IMG/VR virus record: IMGVR_UViG_3300035698_010625
Location: 41,619-105,618 of that record
Strand: one strand, 5' to 3'
From: a virus
Length of the DNA: 64,000 nt
In this document: positions 1 to 64,000 of the stretch, in pieces
Numbering within the stretch: the stretch's first letter is position 1
How the letters are laid out: each line of letters starts with the position of its first letter
Translations under genes and position numbers: made by a program
Notes under the pieces: model-generated
Database searches by the model: none
Told to the model about the DNA's origin: nothing
What the model saw: the letters and a program-made list of their open reading frames with translations, nothing else

Positions 1-1
1 A

Positions 2-331
2 GATTATAAGGATAGGCACCGAATCTATAGGTCTCTCGATAAAGTATTAAAAGCTCAAAATGGTGATTTAACAATCATCGCTGGTGGCGCTAACGGTGTA
101 GATACTATTGCTGAAGAATGGGCAGTAGAAAATAATCTGGAGACAGATATCTACCCTGCTGACTGGGATAATCTAGGGAAGAAAGCTGGATATGTCAGAA
201 ACGCACAAATGCTTGAAGAAGGTAAACCCGATTATGTCCTAGCCTTTCCCGGAGGTCCAGGGACTAAAATGATGAAAAATCTAGCACGCAAGAAAAAGAT
301 TGGTGTTCTTGTAGTATCTAGTAAAGGATAG
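2..331 (+). CDS. SLOG/YspA-like (DUF2493-type) protein, 5' partial
   Basis: Open frame from the window edge: IIAGGANGVDTIAEEWA...YPADWDNLGKKAGYVRNAQML...AFPGGPGT, typical SLOG motifs. Confidence 0.75.
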   Translation, partial: DYKDRHRIYRSLDKVLKAQNGDLTIIAGGANGVDTIAEEWAVENNLETDIYPADWDNLGKKAGYVRNAQMLEEGKPDYVLAFPGGPGTKMMKNLARKKKIGVLVVSSKG

Positions 332-334
332 ATA

Positions 335-703
335 ATGAAATTATGGGATCACGTAAACGCAATTAATAGCGGTAAAGGTACTCTTGCCGATGATCTGTCA
401 GAATACAAACCCTTTCTCATTAACCGTCAGTTATCGTATTTCAAAGATACAGTCTTCATAGCAGCAGAAATGAATTCTCATGCAAATCTCGATAAAGATA
501 TGCAACATGCTTTTCTTATAAATATTGTGAGGCCGAGGAAACGTTTTTCTAAATGGGCGAAAGCTCCGAAGGACGCTGATTTTTCTGCTGTTATGGAGTA
601 CTTTGGTTATGGACCCGTGAAAGCCAAGGAAGCTCTTAAAATCCTTACCGATGATGATCTACGCGATCTGAAAAAAGAATTAGAAAAAGGCGGTAAACAA
701 TGA
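335..703 (+). CDS. gp62: Clamp loader small subunit (T4 gp62-like)
   Basis: YKPFLINRQLS...RPRKRFSKWAK...KAKEALKIL motifs; directly upstream of regA as in T4. Confidence 0.9.
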   Translation: MKLWDHVNAINSGKGTLADDLSEYKPFLINRQLSYFKDTVFIAAEMNSHANLDKDMQHAFLINIVRPRKRFSKWAKAPKDADFSAVMEYFGYGPVKAKEALKILTDDDLRDLKKELEKGGKQ

Positions 704-1101
704 ACTTTGATATTAACGATTTAGTGGAGGTGTCTTTAAAAACTGACGATGATTTTCTGAAGATTAAAGAGACACTAACTAGAATTGGAATTGCTTCTAA
801 GAAAGATAATGTACTATACCAATCGTGCCACATCCTACACAAACGTGGACGATACTTTATCATTCATTTTAAGGAATTATTTGCTTTAGACGGTAAGCCA
901 TTTAACATGACAGAGGATGACATTGGAAGGCGTAATACCATCTCTAGCCTTATCGCAGAGTGGGGTTTAGCTGCAATTGTAAATCCGGAATCTATGGAGC
1001 AACCACGCGCTCCTATGGCGAAAATCAAAATCCTACCTTGGAAAGAAAAGGACGACTGGGACCTAGTAGCCAAGTACGATATCGGTAAAAAGCGTACATA
1101 A
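700..1101 (+). CDS. regA: Translational repressor RegA
   Basis: DDFLKIKETLTRIGIAS...LYQSCHILHKRGRYFIIHFKELF signature. Confidence 0.97.
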   Translation: MNFDINDLVEVSLKTDDDFLKIKETLTRIGIASKKDNVLYQSCHILHKRGRYFIIHFKELFALDGKPFNMTEDDIGRRNTISSLIAEWGLAAIVNPESMEQPRAPMAKIKILPWKEKDDWDLVAKYDIGKKRT

Positions 1102-1102
1102 G

Positions 1103-1122
1103 AAAGGGGCCATGTCGGCCCC
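1103..1122. terminator. Hairpin between convergent regA and leftward early genes
   Basis: GGGGCC-ATGTC-GGCCCC stem-loop just after the regA stop. Confidence 0.55.
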
Positions 1123-1154
1123 CGATCCCTCCATAAACGGTCAATCATGGCCGC

Positions 1155-1460
1155 TTAATTATTGATTTCCACCTGCACTTTAGTAGTTACCACCACAGGT
1201 TCTACTTTAAATGCACGATATTTTGGTGGCCCTCCTGAGCGTTTTTCCATTTCAGAAATCGCTAGAACAAAATCTTCTTTATCTGTGTATGCAACATAAT
1301 CTAGATTAGGCTCATTGCTAGCAGGATAACCATGCCCTAGATTACTCCTCGAGCGCTCATCACCGGGAACATATCTAGTAGTGAAGTGCATGATTCCCCA
1401 ATGTGGACCTTTAGGACAATCCCTTTCTCGGCGAACATAAAACGTATTACTATTTTTCAT
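1155..1460 (-). CDS. Hypothetical protein
   Basis: ORF in a tightly packed minus-strand run; ATG overlaps the stop of the upstream gene. Confidence 0.6.
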   Translation of the reverse strand: MKNSNTFYVRRERDCPKGPHWGIMHFTTRYVPGDERSRSNLGHGYPASNEPNLDYVAYTDKEDFVLAISEMEKRSGGPPKYRAFKVEPVVVTTKVQVEINN

Positions 1461-1843
1461 GATGCTAATTTTCCATTGTAAACGTGTTTCCAAATATCGT
1501 CTTCATTAAATGAGCTTCTAAATCCAGCGCGTACTAAATCAAAACTCTCCATATGATGATCATGTGCTAACACAGCAACTGCCGTGTGCATACCTTCCAT
1601 ACTATCTTCATCTTCATAAAAATCAGCGTATTGTTCTCCACTGTTAAATAGAAGATTTGTTAGATAAATCATTCGGGCACTATTACCACCTTCCAAAATA
1701 ATGAGGGTTTTGTGATCTTCACACCACTGATTTACATATTCATTATTTTGATGAACCAATTCTGCTACTGCATGAGCGCTCTGGATGCCTTTCTGCAAAG
1801 GACTCAACCACGTATGGGCAAACACATATACTCTCATTACCAT
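1457..1843 (-). CDS. Peptidyl-tRNA hydrolase 2 (PTH2)-like protein
   Basis: QKGIQSAHAVAEL...W..DHKTLIILEGG...F.EDED...TAVAV pattern resembling the PTH2 fold. Confidence 0.55.
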   Translation of the reverse strand: MVMRVYVFAHTWLSPLQKGIQSAHAVAELVHQNNEYVNQWCEDHKTLIILEGGNSARMIYLTNLLFNSGEQYADFYEDEDSMEGMHTAVAVLAHDHHMESFDLVRAGFRSSFNEDDIWKHVYNGKLAS

Positions 1844-2244
1844 TCTCCCCCAAATTCATTATTTGGATCAGTATCAATTCTGATATCACCAAAGTAAATA
1901 GTACTCTCATCCATTCCAACTTCAAATGGCTCTTTAAAAGTAATTACAGCACCAGATCCTCTTTCGACGAGTTTAGCAAGATCAACACCATTAATGTCCC
2001 CAACAGTGAAATCGTCGAAGTGGATGCAACCGATAGTACCGGAATCCACAGAGTACTTCCGGCCGAAATCATCTTCGAAACGTCCATCCCCATAAGTTGT
2101 ATTGAAAGCAGCCATGTGCGCATTGTTTCTCTCCTTTACTTTAAAGTCATTATTTTCAATTACATATTCACACATATAATCCCAATCATTATCATCAATC
2201 ACGTAGCAAAGATCACCTACGTAATATCGTCCAGGTTTCATCAT
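1837..2244 (-). CDS. Conserved phage hypothetical protein
   Basis: PGRYYVGDLCYV...TTYGDG...VDSGTIG motif recurrent in large phages. Confidence 0.7.
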   Translation of the reverse strand: MMKPGRYYVGDLCYVIDDNDWDYMCEYVIENNDFKVKERNNAHMAAFNTTYGDGRFEDDFGRKYSVDSGTIGCIHFDDFTVGDINGVDLAKLVERGSGAVITFKEPFEVGMDESTIYFGDIRIDTDPNNEFGGEW

Positions 2245-2567
2245 TATTCAAATTCTCTCTTAAGTTCTTCAAATTCCCGTAGTCGCGCTGCTTTAGCAAC
2301 AACCTCCCGCTCAGTAATTCGGTCATGTTTACGATTAGAAACCCTTACAATAACATCTGTCATAGCTTCACTGGATTGTTCAATAATTTCAAATGTTATT
2401 AGTTTACAATCTTTATAAACATTCTCCGCAGCATATGTACCCATCATTACAATATGATTAGATATATGTCCCAATGCAGCCCAAGTTTTTCCTCTTGGAT
2501 TGAATTTAGGGTGACTTGTTCCAGTAGAAAAGTTACCATTCTTATCGCGTATTTTAAAGACTAACAT
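2244..2567 (-). CDS. Hypothetical protein
   Basis: ORF with overlapping start/stop packing. Confidence 0.65.
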   Translation of the reverse strand: MLVFKIRDKNGNFSTGTSHPKFNPRGKTWAALGHISNHIVMMGTYAAENVYKDCKLITFEIIEQSSEAMTDVIVRVSNRKHDRITEREVVAKAARLREFEELKREFE

Positions 2568-3123
2568 CTTTGATTGTTATCTCCCCTTTCCATGGCTGAA
2601 TGAAATCTACCCAAGACTCGTGATCCAAAGTAATAGGATATTTTCTACGCAGTGAAACTAGCTTTGAATAGGACGGTGTATATGGTTTGTGCCGTGGCTT
2701 TTTGTTTTTCGCATCTGTGTCACCATAATTATGATTACAAGGACCACACGACGCGAGATAATTGTTCCAACCATCTCGCCCTCCTTTTGCTTTCGGAATG
2801 TAATGATCATAAGTAAGTGTATCAATTGAAAGCGGACAACTGCAGTATACACACTTGTAGTTGTCTCTCAGAAGGATATATTGCTTATTGTAAGGAACTG
2901 TCTCAGGTCTCTTAAAGTATTTAGTTCGCGCCATCACTGACGGTACAGGGATATGGTGTTTCCCACCTGCAGTACTAAAGACACGATCATATGTCGCAAC
3001 AGTAAAGCACGTCCCATTAAGTACGCGTACAATAGCTTGTTCTACCTGATTAGCACGCATAGTCAGTGCATTCACTGGCATCATGTCAGCATTTAATACA
3101 AGTGTCTTTAGTCCAATACTCAT
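2554..3123 (-). CDS. HNH endonuclease (McrA-like)
   Basis: TLVLNAD N-terminus; RDNYKCVYC...TYDHYIPKAKGG...WNN..ASCGPCN. Confidence 0.9.
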   Translation of the reverse strand: MSIGLKTLVLNADMMPVNALTMRANQVEQAIVRVLNGTCFTVATYDRVFSTAGGKHHIPVPSVMARTKYFKRPETVPYNKQYILLRDNYKCVYCSCPLSIDTLTYDHYIPKAKGGRDGWNNYLASCGPCNHNYGDTDAKNKKPRHKPYTPSYSKLVSLRRKYPITLDHESWVDFIQPWKGEITIKDVSL

Positions 3124-3257
3124 TTACTTTCTTCTCTTAACTTGAAACGTAATTCTCCAGTAAAGTTTAACTTTACACCAAAACTCTTGGGGAATGCCAG
3201 CAGCGCAAAATAGCATCACTAGCATCGCTGCTACAGATATATATGCTACCCACTCCA

Positions 3258-3641
3258 TTAGAGAGCTTCCCAAGCTGCATTACCAGTACAACGTGGCTTT
3301 CCATCTGAACCTAGTAGAGGTGTTAGAAAATCACTAACGCGAATGTACGTACACCCAGTTTCTAGATCTTTGTACAATCTGAAATTATCTGCTGGTTTAT
3401 CTACTCGTGGAAATCTATCAACGCTACTAGTAGTTTTTGTTGTTTCTCCTCTTGCTTCTGCCATCGCTTCTTGTTTTCCTTCAACAATTGCTATTACAGA
3501 GAGCATAAGGAACACAATCAGAGAACAGAAAGAGAGAGTCCAAGCTTCATCTCCAATCTTGCTTCGCACAAAATAAGAATGCATTATATAGCATACTGTA
3601 CAAAGAAAAATAAGTGCTGATAGAAATATAAAAAAGTCCAT
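3258..3641 (-). CDS. Membrane protein with two N-terminal TM helices
   Basis: Two hydrophobic segments, then YKDLETGCTY...LTPLLGSDGKP.C. Confidence 0.65.
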   Translation of the reverse strand: MDFFIFLSALIFLCTVCYIMHSYFVRSKIGDEAWTLSFCSLIVFLMLSVIAIVEGKQEAMAEARGETTKTTSSVDRFPRVDKPADNFRLYKDLETGCTYIRVSDFLTPLLGSDGKPRCTGNAAWEAL

Positions 3642-3643
3642 AA

Positions 3644-4402
3644 TTAAATCTCCAGTAGAAGTTCGGGATTATGGTCAGTTTCTTCTGCCCATGTTGATGT
3701 TACATATCCAAAAGCATTACAAACGACGCGCGTATCACCAATGGTATAGTTACTAGGAGAATGAATGTGCCCGTGGAACCAATACTTCGCTCGGGAAATT
3801 CGGACTACTTCATCAAGATTAGATGCAAAGTAACAATTTGATGTTTCTCCTGCATACTTAGCACCAATTGATCGTTCACTTGGAGCATGATGTGTAACAA
3901 TCACTCGAGGAAGGTCTGTCTCCTTTTCCATCTCAGACAGTAACCAAGCAAGGTCCCGTTTGTGACGGTCAAGAATCTCCCACCCTGTAGTTTTACTATG
4001 TTTTGCATCATTAAGAACTCGGTGATACATTTTCTCCATGAATATACCGTCACCGTAAAGATTAAAGTCAGTCCATAGCGTGCAGCCAATGAACTGAACT
4101 CCTTCAACAGTAACTACATCACGATTCAAAAAGTAAACGTCATCATAAAACTCAGCTGCTTCTTTCATTGCAAAGTAGTTAGGTGCTAACCCCGCTTTGT
4201 TGTAATGTTCATGGTTCCCAGCAACCAAGATAACTGGCACCCCTCCAGATCGTGCTCCAATTTGCGCTCCAACATCTACCATCGTTGGGTTATCAAAGAG
4301 ATCCCCTGCAATGACAATGATGTCAGTACCTTCTGGTGCTTTATACTCAGCACCAGGTGTAAATTCATGGTGAAGGTCACTCACTAAATGTATATTTGTC
4401 AT
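3644..4402 (-). CDS. Calcineurin-like metallophosphoesterase
   Basis: SDLH, AGDL, GNHE, THHAP and HGHIH motifs. Confidence 0.93.
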   Translation of the reverse strand: MTNIHLVSDLHHEFTPGAEYKAPEGTDIIVIAGDLFDNPTMVDVGAQIGARSGGVPVILVAGNHEHYNKAGLAPNYFAMKEAAEFYDDVYFLNRDVVTVEGVQFIGCTLWTDFNLYGDGIFMEKMYHRVLNDAKHSKTTGWEILDRHKRDLAWLLSEMEKETDLPRVIVTHHAPSERSIGAKYAGETSNCYFASNLDEVVRISRAKYWFHGHIHSPSNYTIGDTRVVCNAFGYVTSTWAEETDHNPELLLEI

Positions 4403-4986
4403 AAGTTAAGGTCTCGTTAATCCAAGGATCGAATCAACATAGAGCTTCCATGCTGGTTCGTTTAAAGGTTCTGGCTGTCGCACTCCCATTTTTCGAAGCG
4501 CATCGGGATTGCGTACTTCCATGAATTCATGTCTTATAAACCCATCTGCGTTTTTGAAATAAGAGTAAATAAAACCGCGATATGAATATGTAAGAACGTG
4601 AATTTTCATGAAATATCAAATCTCCTTTGGATTGCAGTATCCATAATATATATTGCGGTTATGTTATCAGCATCCAAAGATATCGCACCTAGCGCTGCTT
4701 CAAGAAATAGTTTTTCACTCCCAACAATGCGGTGTTCGCCACCTTCAACCACAATATTAATCGTATACTGTTTATGCATCAGTCAGGCGTCCAGATCCAG
4801 CCGCCGCGTTTCTCCGGTTCGATGCTCCCATGTATTGCTTCAAGGTCAGCGATTTTTCTGCCCAGTCTTCAGCATTTTCCAACGTACCACATATAAAAGC
4901 ATGGTGTTGGATAGAAGTAAATCCAACGTGCCCACAAGGTGAAATTTTCAAATATTTCATACTTTCAATTTCGTAAATGATAAACA

Positions 4987-5364
4987 TCAAACCAAATCTC
5001 CATGTTTTTCAATGAGATAAGCAAGTCGCTCACGTAAAGCTTTTATTTCTTCAAGTGCTTCATATCGAGCTCGCGTTCTTTTATTCGTTGCGATCGCTTG
5101 AACAACCTTGGGATAATCACGAATCATTAAACTACGTTTGGGTACGAATGCATCACCAACCCACATTACAACAAATCCACCATCCAATTCAAGAGCGAGT
5201 GAATGATAGTTGTTGCGAATGATAATGTCAGCAACCCGTCCAGCATCGAGAATTGAGTTATAACGCTCGGCTTCCCACATTGAACCCGTAAGTGACATTG
5301 TTTTGTCATCGTCTAATTTGAAATAACGCAAGCTAGTAGCTTCTTTGATAACGTAATAAGCCAT
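4987..5364 (-). CDS. Hypothetical protein
   Basis: ORF; ATG preceded by a GGAG RBS. Confidence 0.6.
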   Translation of the reverse strand: MAYYVIKEATSLRYFKLDDDKTMSLTGSMWEAERYNSILDAGRVADIIIRNNYHSLALELDGGFVVMWVGDAFVPKRSLMIRDYPKVVQAIATNKRTRARYEALEEIKALRERLAYLIEKHGDLV

Positions 5365-5413
5365 AAAAATTCTCCAATGCTGGGTGAGACAGCGCCCCAC
5401 CCAGTAAGGTTAA

Positions 5414-5662
5414 TTAGAAGAGAGGGCATTCCAGTGCAACCGCCCGGACAACGCCTTGCCAGCTGTGTTTGGAGACGAGTGCAGAGACTGCTTCATCTGC
5501 TGCTTTGTCATCCCCGTAAAGCCAGAGTCGATTAGCGTCAAGACAAGCTTCGACCGCTTCATGATTATCGCTGATACCCTCCATGCAGTCGGGGCCGATG
5601 CAGTTCCAAGTAGTGTACACTGCAGTTTTGATAGCGTCAGAGATTTCAATGTCCATGTTCAC
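5414..5662 (-). CDS. Hypothetical early protein (GC-rich codons)
   Basis: ORF in the leftward early run. Confidence 0.6.
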   Translation of the reverse strand: MNMDIEISDAIKTAVYTTWNCIGPDCMEGISDNHEAVEACLDANRLWLYGDDKAADEAVSALVSKHSWQGVVRAVALECPLF

Positions 5663-5856
5663 CAGCCCAGTTGTTTTTCGAGAAGTTCAATCCGCGCAGC
5701 AGCTACGGTGGCGCGTTCATTGAGGTCGAACGCTTTCTTTTCATCGCCAGCAGTGATAGCGTCATCACGGTCCAAGATGAGAATGTCGTACCCAGCGTTT
5801 TCACTGAGAAGTTGGAGGCCGTTGCGGACGTCGCGCATCAATTGAGTGTCTGGCAT
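5659..5856 (-). CDS. Hypothetical early protein
   Basis: ATG at 5856 (MPDTQL) with an AAGG RBS. Confidence 0.55.
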   Translation of the reverse strand: MPDTQLMRDVRNGLQLLSENAGYDILILDRDDAITAGDEKKAFDLNERATVAAARIELLEKQLGW

Positions 5857-5860
5857 GTTA

Positions 5861-6049
5861 TTAAACCTTCTTGGATTTGTAGATGAAAGGCAGTTCGCGT
5901 TTTGGGGTGATGCGACAGTTGTGCACTTTCCATTTTCCAGAGCGACAAGCTTCGATGCGGCGTTTGCGCGAGATTTTCTTCGCTGGGAGGATTTCAATGA
6001 CTCCGCCTGCAGCGTAGAAGTGAGCCATTTCGCGTTCAGTAGCGTTCAT
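5861..6049 (-). CDS. Small basic early protein
   Basis: MNATEREMAHFYAAGGVIEILPAKK; first gene left of the repeat array. Confidence 0.55.
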   Translation of the reverse strand: MNATEREMAHFYAAGGVIEILPAKKISRKRRIEACRSGKWKVHNCRITPKRELPFIYKSKKV

Positions 6050-6244
6050 AAGAGTAACCAAGTCAGAGGGAGAGAGCGCCCCGAGTGTAATTTTTCTCGG
6101 CCCAAGCTTTCATTTTAGTGACCACTTGGTCCTGGCGCCGTGTCATCGTGTAAGGCGCAGATGGCATGTGGTTGGCCGTTTTTGCTGTTGGAGTTGATAA
6201 GTCCATTCTATATGGTTGAGCCAAATGTTACACATATAAAACCT

Positions 6245-6671
6245 TAATAAAATCAGCCACTTACGGGCCGGTTGCGCTAAGTGATTGATTCTATTAGGAA
6301 ATCATTTGAACTTGTCGTTCGTTCACGCCTATATAAAGGACTAAAAAATATAGTGTAGAATCAGGCACTTAGAGCACATCACTCTAGAGGAAATATAGTG
6401 TAAAGACAGGCACTTAGAGACCAAAAGGGCACTAGAGTTAGGTAACCAAGGTTGACACCTTAATGACCGTCTCAGAAATGACACTAGAGTGAATCCACGA
6501 AAAACGTAACGAAATCAGGCACTTAGAGCCGAATTTCGTGGTTATTTTCTTACCACAAATGGTCATTTTATGTGCAATTGTATCAAAATCAATCACTTAC
6601 GTCACACTCTGGCTTTTTAGTGTAGAATCAATCACTTAGATCATCAGGCTGCTAAGTGCCTGATTTCGTTA
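6245..6671. repeat. Array of eight 13-bp AATCA(G/A)(G/T/C)CACTTA boxes between divergent early genes
   Basis: Copies at 6251, 6278(-), 6359, 6404 (variant AGACAGGCACTTA), 6513, 6587, 6626 and 6653(-); both terminal pairs are inverted with 14-bp spacers. Confidence 0.9.
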
Positions 6672-6682
6672 ACAATTTAGGT

Positions 6683-6711
6683 ATGTTTTTTATTACCACA
6701 CTGTATATAAT
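6683..6711 (+). promoter_or_regulatory. Putative early promoter for the AAA ATPase
   Basis: ATGTTT-N17-TATAAT; a mirror element (ATGTGT...TAGAAT) faces left at about 6205-6235. Confidence 0.45.
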
Positions 6712-6784
6712 GGTCCTTGTCAACACAACAACCTAAACCACGCACTGCACTGACACGCACTGCACTCGACACTAGGAGATACGA

Positions 6785-7756
6785 ATGGCACGCCGCTTTC
6801 GTATGACTGCAAAACGAAAAGCCCGCCTCGATTTTTTGGGCCTTTCGCTTGATGACCTCGACACTGACGTTCAAGGGATTCGCGTAACACGCGACGCCAT
6901 CGACGCCATGGAAGAACTGATGGACGCCGCTGAGTCTGACATGCATCGCCAGCGCTTTTCAGCTGCGACGCTCGCTGAAGACACGCAGGAAACTGACGAC
7001 GAAATCTTGGAGCGCTTGAACGACCGCTTCGAAATTTTGCAGGAACTGACTTCACTGGCCATCAAGGGTACCGCCAAGGGACTCATCGTCTCTGGCCCAC
7101 CCGGCCTTGGAAAATCGCACACCATCATGGAGATGGTTGCTGCTCTCGAACTCGAAGGCAAAGCTGAAGTCATCTCTGGGAAAGTCAAGACCACCGGCTT
7201 GTACAAAGTTCTGCACCGCCACCGCAAGCCCGGCCACGTGGTTGTCTTTGACGACTGCGACTCCATCTTCAGCGATGAAGATTCGCTCAACATGCTGAAG
7301 AAGGTTTGCGACTCCACCAAGACGCGCCGCTTGTCATATCTTTCTGAATACCAGATTGTCGACGAGACCACACTCGAAGTCTGCCCTAACACTTTCGACT
7401 TCGAAGGCGCCGTGATTTTCATCACCAACTACAACTTCGATGATATGATCGAACGCGCCCATCGCCTTTCGCCACATCTCGAAGCCATGGTTTCACGCTC
7501 GCACTACATCGACTTGGCGATGCGCACCAAGCGCGACTACATGCTCCGCATCAAGCATGTAGTCGCGCATGGGATGCTACGCGACAACGGCCTCAACGCT
7601 GAACAAGAAGCAGATGTCATGGATTTCATCGCTGAAAACACCGACAATCTCCGTGAGCTTTCACTCCGCATCGCCCTCAAAATTGGCGCCCTGCGGCTGA
7701 CAAATGGAAATTGGCAGAAAACGGCCCGGGTCACCTGCTGCAGAAACCTAGCATAA
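6785..7756 (+). CDS. AAA+ ATPase
   Basis: Walker A GPPGLGKS, Walker B VVVFDDCD, sensor VIFITN; AGGAG RBS. Confidence 0.9.
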   Translation: MARRFRMTAKRKARLDFLGLSLDDLDTDVQGIRVTRDAIDAMEELMDAAESDMHRQRFSAATLAEDTQETDDEILERLNDRFEILQELTSLAIKGTAKGLIVSGPPGLGKSHTIMEMVAALELEGKAEVISGKVKTTGLYKVLHRHRKPGHVVVFDDCDSIFSDEDSLNMLKKVCDSTKTRRLSYLSEYQIVDETTLEVCPNTFDFEGAVIFITNYNFDDMIERAHRLSPHLEAMVSRSHYIDLAMRTKRDYMLRIKHVVAHGMLRDNGLNAEQEADVMDFIAENTDNLRELSLRIALKIGALRLTNGNWQKTARVTCCRNLA

Positions 7757-8139
7757 TCACTGAGGGCGTGGTTGCACCGGGTCACTCTGGTCCGGTTGCA
7801 CCACACTCTACAAAGGCTGAACTACAATGCACCCAACACTGACTGAAAATCTCAACCGCGGTTGCACCATCGCTTTTCGCATTGCAATCGCCATCACTCT
7901 CATCAAAATTATGGGAGTCGAGTGGAGTATCGATAGCGCCTTGGTTACTTTCGCCGCCGTCTTCGCTTCAGGGTTAAATGTCACTTGGATAGAAGAGGTG
8001 TAACCCATGGAATGGTTTGGATTTTGGATTTTTCTCACTGCACTCGTTTCAGCTGAATATATAGATAGAATGTACAGCAATTATTGTAAGAAGCGAATTG
8101 CTGAAGTTAAACTTTTACTCACAACAAAGGCACAAGATA

Positions 8140-8304
8140 ATGAATGAACAGACCAAGCGTAAGACCGGTAAGCGTCGTTCTGCACTACGCAAAGCGGTTG
8201 CTGATCCCAACGGTATGTTCACTACGCGTAAGCATGCTGACCGCTCCAAATATGAGCGTAAAGCACGCTACAAAAATGATGGCTACCACAACGACGAGAG
8301 TTAA
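8140..8304 (+). CDS. Small basic hypothetical protein
   Basis: Lys/Arg-rich 54-aa ORF. Confidence 0.5.
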   Translation: MNEQTKRKTGKRRSALRKAVADPNGMFTTRKHADRSKYERKARYKNDGYHNDES

Positions 8305-8524
8305 ACAATGGACATCACAGTATACCGTTGGTGCGCTTCGAATGAAAGTGGCTGGTCGACTACTATTTACGGGTCAACACAAAAACGGTATACTGTGAGA
8401 TGGGAGAACACCCCACCCCTGCCCTCGATGTAATGAAGCTCTCAAACCCGTAGCAGTTTCCGTTTAACTTTAAGTGAGGTTGCACAGATGCCTTCAACAG
8501 ATACATACATGAAAAAAACTCCGC

Positions 8525-8854
8525 GTGTCCGTTAATGACATGCTTGTAGTTATCCCAGAAAATATCAACAGTATGAAGTTTGATGTTGATATAAATGGCA
8601 ATCAATTGTCACTGAGCGCTAGTGACATTATTGAAGCAGTAGTTGAATCGGCAGTTAATCTCCGTGCAGGTGCTGAACTTGGTGGTGACAATACAGATGG
8701 TGGGTGTCGCAAAGCTATCACTGCGCTGAACTTGTGGTTGATTGGACTCATGGGAGAAATGCCAATGCAATTTTCAGCAAATGTTTATGCAATGCGCCAC
8801 CATCATCCTGAGTATAAAGAGTATTTGAGATTGAAGAAACTTTTTGAGAAATAA
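8525..8854 (+). CDS. Hypothetical protein
   Basis: ORF ending EYKEYLRLKKLFE, a common phage C-terminus; start uncertain. Confidence 0.55.
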   Translation: MSVNDMLVVIPENINSMKFDVDINGNQLSLSASDIIEAVVESAVNLRAGAELGGDNTDGGCRKAITALNLWLIGLMGEMPMQFSANVYAMRHHHPEYKEYLRLKKLFEK

Positions 8855-8916
8855 TCTCTAAAACATCTCCGGTGTGTATATATAATAGTACAAAAGGAAC
8901 GGTACATCTGTTCCTA

Positions 8917-9073
8917 TTAACCTTTGCTTTAAAAGTTAATCATGTGTTATCCACCTTGCATCTAAGGTATAATTGATACATCGATTGGAACAAAATGGCT
9001 TGCGCCATTACACTGATTAACTTTTACTTTAAGTGTTAACTGTATGTTTTCTGATCGGTAGCTGATATACAAT
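8917..9073 (+). promoter_or_regulatory. Tandem promoter units upstream of the RNA island
   Basis: Two TTAAC-N13-GTTAA palindromes (8917, 9017), each followed by ATGT(G/T)T...TA(T/C)AAT. Confidence 0.45.
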
Positions 9074-9258
9074 AGCTACTTGATTGGAGGAAAGGAAACG
9101 GTAATTACTGCTTCTGATTACTTCAATATCGAATTTAAGTGTAATGCGAAACGAGCTCGCCGGGACACTCTAAAATCCTAAAAGGGGCGGAACCGAGGAT
9201 GGCGTATTTTTACAATACTCAAAAATCCGGATTTCAACAATAATAAGTTTTCATTGGT

Positions 9259-9333
9259 GTGGCCGTGGCCGAATGGTTTAGGTGCCTGACTGTGAATCAG
9301 ATTATATGGGTTCAATTCCCATCGGTCACCCCA
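9259..9333 (+). tRNA. tRNA-His(GTG)
   Basis: Cloverleaf, loop CT-GTG-AA, C73, CCA; no encoded G-1. Confidence 0.93.
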
Positions 9334-9348
9334 ATGAAAATTTACAAT

Positions 9349-9425
9349 GCCCTTCTAGCTAAACTGGACAAGGCCCTCGGCTACGAACTGAGAGATTGAA
9401 GGTTCGAATCCTTCGGAGGGTACCA
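9349..9425 (+). tRNA. tRNA-Arg(ACG)
   Basis: Cloverleaf, CT-ACG-AA, TTCGAAT, CCA. Confidence 0.93.
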
Positions 9426-9441
9426 TATTAAGGAGTTTGTT

Positions 9442-9600
9442 ATGAGTAAATGGGATTACCCCAAGACTAAGAAGAATTCTGATGGAGCAAAACTGACTGC
9501 TGCTGAATTACGCGCACAAAGAAAAGCTCATCGGAAAGCAATTAAAGCTACTGCTCATACTGAACTCAAGACGAAGAAAAATAAAGATCAAATTAAGTAA
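9442..9600 (+). CDS. Small Lys-rich protein
   Basis: AAGGAG RBS; MSKWDYPKTKK... Confidence 0.55.
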   Translation: MSKWDYPKTKKNSDGAKLTAAELRAQRKAHRKAIKATAHTELKTKKNKDQIK

Positions 9601-9605
9601 CAATT

Positions 9606-9682
9606 GGGTGCTTCGTATAACGGCACATTATGTCGGACTCTTAATCCGAACGATCTGGGTTCGAATCCCAGGGTACCCACCA
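9606..9682 (+). tRNA. tRNA-Lys(CTT)
   Basis: TCGGA-CT-CTT-AA-TCCGA, CCA. Confidence 0.92.
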
Positions 9683-9697
9683 AACAAAGGTATTATT

Positions 9698-9970
9698 ATG
9701 GAATTCACTGCTGAACTTGCTAAACAAATAGTTGAAGAAGATCATGATGATTGGGAACAAGTTAATGAAGAATCTTCTAATTCTTCCCGATGGCATACTC
9801 ATTACAGTGGTGTTTATAAAAATACATTAACTGGAAAATACTATGAATTTATTTGGCAGCGTGGTTCTACTGAATATCAAGATGAAGGTACAGAATTTTA
9901 CACTGACCCAATAGAAGCTGTAGAAGTTATTGAAAAATCAGTAACTGTAATGCGCTGGGTTGCTGTTTAG
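9698..9970 (+). CDS. Conserved phage hypothetical protein
   Basis: SRWHTHYSGVYK...G.TEYQD motif; true ATG lies after the tRNA. Confidence 0.7.
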   Translation: MEFTAELAKQIVEEDHDDWEQVNEESSNSSRWHTHYSGVYKNTLTGKYYEFIWQRGSTEYQDEGTEFYTDPIEAVEVIEKSVTVMRWVAV

Positions 9971-10065
9971 TTTGTACGCGGACGGTACTGCTTGGCAGTC
10001 CACTTGAATATCTTGTGGGTCACTGCACAGTCCGGGTTGAAGAACCTTAAACTTAACTAACAATT

Positions 10066-10141
10066 GCCGGTGAAGCAATCAGGGTATTGCAACTCGTTGT
10101 CTGCGAGAGATAGGAGGGTTCGAGTCCCTTCATCGGCGCCA
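10066..10141 (+). tRNA. tRNA-Asp(GTC)
   Basis: Loop TT-GTC-TG, G73, CCA. Confidence 0.85.
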
Positions 10142-10147
10142 ATTTTT

Positions 10148-10223
10148 GGGGGATTAGCTCATCTGGGAGAGCGTCTGTTTTGCAAGCAGAAGGTGATCGG
10201 TTCGAGTCCGATATCTTCCACCA
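10148..10223 (+). tRNA. tRNA-Ala(TGC)
   Basis: G3:U70 pair, TT-TGC-AA, CCA. Confidence 0.95.
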
Positions 10224-10258
10224 TTTTACTAGAAAGATTCATATACTTTCTAGACATT

Positions 10259-10336
10259 CGTTCGGTAGCTCAGCCTGGTTAGAGCACCCGTCTGATACGC
10301 GGTAGGTCGAAGGTTCAACTCCTTCTCGAACGACCA
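10259..10336 (+). tRNA. tRNA-Ile(GAT)
   Basis: CT-GAT-AC loop, canonical D and T arms, CCA. Confidence 0.88.
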
Positions 10337-10341
10337 ATTTA

Positions 10342-10446
10342 AAGAGCTTAGGTGTAGAAACGAGAATGCACCTTTAAGAAAACCTTGTTGCTGGGCTACC
10401 CGATAAATCATCTTCTCAGATGTATGCAACACAAACTTCAGCTCTT
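10342..10446 (+). ncRNA. Orphan structured RNA
   Basis: Closing stem AAGAGCT/AGCTCTT enclosing AGGTGTA/TGCACCT and branched TGTTGC/GCAACA stems. Confidence 0.5.
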
Positions 10447-10450
10447 CCTT

Positions 10451-10581
10451 TTGTACTGTCATGCGGGGTCGCCTCGGTGACGAAAGTGCTAGCGGGTACC
10501 GTCTTAGTAACGGTTTCACGAGGTGCAGGACCTCGGGGGTTTTCAGTTTCCACAATCGGGCTAGCTAAAACTGAAGTACAA
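10451..10581 (+). ncRNA. Orphan structured RNA with twin GCTAGC loops
   Basis: TTGTAC/GTACAA closing stem, long CGGGGTC-GCCTC-GTGA rod, TTCAGTTT/AAACTGAA hairpin. Confidence 0.55.
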
Positions 10582-10593
10582 TTTTATTACAAT

Positions 10594-10670
10594 GCTACGT
10601 TCGTCTAATGGACTAGGACTCTGGGTTTTCACTTCAGATAATATCGGTTCGAATCCGATACGTAGTACCA
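10594..10670 (+). tRNA. tRNA-Glu(TTC)
   Basis: Glu-type D arm TCGTCTAA...AGGAC, TT-TTC-AC, CCA. Confidence 0.9.
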
Positions 10671-10678
10671 ATTTCAAT

Positions 10679-10754
10679 TCCTAGTTAGTATTCTTGGTGA
10701 GCACGGGTGACTGTTAATCACTTCAGGTAGGTTCGAATCCTACACTAGGAGCCA
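10679..10754 (+). tRNA. tRNA-Asn(GTT)
   Basis: GGTGA-CT-GTT-AA-TCACT, G73, CCA. Confidence 0.92.
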
Positions 10755-10761
10755 AATCAAT

Positions 10762-10836
10762 GAGAGTTTAGTTCAAGTTAGAACATCTGGCGCAATAGTC
10801 AGAAGATGCTGGTATCGAATCCAGTCCCTTTCACCG
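10762..10836 (+). ncRNA. tRNA-like RNA with 8-nt non-canonical anticodon loop
   Basis: D arm GTTC/GAAC, TCTGG-CGCAATAG-TCAGA, T-like arm GCTGG/CCAGT; weak acceptor, ends ACCG. Confidence 0.6.
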
Positions 10837-10842
10837 AATAAT

Positions 10843-10928
10843 GGATGTGATGTACCGGTGGTGGTATAGCGGGCTGTAACCCCGTGGCTCTTATGGGCGA
10901 GTAGGTTCGACTCCTTCCACATCCACCA
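10843..10928 (+). tRNA. tRNA-Tyr(GTA)
   Basis: CT-GTA-AC, long variable arm, CCA. Confidence 0.9.
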
Positions 10929-11016
10929 ATTTCGTTGGCAGTAAGGTCACGCATTGAGATTGACCTCCTAGTAATAGGTACCTGATGGGTAAATTAAAAA
11001 GTGCGATTTCAAATTC

Positions 11017-11094
11017 CGGTGATTAGCTCAGCCTGGTTAGAGCTCTCCGTTTGGGGCGGAGTTGCCAGAGGTTCGAATCCTCTATCACCGACCA
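11017..11094 (+). tRNA. tRNA-Pro(TGG)
   Basis: CTCCG-TT-TGG-GG-CGGAG, C1-G72, CCA. Confidence 0.95.
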
Positions 11095-11187
11095 ATAACT
11101 AATTATCTAATGTGCTTGCCGGCATATGCGGATGATTGCACGAACTTCTATTGATAACAAGCGGTAACTTGTAATCATAAGATGAGT

Positions 11188-11251
11188 TAATTAGTAGTTT
11201 AACGGTAGATCGCCTGGCTGGAAGATGCGGGTTCGAATCCTGTCTAATTAC
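11188..11251 (+). ncRNA. tRNA-like RNA with vestigial anticodon arm
   Basis: TAATTAG/CTAATTA acceptor, D loop AACGGT, GCGGG-TTCGAAT-CCTGT; about 10 nt in place of the anticodon arm; no CCA. Confidence 0.55.
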
Positions 11252-11267
11252 TTTCGTGATTTACAAC

Positions 11268-11342
11268 AGTTCCTTAACTCAGAGGCAGAGTATCGCTTTT
11301 ACACAGCGAAGGTCGAGATTTCGAAATTCTCAGGAACTACCA
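11268..11342 (+). tRNA. tRNA-Val(TAC)
   Basis: TCGCT-TT-TAC-AC-AGCGA, CCA. Confidence 0.9.
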
Positions 11343-11409
11343 GTAACTAATCAACAGCTCGATGGGAGTCTTGCTATTTGATTGCACAGCGTCTTACTCC
11401 CATAAGATT

Positions 11410-11478
11410 TATTGATAGTGTAATGGATGCACACTGGGGTTTAAACCTGGAAGTACGGTTCGATTCCGTGATTAATAA
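11410..11478 (+). ncRNA. Degenerate tRNA-like RNA with TTA at the anticodon position
   Basis: TATTGAT/ATTAATA acceptor, GTGT/GCAC D arm, CTGGG-GTTTAAA-CCTGG, TTCGATT T loop; no CCA. Confidence 0.5.
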
Positions 11479-11530
11479 CTTGGGCTGTGATTTACAAATC
11501 GCTTGAGCAACTGCTCGCGTACAATACAAT

Positions 11531-11618
11531 GGGAGTGTGGTGGAATTGGTATACACATTGGTCTTAGAAACCAACGACTGTAATGGTCACGCAGGTTCGA
11601 CTCCTGTCACTCCTACCA
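11531..11618 (+). tRNA. tRNA-Leu(TAG)
   Basis: Leu D arm GGTGGAATTGGTATACAC, CT-TAG-AA, variable arm, CCA. Confidence 0.95.
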
Positions 11619-11624
11619 ATCAAT

Positions 11625-11692
11625 GTTCGATTAGCATAATGCAATGCGGCAAGTACTTGTAGAAGAAAGCTCGAATCTTTCATCGAACTCCA
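11625..11692 (+). ncRNA. Anticodon-less tRNA mimic (68 nt, CCA end)
   Basis: GTTCGAT/ATCGAAC acceptor, GCAT/ATGC D arm, GCAAG-TA-CTTGT, GAAAG-CTCGAAT-CTTTC, T-CCA. Confidence 0.75.
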
Positions 11693-11701
11693 AATTTAAA
11701 C

Positions 11702-11775
11702 GCTCAATTAGTTCAATGGTAGAACAACGGCCCGGTAAGTCGTTAACGTAAGTTCGATTCTTACATTGAGCACCA
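11702..11775 (+). tRNA. tRNA-Thr(GGT), C33 variant
   Basis: ACGGC-CC-GGT-AA-GTCGT, CCA. Confidence 0.85.
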
Positions 11776-11781
11776 ATTAAT

Positions 11782-11858
11782 GCCCGGTTCGTCTAAATAT
11801 TAGGACCTCTGCCATATTTGAGCAGAAAATAAAAGTGAGATTCTTTTACCGGACACCA
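11782..11858 (+). ncRNA. tRNA mimic with 9-nt anticodon loop
   Basis: Glu-like D arm, TCTGC-CATATTTGA-GCAGA, AAAAG-TGAGATT-CTTTT, A-CCA. Confidence 0.7.
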
Positions 11859-11864
11859 AACAAT

Positions 11865-11937
11865 GCCAAGGTCGTCTAATAATCTAAGACCCTCTCGTGA
11901 TAGAGAGAAATGAGGTGTAAATCCCCCCGAGGCACCA
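11865..11937 (+). ncRNA. tRNA mimic with 6-nt anticodon loop
   Basis: Glu-like D arm, CTCTC-GTGATA-GAGAG, acceptor GCCAAGG/CCGAGGC, A-CCA. Confidence 0.65.
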
Positions 11938-11943
11938 AACAAT

Positions 11944-12019
11944 GCTGGAGTCGTCTAACGGCTAGGACTTTACATTCTCAGTGTAAACAATGCGAGTTCG
12001 AATCTCGTCTCCAGTACCA
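11944..12019 (+). tRNA. tRNA-Glu(CTC)
   Basis: TTACA-TT-CTC-AG-TGTAA, CCA. Confidence 0.9.
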
Positions 12020-12024
12020 AATCT

Positions 12025-12111
12025 GGATTGATCCGCTGGGTAGGCCGGCAGCACGGTTTGAACCCGTGGGTGACCGAAAGGTTAGGGGTTCGACTCCTCA
12101 TCTCTCCGCCA
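12025..12111 (+). tRNA. tRNA-Ser(TGA)
   Basis: CACGG-TT-TGA-AC-CCGTG, GAAA-capped variable arm, G73, CCA; acceptor mismatches at pairs 4-5. Confidence 0.82.
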
Positions 12112-12118
12112 ATTTTAT

Positions 12119-12194
12119 CCTTCGCTCGTCTAATGTTAAGACACCAAACCGTGGAGGTTTGGGGATAGAGGTTTGATTCCTTTGCTTAGGACCA
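12119..12194 (+). ncRNA. tRNA mimic with extended anticodon stem
   Basis: CCAAACC-GTGGA-GGTTTGG arm, AGAGG-TTTGATT-CCTTT, acceptor CCTTCGC/GCTTAGG, A-CCA. Confidence 0.68.
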
Positions 12195-12202
12195 ATTTTA
12201 AT

Positions 12203-12253
12203 GACTACTTCCTATACGTAGGTTAATAACTGAAAAGTTAAGAGTGGTCACCA
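12203..12253 (+). ncRNA. 51-nt mini-tRNA-like RNA
   Basis: 7-bp GACTACT/AGTGGTC + A + CCA; two tetraloop hairpins CCTA-TACG-TAGG and TAACT-GAAA-AGTTA. Confidence 0.6.
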
Positions 12254-12347
12254 AGTTATCCCACACTCATCGAATGGTACGGTAAACGTTAAGAAACGTT
12301 TCGTGGGGAGTTTATCAGAAAGCCGTGACAGATAGACAACTAACAAT

Positions 12348-12421
12348 AGCTGCATAGCATAGTGGTAATGCGGGGGTCTTTGAAACCTCTCAGTAAGGTT
12401 CGATTCCTTATGCGGCTGCCA
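12348..12421 (+). tRNA. tRNA-Gln(TTG)
   Basis: GGGGT-CT-TTG-AA-ACCTC, G73, CCA. Confidence 0.92.
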
Positions 12422-12425
12422 ATTT

Positions 12426-12497
12426 TGATGTGGATATAATCTATCCCTTGTGCGGGTGCCCCTAGTAATAGGTCAAGGCAGCAAACTGCTCACATCA
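12426..12497 (+). ncRNA. Orphan four-way-junction RNA
   Basis: TGATGTG/CACATCA closing stem; arms GATA/TATC, CTTG/CAAG (containing CCTA-GTAA-TAGG) and GCAG-CAAA-CTGC. Confidence 0.45.
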
Positions 12498-12507
12498 GAT
12501 TTAATAT

Positions 12508-12594
12508 GGAAGATTAACTAGACAGGGTTCTAGAGCTGTTTGCTAAACAGATGGTACCGCAAGGTATGAGTTTCGAATACTCAATTTTCCGCCA
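12508..12594 (+). tRNA. tRNA-Ser(GCT)
   Basis: TT-GCT-AA loop, GCAA-capped variable arm, G73, CCA. Confidence 0.88.
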
Positions 12595-12623
12595 AACATA
12601 AAGAAAAATTAAGTATTAACAAT

Positions 12624-12698
12624 GGGACTCAGGTGTAACTGGGTGCACGGCGGACTTTTAATCCGTAAGGACAGGGTTCAAGCCCTGGGGTCCCACCA
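12624..12698 (+). tRNA. tRNA-Lys(TTT)
   Basis: GCGGA-CT-TTT-AA-TCCGT, CCA. Confidence 0.92.
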
Positions 12699-12785
12699 AA
12701 TGTAAATGGAAATGCTTCGGCATTGTAAAACTCACCGAAAGGTTTCCACCCAAGTGTGGATATAAAGAAGTTCCGATTAGTCAAT

Positions 12786-12859
12786 GCGTCTAAGTACAAG
12801 GTGTATCCTCGGGTTTCCAACCCGTAGTGAGTGGGTTTCGATTACCCCTAGTCGCTCCA
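12786..12859 (+). tRNA. tRNA-Gly(TCC)
   Basis: CGGG-TT-TCC-AA-CCCG, GCG acceptor, U73, CCA; irregular D and T arms. Confidence 0.75.
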
Positions 12860-12864
12860 ACAAT

Positions 12865-12937
12865 AGTTATCTAGCTCAACTGGCAGAGCACTAGCTTCAT
12901 ACGTTAGGGAATCTCGGTTCAAATCCGAGGGTAACTA
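12865..12937 (+). tRNA. tRNA-Met/Ile2(CAT), elongator type
   Basis: CTAGC-TT-CAT-AC-GTTAG; CCA not encoded (ends CAA). Confidence 0.85.
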
Positions 12938-12943
12938 CAATCT

Positions 12944-12951
12944 TATAAATA
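12944..12951 (+). promoter_or_regulatory. T4-type late promoter
   Basis: TATAAATA upstream of the ORF at 12978. Confidence 0.7.
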
Positions 12952-12977
12952 CTCTTTTAATAAACGAGTATCAGAAA

Positions 12978-13232
12978 ATGCAAACTTTTAAAAGTTTCAC
13001 CGAAGGAAATGTCGTTAAATTTCCTAAGAAGAAAAAACAAACCCACGATGAAATTACTGGATTGCCAATTGATTCACGTCTTCCAGATACCCCAGACGAA
13101 TGGATGGTTGTATCAAAGGATGAGAGTGTAGCATATAGCACTTCACCAACTCGTCAAGAAGCACAGAAAAAACTTAAGACGTATATGATGAAGACAGGTA
13201 AGAGAGATCTTAAAGTCATCAAATTTGGCTAA
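12978..13232 (+). CDS. Putative internal head protein (capsid-targeting-like leader)
   Basis: MQTFKSFTE N-terminus; late promoter upstream. Confidence 0.6.
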   Translation: MQTFKSFTEGNVVKFPKKKKQTHDEITGLPIDSRLPDTPDEWMVVSKDESVAYSTSPTRQEAQKKLKTYMMKTGKRDLKVIKFG

Positions 13233-13238
13233 GATAAT

Positions 13239-13270
13239 CCTCGCCAAGAAGGTCTAAACCATATATAATG
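13239..13270 (+). promoter_or_regulatory. Sigma70-type promoter, copy 1
   Basis: TCGCCA-N17-TATAAT; 30/32 identical to 19805-19836. Confidence 0.7.
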
Positions 13271-13280
13271 ATATAACAAA

Positions 13281-13352
13281 GCGGGTATAGCTCAGTGGTA
13301 GAGCGGAACGTTGCCAACGTCCAGGTCGAGAGTTCGAATCTCTCTACCCGCT
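13281..13352 (+). tRNA. tRNA-Gly(GCC)
   Basis: GCGGGTA acceptor, TT-GCC-AA, U73; CCA not encoded. Confidence 0.92.
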
Positions 13353-13562
13353 CTAATTTAGGATTATATGATGAATTTGGGACTAACAAGTGATTGTGAG
13401 GCAGAAGCATATTTTGATAGCGCTGATACTTACATCAAACAATACAACGCTACTTATATGTTTGAGAATAGTTCTGCGAGAGTCCGAACTATCATTGCTG
13501 AATATTTTGCTAATCTAGATAATAAAACTATTTGGCTTTGGAAAACTAAGAGTGATTGAATC

Positions 13563-13781
13563 ATGCGCCTTATCATTTCGCGGACTAACAATGACAGCAC
13601 TTTGGACTTCGAAGTTCATGATGCACGTTGGGTTACTTTTAGTGATAAAATGAAAGCATTTGCTTGGACTCGTCCGGGTAATAAGCTTGGAATTTACTTC
13701 TCCGAGGAATATGTCAATCGCCGCTTTGTGAACATCTTTTGCATTAGCGCGCTTGAGAACATGCACTGGCAGGTTAAGTGA
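13563..13781 (+). CDS. Hypothetical protein
   Basis: ORF in a small coding block within the tRNA array. Confidence 0.5.
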   Translation: MRLIISRTNNDSTLDFEVHDARWVTFSDKMKAFAWTRPGNKLGIYFSEEYVNRRFVNIFCISALENMHWQVK

Positions 13782-13791
13782 GGATTACATT

Positions 13792-13983
13792 ATGTGGATT
13801 CGATTTGAAGAGAAACAACCCAAACAAGATAAAGACCTTTATTACTTCTTCGATGTAGTAGGTGTTCACTCAGGGCGCTATTACGGCGGTGATACATTTC
13901 AAGGCCGAAGAGGTTTTCTCAATGGTGACGTTACTCATTGGCAATATGATAAAGGGCAGGGAAAACCTGCTGAACCAAAATGA
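13792..13983 (+). CDS. DUF551-like small protein
   Basis: MWIRFEEKQP...VTHW.....P motif. Confidence 0.6.
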   Translation: MWIRFEEKQPKQDKDLYYFFDVVGVHSGRYYGGDTFQGRRGFLNGDVTHWQYDKGQGKPAEPK

Positions 13984-13988
13984 ATAAT

Positions 13989-14065
13989 GCAAGAGTGGCT
14001 CGACTGGTGAAGGCCGGCGTCTTATATGCGTCTATATGTGGGTTCGAATCCCGCCTCTTGTACCA
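13989..14065 (+). tRNA. tRNA-Ile(TAT)
   Basis: GGCGT-CT-TAT-AT-GCGTC, A73, CCA. Confidence 0.88.
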
Positions 14066-14073
14066 AAATATTT

Positions 14074-14150
14074 CAGGGTATAAGTCAGTCTGGTAGACAC
14101 CCCGGTTTGGAACTGGGAAGCCGTTGGTTCGAATCCAACTACCCTGACCA
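14074..14150 (+). tRNA. tRNA-Pro(TGG), second copy with A37
   Basis: CCCGG-TT-TGG-AA-CTGGG, C1-G72, CCA. Confidence 0.9.
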
Positions 14151-14167
14151 TTTAAAGAGAGTACATT

Positions 14168-14428
14168 ATGCTTACATTCAATATTAAAGATTTCTTTTGT
14201 TGGCATAGTATTCAAAAAGAAGAGTCATTTGAAGCTTTTCATGCAAGAGCAGAAGCACTGCATGAAACTTATCAACATTGGACTCCTGTAAATGAAATTG
14301 AAAGAACAAATAGAGCAGTATGTTTTGTATCTTTTATTAACAATCACCCAAAAATCGTAAATCCATATACTGGTAAAACAAAAAAACAATTTTCTTTAAC
14401 GGAATATCCTATATCTACCTTGTCTTAA
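14168..14428 (+). CDS. Hypothetical protein
   Basis: ORF with a GAGAG RBS. Confidence 0.5.
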   Translation: MLTFNIKDFFCWHSIQKEESFEAFHARAEALHETYQHWTPVNEIERTNRAVCFVSFINNHPKIVNPYTGKTKKQFSLTEYPISTLS

Positions 14429-14451
14429 AGGTTGTATAATGATTATTCAAT

Positions 14452-14527
14452 ACACGGTAAGCAATTATGGTTAATGCGCTGGCTTGAAGTCCCAGATAAC
14501 TAAGTTCGATTCTTAGACCGTGTACCA
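14452..14527 (+). tRNA. tRNA-Phe(GAA)
   Basis: CTGG-C-TT-GAA-GT-C-CCAG, CCA. Confidence 0.83.
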
Positions 14528-14550
14528 ATTTATTATGGAGTGACTGTGAT

Positions 14551-15252
14551 ATGTTTGCTGATTTTTGCACTGATCATTTCTCGACGAGTAACAATGCACA
14601 TTACAGAAATCCGCGAACTGTTGACCAAAATGTAATTGCTAATGAGACAATGCTATTTAGCGCATCTCCAGAATTTGCTACTGCAAATGGTGGCCCACTT
14701 ACTGCTTACTTTCTCTCCAAGCTTTTTGATGGTGGATTTGAAAGCATTGATACTCGAGGAATGCATTGGGTCATTGATACTCGCTCGCACATGCTGATGC
14801 CAGGTCAATTTCCTTCTATTCCAGGTTGGCATTGTGATGCTTGGGAGCGAGATCCAAAGACACAACAACCACTTTTATGGCAGCACCCACATGGTACCGC
14901 TATGCATTTTGTAATGACACTTGGTACTAATGATGATGGTGTATCACTTACAAAATTCATACTTCCTTTTGGTGTGCCGATTCGTGTATCTTACGATCCA
15001 TCCAAAGTTTGGGGTTCTGTAAACGAATCAATTGAACACCAAATTGAAGATCTCGTTATATCACCAGATAGAATTATTAGTGCGCCTTCAGGGACACTCA
15101 TTTCGTTTGGACAAAACATATTACATACGGCTAGTGTAGCTACCAGTAAAGGCTGGCGCTTCTTTGCTCGTATAAGTTTAATGACAAATCCACCACTCAA
15201 CAAAATTCGAAAACAGGTACAAGTTTACGCTGATTCAAATGTTGGTTGGTAA
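14551..15252 (+). CDS. 2OG-Fe(II) oxygenase-like protein
   Basis: PGWHCD (HxD), distal LH and R.F.R motifs. Confidence 0.7.
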   Translation: MFADFCTDHFSTSNNAHYRNPRTVDQNVIANETMLFSASPEFATANGGPLTAYFLSKLFDGGFESIDTRGMHWVIDTRSHMLMPGQFPSIPGWHCDAWERDPKTQQPLLWQHPHGTAMHFVMTLGTNDDGVSLTKFILPFGVPIRVSYDPSKVWGSVNESIEHQIEDLVISPDRIISAPSGTLISFGQNILHTASVATSKGWRFFARISLMTNPPLNKIRKQVQVYADSNVGW

Positions 15253-15338
15253 ATGAATTAAGGGAAACGTTGGTTCGAGTCCAACTCCTGCGCTGGTGCA
15301 AAGGATCGTAATTGATGGCCAAGACACCCTTACGTTAC
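15249..15338 (+). ncRNA. Circularly permuted tRNA-like RNA (YrlA/Y-RNA-like architecture)
   Basis: Order T arm (GTTGG-TTCGAGT-CCAAC), loop-closed acceptor, D-like arm, all closed by TAAGGG/CCCTTA. Confidence 0.6.
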
Positions 15339-15341
15339 AAT

Positions 15342-15415
15342 GTTGATATGGCAGAATGGTTATGCCGTGGCTTGCAAACCCACTTACTCTGGTTCGATTC
15401 CGGATATCAACTCCA
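15342..15415 (+). tRNA. tRNA-Cys(GCA)
   Basis: TT-GCA-AA, U73, CCA. Confidence 0.92.
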
Positions 15416-15667
15416 AGATAAGGCTTTAGCCGCAGCAGAGTAGTCAGGCATGACATAAAAGGTCGAAATGAAAAAGTTTAGCCGGCTCGACCAGCTTTAT
15501 TTCTGAGTTCAAAGGTGGTCCTGAGCACGATGGATATGCACCAATTGTAAAAAATGTCTGTGATGGTGATTATACCGAATTCTCAGTTTGTTTGGAATGT
15601 GGTACTCTGAAAGGTACTTTCCCGGTTGATGATCCTGTTTGGAATGATGAAGAAGAAGATTAACAAT

Positions 15668-15737
15668 GCGCCGCGCTCTGGGTAAGCAGTATGGTTTCCA
15701 ATGCCTCGCGTGTGGAGTTCGATTCTCTGGCGGCGTG
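15668..15737 (+). ncRNA. Degenerate tRNA-Gly(TCC)-like RNA
   Basis: GCGCCGC/GCGGCGT acceptor, TGGAG-TTCGATT-CTCTG, TT-TCC-AA in a poorly paired arm; no CCA. Confidence 0.5.
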
Positions 15738-15762
15738 CACCTGTAATAGATTAAAGAATAAT

Positions 15763-15838
15763 AAGAGTATAGTATAATGGCTCATTACCCCGGGCTCTGA
15801 ACTCGGTAATCTAGGTTCGAATCCTAGTACTCTTGCCA
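15763..15838 (+). tRNA. tRNA-Gln(CTG)
   Basis: CCGGG-CT-CTG-AA-CTCGG, G73, CCA. Confidence 0.93.
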
Positions 15839-15845
15839 AATATAC

Positions 15846-15920
15846 GCCTGCTAAGCATTAATGGTGATGCACTGGTTTTGTAATCCAGAGAAGAGGGATC
15901 GTTACCTTCAGTCGGCACCA
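15846..15920 (+). tRNA. tRNA-Thr(TGT)
   Basis: TT-TGT-AA, CCA; atypical T loop ATCGTTA. Confidence 0.83.
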
Positions 15921-15923
15921 AAT

Positions 15924-15997
15924 CGCGAGATGTTGAAATGGCATCCTGCTGGGCTCATAACCCTTCGTTGGCGGTTCAACTCCGTCTTTCGCTACCA
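15924..15997 (+). tRNA. Initiator tRNA-fMet(CAT)
   Basis: C1:U72 mismatch, GGG/CCC in the anticodon stem, CT-CAT-AA, CCA. Confidence 0.87.
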
Positions 15998-16110
15998 ACT
16001 TTGTGAGATCGTCAAGTGTAATTATGTTAAAGCCCGAGATGATGACATTACAAAATGTACGAATCGGTTAATCTTTAACTAGCACAAGGGACATCTCACA
16101 AACTTTTTTA

Positions 16111-16251
16111 TGTTGTAACTGCAAGGATAATGCAGGGTGGTTGGAGAGCTTGTGAGGGTGTACAACCTTTTATCCACAGGTATAAAGTTAGCTTTAACAA
16201 ATCGAGGCGCTTTATAAATCTCTAGTGAAGTTCGATTCTTCATTACAACAC
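16111..16251 (+). ncRNA. tRNA-like RNA with ~85-nt branched domain replacing the anticodon arm
   Basis: TGTTGTAA/TTACAACA acceptor, TGCA-AGGATAA-TGCA arm, TGAAG-TTCGATT-CTTCA T arm. Confidence 0.62.
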
Positions 16252-16258
16252 TTTCAAT

Positions 16259-16346
16259 GGGAGTATGGTGGAATTGGTATACACAGCAGACTTAAAATCT
16301 GCCGCCTGTAATGGGCTCGGGGGTTCGAATCCCTCTACTCCTACCA
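16259..16346 (+). tRNA. tRNA-Leu(TAA)
   Basis: GCAGA-CT-TAA-AA-TCTGC, Leu D arm, CCA. Confidence 0.95.
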
Positions 16347-16786
16347 AATTAAGGTAAATATGATGCAGGAAACAAGCACTAAAACTATAGCAGATAAAGA
16401 AGCATTGATTCTGTCTGCTGGTGAATGTTATCCAGATACATCTAGTTTTATACGAGATGAAGTTGTGAAAGACATTAATTTTAAGCTAGTTGATAAGATG
16501 TGGGGCAAATAACGAGTGTTGCTCATGCTCCAACCTTCATATACAATGGTGAATGTAAACCTTGTGTAAGTAGGTTGTACCGTAGCTATTTGAGATACAC
16601 TTATATAACTGCTGCACACATTAATGCACTGGTGTATGACATGGTAGTGGAATTAGATGATTTACTTATAGATGCTTCTGAATTTCACCCATATATGATG
16701 GCGATACCACAATTAGCTGAAGAAGAATATATTGAATTTAATCGAATTGCATTCAAACTTCGATTTGCATTTTAAAGATTAACAAT

Positions 16787-16856
16787 GCCCCGGGTGTTGG
16801 ATACACAGCAGAGGTTTCTACCCTCAGCCTTCTGGGTTCGACTCCTAGTCGGGGTA
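16787..16856 (+). tRNA. tRNA-Arg(TCT) with shortened D arm
   Basis: GAGG-TT-TCT-AC-CCTC, GCCCCGG/TCGGGGT acceptor, canonical T arm. Confidence 0.72.
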
Positions 16857-16874
16857 CACCATTTAAGGTTCATT

Positions 16875-17153
16875 ATGAAATATCTTCTTGAGTTGTATTG
16901 GATGTGGAGGGACCGCCAAAGAGCAGAAGCTGAACTCGATAAATTCATAGCTGTTAAAAAGTGGGATGCTAGCATTCGTTGGAATAATGACAAATCGGTT
17001 GAAAACATTCTTTATATTGGTCTTGAAAATGGCCGTGGTGAACGTAAAATACAAATTCATGATTATGGATTAACCCGTACTTATTCTAAGTCGAAGGCCC
17101 ATCTCATTTATACAAAGTACGTTTTGCCATGGCAGCATAAAATAAATGAATAA
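16875..17153 (+). CDS. Hypothetical protein
   Basis: ATG after the tRNA with an AAGG RBS. Confidence 0.55.
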   Translation: MKYLLELYWMWRDRQRAEAELDKFIAVKKWDASIRWNNDKSVENILYIGLENGRGERKIQIHDYGLTRTYSKSKAHLIYTKYVLPWQHKINE

Positions 17154-17259
17154 TAACCTTTATCTTAAGGTCCTATATTGATATAATATACTTATTGGAA
17201 CGCACCTATTTTGCTGTCAACGCAATGTTGGCTTTTTTGTAATTAAACGGGGATACATT

Positions 17260-18084
17260 ATGATTACGCGAAACAAATTGGCTGTTGCTATTCTTGCTGC
17301 AGTTTCCATTACTACCGCAGCACACGCATCTGAAGTTACTACAATCACCGCTGGCTCCAAGGGCGGTGCATACGCTACTTATGGCAACAATCTTGCAACT
17401 ATGCTCACCCAGAATGATTGGAAGAGTAAGGTTATTCGCAGTAAGGGTTCAATTCAGAATATTGCCCGTCTTGTAGATGGCTCAGCACAAATTGGTTTCA
17501 CCCAGGGCGATGCTTTGCAGCTCTCAAAGGCTGGTGGTAAGATTGATATTCTTGGAGCACTTGGAATGGAATGTGCTTTCATTGTTTACAGTAAGAAGGG
17601 TAAGGTCACTGACGAAGATCATCTTCAGAATGAGGGTGTGAAAATTGCTGTTGGTAAGAAAGGTACTGGTTCACAAGCAACGTGGTCTTACATGGTTCAG
17701 CTAGAACCTGCATACGGTAATGCATCTGCACAGTATACTGGCGGAGCTCGCGCACTTGGCGCACTCAAAGCAGGCACTGTTGACGCTGTTCTCTTTGTCA
17801 CCGATCCCACTAATCTGAGTCATAAGCTTATTCAAGCAGTAAATGGTGATCCAGACCTCGATTTTCTAGACGTTGATGACAGTGACTTGAATGATGATCT
17901 ACCTAATGGCACGCCTGTCTATGAATTCAAAGAAGTTGACACTGAAACGGGTGCTTTCGCGGATGACGTAGATACTATCTGTACGCCTTTGCTAGTAATT
18001 GCTAGTGCAGATGCTGACGAAGACATGCTTGATGATGCTGCAGGAATTATGCTAAGCAATCGCAATGCGGTGCTTGGTAAGTAA
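17260..18084 (+). CDS. TAXI-family TRAP transporter solute-binding protein
   Basis: Signal peptide (AHA|S), G.KGGAY, SKGSIQNI..L..G.AQIGFTQGD, G..GTGS, ALKAGTVDA motifs. Confidence 0.85.
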   Translation: MITRNKLAVAILAAVSITTAAHASEVTTITAGSKGGAYATYGNNLATMLTQNDWKSKVIRSKGSIQNIARLVDGSAQIGFTQGDALQLSKAGGKIDILGALGMECAFIVYSKKGKVTDEDHLQNEGVKIAVGKKGTGSQATWSYMVQLEPAYGNASAQYTGGARALGALKAGTVDAVLFVTDPTNLSHKLIQAVNGDPDLDFLDVDDSDLNDDLPNGTPVYEFKEVDTETGAFADDVDTICTPLLVIASADADEDMLDDAAGIMLSNRNAVLGK

Positions 18085-18107
18085 CAATGCAAAAGATAGT
18101 CGTTCCC

Positions 18108-18305
18108 AAGTTAGTACTTAATCGCTCTACGGAGAGGAAAGTCGGGACAAGCGGCATGATCGTGTGGGAGGAGTTAACTCCGCTTTACCACCGTGACATA
18201 GCTTGCAACACAAACAGGATTAGACAAATTGTGCATCAATGATATCCGGGTTGTGGCCAATAGACGAATGATAGCATAGAACAGGATCCCGCTTACGGAT
18301 TACTT
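18108..18305 (+). ncRNA. rnpB: Miniature RNase P RNA (catalytic domain only)
   Basis: CR-I GAGGAAAGTCGGG (18134) pairs with CR-V ACAGGATCCCGCTTAC (18281) to form P4 with the bulged U; CR-IV-like AGACGAATGAT. Confidence 0.85.
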
Positions 18306-18594
18306 ACTACTTACAAGGAGCAAATGATGAGCAAGGTATACCCTCACTCAAGCACTAAGCAACGCGAACGATACGTGAAACAAAACGCTATTAAAGGCGA
18401 ACGCTCTATCGGGCAAACTGATGCTTCAGTAGGCTGGTATGGACTTACAGTAAATTGGAAAGCTATTGTGCGTGGTGCACCGTGTTACATTACAACTAAC
18501 TAAAAGGAGCAAGATATGCGCTTGATGAATTTAGAGCACCTCCTTAAATTGTGATTTTTGGTAAAACACTAATTCACACTTAAGGAAACATCTA

Positions 18595-18972
18595 ATGAAA
18601 ATCACTTATCTCAAAATTAAAGTAAAGTCACTAGCAGCAGAGTCACGCATGATCCGCCAAGAGGAGTTGAAACTCAAACGTCGATACCAGGCGATTAAAC
18701 TGTTGGACAATCAGTATGACACTGCAGCAGAAGAGGGAGACATAAGGTCTACTCGTTTAGGTCTTTATGAACACCGTACAGATGATGTACGTCGAGAGTC
18801 GCGTGTAGCTAATATTGCTTACGGTCTACTTCGAGGAAGAGAGTATAGCAAAATTGAGCGAGGAGTTCGGGAGTTTAATCAACCGAAATGGACACGCGTT
18901 ACAAAGTTGATTGAGAAGTATTCAAACAGTGAGGAGCAGAAGGTTAAAGCTTTTCAACTGATTGAGCAGTAA
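18595..18972 (+). CDS. Conserved phage hypothetical protein
   Basis: LKIKVKSLAAESRMIR...R.ANIAYGLLRGREYSKIE motif common in large phages. Confidence 0.75.
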   Translation: MKITYLKIKVKSLAAESRMIRQEELKLKRRYQAIKLLDNQYDTAAEEGDIRSTRLGLYEHRTDDVRRESRVANIAYGLLRGREYSKIERGVREFNQPKWTRVTKLIEKYSNSEEQKVKAFQLIEQ

Positions 18973-18983
18973 ATATCATGACG

Positions 18984-19006
18984 GAGCGCTTCGGCGCTCT
19001 CGTTTT
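18984..19006 (+). terminator. UUCG hairpin terminator
   Basis: GAGCGC-TTCG-GCGCTC followed by T residues. Confidence 0.75.
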
Positions 19007-19075
19007 GGCTGACACGGTGACTACCTGGCTTTCAATCCAAAGGAGTTTAGGGTTCGATTCCCTTATCAGCCACCA
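19007..19075 (+). ncRNA. tRNA-like RNA with reduced D arm (TTC in loop)
   Basis: GGCTGA/TCAGCC acceptor, AGGG-TTCGATT-CCCT, A-CCA. Confidence 0.6.
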
Positions 19076-19220
19076 AATTTTAGGAGAGGCATTATGAGTA
19101 TATTTGCTTGGATTGTTTTTCCATTTTTATTCCCCGTGGTTGTCGCAATGTTTTGGGTGCTGACACATGTGGATCCATACACTGGTAAGGTTCATTGGAA
19201 TCTTACGTGGTAAACGATAT

Positions 19221-19510
19221 CATGTAGTAGTTTAAATGTTGGCATTATGAGGAAAGGTGAAGATTATTTGAAAGTAAAATTAAGTTAGTAGCAATTCTGT
19301 AGTGGTGATGTAACGAGACGTGTAGGTAAAAACGTGAGCCAAATGAAAGATTGGACAGGCATCATCATCGAGGGCGTTGCGAATTCTTCTTTTGAACCCT
19401 TTAATTAGTAACCTTTACTTACGTGTCACACGGAAAAACGCTAGGAACCCCCCCGCTTACGCGTCTCTTAATCCTGGATATCCACGGTTCAATACCGGGC
19501 TACATGGCCA
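19221..19510 (+). ncRNA. 290-nt ornate tRNA-like RNA with 194-nt D-loop insertion
   Basis: CATGTAG/CTACATG-G-CCA acceptor, split D arm, 27-nt anticodon loop, T arm, 13-bp long-range pairing 19315-19327/19455-19467. Confidence 0.75.
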
Positions 19511-19534
19511 ATTTCTTGAAACGGAGTTTATAAT

Positions 19535-19780
19535 ATGAATGATTATTTTAATGCGTTTATTATGATTTTGGTTATAGCGATAGTAACAAATGTTGGTTGG
19601 ATTATTAATTATGATGATCTTAAAACACTTCATGAAAAGGCGTTAAGTATTCATAAGATTGAAGTCATGCAACATAGACAAGCTATTTGTCGTAGTGCAA
19701 CAGCTGAACACGCAACTAATACTGCTACACTCTTCGAAGCAATCAATAAGCTCAATTCTGCTGCTAAGGCTGCAGAATAA
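19535..19780 (+). CDS. Small membrane-anchored protein
   Basis: N-terminal TM helix; GGAG RBS. Confidence 0.6.
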   Translation: MNDYFNAFIMILVIAIVTNVGWIINYDDLKTLHEKALSIHKIEVMQHRQAICRSATAEHATNTATLFEAINKLNSAAKAAE

Positions 19781-19804
19781 TTTACTTTAATGGCATAAGA
19801 TATA

Positions 19805-19836
19805 CCTTGCCAAGAAGGTCGAAACCATATATAATG
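19805..19836 (+). promoter_or_regulatory. Sigma70-type promoter, copy 2 (upstream of the large RNA)
   Basis: TTGCCA-N17-TATAAT. Confidence 0.75.
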
Positions 19837-19844
19837 GTACTATA

Positions 19845-20730
19845 ATCTGAACACAAACTAATAGATTGGGTCGCGTGGGATCCATAAGATAAGTAGCAGT
19901 AATGTTACGAAAGGCTATCTCATTTACGGATAGCGCCACTTTTATGAAGGTGGACATCTACGCAAGCCAAGCTCTTTACGGGTACCTCCGGGTGCTCTGG
20001 AAGATAAGTTGTGACCGACAAACACATCCAGGCCAACGGTGAGGATGATAGATTCCGCAAGAATCTCGGGTCAAGCAAAAGCAACGAACTTCAATGAGCA
20101 AAGGGTAGATTGAAAAGTTAAGCTTGCAGGTAAGGCTTTCAATCAATACGATAGGTGAAAGAAGATACAGCCTTCTGGAATCTAGAAATATTGCTAAGTA
20201 GCTCGCAAGGCGAAAGGTACGAGGTGGGTGGTATTTGGTAACTCAAAGGTTATTGAGCCACAGGCATTCGCTCATCTTAAAATGTAAATATGTAAACGGA
20301 ATAGGGGAATAGGTACACCCGCCCGGCCGCCAAAGCCAGGATCTGTTGGTTCGAATCCAACTTTCGTTATCAACTTTGTATTGATAACAAATCTTAAATG
20401 CAAAGACGAATGCCACCGTGAAGTGGAAATTGCTTAATCCTCAAACCCATAGGGTAATTGAGGTTCAGGATGCTCGCAAGGCGGATTGAATTAGTTGGAG
20501 TCACAGGTAAATTCTTAGCGGAGTTACACAGCCCAGCAAGGCTGACCGGTCGATGAATGCTGAAAAGCTCGCGGATAGAGGAATCGCTACCTCTTTAAAC
20601 AAAGCAGCAATGGTTGATTACTATGCCGCTCTTCGGAGGGTAAAGTGGAAAAGAGAAGAACCTAGCGGATCGCACCGTGTGGATAATTTCTCGAAGGATC
20701 AACTGCATATGAGTATATTCTCAACTCATC
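19845..20730 (+). ncRNA. GOLLD-like large ncRNA
   Basis: About 890 nt with no credible ORF; many GCAA/GTAA/TTCG tetraloop stems; motifs recalled from GOLLD (GGTCGCG near the 5' end, GCTCGCAAGGC twice, AAATGCAAAGACG, CTTAAT, GCCCAGCAAGGCTG, GTGGAAAAG, terminal TATTCTCA hairpin); lies in a phage tRNA cluster. Confidence 0.75.
20295..20369 (+). ncRNA. tRNA-like element (CCA/Trp-like loop) embedded in the GOLLD-like RNA
   Basis: AACGGAA/TTTCGTT acceptor, GGG/CCC D stem, CCCGGC-CGCCAAA-GCCAGG, GTTGG-TTCGAAT-CCAAC. Confidence 0.7.
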
Positions 20731-20939
20731 TGTTTACTTATGGCAGGTTGTACGTTCTCTGCCTTAAACGTACTGGCTTTCTGGGGAGGCTCAGATAACC
20801 GGGTAGTTCACCTAACTACCTGCCATAAGTAAATAGGAAGATAATATGAACATTGATAAAGTTGAACTTCAGAAGATCTTTCTTGAAGTTTTTACTAAAC
20901 ACCCAGAAGCTGCAAAGATTTTTCTAAAGGGTAATAACT

Positions 20940-21239
20940 ATGAGCACGACCCCTACAAGAAGTTTGAGAGTTGAAAGATCATATACAAATAAGTTTAACC
21001 AAGTAATTGAAGTTGGTGATGAAGTAGTATTTGTTGCAACTTCTTGGGGTGGTACTGATATTCGCCAAGGTGTTTATCTTGGATATTACCCACGCACTGG
21101 TTGGGATGGTCGCCCTGCACTTCATGCTGCTAGTGTATCATACATTGGTAAGGAGTGGGATGGAAGAAAATGGATTGACGATGCAGTACTTCATTCTGTT
21201 CTTGAACTCGGTCGTGTTTTCAAAATTGAGAAAGTATAA
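20940..21239 (+). CDS. Hypothetical protein (paralog of 21239)
   Basis: N.FNQVIEVGDEV...R.GVY.GY...G.VFKI. Confidence 0.7.
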   Translation: MSTTPTRSLRVERSYTNKFNQVIEVGDEVVFVATSWGGTDIRQGVYLGYYPRTGWDGRPALHAASVSYIGKEWDGRKWIDDAVLHSVLELGRVFKIEKV

Positions 21240-21556
21240 TGGCATTCCTCGAAGAGTCATTTGTCAATGAAATCGGGCAACGTATTGAAGTTGGGGATCG
21301 TGTAATAGCGGTCGCACATGGATACAATCTCAACTGCCGTCCTGGTATCTATGAAGGTTATCACAGTCATGGCGAACAATATTATACTATCTCACAACTT
21401 GTAGAAACTGCAGATGGTGGGTTTAAGAAAGATGAACGTGGTAATTATGTGAGATATACGAAAAAACATTATTACATTCGAATGTTACATCGCGTATTGT
21501 ACGATGAAGGTTGGCGTGGAATACTTCAGAATGGTAACATTTTCAAAATTGCATAA
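21239..21556 (+). CDS. Hypothetical protein (paralog of 20940)
   Basis: NEIGQRIEVGDRV...RPGIYEGY...GNIFKI. Confidence 0.7.
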   Translation: MAFLEESFVNEIGQRIEVGDRVIAVAHGYNLNCRPGIYEGYHSHGEQYYTISQLVETADGGFKKDERGNYVRYTKKHYYIRMLHRVLYDEGWRGILQNGNIFKIA

Positions 21557-21560
21557 CAAT

Positions 21561-21650
21561 GGCATTGTGGTGGAACTAAGGTATACACAGCGTCTTCAAA
21601 AGCCGCCGGTCTTTGAGACTATGAGGGTTCGACTCCCTCCGATGCTACCA
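21561..21650 (+). tRNA. tRNA-Leu(CAA)
   Basis: Leu D arm, TT-CAA-AA, variable arm, CCA. Confidence 0.9.
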
Positions 21651-21763
21651 AGTTTAGGTTAACGAGTAACAGGCTTATAAGAAGTCGCGGTTCTTAGGTT
21701 CCTCTCCATACTGTTAATTTGGAGGAAAAGTTACTCACTCACACTATACAAAGGATCTTTATT

Positions 21764-22213
21764 ATGGGTATTATTAAACGTGATAGTATGCTTGGCCGTT
21801 GGATCTTTTCACCCAATACTTTTATCTATCAAGATGCTAAACTCTCTAGTGTTGAAACTATTAATTCTTGTCAAATTGTGCAAATGATTCTTTGGCGGTG
21901 CTTTGTAACTGTCGCAGTACTTTTTCTTGGATTTGTACTTGGTACACTAACCATCGGCTTGGTTACTGGGTTAGGCACTATGGTTGGTTTTTTCGACTTT
22001 GCTGCAATTTTCTTGTATGATTCATATTTTGGTGGTGCAGTAATGCTAGCTGGATTGATGTCAGTAATGGGATTAGTTATCGCTGGTTCATATTATTTTG
22101 AAGAATGGAAGATAGCCCGTCAGCACAAGCCCCGTGATGTTGACTCTGTTGTTGAAATCATGTATGATGGTTTCAAAAATAAGTTCTGCCCAATTTTTAA
22201 GGTAGTCGATTAA
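21764..22213 (+). CDS. Membrane protein
   Basis: 2-3 TM segments; K.KFCP C-terminus typical of phage membrane proteins. Confidence 0.7.
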   Translation: MGIIKRDSMLGRWIFSPNTFIYQDAKLSSVETINSCQIVQMILWRCFVTVAVLFLGFVLGTLTIGLVTGLGTMVGFFDFAAIFLYDSYFGGAVMLAGLMSVMGLVIAGSYYFEEWKIARQHKPRDVDSVVEIMYDGFKNKFCPIFKVVD

Positions 22214-22437
22214 ATGAAGTATTATGTAGATTCTATGAGACATTTGGTATGTGTGCCTTACAGTATATCTAATCTACATAAATGGCAGAAGTGTTAGAAA
22301 TTAATCGTTGTTGGTTTCACAAAAATCATTACGACGTACCTAAAAGAAGAATCAAAGAAATCCAAGCAAAAGCTACATTAGTATCTCCTCGAATTATTTT
22401 GAAGATTACTAAAGGTGAAGGATATGAACACCCTTGA
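22214..22437 (+). CDS. DUF4031-like protein, frameshifted at AAA 22280-22282
   Basis: Joined frames give RHLVCVPYSISNLHKMAEVLEINRCWFHKNHYDVP. Confidence 0.6.
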
Positions 22438-22885
22438 CTCTTTTTCTAACTGCATGCCTATTACGAACTTTGGAGACGAAGACACTCGTTTTCTCAGTAA
22501 CTTTTGGATGCCAGTAATAGGGCTTGAAGGTCCTTCGGTAGAACACGTGTACGCCGCTGCTAAAGCGGTTTCAGAACTTGACCGTGAAGCAATTCTCGCT
22601 TGCCAAACTCCTGGTCAAGCTAAGCGCCTTGGGTCCAAGGTTCAAAAAATCAAGTGCTGGGATGACATTAAACTAAACGTTATGTTCTCTGCACTTCTGA
22701 TAAAATTCAACTTTAAGAAAAATCCGGAACTTGCTAGACAGTTGCTTCTAACTAAGGATCGTGACATAATAGAAGGAAACACCTGGGGAGACACTTTCTG
22801 GGGGACTTGCAACGGTAAAGGTGAGAACCATTTAGGAAAACAGTTAATGGAAATAAGATCCCTATTAACTCGTTGTGATATATAG
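22424..22885 (+). CDS. NADAR/YbiA family protein
   Basis: FLSNFW, SVEH.Y.A.K, PGQAKRLG, IIEGNTWGDTFWG, GENHLGKQLM. Confidence 0.93.
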   Translation: MNTLDSFSNCMPITNFGDEDTRFLSNFWMPVIGLEGPSVEHVYAAAKAVSELDREAILACQTPGQAKRLGSKVQKIKCWDDIKLNVMFSALLIKFNFKKNPELARQLLLTKDRDIIEGNTWGDTFWGTCNGKGENHLGKQLMEIRSLLTRCDI

Positions 22886-22900
22886 TCTAAAGGAAAACAA

Positions 22901-23248
22901 ATGAAAGTTGGAAGAAAATGCTTTGAGAAATACTATGATGAAGTAAATCATTGTTATATCACAACAGCTAGTCCAAAAGAAATGGACGCTATCTTCACAG
23001 CAAAATTAAACAATGCTGGCGAAAGTGGAATGATTAAAGATCATTTCCCTGATTCAGTATTCAAACGTCTAAAGAAGAAAGGTTTAATTTATACTTACCG
23101 TGGTTACAGATTTCATAGAACTCAACGTACAATGGTGAGGTTAAAGACCTTTACTCATTTAGAAGTAGTAGAAGAAAGAGTCCCGTATCGTAAACGCAAT
23201 GAAGATATTGCCCTAATGAAAGAGAAGTCAAAATGTCGTCGAAATTAG
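22901..23248 (+). CDS. Hypothetical protein
   Basis: ORF with an AAGGA RBS. Confidence 0.6.
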   Translation: MKVGRKCFEKYYDEVNHCYITTASPKEMDAIFTAKLNNAGESGMIKDHFPDSVFKRLKKKGLIYTYRGYRFHRTQRTMVRLKTFTHLEVVEERVPYRKRNEDIALMKEKSKCRRN

Positions 23249-23512
23249 TAATCGTATTCGCAACACCACAAGGTGCTGAAACTCCAAGTATTGAAGTATT
23301 TTTTCCAACAGCTGATGAAGCTCTAGCAGTATCTCAGAGTGTACGCGTTGGTGGAACACAAAGTGCTTGGGCAACATATATTCAAGAAGTTCAATCAGAT
23401 GTAGTTGGTTCATTTCCTAATGGTGATGCATGATTAAAGAGTTGACTTAATCATCACAAAGACTGGAGGTATAGTATGTCATTAGGTAATTAAATAACCT
23501 AGGAGGCATCGC

Positions 23513-24058
23513 ATGCACAACACAGAACCTTTTAAACCGATTGTTCGGTTGAAAAATAAGCACAATCAAGTAGTGTTTGAGTATAAAGATAAACACGAAG
23601 CAGCACTCTATATTGGTAGGGATATTAATCGCCATAAATGGATTAATGCTGTTGGAACTGAATTCCCAGTAATTTCCTGGGAAGATGAATTCAGAGAACT
23701 GTACAGTTCTCTATCTAAGAGACCTTATTACTATTACCGTCACAATGAAATTGAATATGTTTTACATGATGAGCACAACAATGTCATTGACCCAGAAAAA
23801 ATCTGGAATCTTGGTGTACGTGCTATAGCACGTACACAGCCCCGTAAGCGTGGTTGCGCTTACGGGTACAAAGCTCCAGTAACAACGCAAGAGAAGAGAC
23901 AATGGTACGCTGCATTTGACCAAGACTCAGACGTCCCTATCAAAATGCGAGTTAAGCGTTCCCCGATGAACATAGCGGATCTATGGGACGACCGCGGTTA
24001 CGAGACAGGTGGATCATGGAAGAATTGGCGGAAGACGCAGTACCGTGTAAAGACATGA
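23513..24058 (+). CDS. Conserved phage hypothetical protein
   Basis: TTQEKR...DLWDD...SWKNWRKTQY motif; TTGACT/TATAGT promoter upstream. Confidence 0.7.
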   Translation: MHNTEPFKPIVRLKNKHNQVVFEYKDKHEAALYIGRDINRHKWINAVGTEFPVISWEDEFRELYSSLSKRPYYYYRHNEIEYVLHDEHNNVIDPEKIWNLGVRAIARTQPRKRGCAYGYKAPVTTQEKRQWYAAFDQDSDVPIKMRVKRSPMNIADLWDDRGYETGGSWKNWRKTQYRVKT

Positions 24059-24360
24059 GTCGGGCACTACGCCGACACCACGCCCGGCGTATGTATGCTC
24101 GTACTGAATCTATTATGAATATGTGGGATTGGTTTCCTATGGATGGAAAAGATCCAATTACTAAAGAACAGCGTCACATGAGAATTAGTCAACTTCGAGA
24201 TAATTTCTCGGCGTGTTCATGTGATAGCTGTTGTAATGTTCGGAGAAATCCTTGGCATGGAGATAAAGCGAAAATGACTATGCAAGAATTGAAAACCACA
24301 ACTGTCGATGAAGAAATGTTAATGCATTTTGCAGAAGAAAGAACCAATAACTCCAGATGA
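24055..24360 (+). CDS. Hypothetical protein with Cys cluster
   Basis: RALRRHH...CSCDSCCNVRR...TMQEL. Confidence 0.65.
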   Translation: MSRALRRHHARRMYARTESIMNMWDWFPMDGKDPITKEQRHMRISQLRDNFSACSCDSCCNVRRNPWHGDKAKMTMQELKTTTVDEEMLMHFAEERTNNSR

Positions 24361-24408
24361 ACAAAAAGAATTGGAAGCTATTCGAGAAAGGAAATATAAT
24401 GAAAGAAA

Positions 24409-25355
24409 TTGATAATTGACTTTTGGATGCTTGCTGGTTTTTTACTAGCTGCATATTCTGTTATTGCTAATGACAGTGCTCAGACACTCGGTACTTGGAT
24501 CGCATCTAACTCAAATGTTAAATGGCAGTATCTTTGGTTAGCTGCTTCGAGTGTTTTGGTATTCACATTAGGTTATGGCTGGTTGTTAAACGGGGAGACA
24601 TCAGCTTTGGAAGGCTAGCGCTTATACCATTTATAGAAGTCCAGTGGTATCACGTTTTAGCACCATTAATTTTAGCAGTACTTACTCGTTACGGTATACC
24701 TGTCTCCACCTCTTTTATAGTACTTAGTGCTTTCGCGTCAACTTTCATATTAGAACAAATGTTGATTAAGTCCATTATAGGATATGGCATTGCAGCGATA
24801 GGTGGTTACTCACTATGGATTATATTAGCTAGGCATTTGAATGAAAAGATTCCCGTAAAGCCCGGCCGAGAAACTATGTGGAAAGTGCTTCAATGGCTAA
24901 GCACTGGATTTCTTTGGTTCACATGGTTAAGTCATGATATTGCAAACATTGCAGTGTTCTTACCCAGAGTACTACCACTAGAAGGTCTTTTGCTAGTGAT
25001 GTTAGTATTTGTCATTGGATTAGCGTATCTCTTTTGGACGCGTGGTGGGAAAATCCAAGACATCATAATGGAGAAAAATCAAAGTATTAGGTATACACGA
25101 TCAGCTACTATAATTGATATTGTGTACGCAGTAATCTTATTAGTCTTCAAATCGTATAGTAACATACCAATGTCTACTACTTGGGTGTTTCTAGGGCTAC
25201 TAGCAGGTCGAGAACTAGCTATAGCAACTGTCATGAAGAATGATAAGATTAAAAATGTCTGGCCTCTAGTAGGTAAAGATTTCCTAAGGATGTCAGTAGG
25301 TTTGATCGTTTCAGTAGTAGCGATCCTTTTGATACATCACTTTACTATAGGATAA
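24409..25355 (+). CDS. PiT/PHO4-like phosphate or sulfate permease, frameshifted at GGGG 24592-24595
   Basis: ANDSAQTLGT and HDIAN repeat motifs, PVST and PMSTT motifs, many TM helices; two ORFs join to GYGWLLNGGDISFGRL. Confidence 0.7.
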
Positions 25356-25411
25356 TATAATGAAACTTACACCATGCGAATCAGTTACTACCATCCCAAA
25401 TAGTCCACACT

Positions 25412-25963
25412 TTGCTGTCACTGTATCAGGAGCAGATGCTCATGCAATCCCTGAGAATTGATTTACGTGGATTAAGTTTAAGCTCTTCTTGTGTATCATT
25501 TAGACCTAAGGGAACTTATGAACACCCTGCTAAATATGGAAATTACTGTGATGCGTACACACAAGTAGGTAAGTTTCGCCAAGGTCTTCGAATGGCGAAT
25601 ATGTGGTTTGAAAACATTAAACTATTACAGAACAATGGATTTACTGGGATAGATGGTTACTATTGGCAACATGAAGATGCAGCTTGGTTTGTATTAAAAG
25701 ATGAAACAGTTGATGTAAAATTTACAAATCCAAATTTATGCTTTACAGGATATCTATCACCACCGTCATTTATGGTAAGAGAAATGTATGAAATAAGTGG
25801 TGGCAATCCAGAAGAATTGGTGAAGTATACAGACCCAGAAAAATATTATGAAAAACGTGGAATGAAATATAAAAATGGCATAGTATGGACCACAGCTGGT
25901 CTTGCATTTGCCGAACAACAAATTGCAGCTCGAAAAGCTAGATTAAAAGGAACAAAAGTATGA
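25412..25963 (+). CDS. Hypothetical protein
   Basis: ORF; start uncertain. Confidence 0.55.
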   Translation: MLSLYQEQMLMQSLRIDLRGLSLSSSCVSFRPKGTYEHPAKYGNYCDAYTQVGKFRQGLRMANMWFENIKLLQNNGFTGIDGYYWQHEDAAWFVLKDETVDVKFTNPNLCFTGYLSPPSFMVREMYEISGGNPEELVKYTDPEKYYEKRGMKYKNGIVWTTAGLAFAEQQIAARKARLKGTKV

Positions 25964-26172
25964 CAAAGAATACATCAAGAGATATCCAAGAAGCATATGA
26001 CAAAGGGTTTGACTTAGGGAAGTCAGCATTGATTTTGAGTGAGGGCGCTGCTAATCATAAGGACCACAATCCATATGATGTAGGAGTCCAACGAGATCTT
26101 TGGATGTCCTTCTCCAAAGGTTTTAATCAATCTCTTCTCAACGAGTCTGGACCACAGCTTTTGAACGGTTGA

Positions 26173-26180
26173 TATAAATA
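26173..26180 (+). promoter_or_regulatory. T4-type late promoter
   Basis: TATAAATA. Confidence 0.6.
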
Positions 26181-26222
26181 CAGATGAGGATCAATGCATC
26201 TTCATCAAGGCTAAGTTTTGAT

Positions 26223-26246
26223 GGGGTGCTTCGGCGCCCCTTTTTA
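26223..26246 (+). terminator. UUCG terminator hairpin
   Basis: GGGGTGC-TTCG-GCGCCCC-TTTTT. Confidence 0.8.
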
Positions 26247-26293
26247 GTCTTGAGCTTTTGTTATGATATCCCCTTAAACAAGGAAATCAATAA

Positions 26294-27025
26294 ATGCTCA
26301 ACCGAAATATGTTAGATAACAATTATGAACCATCGAGTAGAAAAAGTAAAAAGTCGTCTAAGCGGCTCAAAGGCCCACAAAATTTGAACTTATCTAAAGT
26401 AATGCCTCTCACTAAAAACCAGACTCGCTTCTTTGACAATTATAAGCGACACGATATTATGGTCCTTCATGGATTTGCTGGAACTGGTAAAACATACATT
26501 GCACTGTATAACGCTTTGTACGATGTTGTGAATGGTGATTATGACGGAGTAGTAATCTGTCGCTCTTCTGTACCTTCTAGGGATGTAGGATTCTTACCTG
26601 GAAACGAGCAAGAGAAGATGAAAGTATATGAAGCGCCTTATCAAGCGATGGTCAATATGTTATTCAACAGAGGAGATGCTTACGAGTGTCTAAAAGCTAA
26701 GAAACATGTGGAGTTCATGTCTACATCATTCGTTCGAGGTATAACAATCGACAACAAGATTATCATCGTCGACGAAATGCAAAACCTTAGCTTTGAAGAA
26801 TTGGATTCGATAATCACCAGAGTTGGAAAAAACTCAAAGATAATTTTCTGTGGAGATTATAGTCAAACGGATCTTAAGAAAAGAGAGCAAGATGGTCTAG
26901 ATAAGTTTTTAGATATTCTGGAACTGATAGAAGAAGTTGGTATGATTGAATTTGAAATCAGTGACATTGTAAGATCTGGTCTTGTTAAAAAGTACCTTAT
27001 AGCAAAGGAACAACTTAATGATTGA
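26294..27025 (+). CDS. phoH: PhoH-like ATPase
   Basis: GFAGTGKT, GFLPG, FVRGIT, IVDEMQN, ITRVG, GDYSQTD, DIVRSGLV. Confidence 0.96.
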   Translation: MLNRNMLDNNYEPSSRKSKKSSKRLKGPQNLNLSKVMPLTKNQTRFFDNYKRHDIMVLHGFAGTGKTYIALYNALYDVVNGDYDGVVICRSSVPSRDVGFLPGNEQEKMKVYEAPYQAMVNMLFNRGDAYECLKAKKHVEFMSTSFVRGITIDNKIIIVDEMQNLSFEELDSIITRVGKNSKIIFCGDYSQTDLKKREQDGLDKFLDILELIEEVGMIEFEISDIVRSGLVKKYLIAKEQLND

Positions 27026-27176
27026 TAAAGGGCAAGATTATTATATCATCTTTGTCTAGAGTGTAAAGGTATAATACTGCCGGAGCAAGAATTAACAACC
27101 GTTTTCTCCGGCAGTATTTACCGTTCCAATATCCACCTGAGCTTGATATAATATAGCATTGGATAGGAGGATTTAC

Positions 27177-29675
27177 ATGAAGAAATTTTACACCTCTGTC
27201 GAGCGTGTCGGCAATCAGATTTATTTAGTAGAATATGTTAACGGTGAACGTGTTACCAGAAAGGTACCATTTCAGCCTATAGTTTTTGTACCTGCACGTA
27301 AAGAGACTGGGTGGACTACGTTAAAAGGTCAGCACATGGAGCCTGTTAGACAAGACTCTATGAAAGGCGCTAAAATGTTCGTTGAAGAGTTTAGCGCAAG
27401 TAATTATGAGATTCTTTACAATCGCGATATGGTCGCACAATTTATCTCAGAAGAATATCCCCGCGGATGTCTCGATTCTTATGACATCTCTGTACTCAAC
27501 ATTGTTTATGTCGATATTGAAGTAGTATTTGGTAAAGGTGGTTTGGACACTATCAACACTCCACAGCCTTTGACTGCTATCACAGTTAAATCCAGTAAAG
27601 ATGATGTCTTTTACTCTTGGGGCTTACGCCCATATAATCCTGCTGATAACGTAATTTATAAGCAGTGTGAAGATGAGAAAGAATTGTTACTTCGCTTTTT
27701 AGCTTGGTGGGCAAGTAATCCACCAGATATTGTAAGTGGCTGGAATGTGAAGAATTATGATATGCCGTACATTATCAATCGTGCTATCAGATTGCTTGGT
27801 GAAGATGCTGTTAAGAAACTGTCTATCTTTGGATTCAAGCCTTCTCTTCGTACTAACGATATGGGTAACATTCATTACGATATTCTTGGTTTAACAATTC
27901 TAGATTGGATGGAAATTTTCAAGAAATTCGGTTACACATACGGCCCACAAGAAAATAACAAACTGGACACAATTGCTTTTACTATTCTTGGGCAAAAGAA
28001 ACTCGATTATTCTGAGTTCGCAAGTTTAAACGAACTGTATGAGAAAGATCATCAAAAATATATGGAGTATAATGTTCGAGATACTGGTCTTGTTGAAGAC
28101 ATGGAAGAGAAAGCTGGATTAATCGGTACTGCTCTTACGTTGGCATATAAGGCAAATTGTGCATATGAGTGTACATTTGGTACTACGAAAATCTGGGATA
28201 CGTTTATCTATAACGAACTCCTGAAACGTGGTATTGTTGTTCCAAATTCTGCTAATCATCCTTTCAGAACTATTGAGGGTGGATACGTTAAAGCAGTACA
28301 AGTTGGGATGTGGATGTGGTGCATGTCGTTCGATTTGAACTCTTTGTATCCTCACCTTATTATGCAATACAATATGTCTCCCGAAACTGTCGGTGATATG
28401 ATGCCCGCAATTGATGTTGATAGATTGATGTCTGGAGCAATTTCAAATCTCGATATTCCTGAAGGTTTCTGTATGGCAGCAAATGGGCAGCTGTTTGACA
28501 TTACTAAGAAAGGTATTTTTCCAGAAATTGTTGAAACACTCTATGCCGAACGATCTGCTATTAAGAAAAGAGCATTGGGTGCTAAACAGTTAAAAGAAGA
28601 TAATCCAAAAGATGCTGCTATTCTAGATAAGCAAATTGCTCACTATGACAATGAACAGATGGCTATTAAGATTCTGATGAATTCACTGTATGGTGCTATG
28701 GCATCTAAGTACTTCAGATACTTTAATGCTAATGTAGCAGAAGCAATTACTCTTTCTGGACAGTTAAGTGTTCGTTGGGCAGAACGTGTAGTAAATGATA
28801 AGCTTAATTCAATTGTTGGTGGAAATGAAGAAGATTATATTCTTGCAATTGATACAGATAGTTTGTACGTTCATTGCGATAGTATACTTGCTAAAATCCC
28901 AACTGCAATAGACACTGAGAGCAGGACTAAGACACTTGATTCTATTGCTAGGAAAATCGTTGAACCAGCACTGAATAATGAGTACATGCGCCTTCAACGT
29001 TTGCTTAAATGCCGTGAACAGAAGATGGTAATGGAACGTGAAATTATTGCTTCTAAAATGGTATTCACCGGGAAGAAGAAATATCTAGCTCATGTACTCA
29101 ACAGTGAAGGAGTACAATACGCTAAACCAAAACTAAAAGTTGTAGGAATAGAATCTGTTCGTTCATCTACTCCTCAGTTTTGTAGATCATTGATTGAAGA
29201 AACAATTGAACTTATCATGAACACCGATGAAAAGACAGTACAAGCTTTCATTGCAGATCATCGACAAGAATTCATGGACTTGCCACCAGAAGATGTATCT
29301 TTTCCACGAGGGATTCATGGACTACGTAAATATTCTGGTGATATTGCTGGTGAGTTGTATAAGAAAGGAACTCCAATTCACGTTCGTGGAAGCATCCTAT
29401 ATAATACGTTACTTAGGCAAATGGACCTTGGTAGCAAATACGAGTCTATTGTCGAGGATGACAAAGTAAGATTCTGTTACTTAAAAATGCCGAATATTCT
29501 GGGTGAAAATGTAATCGCGTATCCGGTTGTGTTGCCCACAGAATTCGGCTTACATACATACGTAGACTATACATTACAATACGATAAAACATACGTTGAT
29601 CCGATGCGGTCTATTTTAGAAGCAATTGGTTGGTCGGTAGAAAAACGTTCAACACTCGAGGATTTTTTCAATTGA
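27177..29675 (+). CDS. gp43: Family B DNA polymerase (T4 gp43-like)
   Basis: Exo DIE, GWN..YD, YN..D; pol DLNSLYP, KILMNSLYG, DTDS, KKKY; C-terminal clamp peptide TLEDFF. Confidence 0.98.
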   Translation: MKKFYTSVERVGNQIYLVEYVNGERVTRKVPFQPIVFVPARKETGWTTLKGQHMEPVRQDSMKGAKMFVEEFSASNYEILYNRDMVAQFISEEYPRGCLDSYDISVLNIVYVDIEVVFGKGGLDTINTPQPLTAITVKSSKDDVFYSWGLRPYNPADNVIYKQCEDEKELLLRFLAWWASNPPDIVSGWNVKNYDMPYIINRAIRLLGEDAVKKLSIFGFKPSLRTNDMGNIHYDILGLTILDWMEIFKKFGYTYGPQENNKLDTIAFTILGQKKLDYSEFASLNELYEKDHQKYMEYNVRDTGLVEDMEEKAGLIGTALTLAYKANCAYECTFGTTKIWDTFIYNELLKRGIVVPNSANHPFRTIEGGYVKAVQVGMWMWCMSFDLNSLYPHLIMQYNMSPETVGDMMPAIDVDRLMSGAISNLDIPEGFCMAANGQLFDITKKGIFPEIVETLYAERSAIKKRALGAKQLKEDNPKDAAILDKQIAHYDNEQMAIKILMNSLYGAMASKYFRYFNANVAEAITLSGQLSVRWAERVVNDKLNSIVGGNEEDYILAIDTDSLYVHCDSILAKIPTAIDTESRTKTLDSIARKIVEPALNNEYMRLQRLLKCREQKMVMEREIIASKMVFTGKKKYLAHVLNSEGVQYAKPKLKVVGIESVRSSTPQFCRSLIEETIELIMNTDEKTVQAFIADHRQEFMDLPPEDVSFPRGIHGLRKYSGDIAGELYKKGTPIHVRGSILYNTLLRQMDLGSKYESIVEDDKVRFCYLKMPNILGENVIAYPVVLPTEFGLHTYVDYTLQYDKTYVDPMRSILEAIGWSVEKRSTLEDFFN

Positions 29676-30907
29676 GTAAGAAAGAGAAAGTAGAGAAAAA
29701 GAAAGTATCATTACGTGATAAGATCATTAGTAATAGTACGATTAAATACACATCAGTACTTGAAGATAGTATGCTGTTTAACACTGGAATGGAAGTTCAA
29801 ACTCCAGTACCGATGATTAACATGGCGCTCGGCGGATCAGTTACTGCAGGTCTTATGGCTGGTGTTCTAGTCATTGCAGGTCCGTCTAAACACTTCAAGA
29901 CAGGTTTTACCCTATTGATGGCAAGATCATTCATCAAGAAGTGGGGCGATGATGCAGTCATTCTTTTTTATGATTCAGAATTTGGTAGTCCGAAGAGTTA
30001 CTTTTCTTCATTTGGTATCCCAACTAGTCAAGTAGTCCACTCACCAATTGTTAATATTGAAGTATTGAAATTCGACATCATGCAGCAATTGGAGAATTTC
30101 GAACGCGATGATAAGGTTCTCATCATGATCGATTCGATTGGTAACTTGGCATCTAAGAAAGAAGTAGATGACGCAATTGCTGGTAGTTCTAAAGCAGATA
30201 TGTCTCGAGCAAAACAGCTTAAATCTTTCTTCAGAATTATCACGCCTTACGTTAATCTGCTAGACATTCCACTCGTCGCTATCAATCACATTTATATGGA
30301 AATGGGACTGTTTCCCAAAGCTATCGTAAGTGGTGGTTCTGGTCCTTATCTATCTGCGGATGATATTTGGATCCTTGGTAGAAGGCAGGATAAAGATGGG
30401 CGAGAAGTTATTGGATATGAATTTGTTATCAATATTGAAAAATCTCGAACAGTTAAAGAGAAATCTAAAATTCCAATTGGTATCACATGGGAAGGTGGAA
30501 TCGCTAAATGGTCTGGCTTATTTGAGCTTGCACTAGAACTTGGATTTCTTGTAGCACCTAAGCAAGGATGGTACGCAACAGTAAATCAAGAAACTGGTGA
30601 AATTGCTGAAACACTTCAACGTAAAGCAGATTTTGAGAACAATGGAGATTATTGGAAAGAGTTATTTGCAACAACTAACTTTGCTAAACGACTTAGCGAT
30701 AAGTTTAAGATCTCTGAGGAACAATTACTAGAGCAAGAAACTGCTGGTGAAACTGGTGTTGGTTTCGACGTTCAACAAGAAATAGCAGATACCATTGATG
30801 AACATGTATTGGAAGAAATAACAAAAGAGATTATGGAGAAAGGATATGGAGACACATTGGAACCAGAGATTCTTGCAACTGGCATCAGTGATCGCAACAT
30901 GGAGTAA
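29672..30907 (+). CDS. uvsX: UvsX RecA-like recombinase
   Basis: AGPSKHFKT, FYDSEFG, DSIGNLASKKE, ADMSRAKQLKS. Confidence 0.96.
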   Translation: MSKKEKVEKKKVSLRDKIISNSTIKYTSVLEDSMLFNTGMEVQTPVPMINMALGGSVTAGLMAGVLVIAGPSKHFKTGFTLLMARSFIKKWGDDAVILFYDSEFGSPKSYFSSFGIPTSQVVHSPIVNIEVLKFDIMQQLENFERDDKVLIMIDSIGNLASKKEVDDAIAGSSKADMSRAKQLKSFFRIITPYVNLLDIPLVAINHIYMEMGLFPKAIVSGGSGPYLSADDIWILGRRQDKDGREVIGYEFVINIEKSRTVKEKSKIPIGITWEGGIAKWSGLFELALELGFLVAPKQGWYATVNQETGEIAETLQRKADFENNGDYWKELFATTNFAKRLSDKFKISEEQLLEQETAGETGVGFDVQQEIADTIDEHVLEEITKEIMEKGYGDTLEPEILATGISDRNME

Positions 30908-31298
30908 AGATCCGCGTAGAAAAATTGGTGCAGTAGTAGTGGATCCGGCAACACGCCGGATTCTTTCAACTGGATATAATGGATTTCCAGCTGGTATCAA
31001 TGATGACGATGAAGAACGATATAAGACAAGTGAAATTAAAGCACAATTTGTTGTTCATGCAGAAGCAAATGCTATATACAATGCCACCCTTAATGGTATA
31101 AGTTTAGCAGGTGGACATATTTTCATCTATGGTCTTCCAATTTGTGGTGAGTGTGCAAAAGCAATCATTCAAGTAGGTATTAAAGAAGTTTTCATTGAAG
31201 ATTCAAATTTATATGAGGAGGATGCTCGATGGAAACTTTCTTTTGATTTGTCCATGTTGTTATTTAATGAAGCAGGCGTAATATGTCACCGGATTTAA
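30846..31298 (+). CDS. cd: dCMP deaminase
   Basis: SKDP, GYNG, HAEANA, P.CGECAK. Confidence 0.93.
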   Translation: METHWNQRFLQLASVIATWSKDPRRKIGAVVVDPATRRILSTGYNGFPAGINDDDEERYKTSEIKAQFVVHAEANAIYNATLNGISLAGGHIFIYGLPICGECAKAIIQVGIKEVFIEDSNLYEEDARWKLSFDLSMLLFNEAGVICHRI

Positions 31299-31624
31299 CT
31301 GAAAAGGATTATGTTATCCTTCCAGATAATGAAATAATTGAGGGTGTAAATGCTCGTATCATGCTTGTGCGAGCACCATGGGAAAGCATAATTTTCAGAT
31401 ACACATACGTCAAATTTAACTGGGATGAAGCTAATGATCAAATCAGCGTTAAGTTTAATGTTGAGATTATTGAACCACTCTCTGTCAAAGCAAATATAGA
31501 TAAAAATGGAATTCCAGATGGACTGCAAGAATACATGGGAGATCTAATCATGTTTTTCTATGCCAAAAATTTAGAGGGTGAGAATGAGAATCGAACAGAC
31601 GGTACTGTACAACCTACTACATAA
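31283..31624 (+). CDS. gp40-like head vertex chaperone (positional)
   Basis: Small ORF between uvsX and gp41 as in T4. Confidence 0.5.
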   Translation: MSPDLTEKDYVILPDNEIIEGVNARIMLVRAPWESIIFRYTYVKFNWDEANDQISVKFNVEIIEPLSVKANIDKNGIPDGLQEYMGDLIMFFYAKNLEGENENRTDGTVQPTT

Positions 31625-33011
31625 TGAAGAATATTATCGCCGCGTACTACCTTTTCTAGAACCAGATTACTTCAGTGATAGTTCTGAAAAATACATCCTG
31701 AAGAAAATTTTTGATTTTGAAGATAAGTACGCTAAACAGCCAAGTAAAGAAGTAATTGCTGTTGAATTAGAAACAGATGAGAATGTACCAGAAGGTCTTT
31801 ACGTTGAAGTACGTGATCGCTTGGATGATTTCAAAATAGAAGAAAGAAACATTGATTGGTTAATCGATCAAACAGAAAAGTTCTGCCAAGATCGTGCAAT
31901 TTACAATGCAATCATGGCTTCTATTCAAATCATTGACGGTAAAGTAGCAGACAGTAGTCGCGGTGCTATACCAGAGATTTTGAGTGAAGCATTAAGTGTA
32001 AGCTTCAATGATGCTATTGGTCATGATTTCTTTGATAATGCTGAAGATCGATATGACTTATATCAAACTAAGGAAAACAAACTTCCATTCGATCTTGATG
32101 TCTGGAATGAAATCACGGGCAATGGTGTAGAAGATAAAACGTTAAATGTACTTATGGCAGGTACAGGTGTTGGTAAAACATTGACCATGGTACATATGGC
32201 CGCTGGTCATTTAACTATGGGAAACAACGTTCTATATATTACATGTGAAATGGCAGAAGAGAGGATTGCTAAACGAATTGATTCTAATCTCCTTAATTTG
32301 AAGGATGAAGACATCGATCGTATGAGTAAGGATATGTTCATTGGGCGAGTTGGAAAGATTAGGGAGAAAACTAATGGTAAACTAATCATTAAGGAATACC
32401 CGCCAACAACAGCGTCATGTGGTAATATTCGAGCACTTCTTAAGGAACTATCGTTAAAGAAGAATTTTGTACCAGATGTCATTTATCTTGATTACTTGAA
32501 TCTCTTAGCATCATTTAGAATTCGTATGGGAAAAGCATCGAGTACATATGAGTATGTTAAAGCAGTAGCAGAAGAAGTACGTGGACTAGCTGTTGAGAAT
32601 GTGGTGCCTATCATTACTGCTACTCAGTTAAATCGTTCAGGTTACACCAACAGCGATCCAGGATTAGAAGATACTTCAGAATCCTTTGGTTTGCCTGCTA
32701 CAGCTGACTTTATGATTGTTGGTATTACAAGTGAAGAGCTTGAGGATCTTGAGCAAATCATGTGGAAGCAATTGAAGAATCGTTACAAGCCTATTGAGAA
32801 AGACAATCGTCGCTTTATGACTGGTGTAAATCGCGATAAGGCTCAGTTATATGATGTTGAGCAATCATACATCACCGACCAACAAGAAGAAAAGAGTAAA
32901 GGTAAGAAGAAAGACCAAGAAGAAGATATTCCGCTATTTGATAAATCAGATTTTGGTAGAAGAACTGGCGGAGGTCGTCCAGATTTAAGTAATTTGAATT
33001 TAGGAGAATAA
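31584..33011 (+). CDS. gp41: DnaB-like replicative helicase (T4 gp41)
   Basis: AGTGVGKT, CEMAEERI, IIKEYP, DYLN, TATQLNRSG, ESFGLPATAD, QLKNRY. Confidence 0.97.
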   Translation: MRIEQTVLYNLLHNEEYYRRVLPFLEPDYFSDSSEKYILKKIFDFEDKYAKQPSKEVIAVELETDENVPEGLYVEVRDRLDDFKIEERNIDWLIDQTEKFCQDRAIYNAIMASIQIIDGKVADSSRGAIPEILSEALSVSFNDAIGHDFFDNAEDRYDLYQTKENKLPFDLDVWNEITGNGVEDKTLNVLMAGTGVGKTLTMVHMAAGHLTMGNNVLYITCEMAEERIAKRIDSNLLNLKDEDIDRMSKDMFIGRVGKIREKTNGKLIIKEYPPTTASCGNIRALLKELSLKKNFVPDVIYLDYLNLLASFRIRMGKASSTYEYVKAVAEEVRGLAVENVVPIITATQLNRSGYTNSDPGLEDTSESFGLPATADFMIVGITSEELEDLEQIMWKQLKNRYKPIEKDNRRFMTGVNRDKAQLYDVEQSYITDQQEEKSKGKKKDQEEDIPLFDKSDFGRRTGGGRPDLSNLNLGE

Positions 33012-33214
33012 TAAATGATGTTTACACTAGGACACATTACAGATTTGGTAGAACTTATCGAATCTCATGCAGAAGCTGGAAGAATTCCACCAGAAGAAAT
33101 GGAGCGTTGGGGTAAAATTTACAATGCTGCATCTACATTCATTATCGTATCTGCACAGGAATCGGCATTACAACGAGCGGGGACAACTGCTTCTACAAAA
33201 GCAGATCCCGAATA

Positions 33215-33652
33215 ATGCAGTTAAATATTAAAGGAGGCACTAAACGACAGAAAAAATTAGCAGCTGAAACAGTACTATGGGCAGGCGGGTATCTCATGTC
33301 AACTCGCTTATTGGGTAATTTACAATGCAGTATTGATATCTGCAAACCCAAAGGCCTATTTGGATCTTGTGTTTGGTCAGAAACTAATCTTCGCCCCAGA
33401 CATTTTGACATTGAAGTTCACAGAGAAATTGATGAGTACACTTTTATAGAAACACTTTGCCATGAAATGGTTCACCTTAAACAATTCGCAAAAGGAGAGC
33501 TTCGGGAACTTTACAAGCCAGTTCATAAAGTAATGTGGTTTGATCACGATATGACTGAGTTAAATTATGATGACCAGCCTTGGGAATATGAGGCTAGTTT
33601 ATTAGAAACAGATATGGCACACGGATTTTTGGAGTATAAATATTTGCATTAA
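33215..33652 (+). CDS. Zn metallopeptidase-like protein (SprT-like)
   Basis: TLCHEMVHLKQ...PWEYEA. Confidence 0.85.
   Translation: MQLNIKGGTKRQKKLAAETVLWAGGYLMSTRLLGNLQCSIDICKPKGLFGSCVWSETNLRPRHFDIEVHREIDEYTFIETLCHEMVHLKQFAKGELRELYKPVHKVMWFDHDMTELNYDDQPWEYEASLLETDMAHGFLEYKYLH
33635..33642 (+). promoter_or_regulatory. T4-type late promoter
   Basis: TATAAATA 30 nt before the ORF at 33673. Confidence 0.7.
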
Positions 33653-33672
33653 ACCATCATACAGAGATGTAA

Positions 33673-35016
33673 ATGCAAACAGCAACGGTATCGAGAGTAT
33701 TACTATCAAAGGATCCAGTTAGTTACTTTCAAGCACACGGGTATGAAGTAAAGAAGATATCCAGTAAAAGAATTGCACTTGTTACTAAGGAAGATCGCAT
33801 AGAATTCCTTACTAAACTTGCAAAAACCTTAAAGGGTAAATACGACCCAAAGTTTAAAGGTTCTTCTACTGGTGCAGTGGAGTTTAAAACAGGATTAGTT
33901 GTCCTTGCAAAACCAGCGGAACTTGGTTCCCATGGTGGAAGTGCTGCTCAAACTAAATTAGCGGAATCGGCCCAGTGTGTATATGCTGCTGCAACGTTTA
34001 GTAAGACAGGTTACACTAAGGACGAATTAAGACAAGCTAACAGTAGACACTGCAAAACAGATGAGAGCATACGAAATATACTTGCTAATCTTCCAGCAGA
34101 ATGGGAGGATTCTTCTATTATGATCGGTGAAAGATTGTATAAAGAATATGGGAATACTAATAAGCAGTATGTTTTCCATAGAGGTTCAGCTTGGGTACAA
34201 CGTTTAGAAAAGCATTGGTTGAAGTTAAACAGAATTGAACGTAAATTCTCAAACATTAACAAATGGAGTCCAGCAGATATTTACATGGTATCTCCGGAAG
34301 GCGCTGCACTGAAGTTTGCTAAGACAACGAATCTTTATGAGTTGAATGCATTATTGAAAGATGCTTTGGAGAGTAGGGATATCATAGGCGTTTCGCTAAA
34401 GAAGGTCCTCAAAAATCCCACGCTAAAGTATCTGAACACTGATGATAGCAAAATGCCGGCGTATAAGTTTGAAGGTTACTCTTTAGGCAAAAGAGGATTA
34501 TTTATGTCTAAGGATGTTTACACTAAGTTCAATGGAGGATCTGCAGCACGCACATCTGGAACAGGAAAAGAAAATACATTCTTTACATCTAAAAATGTAT
34601 ATGTGAAATTTGAGGGAGGACAGATTCAGTTCAGAACTTTCCCTACGTGGCAAGGAGAAATTAAAGGCAGAAATGCTAATATGGGAAAAATCTCTGGTGG
34701 CCCAATTGGTGATGTATTCATGAACAATGTCAAAATAGAATTAACTAAACAACGAGAATTGAAAGCTGGTATAACGAAACATCATCTTGAGTTATTCTGG
34801 AAATACTATGACTACTTAGAATCAGGTGAAGTAAAGTCAGAGTTCATTCAGAAGCTAGGTGAACAAGAGTTATCTTGGTTTGAATCAAAGTTTCTTGGCG
34901 TAGAAGTAATCTATCATATGGTACATTCTAAAAGAGCCGATGATATCATATCTGGAATTTTAGGGTATGCCTCATCACAGTCTGAAATGTCAGCCCCATA
35001 CATTAAGGTAAGTTAA
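33673..35016 (+). CDS. Late protein with PD-(D/E)xK-like nuclease motif
   Basis: T.LAES...KWSPADIY...GVSLKK pattern. Confidence 0.55.
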   Translation: MQTATVSRVLLSKDPVSYFQAHGYEVKKISSKRIALVTKEDRIEFLTKLAKTLKGKYDPKFKGSSTGAVEFKTGLVVLAKPAELGSHGGSAAQTKLAESAQCVYAAATFSKTGYTKDELRQANSRHCKTDESIRNILANLPAEWEDSSIMIGERLYKEYGNTNKQYVFHRGSAWVQRLEKHWLKLNRIERKFSNINKWSPADIYMVSPEGAALKFAKTTNLYELNALLKDALESRDIIGVSLKKVLKNPTLKYLNTDDSKMPAYKFEGYSLGKRGLFMSKDVYTKFNGGSAARTSGTGKENTFFTSKNVYVKFEGGQIQFRTFPTWQGEIKGRNANMGKISGGPIGDVFMNNVKIELTKQRELKAGITKHHLELFWKYYDYLESGEVKSEFIQKLGEQELSWFESKFLGVEVIYHMVHSKRADDIISGILGYASSQSEMSAPYIKVS

Positions 35017-35423
35017 ATGAAATCATTCAAATCATATATTACAGAATCAACAAATCCGCACTATAAAGTTGGTAAAATCACTAAACGGTACATTTATCTT
35101 TAACAGGTTATGAGAAGGATACTAAAAAGAAAGTGTCTGGATCAGTTGATATAGCATCTCCAATTTGGAAAAAACGCCAATTACGTCCAGGAGATTATAT
35201 CGCGGATTTTCCTGGTGGAGTATTTTGGAGAAGCTCTAAATCTTCAACAGCATTTGCTTTTCAATTTAACGACCCAGGACATAGAGCAGATCCATATGCT
35301 GAAAAGAGAAATGGCCCTAAATCTGATGATGTAAGGAAAGCTTTGGAAATGATGTTGAAGAATTATTCTCTTCTCAATGATCCAGATGCATCTGTTAAGT
35401 TTAACATCAAAAAGGTAAGTTAA
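35017..35423 (+). CDS. Putative internal head protein, frameshifted at TTT 35099-35101
   Basis: MKSFKSYITE leader frame joins the 35133 ORF by a -1 shift. Confidence 0.5.
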
Positions 35424-35438
35424 TCGAAAGGATATATT

Positions 35439-36644
35439 ATGAAAACTGATAATGATCATATTGAACACCTAGAAGATGGTGTCTTTACAGAAGGTGAGAA
35501 AGGAATTGAGAGAGCTTTCAATTATTTAGAAGATGTTAAACATATTTTAACTGGGTTCACAACAGATACAAATATCACAACAAAATGGGATGGGTCCCCG
35601 GCAATCTTTGTCGGGATTGACCCTACTGATAATAAGTATTTTGTTGCTAAGAAGAGTGTCTTTAATGTAAATCCAGTTATGTATAAATGCATAGATGACA
35701 TTGCATTTGATGATAAACTTTGTGATGAATTGAAAGAAGTTCTTGAACTTTGCTTTGTGAATTTTCAATCTTTTGGAATTACACATGGTATCTATCAGGG
35801 TGATTTACTTTTTACTTTAAAGCATCTCCACCTCGAAGCAATCCATAATGTCTCATACCTAACTTTCCAGCCAAACACTATTGTTTACGCGTATGAAATT
35901 GATAGCGATCTATCAAGTACTGCGGATATTGGTGTTGTGTGGCATACACAGTATCATGGTGATTCATTACACAAAATGGTAGCAGAATATCGAACACCAA
36001 TAACTCCATTCTTCAAAAAAGATGAAAGTGTTTATATGTTCGATGCATCTTGGGGTAAAAACATAAAAACAGCTTGTACTGTTAGTGATATTATTAGAAT
36101 GAGTCAAGCTATAGGTGATGTGACCGTTATTTCACGTGACTTCTTTAAGAGTATAACACTTAATGAAAATATAGCACACCCAATTCCAAACAATAAAGAA
36201 TTGATGAATTTAGTAAAAATCTATATCAATAAAAGGATTCGCGAAGGAATTGACAATTTCACTACATATGGATTTTTAGAATTCATTGATGTTAGATATA
36301 GTGCAGAAATTCTTAAGCGTAAATCAAAAAAAGGTAAACATACCCAACTTGAGAAAAAAGAAGAATTGTTAGCGATTGTGCTTCGTTATTTACACGATTT
36401 TTCTTTAGCATTTCAATTGCACAATGCTATCACTTTTGCGAAAGAAGTACAAATAGATCTTCTAGATATTAGTGATAACCATCCAAAAATGTTCCTTAAA
36501 ACAAAAGATGGGTATATTAGCACTACACCAGAAGGTTATGTACTATCAGATAATAATGAGCATCAAGCTCCATGCAAAATGATTAACCGTCGTAAATTCA
36601 GTCACGCTAATTTCAGTGGTGACTATATTAAAGGTTGGTCTTAA
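35439..36644 (+). CDS. Conserved T4-like protein with ligase-type KxDG motif
   Basis: HIEHLED, TKWDGSPAIF, YQGDLLF, PEGYV, K...R..FS..NF. Confidence 0.7.
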   Translation: MKTDNDHIEHLEDGVFTEGEKGIERAFNYLEDVKHILTGFTTDTNITTKWDGSPAIFVGIDPTDNKYFVAKKSVFNVNPVMYKCIDDIAFDDKLCDELKEVLELCFVNFQSFGITHGIYQGDLLFTLKHLHLEAIHNVSYLTFQPNTIVYAYEIDSDLSSTADIGVVWHTQYHGDSLHKMVAEYRTPITPFFKKDESVYMFDASWGKNIKTACTVSDIIRMSQAIGDVTVISRDFFKSITLNENIAHPIPNNKELMNLVKIYINKRIREGIDNFTTYGFLEFIDVRYSAEILKRKSKKGKHTQLEKKEELLAIVLRYLHDFSLAFQLHNAITFAKEVQIDLLDISDNHPKMFLKTKDGYISTTPEGYVLSDNNEHQAPCKMINRRKFSHANFSGDYIKGWS

Positions 36645-37006
36645 GTAATAACCATATCTAGTAAAGCTTGAGGAGCAAGACTTTTCGAATCTAAGTAGCT
36701 AACAGCACTTGTAAATGTTACACTGTTAGCTGCTGATTTGTAATCCGCCATTGTGTATAAAAGTGCAACGAATCTCTTTATACCTACATCATTACTTTCT
36801 AACACTGCATCTAATTCAGAGTCAGTAAATGCTTTTCGTATATCACGAGAAGAATAAGTAATTAATGGATTCACCAATGCTGGAATTGATTCATCAACCC
36901 TTAAGATAAAAGTGTTAGACTGCAACCTAACACCATTACTCATTGAAGACACTTTAACTTTACTGTGAAGATTAGGGTCAAAACTTTCTTCTGTTATTGT
37001 AGTCAT
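36641..37006 (-). CDS. Hypothetical protein (possible tail-fibre chaperone)
   Basis: Downstream of a fibre-like gene on the minus strand. Confidence 0.5.
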   Translation of the reverse strand: MTTITEESFDPNLHSKVKVSSMSNGVRLQSNTFILRVDESIPALVNPLITYSSRDIRKAFTDSELDAVLESNDVGIKRFVALLYTMADYKSAANSVTFTSAVSYLDSKSLAPQALLDMVIT

Positions 37007-37876
37007 TAAACAATCCTCGGTATAGCATAGAGTGTAGCAGATCCAGATGTAAAAGTACCAGAATCACGCAATAATTTAATAGCACCAATTTCACCAGGTG
37101 GTACCCATCCCGTGACAATCGCCATTCCATGAGAACTAGAACTTCGTAGATAACGCGTACGACCAAAATAACTACCTAATGAACCAGTTGGATCTCTTAT
37201 GAAATCCACTTACTGGATTTCCCAATAAATCAGCAGACATATTGAACATATAAGCTCTGGTTTGTGCAAAGCTTGAACCCTGTGCATATGAAGGAGTGCT
37301 ACCATATAATTCTAATGCAAGTGTTCCATAACCAGTTGTAGCAAAAGTTGGAGAAGCACCAGTACTTGTAGATGTTCTAAATGATGTATAAGAATTAGTA
37401 TCTGGATTATAATTAACCGTTGCTCTGAAATCACAATCAGTAGGTAATCCTTCCCATTGTACACTAGACATTCCAGCAAGATTCATTACATCAATGACAT
37501 ACATACTTCTTGAAGTATTGATAGTTCCATCGTGATTAATGTCAAGAGCAGTTGCTATAAGTGTTGTTTCATCATCCGCATAAGACCTTATCTTTAAAGA
37601 CCCTTCTTCAACATTAATCTTCCAAACTTGAGCATCTGCTGTGTTATTAGCTTGCTCCAAAATAATATTAGGCGTACTACCTCGAATGCTTATTGTGTTT
37701 GATACTGACACACCATTCGCTGTTAAGCTATTCATTACAGCAACGTTAGCAGTAACTGATTCAATGACACTGACGTTGGCAGTTAATAAATTTCGAATAA
37801 TAGCATTGTTTGCATTCAGTGATTCAAAATTAAGATCGCCTGTTACTGTTAAAGCGTCATCTATGGTAAATCCCAT
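37006..37876 (-). CDS. Tail-fibre-like protein, frameshifted near 37203
   Basis: LTAN/VTAN beta repeats; C-terminal AIKLLRDSGTFTSGSATLY; two ORFs join. Confidence 0.5.
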
Positions 37877-37891
37877 GTAGTGTCTCTCTTT

Positions 37892-37899
37892 TATAAATA
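37892..37899 (+). promoter_or_regulatory. T4-type late promoter
   Basis: TATAAATA before the ORF at 37928. Confidence 0.7.
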
Positions 37900-37927
37900 G
37901 ATAAGTATTAGGTAGAAGGTCTTCAAT

Positions 37928-39211
37928 ATGTCGAAAAATGTAGTTTTTAGTTGGGGAAGAATGAATCCACCGACGCTTGGTCATCGAAAATTAGTAGATG
38001 TCCTTAATAAGCAAGCGTCTGTGCGTAATGCAGAAGCTCATATCTATTTATCTCACACCCAAGATAAGAAAACAAATCCTTTTGATTATTTAACAAAAAT
38101 CAGATTAGCACAATCAGCTTTTGGTGATATCGTTAAACGTTCTGGTGCTAAGACAATCATTCAAGTTCTTAAGCAGTTAGAATCAAAAGGATTTGAAGAA
38201 GTAACACTTGTTGTTGGAGCTGATAGAAAATCTGAGTTCGATATTCTAGTGAATAAATACAATGGCAAGGATTTTAAGTTTAAAAAAGTTGAGGTCACTT
38301 CCCAAGGATTAAGCAGAGATCCAGATTCTGATAGTATTGATGGAATGTCTGCTTCGAAAGTTAGACAATTAGCAGTTGATGGAGAACGAGAAGAATTCGA
38401 TGTAGCCTTACCACCAGGCTTGAGTTCAGCTGAAGCTTCAAAGATTTATAACACTATTAGAAAAGTTATCGGTAAAACTCCACGTAAACGCGTAAGAACA
38501 AGAGTACCTAAAGATCCTACTTCAAATGCTACTGATATAAGAAAAACCAATGCTAAGCAAGCCAGTCCCGGCATTTCAAAACAAGAAAAAGATAAACTGT
38601 ATAAGGGTGGTTTGTTTGACCATTATACTAGAGAGGAGCAAGACACAATGAACGAAGATCTAGATTTTGGTGATTTCGTTGTTACTGAACAGGAAATTGA
38701 CATTTACGTTGAGATGTTCGACGCATATGAAAATGATGAATATCTACAAGAAAGAGTTGTTACATTAGCCCAGCGTAGAAAGATGGGTCGAACAATGAAA
38801 CGCCTTGCTCCTAAGATGGCACGCCGTCGAGCTATTCAATCGAAGAAAATGGCAGATCGTGGTCGCCTTGCCAAACGTGCATCTAAAGCAGCTACTAGCC
38901 TTCTGAGAAAGAAGTTCGCTGGTAAGCATGGTGCTAATTATGGTAAACTATCTCCATCTCAGAAAATCTCTGTAGATAAGATGATTGATAAGAAACGCCA
39001 TATGGTTAGTAAGCTTGCTAAGAGAATGCTTCCTAAAGTTACTAAGAAAGAAGTACAACGTCTTCGTAATTCACGTAAGCCAAAGAATGAAAGCTATGAT
39101 GCCAAAGGTGGTAATGGTGCTGGCGAAGTAGGAACAGACGAACTCCGTAAGCACTACGAGAAAGGTACACCTGGGCAGAATGGTAAAAAGAGAGCATCAG
39201 AAAATGGGTAG
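37928..39211 (+). CDS. HIGH-family nucleotidyltransferase (cytidyltransferase-like) with basic C-terminal extension
   Basis: GRMNPPTLGH, VVGADR, GMSASKVR. Confidence 0.85.
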   Translation: MSKNVVFSWGRMNPPTLGHRKLVDVLNKQASVRNAEAHIYLSHTQDKKTNPFDYLTKIRLAQSAFGDIVKRSGAKTIIQVLKQLESKGFEEVTLVVGADRKSEFDILVNKYNGKDFKFKKVEVTSQGLSRDPDSDSIDGMSASKVRQLAVDGEREEFDVALPPGLSSAEASKIYNTIRKVIGKTPRKRVRTRVPKDPTSNATDIRKTNAKQASPGISKQEKDKLYKGGLFDHYTREEQDTMNEDLDFGDFVVTEQEIDIYVEMFDAYENDEYLQERVVTLAQRRKMGRTMKRLAPKMARRRAIQSKKMADRGRLAKRASKAATSLLRKKFAGKHGANYGKLSPSQKISVDKMIDKKRHMVSKLAKRMLPKVTKKEVQRLRNSRKPKNESYDAKGGNGAGEVGTDELRKHYEKGTPGQNGKKRASENG

Positions 39212-40265
39212 ATCAATCCAAGAAAGTATTCGAATTGCAGCAGTAGATTCGTTTAACTTAAAGAATATTAATGAACTCGAGAATGAGTTAGCAAAGTGTA
39301 CTACTGCTTTAAAAGAATCTACTAATGAAGCGTCATCTGCTCTTCTTGGTCATCGTATTACAAATATTAACCAACAGCTTCGTCATTTCAAGTCACAAGT
39401 AGAAGGCTTTGAAAAGAAAGAAAAAGATGATGGAGAATCTGATGATGGATCGAAGAAGAAAAAGAACCCATTCGCTAAAGACGATGGCGAAGAAAAGACT
39501 GATAAGAAGGCGAACCCTTTTGCTAAAAAGACTGATTCTGGGGATAGCGGATCTTGCGACGATGAGGATGACAGTAGCGTAGATGATGATGAAGATGATG
39601 GAGATAAAGACGGTGATGGTGATCGCGACGATAAAATAGATGATCCTGATGGAGATAATGGTCAAGAAGAGCCTGATGATGAAACTCCAGAAGATCGTGA
39701 AGATTTAGAAAACAAGAGTCCTTCTCGCGTTAAAAATAAGAGAAAGGGTTTGCATGATGTTGATGTAAACGAAAGTAAATTTTGGGGAACATTCAAAGAC
39801 GCTTGGATAACCGAAGCAGAGTCTGAGGAAGAATCTAATAAGAAGGATAAGAAACCTAATCCTTTTGCTAAGAAAGGCGCCGAGGATGGTGATGGCGATG
39901 ATAGCAAAGATGGTGGTGAAGAAATTAAGAAAAAGAAGAAAGACCCATACGATGATAAGGAGCCTGATCCCAAGAAGGATGATATAAAAATGGATCCGGA
40001 GAATACTCCTCAATATAGTGTTGAGAGTGTTGGAATTCCTAAAGGCGCTACACCTGAGCAAACAAAACACATTAAAGCATTCCTTAGTAGTATTGAAGGC
40101 AAAGGTGTAAAAGACTCGTCTGTAACATCTGGTATAAATGCTATTATGAAAAATATTAACGAGCAAAAGGTGAGTAATGTTTTTGCTCGTTATAAATACT
40201 TCAAAGAACAATATGGAACACGAGCAGACGAAGTACTATCTGCTACAATTAAACTAATCAAATAA
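39204..40265 (+). CDS. Acidic/Lys-rich low-complexity late protein
   Basis: D/E/K tracts, three NPFAK repeats. Confidence 0.75.
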   Translation: MGRSIQESIRIAAVDSFNLKNINELENELAKCTTALKESTNEASSALLGHRITNINQQLRHFKSQVEGFEKKEKDDGESDDGSKKKKNPFAKDDGEEKTDKKANPFAKKTDSGDSGSCDDEDDSSVDDDEDDGDKDGDGDRDDKIDDPDGDNGQEEPDDETPEDREDLENKSPSRVKNKRKGLHDVDVNESKFWGTFKDAWITEAESEEESNKKDKKPNPFAKKGAEDGDGDDSKDGGEEIKKKKKDPYDDKEPDPKKDDIKMDPENTPQYSVESVGIPKGATPEQTKHIKAFLSSIEGKGVKDSSVTSGINAIMKNINEQKVSNVFARYKYFKEQYGTRADEVLSATIKLIK

Positions 40266-40312
40266 ACTATATCATGCCGAGTAGACATTGTCGAAAAGAG
40301 AGGTAATCTAAT

Positions 40313-41041
40313 ATGTCAAAATGGAATTGGAATCACGAAAAGAACATTGATCCTGCATCAGCAAATACGCTAGCAGGTTATTATTCGGGTGCTGCACCTA
40401 TGTTCGAAGCAGACTCATTAGTTTCTAAGAGAAACGTAATCGCAACAGATAAAGGCTGGATCCGCCGTTTGCAGTTTACAGATTCGTCTGGTAACCTGCG
40501 TACAAAGGATGATGTCCTAGTCGCTGCTCACCCAGGCTTAGATGTCCAAGGTGGATATACTAACACAGCATATCTTGCTTCACCAGATATCACAATCATG
40601 CAGCTTCAAGCTAACACTGCTACAGGTGTAGGAGCCTTCTCCAACACAACACCAATGACAGTATGGGTGTCGTTCAATGAGCCAGTATACAGCACAGCTA
40701 ATGTAACAATCACTATTGAAAGTCGGGATGGTGCAACTACATTCCCACTACTATCCAACACAACGAATGCTGTGGGTTCTTCTGCTAAGATCCTTTCTCC
40801 AGGTGCTAATAACACTTTAGTATTCACCGGAACTCCAGATCTAAATGGTGGAGCAACTAATCCTAAAGCAGGTATCTATAAAGTTAAACCACAGACAATT
40901 GCTGTGACAGCTTCGGGTACACTTACTAGTCGTAATATTGGTACTGTTACTGCTAACACTGAAGTACGTGCTTCACTTGCGAACTTCATGATGACTGTTG
41001 ATGGAGCTATTCTTGCGAATGGCGAATTCACGCTTGTCTGA
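40313..41041 (+). CDS. Putative virion structural protein
   Basis: RNVIATDKGWIRR motif; Thr/Asn-rich Ig-like C-terminus. Confidence 0.6.
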   Translation: MSKWNWNHEKNIDPASANTLAGYYSGAAPMFEADSLVSKRNVIATDKGWIRRLQFTDSSGNLRTKDDVLVAAHPGLDVQGGYTNTAYLASPDITIMQLQANTATGVGAFSNTTPMTVWVSFNEPVYSTANVTITIESRDGATTFPLLSNTTNAVGSSAKILSPGANNTLVFTGTPDLNGGATNPKAGIYKVKPQTIAVTASGTLTSRNIGTVTANTEVRASLANFMMTVDGAILANGEFTLV

Positions 41042-41056
41042 TCAGAGGAATAAGTA

Positions 41057-41407
41057 ATGGCAGATCTACCAATTTCAGATATGCCTAGTGTAAGCGTCTA
41101 CAGCAATAGCGATATTGTTCTTGTTGTAGACGTTAGCGCTAATACTACGAAGCAAGACAGCCTCCAGAATTTCTTTGGTAATGTCCCGGCTTTTGTTAGT
41201 GTTGGAGGTGGTTTAACAGTAGCAGGTAACACTGTTGTTAACCAATCAATTACACTTGGTGGCGGTTTAACAACTATCGGCTCTAATAATGCTACAACTC
41301 AATTTGGTGCAGGTAAGGAAGGCACAATTGCGTGGGATACAAACTATCTTTACGTTGCTGTTTCCAATACCGAAATCAAAAGAGTAGCGCTGACAGTATT
41401 TTCATAA
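41057..41407 (+). CDS. Putative virion structural protein
   Basis: MADLPISDMP...G.EGTIAWDTNYLYVAV...KRVAL. Confidence 0.6.
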   Translation: MADLPISDMPSVSVYSNSDIVLVVDVSANTTKQDSLQNFFGNVPAFVSVGGGLTVAGNTVVNQSITLGGGLTTIGSNNATTQFGAGKEGTIAWDTNYLYVAVSNTEIKRVALTVFS

Positions 41408-41420
41408 CAAGTGAGATTAT

Positions 41421-41813
41421 ATGTTTGACACTCTTGATGATACCAATTTTGACTTATATGCTGCAAAATATTACGACAACCCAAGCAATGCTGGAGAACG
41501 AGAATTCGAAGATGATCTTAGTAAGATACGTTATCTGAAAAGACTCTTCGCTCGTTACAAAGAACGAGATGAATTAAATGAAAGGTTGATACTTAATCAC
41601 CTGACTATTCTTTATAATGTGTTCGAAGCAGAAGCTTGTACAAGGATGCTTGCTTACAGATTAAAAGAGTTTCTGCCTTGTTTAAAGCCGTTTCTCATAT
41701 ATCTTTCATATTGGCCAGATACGATAAAACCAATTGGTATACATAAAGAGGTTGTTGATTGTACTGGCATTTCAATTGATGATTTTGTAATACATAAACT
41801 TAGGAAACTATAA
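41421..41813 (+). CDS. Conserved T4-like hypothetical protein
   Basis: NF.LYAAKYYDNP...EF.DDL...ERLILNH. Confidence 0.8.
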   Translation: MFDTLDDTNFDLYAAKYYDNPSNAGEREFEDDLSKIRYLKRLFARYKERDELNERLILNHLTILYNVFEAEACTRMLAYRLKEFLPCLKPFLIYLSYWPDTIKPIGIHKEVVDCTGISIDDFVIHKLRKL

Positions 41814-42097
41814 TGAAAACATTAAAAGAAGCAATTGCAAAAGCTGCTGCAGATAGATTTGCAGAAGCTGTATCACGCGAATTGCTAGAAGGTACTCGTT
41901 CACAAACAACTTCACGTAAGTTAAATCGCGCACAAGCAAAAGCAAAAGTAGACCCAAAAGATGAGCAGATCATGATTACTAAAGATAGTAAACACATGAC
42001 TATCAAAAAATCTGCTCTAGATAATTATGAAGCTGATGGTTGGAAATTTGCTAAAAGTAGTACTCAAACATGGTCAAAATCCAAAGAAAAACGGTAA
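41813..42097 (+). CDS. Hypothetical late protein
   Basis: MKTLKE leader; tightly packed ORF. Confidence 0.55.
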   Translation: MKTLKEAIAKAAADRFAEAVSRELLEGTRSQTTSRKLNRAQAKAKVDPKDEQIMITKDSKHMTIKKSALDNYEADGWKFAKSSTQTWSKSKEKR

Positions 42098-42106
42098 AAT
42101 AAGCTA

Positions 42107-42970
42107 ATGGGCGATCCAGTAAATTTGTTTGTACTCTATAAAATCATTCGAGAATTGAGTACACCATTTAGTGAGACAAAAGCTTTCGAGTTAGGTCTCA
42201 TTGATGATAACGGTAAGCTCCTTAAAAAACCTTCTACTAAAAAGGAAAAGGCGGCGTACACCTACTTCTTTCGTTTCATTTTCAACCTTAAGCGTATGCT
42301 TGGTGAAGTAGGATTAAAGAGTAAATTTGCTACATTCGCTGCAGCACTCTTTCTCCTTAAAGAAGATACCGATAAGAACTATAGTGATAAAGAATTACTG
42401 GAATGCATATACCGCGAAATGACTTTTCTTGGTGATCACATGCACATCATGGAGGATGCTCCTGCTAATGTTACTGGTGCATCTACTCTTGGTTCTGCTA
42501 CTCCAGATTGGCGAAGTAAAAAGTCTAGAGGGAGACCTAAAGCAATGGGTAAGAGTATAGATGGCGTACGGTATATCATGCGTGGTAACCGAAGAGTCAA
42601 GAGAAGTATGGAAGAAGGTGTCTTAGATGATATCAAGAATGCTGTAAAGAAAAAGAAAAAACAGTACTTAGAATATCTGCCAGAATTAGATCGCTTTGAC
42701 ACTCTAACAGCTTTGCGTCATGCTTTAAGTGGTATGGGTATCAAGCTAGATATAGTTAGAATTATGGGTTGGGATAAGCGTGGTACAAGTATTAAAGTAA
42801 TAGCCGGTAGTGCTCGAAGTGGTGGCGATGATTTCGTATATAACACTCGCACTGGTAAAATCAAAGTAGCTGTCACTGAAGAAATTGATGATGGTACCTA
42901 TGATGCTTGGGGTTCTAAAGATCCTAGTAAAATAAAAAAGAGACGTCGGAAAAACAATGAAAACATTTAA
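42107..42970 (+). CDS. Conserved T4-like late protein
   Basis: TPF.ETKAFELGLIDDNGK...FNLKR...AAAL.LLKE...EDAPAN. Confidence 0.75.
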   Translation: MGDPVNLFVLYKIIRELSTPFSETKAFELGLIDDNGKLLKKPSTKKEKAAYTYFFRFIFNLKRMLGEVGLKSKFATFAAALFLLKEDTDKNYSDKELLECIYREMTFLGDHMHIMEDAPANVTGASTLGSATPDWRSKKSRGRPKAMGKSIDGVRYIMRGNRRVKRSMEEGVLDDIKNAVKKKKKQYLEYLPELDRFDTLTALRHALSGMGIKLDIVRIMGWDKRGTSIKVIAGSARSGGDDFVYNTRTGKIKVAVTEEIDDGTYDAWGSKDPSKIKKRRRKNNENI

Positions 42971-43150
42971 CAAATTTATAGCAGAAGCTAGAGACGCAAA
43001 AAGGGTTATGTTGATCCAGATGCTGACATGAGAGATGTTCCACTTCCATCTCAAGCGAACAAACCTAAGCCTAAATTATTTAAAGATCGTACAGCAACAA
43101 AAGGTAGTGATTTAGCAAAACGTCCAAAAAGATTAAATACTGGGAGATAA
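42957..43150 (+). CDS. Putative internal head protein, frameshifted at A5 42998-43002
   Basis: MKTFNKFIAE leader, close to the T4 IP leader MKTYQEFIAE. Confidence 0.5.
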
Positions 43151-43154
43151 AATT

Positions 43155-43604
43155 ATGTTTAAATTAAGTAAAAGAAGTTTGAGTAGACTTGAAGGTGTTG
43201 ATGAGCGTCTAGTAGAAGTTGTTAAAGATGCTATCAATTTAACCAAAGTTGATTTCGGTGTAACTGAAGGTTTACGGACTGTTGCACGACAGAAAGAACT
43301 TGTTGCTAAAGGCGCGAGTCAAACAATGCATTCAAAACATATCAAAGGACACGCTGTTGATTTAGTCGCGTATATTGGATCTCGCATTAGCTGGGAACTT
43401 GCGTTATATGATGACATTGCTGATGCTATGAAAGCAAGTGCAGGTGCCCATGGTGTTCAAATCAGATGGGGTGCAGCTTGGACTATTGAAAATATTGCTC
43501 TGTGGGAAGGTACAATGCAAGAAGCAATGGATAGTTATGTAAAAACACGTCGCGACGAAGGACGTAGACCTTTCATTGATGCCCCACACTTCGAACTACG
43601 TTAA
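43155..43604 (+). CDS. Endolysin, peptidase M15 (T5-type L-Ala-D-Glu peptidase)
   Basis: S.RSL.RL.GV, EGLRT..RQ, S.H..GHAVD, WG.AW, D.PHFEL. Confidence 0.92.
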   Translation: MFKLSKRSLSRLEGVDERLVEVVKDAINLTKVDFGVTEGLRTVARQKELVAKGASQTMHSKHIKGHAVDLVAYIGSRISWELALYDDIADAMKASAGAHGVQIRWGAAWTIENIALWEGTMQEAMDSYVKTRRDEGRRPFIDAPHFELR

Positions 43605-44027
43605 ATGAAAACTTTCAACCAACTTCATGAAGCATTTTCTAATCCTTACTCTTGGAAATGGACTAGTAAAGATGACGAACGGTGGATAGCAAATTTTCCT
43701 GAAGTGAAAGGCCAAGCAGAAGTGCATTTAATAGATAATGATCTTGTTGGTTATACATTCGAAATAGATGGTAGTATGGGTGTGACTGGTAAGGGTGATG
43801 GGTTTCGTATATTTGCTACAGCTATAGAAATTCTCGTAGATTATATAAGAAAAGAGAAACCAAAGCAGATTAATTTTTCTGCAGAAAAGTATAATTTTGC
43901 CGCAAAGAAGAAAACTAATAGAAATAGATTATATACACGGATGATAAAGAAATATGTACCAAAAGAATACAAATTGAATATGACAAATACTGAATACGAT
44001 ACAATATTTCATCTTAAAAGAAAATGA
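43605..44027 (+). CDS. Putative internal head protein (paralog of 44024)
   Basis: MKTFNQLHEAFSNPY...TG.GD.FRIFAT...R..LYTRM. Confidence 0.7.
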   Translation: MKTFNQLHEAFSNPYSWKWTSKDDERWIANFPEVKGQAEVHLIDNDLVGYTFEIDGSMGVTGKGDGFRIFATAIEILVDYIRKEKPKQINFSAEKYNFAAKKKTNRNRLYTRMIKKYVPKEYKLNMTNTEYDTIFHLKRK

Positions 44028-44455
44028 AAACTTTCATCCAACTCCATGAAGCATTTTCCAATCCTTATCCTTGGGCTTGGAAAGTTAAAGACGATACTAA
44101 TTGGATAGCAATTGCTCGCGAAGCAAACTTGAGAATTGTTATAGATAAATATCGCAAAACTTGGGAATTGGTTTTTATGATAAATGGTAAAACACGAGCT
44201 ACTGGTGCTGGTGACCAATTCCGCATATTTGCTACAGTACTTGAAGTAACAAAGGATTTCATTGAAAAAGAAAATCCAGAAGAAATAATGTTTACAGCAG
44301 ATAAACCAGAAGGGAACGAAAGCCGCACAAAACTTTATACCCGAATGGTGAAAAAATATTTATCGAAAGGATATAAAGTTAGTACAATCAATGAACCGGG
44401 TCTATATGCTGGTCTTCTTGATCCTAATGTTAAATTTATGATTACAAAGAAATGA
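44024..44455 (+). CDS. Putative internal head protein (paralog of 43605)
   Basis: MKTFIQLHEAFSNPY...TGAGDQFRIFAT...RTKLYTRM. Confidence 0.7.
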   Translation: MKTFIQLHEAFSNPYPWAWKVKDDTNWIAIAREANLRIVIDKYRKTWELVFMINGKTRATGAGDQFRIFATVLEVTKDFIEKENPEEIMFTADKPEGNESRTKLYTRMVKKYLSKGYKVSTINEPGLYAGLLDPNVKFMITKK

Positions 44456-45036
44456 AGTCGTTTAAACATTTCAATGAAGGTATACTCGATGATCTATTAG
44501 CAGATTTTGATGGTGTTTTAGATAATACTACACCATCAAAAGCAGCTGCTACTATTACGCGTGCTAATGACAAAGAAGTACTCCCTGTTTTAAAGCATTT
44601 CAAAATACGTAGATATAAAGCACGCGTGATTAAAGGTACTAAGCCCGATGGGTTCAAGAAATATTTAAGATCGATGCAAGAAGTTAGAACAGAGCTAGGT
44701 GGTAAAGTAACACTCGATGGTGTTCTACAGCTCTTTGCTAATGACAATATGGTTCTCTCTGACAACATTATTCTTGAACTACCAATTGCTGAAATTCATA
44801 AATATCGTGAGTACGATAGAACATTCAAAAATCCCGGTAAGCGTGACACAGAAGAAATGAAAGAACTTGCTGCAAACATTAGAAAAAACGGTATAAAAGA
44901 AGCAGGAATAATCGTAGTGCACCGAAAGAAAAATGGAGACATCACTGCAATTCTAGGTGAAGGTAATCATCGCCTTAGTGTAGCACGCAAATACAAAATA
45001 CCCATGATGAAAATCTGGGTAACTTATTACGGATAA
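44452..45036 (+). CDS. ParB/Srx-domain protein with capsid-targeting-like leader
   Basis: LAANIRKNGIKE..IV...GEGNHRL..A; MKSFKHFNE. Confidence 0.7.
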   Translation: MKSFKHFNEGILDDLLADFDGVLDNTTPSKAAATITRANDKEVLPVLKHFKIRRYKARVIKGTKPDGFKKYLRSMQEVRTELGGKVTLDGVLQLFANDNMVLSDNIILELPIAEIHKYREYDRTFKNPGKRDTEEMKELAANIRKNGIKEAGIIVVHRKKNGDITAILGEGNHRLSVARKYKIPMMKIWVTYYG

Positions 45037-45042
45037 AATATT

Positions 45043-45477
45043 ATGTTTGCAGGTTTTGCATTACAGAAATTATTAGTACTAGCACTCTTTGCATTGAGTT
45101 TGATTTTTGGTGGATTATTCATCAAAGCAAAGATTGCAGACATCACAACACTGCGTGCAAATGCTGTCATATTAGAAACAGCGATTGTAGAGCAGCAAAT
45201 TGTTATCGAACAGAAGATCACTGAAATTGGTGATATACGCGTTGCTATGACACAAACAGAAGTAATCAACACAGAGCTAAGACAAGCACAAATAGACCTT
45301 CAAGATAAATTCACTAAAAGAAAGCCAGACGGTACAAAGCGTGACATTGGTAAGATTGGTATCGCTAAAGATACGCTGCTTGAACGTGTAATAAATAGAG
45401 GTACTATAAAGGCTCTTGCTTGCCTAGAGGATATAACAAATGAAGAAGTTACTGATAGTAGCAATTGCAGTAATTAG
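45043..45477 (+). CDS. Inner-membrane spanin (Rz-like)
   Basis: N-terminal TM helix plus coiled coil, LLERVINRGT, C-terminal Cys residues. Confidence 0.7.
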   Translation: MFAGFALQKLLVLALFALSLIFGGLFIKAKIADITTLRANAVILETAIVEQQIVIEQKITEIGDIRVAMTQTEVINTELRQAQIDLQDKFTKRKPDGTKRDIGKIGIAKDTLLERVINRGTIKALACLEDITNEEVTDSSNCSN

Positions 45478-45826
45478 TTTAACATTAGGTGGATGTTCAA
45501 CTGTAAAACCGATTGAGACCCAAGTAATAGAAGTAGCAAAGACACCACTCGCACTCCCTAACCCAGCGCCTCTTTCTCTTAGTAGAATTGATTGGCACGT
45601 TATAACAATAGGGAATGAAGCAAGAGTATTTGGCGAACTAGCAGAGAAAGGAATTGATCCTATACTCTTTGGATTAACTGATGATGATTACGCGCTTATA
45701 TCATTGAACTTTGAGAAGATCCGGGCTTATATAGTCCAGCAGAAAAATCTTCTCAATCAATATCGCCTCTATTACGAGGGAGTGCCACAAGATGCCACAA
45801 TCATCCCAATCATTGGACCTGAATAA
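45440..45826 (+). CDS. Outer-membrane spanin lipoprotein (Rz1-like)
   Basis: Lipobox LGGC, Pro-rich segment, overlaps the i-spanin. Confidence 0.75.
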   Translation: MKKLLIVAIAVISLTLGGCSTVKPIETQVIEVAKTPLALPNPAPLSLSRIDWHVITIGNEARVFGELAEKGIDPILFGLTDDDYALISLNFEKIRAYIVQQKNLLNQYRLYYEGVPQDATIIPIIGPE

Positions 45827-46118
45827 TAACGGTATCATAACTGAAGAAGAGGTTCGCCTCCAGAATATTATTATGAAAACAGAAACACAAGCACAAATCG
45901 CAAAGTGGGCATTAATAGCAATGATCATTATTACATTGCTTGTGTTTGCTCCAATATTTCCAGATTCGAGAATACTTATTCTTTCAGATCTTCTGACTCT
46001 CTTCTATATTTCCATGGCAGGCATCATTGGTGCGTTTATGGGTGTTAGTGGTTGGATGGCAGTTAAGGGTAAAAACACAGAGGTAAAAGGAAATGGGCCA
46101 GTACAACGACCTACTTAA
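45792..46118 (+). CDS. Holin-like two-TM protein
   Basis: DLNNNG motif, two TM helices, next to the spanins. Confidence 0.5.
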   Translation: MPQSSQSLDLNNNGIITEEEVRLQNIIMKTETQAQIAKWALIAMIIITLLVFAPIFPDSRILILSDLLTLFYISMAGIIGAFMGVSGWMAVKGKNTEVKGNGPVQRPT

Positions 46119-46569
46119 TGGAGAGTTTTATCCACCACGCTCTTGGGTATTAACGGATGAACTTTCATATACTACTGCAGATTTAGAACCTACTGTAATG
46201 AGAGATTTATGGGAACTCCAAGATCTTCACATTACTATGGACGCACACACAAATACACTTGTGGTAACTGCTCCTGTAGATTTTGATACTAATCTAGCGT
46301 CTACTCCACGTTTCATTTGGCCTATTGTTGCGCCATTTGATATTGCCCGTGCAGCAGCGATACATGATTATCTGTATGTTTCTATTGAACAGTATATTGT
46401 TAAACGTCGTGATGTTCCAATGAGAATGAAGAAACGTTTAAAATATGCTGCAGACTCTGTATTCAAGTTAGCGCTATTAGATGCTGAACCAAGTTTACCA
46501 ACATGGAAAATTTTACTTTGTCATTGGTCAGTTGTAATTCTTGGTGGTAAAAATATCATCGGCTTTTAA
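46093..46569 (+). CDS. DUF1353-like protein
   Basis: F.T.LASTPR..W...AAAIHDYLY...AD..F...L. Confidence 0.75.
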   Translation: MGQYNDLLNGEFYPPRSWVLTDELSYTTADLEPTVMRDLWELQDLHITMDAHTNTLVVTAPVDFDTNLASTPRFIWPIVAPFDIARAAAIHDYLYVSIEQYIVKRRDVPMRMKKRLKYAADSVFKLALLDAEPSLPTWKILLCHWSVVILGGKNIIGF

Positions 46570-46657
46570 AGAGAGCCTTCTATTACACTCAGAGTCACTG
46601 ATATACCTTGCCAGCCAACCGTCAGCTATGGTATAATATTCTTGTCCGGAAGGAATA

Positions 46658-47224
46658 TTAAAGGAACTTACAATTATTACCGTGCCATCTGGCGATATTG
46701 CCTTTTGTGGTAATAATTGGGCAATACTCACATGTGTATGTGCTCTTATTTAAATGATCCGCTGCATGTTTATTTCCATACATTGGATTTTTAGAGCCAA
46801 TTTTACTTACACGTATTTTTTCATTTCTTTCTAATGTAATGGTGGGTTTATGACCAAGTTTAAAACTACCACTATTAGTACGAAGTACACTCATTGGATT
46901 ATTATTTTTCATTCGTGTTGATGCATTAGCTCTAGCTTCATCGTTATCAGCCCACCCACCTCCACGGGTTCTGTTATAGCCATTGTGATAAGAGTCATAT
47001 TGTTTAACATATTTTTTTTCTAGAGTATTTAATGTATATAACTTATCGGGAGAACTTGCAATAACTGAAAATGAAAATGACTCTTTTCCAAATTCTCTCA
47101 TTGCTTTATGTAATGGAGAATTCATAGACCAACAGTGCTGATTCCATCTTTTTTTGGGATTTTCAGTGAAACCGATGTAACATAAAGCATTTGTGAGATT
47201 TTCTATTTTATAAATGTAGTACAT
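46658..47224 (-). mobile_element. Free-standing GIY-YIG homing endonuclease (Seg-like)
   Basis: YIYKI.N...YIG, NGYN.T.GG, NUMOD3-like KNPMYG.KH; inverted insertion next to the primase. Confidence 0.85.
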
Positions 47225-47262
47225 TAATTATGCCCGCTTTGTGGTGATAAAGGTATATAAGA

Positions 47263-48288
47263 ATGGCACTTTGGCTTGATATTAAGTACATGGCTTTAAT
47301 CAGTAATCAATTAGAAAGGTACCAGCCGCTTAAGACTCAGCCTTTCTTAGCTAAGTTTCGCTGCAATATCTGTGGTGATAGTCAGAAGCATAAACATAAA
47401 GCACGCGGTTATGTGTACGAAGGAAAGAATGGATTAGCATTCAAGTGCCATAACTGCGCTGCTGCTATGAACTTTTACAGTTTCTTAGAATCAGTATCAC
47501 CAGCGCTCCATAATGAATACCGTGCTGAGAAATACTTTGAAGATGATCGTAAGCGACCTCCTCGTGTACCTGAGCATAAAAAGAAAAGCAAAGCTGAGAA
47601 GACATACTTCAAGAATGGAGATGTCGTTGGAAAAAGTTACCAGTCCATTGCTGAGCTTCCAAAAGATCATCCTGCTCGAGTATATTGTGAAAGTCGTGGC
47701 ATTAGTCTGAAAGGCATGATGCGCTTATATTATGTAGACACTATTGATACTTTAGCGCAGAAGATGGGTGCTTACTTTAAGAAATCTGTTAGGCATCGTA
47801 TCGGATTACCGTTCTTCAATAAGGATGGAACACTCAGTGCTATCACTTGTAGATCACTCGATCCCAATGAAGAGATGCGCTATATTAACGTTAAATTTTA
47901 TGACAACCCTAAGTTATTTGGTGTTGAGCAAGTAACAGATACAAAAAATATCCTCGTAGTTGAAGGTCCATTTGATAGTTTGTTTTTGCCTAATTGCGTT
48001 GCATCTGGAGATAGCAATCTCACACGTGTAAGTAATTGGTTTGATATTGACAAGTGTACACTTATCTTTGACAATGAGCCACGCAACAAACACATTGTTA
48101 AACTGATGCTTGGTGGATGGCATAAAGGATTTAAAGTAGTTATTTGGCCTGAACGGGTAGAAGAGAAAGACATTAATGAGATGGTGCTCAAAGGTCTAGA
48201 TCCATTGACAATGATTAATGAGAACACATTCTCCGGAGCTGAATTGAGACTTCGTACTATAAAATGGAAGAAAGTAAATTATGACTAA
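47263..48288 (+). CDS. gp61: DNA primase (T4 gp61-like)
   Basis: FRC.ICGDS, FKCHNC, VVEGPFDSLF, FDNEPRN, KDINEM. Confidence 0.97.
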   Translation: MALWLDIKYMALISNQLERYQPLKTQPFLAKFRCNICGDSQKHKHKARGYVYEGKNGLAFKCHNCAAAMNFYSFLESVSPALHNEYRAEKYFEDDRKRPPRVPEHKKKSKAEKTYFKNGDVVGKSYQSIAELPKDHPARVYCESRGISLKGMMRLYYVDTIDTLAQKMGAYFKKSVRHRIGLPFFNKDGTLSAITCRSLDPNEEMRYINVKFYDNPKLFGVEQVTDTKNILVVEGPFDSLFLPNCVASGDSNLTRVSNWFDIDKCTLIFDNEPRNKHIVKLMLGGWHKGFKVVIWPERVEEKDINEMVLKGLDPLTMINENTFSGAELRLRTIKWKKVNYD

Positions 48289-48631
48289 TGAAACACATAT
48301 TTATTGTGAAGATTGTAAATGGTTTAAACCACCTCTACGATATATCGGGTGGTTTTTTGGCGATGTAGCAGGATGTAGTAATCCAAACAATTCTTCTATA
48401 AATTTATTGCAACGTAATAAAGCATATCGTGATTGTGGTTATGCCCGCTCTACTGAAAATCTTTGTGGGATAAAAGCAAGACATTTTGAGCCTACTTCAT
48501 CTGGTTTAATGCGCAAATTTATTGAAGAATACGAAGCACGAGATAATGCAATTCATACTCCACCGTTTAAAGAAGCTAAAGCAGAACCAGGATGTAATTC
48601 TAGTAACTATCGCTATGATCCAGGAGAATAA
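48281..48631 (+). CDS. Cys-rich hypothetical protein
   Basis: CEDCKW...C...C...CG..ARHFEP. Confidence 0.6.
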   Translation: MTNETHIYCEDCKWFKPPLRYIGWFFGDVAGCSNPNNSSINLLQRNKAYRDCGYARSTENLCGIKARHFEPTSSGLMRKFIEEYEARDNAIHTPPFKEAKAEPGCNSSNYRYDPGE

Positions 48632-48633
48632 TT

Positions 48634-48927
48634 ATGAAAACACCACAAGATCGTATAAATGAATATGATAAGTACATCTTTATACTCAAAGAAGATCGTG
48701 AAGCAATTCACCGTAGAACACTTAGTGCACTCACTAGCGCTACTTTCTATCAACGGCGTATGATGGAGCAAGAAGAAAGTATACTCATGGCATTAGAAGC
48801 ATTAAGAATAAGAGACGGTAAACACGCCTGGAATATTCTTTGTGATGAAATGTCGTGGACTCGTAATATTTCTAAAGATGAAAAACCCACCCGACTATCA
48901 AGATTCATTAACCCTAAAGAAGAGTAA
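48634..48927 (+). CDS. Hypothetical protein
   Basis: ORF with a GGAG RBS. Confidence 0.6.
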   Translation: MKTPQDRINEYDKYIFILKEDREAIHRRTLSALTSATFYQRRMMEQEESILMALEALRIRDGKHAWNILCDEMSWTRNISKDEKPTRLSRFINPKEE

Positions 48928-48929
48928 AC

Positions 48930-49601
48930 ATGGCAGACTATATAGCAAAACTAGTAGGATTCACTACACCTACTGAAGAATTTATCCGTGACATGATTGA
49001 GTCACCAGAAGACTTGATTGCTTACTGTGCACGTGTAAGTAATCCTAGCAATCAATTGAACACACAAACTGCAAGTAAATTGCTTGATTATTGTGCACGT
49101 AACAATCATTGGTCAATATTTGAAATGTGTAACGCTGTTGTGGAAATTAATCTTACACGTGACATCGGCCGCCAAGTACTTCGGCATAGATCATTCAGCT
49201 TTCAAGAGTTCAGTCAACGGTATGCGTCAGTAGCAGAAATGCATCCTATGGTATGCGAAGTACGTCTTCAAGATACTAAGAATAGACAGAATTCTATCGC
49301 TACTGACGACGAAGATTTAGCGTTATGGTGGAATGAAAAGCAATATGAAATCTGGCTGGAGTGTATGGATCTTTACAAAGAAGCACTTGACAGAGGTATT
49401 GCAAAAGAATTAGCGCGTAAGGTTATGCCAGAAGGTCTAACACCCTCACGTATGTATATGAATGGTACTATCAGATCGTGGATCCATTACATTGGTTTAC
49501 GCACAGGACACGGCACCCAAAAAGAACATATTGATGTTGCCCGTGCTATCGGTAATGTACTCATTCCTATCTATCCAGACATTGTTCGGGTTATGAAATG
49601 A
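48930..49601 (+). CDS. thyX: Flavin-dependent thymidylate synthase
   Basis: HWSIFE, RHRSFSFQEFSQRY, AKELAR, RSWIHY. Confidence 0.97.
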   Translation: MADYIAKLVGFTTPTEEFIRDMIESPEDLIAYCARVSNPSNQLNTQTASKLLDYCARNNHWSIFEMCNAVVEINLTRDIGRQVLRHRSFSFQEFSQRYASVAEMHPMVCEVRLQDTKNRQNSIATDDEDLALWWNEKQYEIWLECMDLYKEALDRGIAKELARKVMPEGLTPSRMYMNGTIRSWIHYIGLRTGHGTQKEHIDVARAIGNVLIPIYPDIVRVMK

Positions 49602-49698
49602 AACCAAATGATGATTTTGTGTATGATATAATCATCTGGTATTCCTGGTAATCTCACTAATATATAAACTTACTAAACAATAATAACAAGGAAAATGA

Positions 49699-51489
49699 AT
49701 GGAATTTCATGGTATTACAGTCGACCCAAACCGCGACGAACTATTTGATGAAAACGGAATCCAACGCTTAAAAGATTCATACATGCGTGATGAAGAGATT
49801 TCACCACAAGAACGTTTCGCGTTCGTGTCAAAGACTTTTGCTACTGACGCAGCACATGCTCAACGACTGTACGACTATGCTTCCCAACACTGGCTTTCTT
49901 ACTCTACACCAATCCTATCATACGGTAAATCAAGAAATGGACTCCCAATCTCTTGTTATCTCAATTGGATTCCGGATACTTCCGAGGGCCTTGTAGATAC
50001 ACTAGCAGAAACAAACTGGTTATCAATGCTTGGAGGTGGTGTTGGTGTAGGCTTTGGTATTCGCTCATCAGACGATAAGTCTACTGGAGTGATGCCACAT
50101 CTTAAAATGTATGACGCTTCTTCATTAGCATACCGTCAGGGCAAGACACGTCGTGGATCATACGCTGCATATCTTAACATTGAACACCCAGACATTATTC
50201 AGTTCTTGGAGATGCGTAAACCCACAGGTGATCAAAATTTCAGATGTTTAAACCTACATCATGGCGTGAATGTAAGTAACAAATTCATGAAGATCATTGA
50301 AGAAGCTATGACTAATCCAGATGTCGATGACTCTTGGGAGTTAAAGGATCCACACTCTGGTGAAGTAGTAGAGACGGTGTCGGCAAAGGATATGTGGCAA
50401 CGAATTATCGAGACGCGTATGCATACAGGAGAACCTTATCTACACTTCATTGATACTTCTAACGACCACTTAAAGCAATGGTTTAAGGATGCAGGACTAT
50501 CCATTAAACAATCAAATCTCTGCTCCGAAATTACTTTAGTTACTGATCTTCTACGCACTGCTGTATGCTGTCTATCGTCACTCAATCTTGTTTACTTCGA
50601 TCAATGGTCTACTAACAAAATGTTCCTTGCTGATGTACTGGAGATGCTTGATAATGTACTTCAATACTTTATCGAAAACGCTCCAGATTCTATCTCACGT
50701 GCTGTCTTCTCTGCTATGGATGAACGTTCGGTTGGTGTTGGAGCACTAGGCTTCCATGCTTATCTACAACAGAAGAATATACCATTTGAGTCAGCAATGG
50801 CTAAATCGACTAATATGCGAATCTTTAAACATATTCGTACACAACTCGATCTTGCTAATGTCATGCTCGCTAAGAAACGCGGTGAAGCACCTTTAGCAAA
50901 AGGATATGGCGTACGTAACTCGCATGTAATGGCAATCGCTCCTAATGCTTCATCATCGATTATTATGGGTAACACTAGCCCATCTATCGAACCATGGCGC
51001 GCTAACGCTTATCGGCAAGATACACTAAGTGGTTCCTTTCTCAACAAAAATAAACATTTAGATGCTTTAATAGTGAGTAAGGTATCATCTGATCCTACAT
51101 TAGATTATGATAAGATTTGGAGTAGCATAATTTCAAGTGATGGCTCTGTCCAACATCTGAAATGTCTCGACGATTATGAGAAAGACATTTATAAGACAGC
51201 AATGGAGATTGACCAACGTTGGGTAGTTGAACACGCAGCTGATAGACAGCCGTTCATTGACCAAGCACAGTCACTGAACTTATTCTTTAGACCAGATGCT
51301 AACATTAAGTATCTACATGCTGTACATTTCTTAGCCTGGTCTAAAGGACTGAAAACACTCTACTATTGCCGCTCTGAAAAGATTGGTAAAGCAGACAAAA
51401 TCTCCAAACGTGTAGAACGTAATGTAATTAAAGAGTTAGATATGACAGCGATTGCAGCAGGTGAAGATTGTATCGCATGTGAGGGTTAA
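49699..51489 (+). CDS. nrdA: Ribonucleotide reductase class I alpha subunit (no ATP cone)
   Basis: PISC, SNLCSEI, IAPNASSS, KTLYY, C-terminal CIACEG. Confidence 0.96.
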   Translation: MEFHGITVDPNRDELFDENGIQRLKDSYMRDEEISPQERFAFVSKTFATDAAHAQRLYDYASQHWLSYSTPILSYGKSRNGLPISCYLNWIPDTSEGLVDTLAETNWLSMLGGGVGVGFGIRSSDDKSTGVMPHLKMYDASSLAYRQGKTRRGSYAAYLNIEHPDIIQFLEMRKPTGDQNFRCLNLHHGVNVSNKFMKIIEEAMTNPDVDDSWELKDPHSGEVVETVSAKDMWQRIIETRMHTGEPYLHFIDTSNDHLKQWFKDAGLSIKQSNLCSEITLVTDLLRTAVCCLSSLNLVYFDQWSTNKMFLADVLEMLDNVLQYFIENAPDSISRAVFSAMDERSVGVGALGFHAYLQQKNIPFESAMAKSTNMRIFKHIRTQLDLANVMLAKKRGEAPLAKGYGVRNSHVMAIAPNASSSIIMGNTSPSIEPWRANAYRQDTLSGSFLNKNKHLDALIVSKVSSDPTLDYDKIWSSIISSDGSVQHLKCLDDYEKDIYKTAMEIDQRWVVEHAADRQPFIDQAQSLNLFFRPDANIKYLHAVHFLAWSKGLKTLYYCRSEKIGKADKISKRVERNVIKELDMTAIAAGEDCIACEG

Positions 51490-51640
51490 ATGACACAACG
51501 CGTAATATCAGAAGCAGATGAATTTAAAGTAATTTTAGATGAAAATGGAATGATTGATATAATAGACGGAGAAGAAGTTATCCGTGTAACTATGTTTGAA
51601 GACGAATGGGACGCACTCTACGCTTCCTACGTAAAAGGAG

Positions 51641-51913
51641 ATGTATATTATGTTTGGACTTAAAACTCTGGTCACTGTTGCAAAGAATCGTATTAGTGAT
51701 GCAGCTGAAACAATCGGAGATAAAGCAGCAGATTTGATTGATGACGCTACTGATGCTCTGGATGAAGTTGGTGAAAAAGCACAAGAGCTAAAAATTGCAG
51801 CTGGTACAAAAGCGCAAGCAATGAGTGAAGCTGCAAGTGATAAGTATGAAGACAGTAAAGAGCGTGTTAATCGTGCTGTCGGTGAATTCAAAAAGGATAA
51901 TGATGAATACTAA
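51641..51913 (+). CDS. LEA/YtxH-like helical repeat protein
   Basis: Ala/Asp/Lys amphipathic repeats. Confidence 0.55.
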   Translation: MYIMFGLKTLVTVAKNRISDAAETIGDKAADLIDDATDALDEVGEKAQELKIAAGTKAQAMSEAASDKYEDSKERVNRAVGEFKKDNDEY

Positions 51914-52550
51914 TAGCGCACCACAGCTTATCAATGAATTACGAAAATTAATTCAACATCGGCGAAGCACAGATACAAATGATGCTCGTTTATCTAGTTC
52001 AGTTATATTATGTGGGAGCCGAAGTAAAGCTGCGGGTTTAACAAATTTGAAAACCCCACCTCGTTGGGCACCTGCTGTCCGCAAGCATTTTCAAGAAAAT
52101 GATGAATCTATCGATTTTGATTACTGTATAGACAATAGTAATTTTTATCATCTTTTAGAATTTGCTAGATTGTATCATTCTGAAGGATTGACACTCGATA
52201 ACTACACTCACTATAAAGATAATATGTGTGTAGCTGTGGTAAAGAGTGCTAAACACAACCTTCAAATTGTAGTACGCACTAGTCTTATGCAGTATATGTC
52301 AGTTTGGAATGACATTTGCCCAGAATTTTTCTTTGGTTATATGTGGAAATCCCATCACTTGGTACCTTCACTATATGAAAGAAATTCTAGATCTGAGCAT
52401 TGGATTACACAAGAAGATGTTTTAAACACTATGAACAGTCTATTTCAAATTGGGCATGTACATGGTTCATATTTAATTGATCACAGTTCATGGATTATGT
52501 CAGAGACTCCAGAATTAGTCATTAAAGTTCACGAAGCACTGGATTTATAG
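51900..52550 (+). CDS. Hypothetical protein (possible Pol-beta-like NTase)
   Basis: ILCGSRS...DFDY pattern. Confidence 0.45.
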   Translation: MMNTNSAPQLINELRKLIQHRRSTDTNDARLSSSVILCGSRSKAAGLTNLKTPPRWAPAVRKHFQENDESIDFDYCIDNSNFYHLLEFARLYHSEGLTLDNYTHYKDNMCVAVVKSAKHNLQIVVRTSLMQYMSVWNDICPEFFFGYMWKSHHLVPSLYERNSRSEHWITQEDVLNTMNSLFQIGHVHGSYLIDHSSWIMSETPELVIKVHEALDL

Positions 52551-52551
52551 A

Positions 52552-53460
52552 ATGAGAATTGCAGTATTATATCACTCCCTTAATGGTCAAAAACATTGTG
52601 ATGATGGATTTGGTTCTTATTGGGTAGCACGTAGAAGTCTTGGTGATGGCGCTGATTACTATCCAGTACAACACGGTCAACCACATCCTTTAACACTTAG
52701 CGATTATGACCACGTCTATATTATTGACTTTTGTTATGCTCGCGCTACGCTCTTAGAAATGGCGGAAGGTTTATCTGATGGTCTCACTATCCTCGATCAT
52801 CATATCACTGCCCGTGATGATGTAGAAGGCCTGGATGATCATCCCAAGATTAATCTTAAATTCGACATGGATCACTCTGGTGCTATGCTCGCATGGATGC
52901 ATTTCTTTCATGATTACATGCTACCACCACCAGGAATTCAGTATATTGAAGACAATGATTTGTGGTTGTTTAATCACCCAGAAACAAAATCGTACATCAG
53001 GGCGCTTCGTGCATATGAGCAGGATTTTGACGTATGGACTGATATACTAACTAATCGAGAAACTATTGAGAGAATGGTGAGTCTTGAAGGACCGATTCTC
53101 GAAGCAAATTTCAACAAGTCAGTAAAAGAACACGTTGATACTTGCACTTGGGGTATTATTGGTGGAATGAAAGTTCCGATGTCTTCTTGTTCTCCTGAAT
53201 ACGTTTCTGATGTTTGTATGGAGCTAACTAACAAATATCCTGAAGCTAAATTCAGTGCAGCATATGTAGTCTATGGGAATATGGTTAAATTATCATTCCG
53301 TTCAAATCGTGATCTTAGCAATTTTAATGTAGGTACAGTCGCTAGTATTTTTGGCGGAGGTGGTCACCGTAATGCTTCTGGTTGCCAAATCAATTTATCA
53401 CAACTACAAGTGATGCATGATCTTGCGCCTTTCTTTGAAGGAGCGTATCCAGATACCTAG
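52552..53460 (+). CDS. DHH/DHHA1 phosphoesterase (nanoRNase-like)
   Basis: CDDG, IIDF, LDHH, SGA, DNDLW, SFRS, GGGGHRNASG. Confidence 0.92.
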   Translation: MRIAVLYHSLNGQKHCDDGFGSYWVARRSLGDGADYYPVQHGQPHPLTLSDYDHVYIIDFCYARATLLEMAEGLSDGLTILDHHITARDDVEGLDDHPKINLKFDMDHSGAMLAWMHFFHDYMLPPPGIQYIEDNDLWLFNHPETKSYIRALRAYEQDFDVWTDILTNRETIERMVSLEGPILEANFNKSVKEHVDTCTWGIIGGMKVPMSSCSPEYVSDVCMELTNKYPEAKFSAAYVVYGNMVKLSFRSNRDLSNFNVGTVASIFGGGGHRNASGCQINLSQLQVMHDLAPFFEGAYPDT

Positions 53461-53728
53461 AGGTCATCACCATGGATTTACTTACAGCTTTAGTAGTAAT
53501 GGCGCTCTTTCTGACTATAACAAATCATTTTATATCAGAAAAAATGTGGGAAGATCCTACTGCTATTAAACTTCAATATATGAACTATTTGTTCGCTTCG
53601 ATATTCATGCTAATATTCGTATATTCAGCAATTTTTTTAGTCGGTTTTGTCATACCGGTTATCTCAGTATTCCTAATTTGAAAACTAATACATAATGAAG
53701 AGGAACACATAATAAAGGTTAAGACTAC

Positions 53729-54688
53729 ATGTTAACAGATGAGAGAGCGTACTTCAAACCATTCAATTACGCATGGGCATATGATTTATGGCTGAAGCAC
53801 GAACAGGCACACTGGTTATTTTCAGAAGTGCCAATGATCGAGGATATGAAGGACTGGAAGATAAAGATTAATACAGTCGAGCGGTATTTTCTTACACAGA
53901 TTTTCCGCTTCTTTACACAATCAGATATTGATGTAGCAGGTGGGTACGTTAACAATTACTTACCTAAATTTCCACAGCCCGAAGTGCGGATGATGTTGAT
54001 GGGATTTGCAGCGAGAGAAGCAATTCATATCGCTGCTTATTCACACCTAATTGAAACACTAGGAATGCCTGATAGTACGTATAACGAATTCTTTGAATAT
54101 GATGCAATGCGGGAAAAACACGAATATTTTGCGTCTTTTGATAATGCAGAAGTAACAACATCACTACCCGCCCGCATGGCAGCAATATCAGTGTTCACAG
54201 AAGGATTAGCACTCTTTTCTTCTTTCATCATGTTACTTAATTTTCCACGTCACGGGAAGATGAAAGGTATGGGGCAGATTATTACTTGGTCTATTGTAGA
54301 TGAAACGATGCACGTAGAAGGAATTGTAAGACTCTTCCGTACGTACGTTGAAGAAAATAGAGAGATTTGGAACGACGAATTAAAAGAGCAGATTTACAGT
54401 ATCGCTGAAACAATGGTAGAACTTGAAGATAAGTTTGTAGACCTCGCTTTCAAGATGGGCGACATGGAAAATCTGACAGGTGATGAGGTCAAAAAGTATA
54501 TTAGATACATAGCTGACAGAAGACTCATCTCGCTTGGTATGAAAGGTATCTTTAAGGTTAAGACTAATCCTCTTCCCTGGGTTACTACGATGATTGAAGC
54601 ACCGATTCACACGAACTTCTTTGAATCACGTGCTACTGATTATGCTAAAGGCTCACTAGGAGGTTCTTGGGAACACGTGTGGGCATAA
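53729..54688 (+). CDS. nrdB: Ribonucleotide reductase class I beta subunit
   Basis: FFTQSD, EAIH..AY, EG..LFSSF, DETMH, NFFE. Confidence 0.96.
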   Translation: MLTDERAYFKPFNYAWAYDLWLKHEQAHWLFSEVPMIEDMKDWKIKINTVERYFLTQIFRFFTQSDIDVAGGYVNNYLPKFPQPEVRMMLMGFAAREAIHIAAYSHLIETLGMPDSTYNEFFEYDAMREKHEYFASFDNAEVTTSLPARMAAISVFTEGLALFSSFIMLLNFPRHGKMKGMGQIITWSIVDETMHVEGIVRLFRTYVEENREIWNDELKEQIYSIAETMVELEDKFVDLAFKMGDMENLTGDEVKKYIRYIADRRLISLGMKGIFKVKTNPLPWVTTMIEAPIHTNFFESRATDYAKGSLGGSWEHVWA

Positions 54689-54710
54689 AATAATAAGAAA
54701 AGGAAAGTAT

Positions 54711-54911
54711 ATGGAATATTGGTCCCTGAGTGAAGATTACAATTGTGAATGTGGCGTATCATTCGTCATAAGCCACAATGAAACAACCGACCCGATTTGT
54801 TGTCCCTTTTGTCGTCAGGATTCTCTGATAGATAATAGTAAGGATGAGGATGCCGCTCCGTGGGCAGACCTCGACGACGAGGACGATGACATAGAGTATG
54901 ACGAAGACTAG
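54711..54911 (+). CDS. Small Zn-ribbon protein
   Basis: CECG...CPFC with an acidic tail. Confidence 0.65.
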   Translation: MEYWSLSEDYNCECGVSFVISHNETTDPICCPFCRQDSLIDNSKDEDAAPWADLDDEDDDIEYDED

Positions 54912-55347
54912 CTATGAGAATCCCTGGATTTTCAACGATGTACCATTTACATCAGACGATATAAAAAAGTATGAAGGGTTCGTGTATATCATCACTAATA
55001 CACTGACTTCCGAGCAGTATATAGGACGTAAATATTTCTCAAAAATCAGAAAAGTTAAAGGGAAAGCACGTCGTGTACGCTCCGAATCAGATTGGAAGAG
55101 CTACTACAGTAGCTCTGTTAAATTAAAAGAGATGGTGAAAGAACTTGGTGTAGAACGCTTCGAGAGAAGGATCATGTCACTCCATAAAACTCGGGGCGAT
55201 TGTAATTACGAAGAAGTTAAACAGCAGTTCGCGTATAATGTGTTAGAAGAAGATGGCTGGCTTAATGACAACATCAACGGGAAATGGAAGAGAGTAGTAA
55301 CACACATTAAAGAAGGTAGAACTTATGGTCGACTCAGAGTGGTGTAA
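54898..55347 (+). CDS. GIY-YIG nuclease (T4 endonuclease II/DenA-like)
   Basis: GFVYIITN...YIGRK...ESDWKSYYSSS...NDNING; follows nrdB as in T4. Confidence 0.75.
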   Translation: MTKTSYENPWIFNDVPFTSDDIKKYEGFVYIITNTLTSEQYIGRKYFSKIRKVKGKARRVRSESDWKSYYSSSVKLKEMVKELGVERFERRIMSLHKTRGDCNYEEVKQQFAYNVLEEDGWLNDNINGKWKRVVTHIKEGRTYGRLRVV

Positions 55348-55657
55348 CCAATCACCCTACACAGAACAACACACTACCGAACCAGTAAACATTGGAGGAT
55401 TTTCAATAGACACTGGCTTGGAATGGTATTGGGGAGCAACAATAATTATGTCTGTAATACTTCTTGTATATGCAGGCAATAAAGGTATAGACTATTGGTT
55501 TTTAAAGAAATCTAGACGTAACGCTGCTGAACATAGCGACAGTGAAGATCCGACAGAGCCTAAAGAAGGTTTTGATGGAGGTTACACTACAGTCTTCATG
55601 AGTAAAAGTGAAAATGATAGTGAAGTTCAGAAAATCATGAAGAAACGAAAGAAATAA
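55325..55657 (+). CDS. Single-TM hypothetical protein
   Basis: One TM segment. Confidence 0.55.
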   Translation: MVDSEWCNQSPYTEQHTTEPVNIGGFSIDTGLEWYWGATIIMSVILLVYAGNKGIDYWFLKKSRRNAAEHSDSEDPTEPKEGFDGGYTTVFMSKSENDSEVQKIMKKRKK

Positions 55658-55671
55658 CGTGAGGATATATT

Positions 55672-56394
55672 ATGAAAACACTATACATCACTGGGTATTG
55701 GCCACTCGTTGCTAATCCTAAAAACAATCTTCAGTACTATTCACACCAACGACTAGCTACTCAAAAACTCCTTAAAGACAAGGACGTCTTTGAGTACGAT
55801 GTAACAACCCATCGAATGTCTAGTCTACCCGGCTGGCACGCATCTGAAGAATATGCTAATCACGTTAAAGCAGCTGCTACATCGTGTGCTCAGCAGAAGC
55901 GTGACCTTGGCCCTGACATCAATTACTATGAATGGTTTGAGGGTGATAAGACACCAATTCACCTTTACCGGGATTATATGGATAGTGATTATGACACTTA
56001 CCGTAAGATGCTTGCTATCTGGTTTAGTAAGGTATACTTAGTGTCGCAGATGGTAGACCGATATCGCTATCGCTACGATCAATTTGCTTGGGTTGATGCA
56101 TCATTTGCTCGCTTTAATCGCAATCTTGAGTTTGATTATGATAAGGATGTCATTATACATTATCCCAGTAAAATGCGCCAAGGTATCCACCACCTAAAAC
56201 TCAACGCGTCCTTCATGCAAGGTACTGCAGAAGCATGGGATAAAGTGGTGGATCTATATCACTACGCTCTCATTACACTAGCAAAAGATGAATACCACGC
56301 GCACGATGAAGAGACAGTCTTACACAACGTGATTACACACTTTAGTCAATACTTTGATGAGGTTACTAATGCCACTCCTAAGATACTTAGATAA
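55672..56394 (+). CDS. HtrL/WlaTC-like glycosyltransferase
   Basis: IW.SK..L...FAWVDAS...DEE.VL pattern. Confidence 0.5.
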   Translation: MKTLYITGYWPLVANPKNNLQYYSHQRLATQKLLKDKDVFEYDVTTHRMSSLPGWHASEEYANHVKAAATSCAQQKRDLGPDINYYEWFEGDKTPIHLYRDYMDSDYDTYRKMLAIWFSKVYLVSQMVDRYRYRYDQFAWVDASFARFNRNLEFDYDKDVIIHYPSKMRQGIHHLKLNASFMQGTAEAWDKVVDLYHYALITLAKDEYHAHDEETVLHNVITHFSQYFDEVTNATPKILR

Positions 56395-57040
56395 GCAGTC
56401 TTTTTTCATTCATACACCTAAAACAGGTGGGACTAGCTTAATGAATGCATACAATCACGGGCGTGATGCTCGAATGGAGTTCAATAGTTTACACACTCCT
56501 ATGTGTATGTCACAACATTTACACGTTGACGCATTAGATATCATTTACCCTCTTTGGTGTATTGAATCTGCATTTACTGTTATTCGGCACCCATGGGATC
56601 GATTAGTATCTGAGTTCTTGTATCACCAAAAACAAACAGATAGCCCAGCAGACTTGACTAATGGTGAGCGTTTTCAGTCGTTCCTTAATCGTTGGTTAGA
56701 TGTAATATTTGATGCAGTTGAATCAGATCTGAATGCATTTGATAATCACTTACGCCCACAGACGTATTTTGTGGATGAAAGAGTAGATGTCTTTACACTT
56801 GACAATTTACACCTTGCTCGATTATATCTCCAAAATAAATTAATGATGAGTATATATCCTGGTGATCTTCTTAATGAGCGATTGAATACTACACATGACT
56901 TCCTTCCAGTCAAGGCACGCCCAGGTAGAGGCAGTGAAGAAGCAATACTAAATTCAAAGAACTATAAGCGATATTTAGCGTTATATGATGCTGATGCTGA
57001 ATTATACAGAAAAACTATATTGAAGGAAACGACAAAATGA
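56369..57040 (+). CDS. Sulfotransferase (family 2)
   Basis: 5'-PSB FIHTPKTGGTS, 3'-PB RHPWDRLVS, H.RPQ, LY..D..L. Confidence 0.88.
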   Translation: MPLLRYLDKQSFFIHTPKTGGTSLMNAYNHGRDARMEFNSLHTPMCMSQHLHVDALDIIYPLWCIESAFTVIRHPWDRLVSEFLYHQKQTDSPADLTNGERFQSFLNRWLDVIFDAVESDLNAFDNHLRPQTYFVDERVDVFTLDNLHLARLYLQNKLMMSIYPGDLLNERLNTTHDFLPVKARPGRGSEEAILNSKNYKRYLALYDADAELYRKTILKETTK

Positions 57041-57810
57041 AGAAAATTTCAGCAATACTTTATGGGTGGTTAGTGGGTAATGACGCATCTTTTGAAGAAC
57101 GAATTGAATTTGCTAAATCGGTATCTAAAAATGCACCAGAAGAACTTACAGATGTAGTGTATATGGGGAACTATGATCATGTACCTTTTGAGGTAGTTTA
57201 TAAACGAGCTGGTGTAATGCGAAGTACTATTGGATCACAGTCAGGTCCTATGGGTGCAGGTACTGCATCAAATTTTGCAAGTCATATTCACATGTGGAAT
57301 TATGCTGCTAACAGTGATATTGCTGTTGCTATCCTTGAACACGATACACGCCTAATGGCACCTTTAACACATATGTATGTTCCTGATGATATCATACTCT
57401 GTCTTGGCCCACGCGTTCCTACTGTAGATCATTACACTTATCCTAAAGGTTCCGTGGGTAGTGTCATTGATGTACAACATCACGCTGGATCACATGCATA
57501 CGCTATCTCTCCTGTCACCGCCCGGAAATTGTTAAAAGTTGTACATGAAGTTGGTATATTTGATAGCATAGATCAAATGATTTTTATGAATAACAAAAAA
57601 GTAACAATGAAAACGTACTACCCAGACCTTCAAATGCAGGCTGTTGATCCTCCTCCTGTAATAGCAGTCTGGGCTGATAATGAAGGGAAGCAGAAAGAAT
57701 CCTCAATTGGAAGGTCTGCTCCTGGTGCTAATATTCAACCTAACTACAACTATTATCTCACCCCAGGATTTGAGAAAGGTTTACAACTGATTGGTAAAAC
57801 AAATGATTAA
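57037..57810 (+). CDS. GT25-like glycosyltransferase
   Basis: ASH..MW, ILEHD, GSHAYAISP..ARKLL, D. Confidence 0.7.
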   Translation: MKKISAILYGWLVGNDASFEERIEFAKSVSKNAPEELTDVVYMGNYDHVPFEVVYKRAGVMRSTIGSQSGPMGAGTASNFASHIHMWNYAANSDIAVAILEHDTRLMAPLTHMYVPDDIILCLGPRVPTVDHYTYPKGSVGSVIDVQHHAGSHAYAISPVTARKLLKVVHEVGIFDSIDQMIFMNNKKVTMKTYYPDLQMQAVDPPPVIAVWADNEGKQKESSIGRSAPGANIQPNYNYYLTPGFEKGLQLIGKTND

Positions 57811-58597
57811 AGTATATGTAGGATGCTCTCCAAATGGTGAAGATGCAGAATCTCTCATGGTTTTGGACTATACACTACAGAAACACGCTAGTGAACCAGT
57901 GCAATTTATTCCAATGTGTCTTAGAGCAACTGATGCTTGGAGTAACTGGGAGACAAGCCAGTGGGCTACACCATTCAGTGGGCTACGTTGGACTATTCCA
58001 GAAGTTCAGGGATTTGAGGGAAAAGCAATTTACATGGACTCCGATATGATCGTGCAGTCTGACATTGCTAAGTTATATCATCAACCTATCCCGGATGGTA
58101 AAGTAGTACTAGCTAAAGGTGGAGAAGAATCTTGGCGCTTCTGTGTTTCGGTGTGGGATTGTGCTGCTGTTAAAAGATTAAAACCAATTGCTATCGAGCG
58201 AGCAAAGAAGATGCCGATGTACCACTCTCGGACAATGAGGATGTATTCCAATTCTAATTTAGTAGAGCCTTTCACTGGTGAGTGGAATTGTATTGATGGA
58301 GAAGATAAGGATCTCTCTGAAGTAGATATTCTACATTATTCTGATATGAGCACACAGCCACATCTTCCTTACGCTATACCGCGTCTTTCTAAAATAGGGC
58401 GCTTACATTGGTATGATGGACCTATCAAAACACACTGGAGACAGGATGTTATCGAACTCTTTGATAGAAATTATAAGGAGGCATTAGATCATAACTTTAA
58501 AGTAGAATCCTATATTCCTGACCCTGATAAAATGGTACAATATACTAAGCAATCACAGGCAAATTACGATCAGTACCGTAATAAATGGAGCCAATAA
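57803..58597 (+). CDS. GT8-like glycosyltransferase
   Basis: TPFS.LRW.IP, AIYMDSDMI, WN..D, ILHY.DM.TQP. Confidence 0.8.
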   Translation: MIKVYVGCSPNGEDAESLMVLDYTLQKHASEPVQFIPMCLRATDAWSNWETSQWATPFSGLRWTIPEVQGFEGKAIYMDSDMIVQSDIAKLYHQPIPDGKVVLAKGGEESWRFCVSVWDCAAVKRLKPIAIERAKKMPMYHSRTMRMYSNSNLVEPFTGEWNCIDGEDKDLSEVDILHYSDMSTQPHLPYAIPRLSKIGRLHWYDGPIKTHWRQDVIELFDRNYKEALDHNFKVESYIPDPDKMVQYTKQSQANYDQYRNKWSQ

Positions 58598-58792
58598 TGA
58601 AGCATGAATTTGATGTACAAAGAAAGAGTTTTGTAGTCTATATTGATGGCACGCCACATATCACTACTGAACTCTCTGGTGATGATGCTCAAAAAGCAAT
58701 GATTAAAGAGTATGGATCTGTTGAAGCATTTGACAAAGCCAGAGATAAGTTAACTGCGGAAGAAGGCATTCTTCTATACGAGGGAACTGTTC

Positions 58793-59509
58793 ATGGAAAA
58801 TGATTTCAGTGTAATCGGACTACATGGACATTATACACTTTTTGCTTCATGCGATCACAAGTACTTTATGCAATTTGGTGAAGTACTGCTTAATTCTACT
58901 TGGCAAAATACAACTAACGCTCTCCACATACACGTGATTAATCCAGATCATGTGTCATTTGATTGTGATAAGTTAAATGAAGCAGGAGAAGGTCGAGTTA
59001 CGTTTTCATACGAGCGCCTTGTCTCGCCATCTAAATCAGAACTAGCAAGCAATCGCTTTGTTCATGGAGTAGATGTACTTGAGCAAATTGATCGTGTACT
59101 CATTATTGATACTGACGCGGTTGTTAGGAAGCAAGTAGAAGACTTCGAACATTTCGATTGGGGTCTCTTCCTTCGTGATCCACTCCCTGGAACAATAGGA
59201 TACGAACAATATGCTACTCACGTTGCTGCTGGTGCTGTTTATCTCTCCCGCCGTAGCCCACTTGTTGCTGAGTATCTTCACGACAGATTAAAGGGTAGTA
59301 CAACCAAACCGTGGTTCCACGACCAAGCGGCATTGTATGACGCTTACAACAAATACAAAGACACGTATGAGTTTATCCAGATGCCTCATTCATTAATTGA
59401 TTGGGAATTTAGTGAGGACACTGCTATCTGGACGGGTAAAGGTCCTCGTAAATATGACAACAAACTATTCATAGAAGAATCTGCAAAGTATAAAAGGAAT
59501 CAAGTATGA
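58793..59509 (+). CDS. GT-A fold nucleotide-diphospho-sugar transferase-like protein
   Basis: IIDTDAVV (DxD), AAGAVY, WF.DQ.AL, WTGKG.RK. Confidence 0.65.
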   Translation: MENDFSVIGLHGHYTLFASCDHKYFMQFGEVLLNSTWQNTTNALHIHVINPDHVSFDCDKLNEAGEGRVTFSYERLVSPSKSELASNRFVHGVDVLEQIDRVLIIDTDAVVRKQVEDFEHFDWGLFLRDPLPGTIGYEQYATHVAAGAVYLSRRSPLVAEYLHDRLKGSTTKPWFHDQAALYDAYNKYKDTYEFIQMPHSLIDWEFSEDTAIWTGKGPRKYDNKLFIEESAKYKRNQV

Positions 59510-59920
59510 CAACCGAAACAGTTAGTATCGATGCTAATGTACTCAATTCACTCTTGGATTGGTATACACTTGCAACACCTTTCATCAAAGGTCTAGAAGA
59601 AGAAGGACCAGATTTCATTCTTTCACTTCCTGAAGAAGAGATGATGGCGGCATTCCAATCACTTAATGATGCAGTGCTTAAGCTTCGTATTCAAATTGAA
59701 GAGCATATCCTGTGACAGTAGAACTTCACCTAGCTCTTGTCGCTTGGTACAATCAAACTAATGCCGAACGTGCACTTGCTACTACAATGTTTACAGGTAC
59801 GCCACAAGAACAGGCAGATGTAGATCTTGACGCTACTGTTGAGTTTATTCGAAAAGGCGTTGACATTGAATCGAAACTACTTAGACAAATAGAAGTTCTT
59901 ATGACACAGGATATTGCAAA

Positions 59921-60685
59921 ATGAGAATAGCGGTACTTACTCCTTCTAGGGAACGCGCGCAGCAATTGATGCATATGGAAAATTCATTGTTTGAGACTGC
60001 TTCTGAAAGTAATAACATCCGCAATTATGTGTATGTGGATAACGATGATCCAGAAGTAGATAAGTACCGCGCGAATTTTACAGGAGATGGCAATCAAGAG
60101 TTAGTGATTGGTTCTCCTATGTCAGTGTCAGCGTCTTGGAATATCATTGCAGAAATAGCAGTACAGCAAGGCGCTGACATTCTTGTCATGGGTAATGATG
60201 ATGTTCTTTACAGGACACAAAATTGGGATCGTTTGCTTACACAAGAACTAAGTGACAACTTCCCTGATGACATCTACTGCGGCTGGATGAACGATCTTAA
60301 TAAAGGAGAGCGCCATTGTGCTTTCCCTATTATCTCTGTACGCGCATACCACATCCTTGGGTACTTCACGCCGGGCATTTTCCACTTCGGATATAATGAT
60401 ACTTGGTTGTACGAAGTGTTTAAAGAAATTGGGCGTACTCATTACATGGACAATATTGTAGCAGAGCACATGCATGTTAATGTAGGTAAACAAAAGGCAG
60501 ACGCTACGTATCATCGTAACAGAAATAGTAAAATCGGTAACCTTTATCACAAGGATGCAGTCATCTGGGGTGATACTAAACAAGCAAGAAAACTTGCATC
60601 ACAATCATTAGTTGCTGCTATTAGTGCTGGTAACTCAATCGTCAATCTTCGCAATGAGTACAATGTCCCTGAACTTAAATTATAG
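59921..60685 (+). CDS. GT2-like glycosyltransferase
   Basis: VLTPSRER, VDNDD, WN, GNDD, YNDTW. Confidence 0.8.
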   Translation: MRIAVLTPSRERAQQLMHMENSLFETASESNNIRNYVYVDNDDPEVDKYRANFTGDGNQELVIGSPMSVSASWNIIAEIAVQQGADILVMGNDDVLYRTQNWDRLLTQELSDNFPDDIYCGWMNDLNKGERHCAFPIISVRAYHILGYFTPGIFHFGYNDTWLYEVFKEIGRTHYMDNIVAEHMHVNVGKQKADATYHRNRNSKIGNLYHKDAVIWGDTKQARKLASQSLVAAISAGNSIVNLRNEYNVPELKL

Positions 60686-61364
60686 GTGATCTATGACAGA
60701 TGAACATATACTACTTGACGCTATCTTTGGTCCATCGATAACAGATGTTGAAGAATTGTTTCAACGTATCGCTCTAAATTATACTGGATACACTTTAAAG
60801 AAGACAATCGATAAAGAAAAAGATGAGACGCTTTATACACTTGTTCTTTATGACAGTGGTGAACTCTACATGAATGTATCAGCACCGTCACAGAAAGAAT
60901 GCTATGAAGATACTATTGAGTTGTTAAACGGGGAGACTCATTCATAATGGTTGTTGTTTTTAGAAATATTGATACACAAGAAATTGTCTTTACTGTTAAA
61001 GGTGGCGCTCCTATGGCGATTCCGCGTAAAGGTGAAATTGTCCATATTAAAGGTCACAATTATGACTTGGCGGAGGTTCATCATTATTTGGAATCATACA
61101 GTGAACATCACACAATCTACCTTCTCTTAAAAGAAATTACATAATGGAAATTATAAGAAATACTGACGTACGTATTCCACGTGAAGTATATGAAACTATG
61201 ATGGAATGGTATAATATGGGTGAAGAAGTAATTGATAAAATCAACGATCCAGCTGCAATCGCTCTTCTATTGGAGAATGCAAATGAGATGAAAGAGATAA
61301 CTGAAGAATCTCAACGCCTCCTTGTAGCAACGCGTGATTCTATTCGCGATTGGCAGAACAGCTA

Positions 61365-61787
61365 ATGGAATATACACTAGAAAAACTCGACGCCCACGCA
61401 AAGAAATTTGTACCTGAATATCACACTATAATGCTCTGTAGTACTACAGAAGGATTTGAAGAATACGTACTTTATGTTACAGATGTTAACGATATTGCGA
61501 TTCATGTTAAAAGCGGGAGTACTATTGCTGCTGTCGTTAAACTGATGGTCGACCAGATTAACAGTACGCATAAAGCACTTCAAGAAGCATCTCTTCAAAT
61601 TCGAACAGAGTCTGCTGAAGCACAATGCCACGTATCTCGACATAACAATGGTGAAGAGAATTGGAAAGTTACACACTCTTATTTTAAAAGTAATGGTGCG
61701 AATACAGTAAGAATTTATGATTGTTCTAATGAAGAATCTGCAATTATCCTAGCTGCACATCTTAACAGATACATAGGAGAAGAGTAA
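61365..61787 (+). CDS. Tandem paralog family member 1
   Basis: YTLE.L...V.H.Y..NG...Y.CS.E..A..LA.HLN. Confidence 0.7.
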   Translation: MEYTLEKLDAHAKKFVPEYHTIMLCSTTEGFEEYVLYVTDVNDIAIHVKSGSTIAAVVKLMVDQINSTHKALQEASLQIRTESAEAQCHVSRHNNGEENWKVTHSYFKSNGANTVRIYDCSNEESAIILAAHLNRYIGEE

Positions 61788-62198
61788 ATGTCAAAGCTTA
61801 CACTAGAACACTTAACCGCATGTTGTCAGAAGGTTCTACCAGACTTTTGGTCACTTAACGTTTCAGCACCAGTTGATGCTAATTGGTACAATATCGAAGT
61901 AGTAGATGAAGACAATATTACTCTTATCGATACAGCTCATCATCCTACTATTATAGAAGCAATGAAAGATGTGTATTTTGATTTGAGCAACATTGAAAAA
62001 GTGTTAGAAGAAGAAAAACAATTGAGAATGACAACAAGTCATGCTGTGGCCGAATACTGTGATAAGACTATGAAGTATCAAGTAATACACTATTTCGTTA
62101 ATAGCATTTCAATTGCAGTTTCTAATTGTTACGTATGTAGCTCTGAGAAAGCAGCAAAACGCTTAGCAATTCACCTCAATCGCATGCAGGGAGAATAA
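61788..62198 (+). CDS. Tandem paralog family member 2
   Basis: LTLEHL...VIHYF...Y.CSSE.AA..LA.HLN. Confidence 0.7.
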   Translation: MSKLTLEHLTACCQKVLPDFWSLNVSAPVDANWYNIEVVDEDNITLIDTAHHPTIIEAMKDVYFDLSNIEKVLEEEKQLRMTTSHAVAEYCDKTMKYQVIHYFVNSISIAVSNCYVCSSEKAAKRLAIHLNRMQGE

Positions 62199-62280
62199 AT
62201 TATGTCAAAAGTAATACTTAAGTTTCAGAAAGATTGGGCTGATGAATTCGATTTCGCTCAGGTGAATGGGGATTATGATG

Positions 62281-62696
62281 ATGACGATTGATATTAAATC
62301 TACACCCTTCATATACTCTTAGATTTTTGTGAAGAGCATGTGCCACATTTCTCTCATATAAAAATCAATCGCCAGCCAAGGTTCGGTTCTCCACCAAATA
62401 CTATAATATCAATCTATAACACTAGTGGGCATGAATTCGATTTGGCTTCATCTGAATATCCTGTGGATGCTATATCAATTTTATGTAACCGATTCAGAAA
62501 AATAAAATGGATAGCAGATCTAGTTGTAACACATATATCTGCTATTAAAGAAAATCATTATATCAATTATCAAGATGTTTGGTGTGTGATCCATAAGTAT
62601 GAACATAACGGTGCTACATTCGAAAAACGCTACAATGTAGAAGATGAACACACAGCGGACATTCTTGTAGCAAAGCTTAATGAGAAACCATCATGA
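62281..62696 (+). CDS. Tandem paralog family member 3 (frameshift at AAA 62296-62298)
   Basis: YTLHIL...VIHKYEHNG...Y....E..A..L..KLN. Confidence 0.6.
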
Positions 62697-63071
62697 GAGC
62701 ATTATCAGATTGTACTCTTGAAGATCTAACAGAATTTGCAGAACGTGATGTATGGCGCTATGCGGGATTCAGTGTTACACATGCTGATGAATTTTGTCCA
62801 TACATCGTCCAATTATTTGCAGCTAATGGAGATATCCTTGCAGAGAGTCATAGCTTTCAAGAATTCCGTCTCGCTATCCAATCAGTAATACAAGTAGCAA
62901 TAGACAAACAAAGATACAATCACTGCTAGCGAATGTTGGAGAACTACTAATAACAGAGTTCAGCACCATTATAAGTTAAATGGTGTAGTTACACAAGCAG
63001 AATATAGAACAGATTCTCAACAACAAGCAGAAATACTCACCAAGCTTATTAACCTTGCTCTAGAGGATTAA
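62693..63071 (+). CDS. Tandem paralog family member 4 (frameshift near 62910)
   Basis: CTLEDL N-terminus; another frame continues VQHHYKLNG...AEILTKLIN. Confidence 0.6.
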
Positions 63072-63074
63072 ATT

Positions 63075-63485
63075 ATGACACCCAAGCCATTGGAACACCT
63101 CATACAGTTAGCTAGAATGGTACACATAGACTATCATGCGTGTAAGATTGGCAGACTCAAATATACAGCAGATGATAATACTCTTCAATATTATGAAGAC
63201 ATCAGAATGCTATCCGAAGATGGATCTATACTCTTCCAAGCATCTGCCCCAAAACTAGAAGACGCTATCAATACTATGTTCAATAAGTTAAAAGCACATG
63301 ATGCACTAGCTAAATGTAATATTGATGTAGTCTCTGTACACGTACTTAAGAATGGGATGACTGGTAAGAATGTAGTAACTCAACAGTATAAAGTAGACGG
63401 CAGATTGCATAAGGAAGTAACATATGTATGCAATAGTAAAGTAGAAGCGGATCTCCTTGCGAAGCAACTTAGAGGAACTCTCTAA
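63075..63485 (+). CDS. Tandem paralog family member 5
   Basis: PLEHL...VTQQYKVDG...Y.CNS...A.LLAKQL. Confidence 0.65.
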   Translation: MTPKPLEHLIQLARMVHIDYHACKIGRLKYTADDNTLQYYEDIRMLSEDGSILFQASAPKLEDAINTMFNKLKAHDALAKCNIDVVSVHVLKNGMTGKNVVTQQYKVDGRLHKEVTYVCNSKVEADLLAKQLRGTL

Positions 63486-63873
63486 TGAATTCACCAGCTG
63501 ATCCAGATTACACACTAGACCTTGTACACAACCTCGCTACAAAGCTATTCCCTCAATTCCTTATCACTACCCAGTTATACGTTTCAGTAACACAGTACTC
63601 CATCCGCCTTCTCAATAAGGATCAATGTCCATCTGCTCACAACTCTCTACTCGAAATAAAAGAGGACTCTCTCCAGAAGGCTATCAATAGTACAGTAAAG
63701 AAACTCAAACTAATACAAACTAAACAATCACTCAATATTACTGCTCAACAAGTATCACCAATAGATATAACATCAATCGGAAAACCAGCATAGTAGCATA
63801 CGATTACCTATTAGACGATAAGCAATTGCCAATCATCGAATTGGTACGCGCTGCGAAGTATAAGGACATTTAG
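63485..63873 (+). CDS. Tandem paralog family member 6 (frameshift at AAAA 63781-63784)
   Basis: YTLDLV...AIN....KLK; -1 frame continues IVAYDYLLDDKQL. Confidence 0.55.
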
Positions 63874-64000
63874 TCATGCTAGAAACAATCTTAATTCTAA
63901 TCTTCGCTCCATCGGGTTGGATATCTGTACTTCTGATATTCGCAGTCGTTGCTCCGCCGAACAGTAAACAGGGATCTGTTCTACATGGACCGCATTGCTC

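Follow-up and report, generated by a model that had tools for sequence, protein, structure and literature searches.

GOLLD RNAs are among the largest structured RNAs of bacteria and phages; atomic structures of them exist, and their function is not known. Published cryo-EM work shows self-assembly into 12- to 14-mer cages with the variable linker facing the interior, and in the 14-mer cage of Kretsch et al. (10.1101/2024.12.08.627333) the unresolved linker points inward. Covalently linked tRNAs are shown for GOLLD RNAs in Fig. 4C of Kretsch et al. (10.1101/2024.12.08.627333), and a pseudo-tRNA lies inside the GOLLD of Mycobacterium aubagnense, where a Northern blot detected the GOLLD but no separate pseudo-tRNA (PMC6582537). 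A tRNA-Phe has also been placed in the linker (J13/15) of a Mycolicibacterium GOLLD (Morgado 2020, as relayed in PMC12990946), and "inhibited storage" of the linker tRNA has been proposed (PMC12990946). A tRNA module in a linker that faces the lumen is the most concrete clue to GOLLD function.

The original prediction for the DNA studied here was of a GOLLD-like RNA with a Trp-like tRNA in its linker, serving for the conditional release or shielding of an RNA cargo. The idea of release or shielding is already published speculation (Kretsch et al.; PMC12990946). Likewise, a tRNA in a GOLLD linker is a layout that has been described before and is common, and not a new kind of thing.

The window, a stretch of 64,000 nucleotides, comprises bases 41619-105618 of the IMG/VR record IMGVR_UViG_3300035698_010625 (105,618 bp). 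CheckV puts the completeness of this record at 59%, with ~41% of the genome missing. The record encodes T4-type replication genes (a family B DNA polymerase, UvsX, and a DnaB/gp41-like helicase), and the carrier of the GOLLD is an uncultured, T4-like salt-lake phage of the lytic type. The sequencing runs that contain the GOLLD region are salt-lake DNA metagenomes only. Contigs from four runs are identical to the window wherever they cover it, with one exception: a salt-lake contig of low depth (5) carries one additional T after position 19939, in the 5' domain of the GOLLD. A blastn search of 19800-20800 against 50,697 phage records gave zero matches, and searches for related loci that started from the upstream 81-aa ORF and from the DNA polymerase were likewise negative. 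Since no close phage relatives were found, the covariation figures given below are those of the class, and none belongs to the Trp-like module itself. The GOLLD lies in a tRNA island with 28 free tRNAs within 11 kb (ARAGORN, default thresholds). The features of the locus are collected in Table 1.

Table 1. Features of the GOLLD locus and its surroundings, in window coordinates
Feature	Position	Strand	Basis or remark
Second, free-standing tRNA-like element with anticodon CCA	15668-15738	+	Relaxed ARAGORN thresholds only
RNase P-like RNA	18110-18311	+	RNase P RNA class A, 38.3 bits, E 1.2e-9
Sigma-70-type promoter, TTGCCA-N17-TATAAT	19807-19835	+	11/12 positions match
Full-length GOLLD RNA, ~885 nt	19843-20727	+	5' end inferred from promoter; 3' end is that of the Rfam match
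GOLLD 5' domain	19866-20278	+	nhmmer homology; includes the hairpin 20221-20276 that opens the Rfam model
Variable linker (J13/15 in cryo-EM nomenclature)	20279-20395	+	Large insertion in the Rfam alignment
tRNA-shaped module, anticodon CCA, 75 nt	20295-20369	+	Rfam tRNA, ARAGORN, folding
8-bp hairpin, GTTATCAA/TTGATAAC	20366-20388	+	Exact pairing
Conserved GOLLD 3' domain, begins AAAUGCAAAG	20396-20727	+	Rfam and nhmmer
Structured element, ~105 nt, immediately 3' of the GOLLD	20730-20836	+	19-bp closing stem around three hairpins

Is the RNA a GOLLD? The Rfam model RF02032 matches 20221-20727 on the plus strand over its full length (1-416) with 151.6 bits (E 1.8e-40), in agreement with the predicted identity and above the gathering score of 150 by a narrow margin of 1.6 bits. 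The model spans just the last hairpin of the 5' domain, the linker, and the 3' core. The 5' domain is recognised by homology: a single-sequence nhmmer search with 19866-20278 matched 58 sequences of the extract set, the window's own extract included, and a profile built from these 58 gave 93 matches. A pairwise alignment with another GOLLD locus, L003, also supports the assignment. The 3' half has 100 nhmmer matches in the extract set, reaching E 2.8e-51 after iteration, and with profiles of 19860-20290 and 20390-20730 the corresponding halves were found in the same order at ~90 loci. Fifteen of 16 sampled homologous loci pass the Rfam gathering score for GOLLD, with 157-224 bits. Homology in both the 5' and the 3' domain makes a spurious Rfam match unlikely despite the margin of 1.6 bits, and the location is that of a GOLLD, on a viral contig with tRNA genes alongside. 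The RNA is almost certainly a GOLLD with an integral linker tRNA module, which is a known kind. With at most 60% identity to any of 59 others (in profile columns) and a long branch in the tree, it is a divergent addition to the known family. A weak match to the RNaseP_arch model at 20216-20447 (18 bits, E 0.024) was taken as noise.

The original prediction of an RNA of ~890 nt with its own promoter agrees well with the ~885 nt found here behind the best of 14 promoter-like sites in 19000-22000. This promoter places the probable transcription start near 19842; a second TATAAT is present at 19841-19846. Counted from where the 5' domain ends as far as GCAAA, the linker is 122 nt long, the longest among the sampled GOLLDs, and the other linkers that hold a tRNA have 72-114 nt. 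The structured element that follows the GOLLD folds with -47.6 kcal/mol (z = -5.6 against shuffles); no homologue of it was found in ~170 fetched loci or in the rest of the record, and no Rfam model matches it.

The module in the linker scores 40.4 bits with the Rfam tRNA model RF00005 (gathering score 29), and ARAGORN at default settings calls it a tRNA-Trp(cca). Thus, both programs recover the proposed cloverleaf with the loop CGCCAAA at its predicted position. Folded in isolation, the module takes the cloverleaf form in the minimum-energy and the centroid structure alike. The acceptor stem has 7 bp (AACGGAA/TTTCGTT, with one G-U), the D stem is 3 bp long and its loop contains G18 and G19, and the T arm is perfect, with the loop TTCGAAT. 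All the non-canonical traits that had been pointed out beforehand are there: G33 takes the place of U33 in the anticodon loop (which has A37 and A38), the anticodon stem contains a C-A mismatch, the discriminator is A73, and CCA is not encoded. There is also one extra base between the D and anticodon arms. The module has neither the U33 nor the regular 5-bp anticodon stem by which a decoding tRNA is judged; among the matches listed, G33 occurs in 2 of the 1346 free tRNAs of GOLLD-bearing loci.

In bacteria, the major identity elements for TrpRS are the anticodon CCA and G73, and the minor ones are A1-U72, G5-C68, and A9, as established for E. coli and B. subtilis. The module has CCA, A1-U72, G5 (as G5-U68), and A9, and it has A73, not G73. 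By nearest-neighbour comparison, 39 phage tRNA-Trp genes (mean identity 56%) are no more similar to the module than other tRNA types are, and its best sequence matches are Met and two other embedded modules.

A 16-nt AU-rich leader precedes the module, and a 26-nt trailer, which contains the hairpin at 20366-20388, follows it. The alternative pairing foreseen for the acceptor 3' strand is exact. The hairpin takes in G70-U72 and A73, and in a context of 124 nt the fold with closed acceptor (-21.7 kcal/mol) and the fold with the hairpin (-21.5 kcal/mol) are nearly isoenergetic, 0.2 kcal/mol apart.

CCA is encoded by 24 of the 28 free tRNAs of the window and not by the embedded module. In the span examined (9349-21561), the motif (A/T)CAAT ends exactly at position -1 in 13 of the 28 (background 0.005 per position), and the module lacks it. 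This motif may be a processing or leader signal. Several tRNA mimics in the same span are also preceded by (A/T)CAAT.

How usual is a tRNA in this linker? A first survey pattern, in which the T loop is joined to the start of the 3' core, was found in at least 119 IMG/VR stretches. In 89 of the 119 matches listed, the GOLLD 3' domain comes straight after the T loop; in 85 of the matches listed the 5' domain also immediately precedes, and 75 contain an ARAGORN tRNA between the two domains. A second pattern, for the 3' core only and thus unconditioned on a tRNA, gave 49 stretches, 37 of them GOLLD by nhmmer. Here a tRNA is called in 21 of the 37 linkers and a T-loop motif is present in 5 more, 26/37 in total, and in ~10 of the 37 GOLLDs the linker is short (43-53 nt) and devoid of a tRNA. 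Two earlier, stricter DNA patterns gave only 4 loci and 1 locus. A tRNA-shaped linker module is therefore the usual state of the GOLLD subfamily to which the window copy belongs.

The matches listed hold ~100 embedded modules at the same junction, such as the Gln module of L003. Asn is the largest group and forms one crown clade; Lys, Leu, Gln, His, Met, Arg, Thr, Ile, Gly, Pro, Cys, Tyr, Ser, Glu, and suppressor-like modules with tta and cta are also present, and the window copy is the only Trp among the matches listed. The thought that embedded identities might mirror the targets of anticodon nucleases was dropped, since the distribution is dominated by one clade. In a separate contig group from one sample series (L012, L018, L033, L049, L074, L082, L087, L094, L104), the GOLLD 3' domain ends ~35 nt before a free tRNA-Ile(tat), which lies outside the GOLLD.

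Embedded tRNAs are not built like the free tRNAs of the same loci. Among the matches listed, CCA is encoded by 1 of 80 embedded tRNAs, compared with 1138 of 1346 free ones (85%). Pairing in the D, anticodon, and T stems is 97-98% over 58 different embedded tRNAs, and double-sided changes number 363 against a mean of 116 in shuffles. By contrast with this strict pairing, the top of the acceptor stem is relaxed: the outer three acceptor pairs are standard in 56-71% of embedded and 95-99% of free tRNAs, and all seven pairs are standard in 10% and 87%, respectively (pairing was counted by best register and, separately, from the alignment). The anticodons drift as well. Among them are A34 types (att, atg, ata) and 4-base calls, and near-identical bodies bear GTT, TTT, CTT, ATT, or GAT, shifting between Asn, Lys, Ile, and Thr.

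The tRNA module persists along long, deep branches of the GOLLD tree. Sister GOLLDs with 100/100 support (L009/L058 and L017/L045) were seen to carry unrelated embedded bodies, Thr-tgt and Asn-gtt, and other pairs to differ at base 34 alone (Asn GTT and Lys TTT). Unrelated bodies on the one hand and single differences at base 34 on the other indicate that the linker tRNA changes both by cassette swap and by point mutation. Taken together, these figures suggest that the class has a selected tRNA shape, with the aminoacyl end and the anticodon free of the normal constraint on tRNAs. Most of the other embedded tRNAs lie flush with the two domains, at a distance of 0-5 nt. The window copy departs from most of the class in having all seven acceptor pairs intact and spacers on both sides.

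Does the embedded module supply a tRNA that the phage otherwise lacks? The original prediction held that the free tRNAs cover every amino acid except Trp. At default ARAGORN thresholds this stands, in the window and in the 105.6-kb record alike: the 28 free tRNAs represent 19 amino acids, and Trp is found only inside the GOLLD. All 31 Rfam tRNA matches of the record fall in the one island, and the three elements detected by Rfam only have UGU, CAU, or no anticodon arm. Neither ARAGORN nor Rfam finds a canonical free tRNA-Trp elsewhere in the 105.6-kb record. However, relaxed ARAGORN thresholds add a poorer, free-standing element with a CCA anticodon at 15668-15738, and to this extent the claim of a single gap needs qualifying.

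The second element has a GC-rich 7-bp acceptor stem, U33, A37, G73, a canonical T loop (TTCGATT), and the island's ACAAT leader at -1. It encodes no CCA, its D stem has 3 bp, and there are two mismatches in its anticodon stem. Even at E up to 10 Rfam gives no match to it, its fold of lowest energy is other than a cloverleaf, and a pattern search for its relatives found none. The record, 41% incomplete, thus has two Trp-like elements, both of them aberrant, and lacks a canonical one. Two further tRNA-like genes on the plus strand have the anticodon TTA and would read UAA: 11410-11479, which scores 30 bits in Rfam, and 16179-16251, which ARAGORN reports only at relaxed settings. Large ORFs look normal under table 11, which gives no hint of recoding.

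Other GOLLD loci speak to the same question. In eight of them the free tRNAs cover 20 amino acids, so that the embedded tRNA can only duplicate an amino acid already covered, and six of these eight repeat its anticodon among the free tRNAs. The loci with complete sets include three 350-kb phages that are rated 100% complete, each with its own free tRNA-Trp. Across 15 other loci with free sets of at least 16 amino acids, 0 embedded tRNAs fill a gap; the embedded tRNA of the window does. One gap-filling locus is about what a 1-in-20 chance would give. Taken alone, the single-gap coincidence would amount to a likelihood ratio of roughly 10-fold, and it is discounted because the genome is incomplete, a second Trp-like gene is present, complementarity is absent in near-complete sets, and many GOLLD loci were examined. 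The Trp label and the single gap are interesting but weak, and the argument that the module completes the set, weakened by the 59% completeness of the record, by the element at 15668-15738, and by the redundancy in other loci, is a weak one.

Could the phage mature an embedded tRNA? The RNA at 18110-18311 scores below the gathering score of 100, yet it spans the whole model of bacterial class A RNase P RNA in only 202 nt, and it looks like a miniature phage RNase P RNA. A 389-aa ORF outside the window (G000:C1, about 4786-5124) matches PolyA_pol (PF01743) with 96.8 bits and is a predicted nucleotidyltransferase of the CCA-adding type, from the family of CCA-adding enzymes. With these two, the phage owns candidate genes for the maturation of tRNA ends. 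Rfam matches to tmRNA were also seen in the tRNA islands of other GOLLD phages (L031:2282-2618, 78.2 bits; L057:5476-5873, 56.6 bits). An encoded CCA blocks RNase Z. The missing CCA of the module fits a retained domain and an RNase Z substrate alike, and so decides for neither.

On balance, though with no great firmness, we consider the module to be probably a built-in, lumen-facing, tRNA-shaped domain that is retained in the GOLLD and is not a decoding tRNA-Trp. The GOLLD RNA would be transcribed from its own promoter within the tRNA island and would assemble into a cage with the linker inward, as is established for the family and presumed for the window copy. The tRNA module would stay covalently attached inside the cage, where its L-shape may serve to dock or bait some tRNA binder; the CCA anticodon would be incidental, and the module would not be the decoding tRNA-Trp of the phage.

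The class-level data lean towards retention. Among embedded tRNAs, the rarity of CCA, the relaxed acceptor top, the drift of anticodons, and the redundancy with complete free sets all point this way, as does the Northern blot of M. aubagnense, in which no separate pseudo-tRNA was seen (PMC6582537). For the window copy itself, the same is suggested by G33, the C-A mismatch, the extra base between the D and anticodon arms, the 3-bp D stem, and A73, together with the missing CCA, the missing (A/T)CAAT leader, and a competing hairpin within 0.2 kcal/mol. Other features of the window copy argue against retention. Its seven acceptor pairs are intact, at the very end that is read by processing enzymes and synthetases; it has spacers of 16 and 26 nt, whereas most embedded tRNAs lie flush; it is the sole well-folded tRNA with a CCA anticodon beside a set of 19 amino acids; and the RNase P-like RNA and the nucleotidyltransferase would provide the means of maturation. 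The intact acceptor stem and the flanking spacers thus leave room for release.

A possible but rather unlikely alternative is that the GOLLD is a depot or precursor from which the module is released as a working tRNA-Trp, the only one of the phage, that decodes UGG. Here the closed cage, or the capture of the acceptor 3' strand in the hairpin at 20366-20388, would keep RNase P and RNase Z out. Upon opening, cuts would be made at 20295 and after 20369, and the phage nucleotidyltransferase would add CCA; the cuts would split the GOLLD into its 5' and 3' domains, by analogy with the excision of mascRNA from MALAT1.

Much about the module is consistent with such a release. The 7-bp acceptor stem is whole, with single-stranded spacers on either side, and the cloverleaf that the isolated module forms includes G18, G19, and a canonical T loop. 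Minor Trp identity elements are matched by C34, C35, A36, A37, and A38, with A1-U72, G5, and A9. The 105.6 kb of the record are without a canonical free tRNA-Trp, an RNase P-like RNA and an enzyme of the CCA-adding type are predicted for the phage, an RNase Z substrate needs a CCA-less 3' end, and the acceptor and hairpin conformers are near-isoenergetic. The hypothesis is, moreover, one that has already been published.

Set against this, G33, the C-A mismatch, the irregular junction between the D and anticodon arms, and A73 for G73 are poor credentials for a decoder, the leader of the island's tRNAs is missing, and the module is not nearer to the 39 phage tRNA-Trp genes than to other tRNA types. 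Class-wide redundancy, relaxed acceptor tops, and drifting anticodons also count against release. The gap in the free set carries little weight with a record that is 59% complete and contains a second Trp-like gene at 15668-15738, and a chance gap-filler is expected among the many GOLLD loci examined. The strictest form of this reading, in which excision from the GOLLD cage is the sole source of usable tRNA-Trp, with a timed release gated by cage and hairpin and with the predicted miniature RNase P RNA and CCA-adding enzyme of the phage finishing maturation, is doubtful and would be the less expected outcome by some way. If true, such a timed-release depot for an essential decoder would be the first demonstrated function of GOLLD.

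It is quite improbable that the module is the decaying remnant of a tRNA gene that came to lie in a tolerant linker and drifts there with no role as a tRNA or a domain: several of its features are non-canonical, its Rfam score is low (23rd of 28 tRNA hits), and the ~10 of 37 GOLLDs with no linker tRNA indicate that the module is dispensable for the fold, but the 58 embedded tRNAs keep three stems 97-98% paired with 363 double-sided changes against 116, which argues that the shape is selected, the window copy retains four stems, the canonical T loop, and the G18 G19 pair, and the module is kept on deep, long branches of the GOLLD tree.

What does the locus add to the picture of GOLLD? In the GOLLD literature searched, we did not find the module described as the majority state (26/37), nor the figures of 1 in 80 and 85% for encoded CCA, nor the three covarying stems below a relaxed acceptor top, nor the redundancy with complete tRNA sets. 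Together, the survey figures favour a built-in, tRNA-shaped domain over a stored decoder. The window copy is an informative exception, with its intact acceptor stem and spacers, no canonical free tRNA-Trp in the record, and candidate maturation genes. It is thus well suited to a clean test of whether the module is released or retained, and the survey figures are the more general result.

Among known systems, one parallel is of mechanism and not of family membership: MALAT1-mascRNA and MEN-beta (PMC8457004, PMC11693755). As in these, a tRNA shape lies within a long non-coding RNA and may present a cutting signal for RNase P and RNase Z, and an interaction between leader and trailer could modulate the cut. 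Those RNAs are eukaryotic, their tRNA-like part is near the RNA 3' end, and cleavage has been demonstrated, whereas any cleavage of the window GOLLD is hypothetical. Another parallel is with T4: the phage of the window is T4-like, has some CCA-less tRNAs, and carries putative tRNA-maturation genes of its own. The CCA-less tRNA precursors of T4 need the host RNase BN/Z and the CCA-adding enzyme. Unlike in T4, CCA-less tRNAs are the exception in the window, where 24 of the 28 free tRNAs encode CCA.

Within the family, the window copy shares the 3' core, the variable 5' domain, and the linker with the env-38 GOLLD (14-mer, PDB 9MEE) and the S. agalactiae GOLLD (12-mer, 9L0R), and it shares the setting in a phage tRNA island with other RF02032 GOLLDs. 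Unlike env-38 and S. agalactiae GOLLD, it is highly divergent, has the longest linker of those sampled, and is a predicted multimer. The Mycobacterium and Mycolicibacterium GOLLDs, as described in PMC6582537 and PMC12990946, likewise have a tRNA-shaped element in J13/15 and a large tRNA array; they are chromosomal and their element is labelled Phe, whereas the window copy belongs to a T4-like phage and has a Trp label, an intact acceptor stem, and spacers.

The same layout is seen in other IMG/VR loci, such as L057 (Leu-cag), L003 (Gln-ttg), and the crown clade with Asn-gtt. Like the window copy, they have a 5' domain, a CCA-less tRNA, AAANGCAAAG, and a 3' domain, in this order. In these loci the tRNA is flush within 0-5 nt and has U33, and mismatches are frequent in pairs 1-72 to 3-70. 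By contrast, the window copy has spacers of 16 and 26 nt, an extra hairpin, G33, and seven acceptor pairs.
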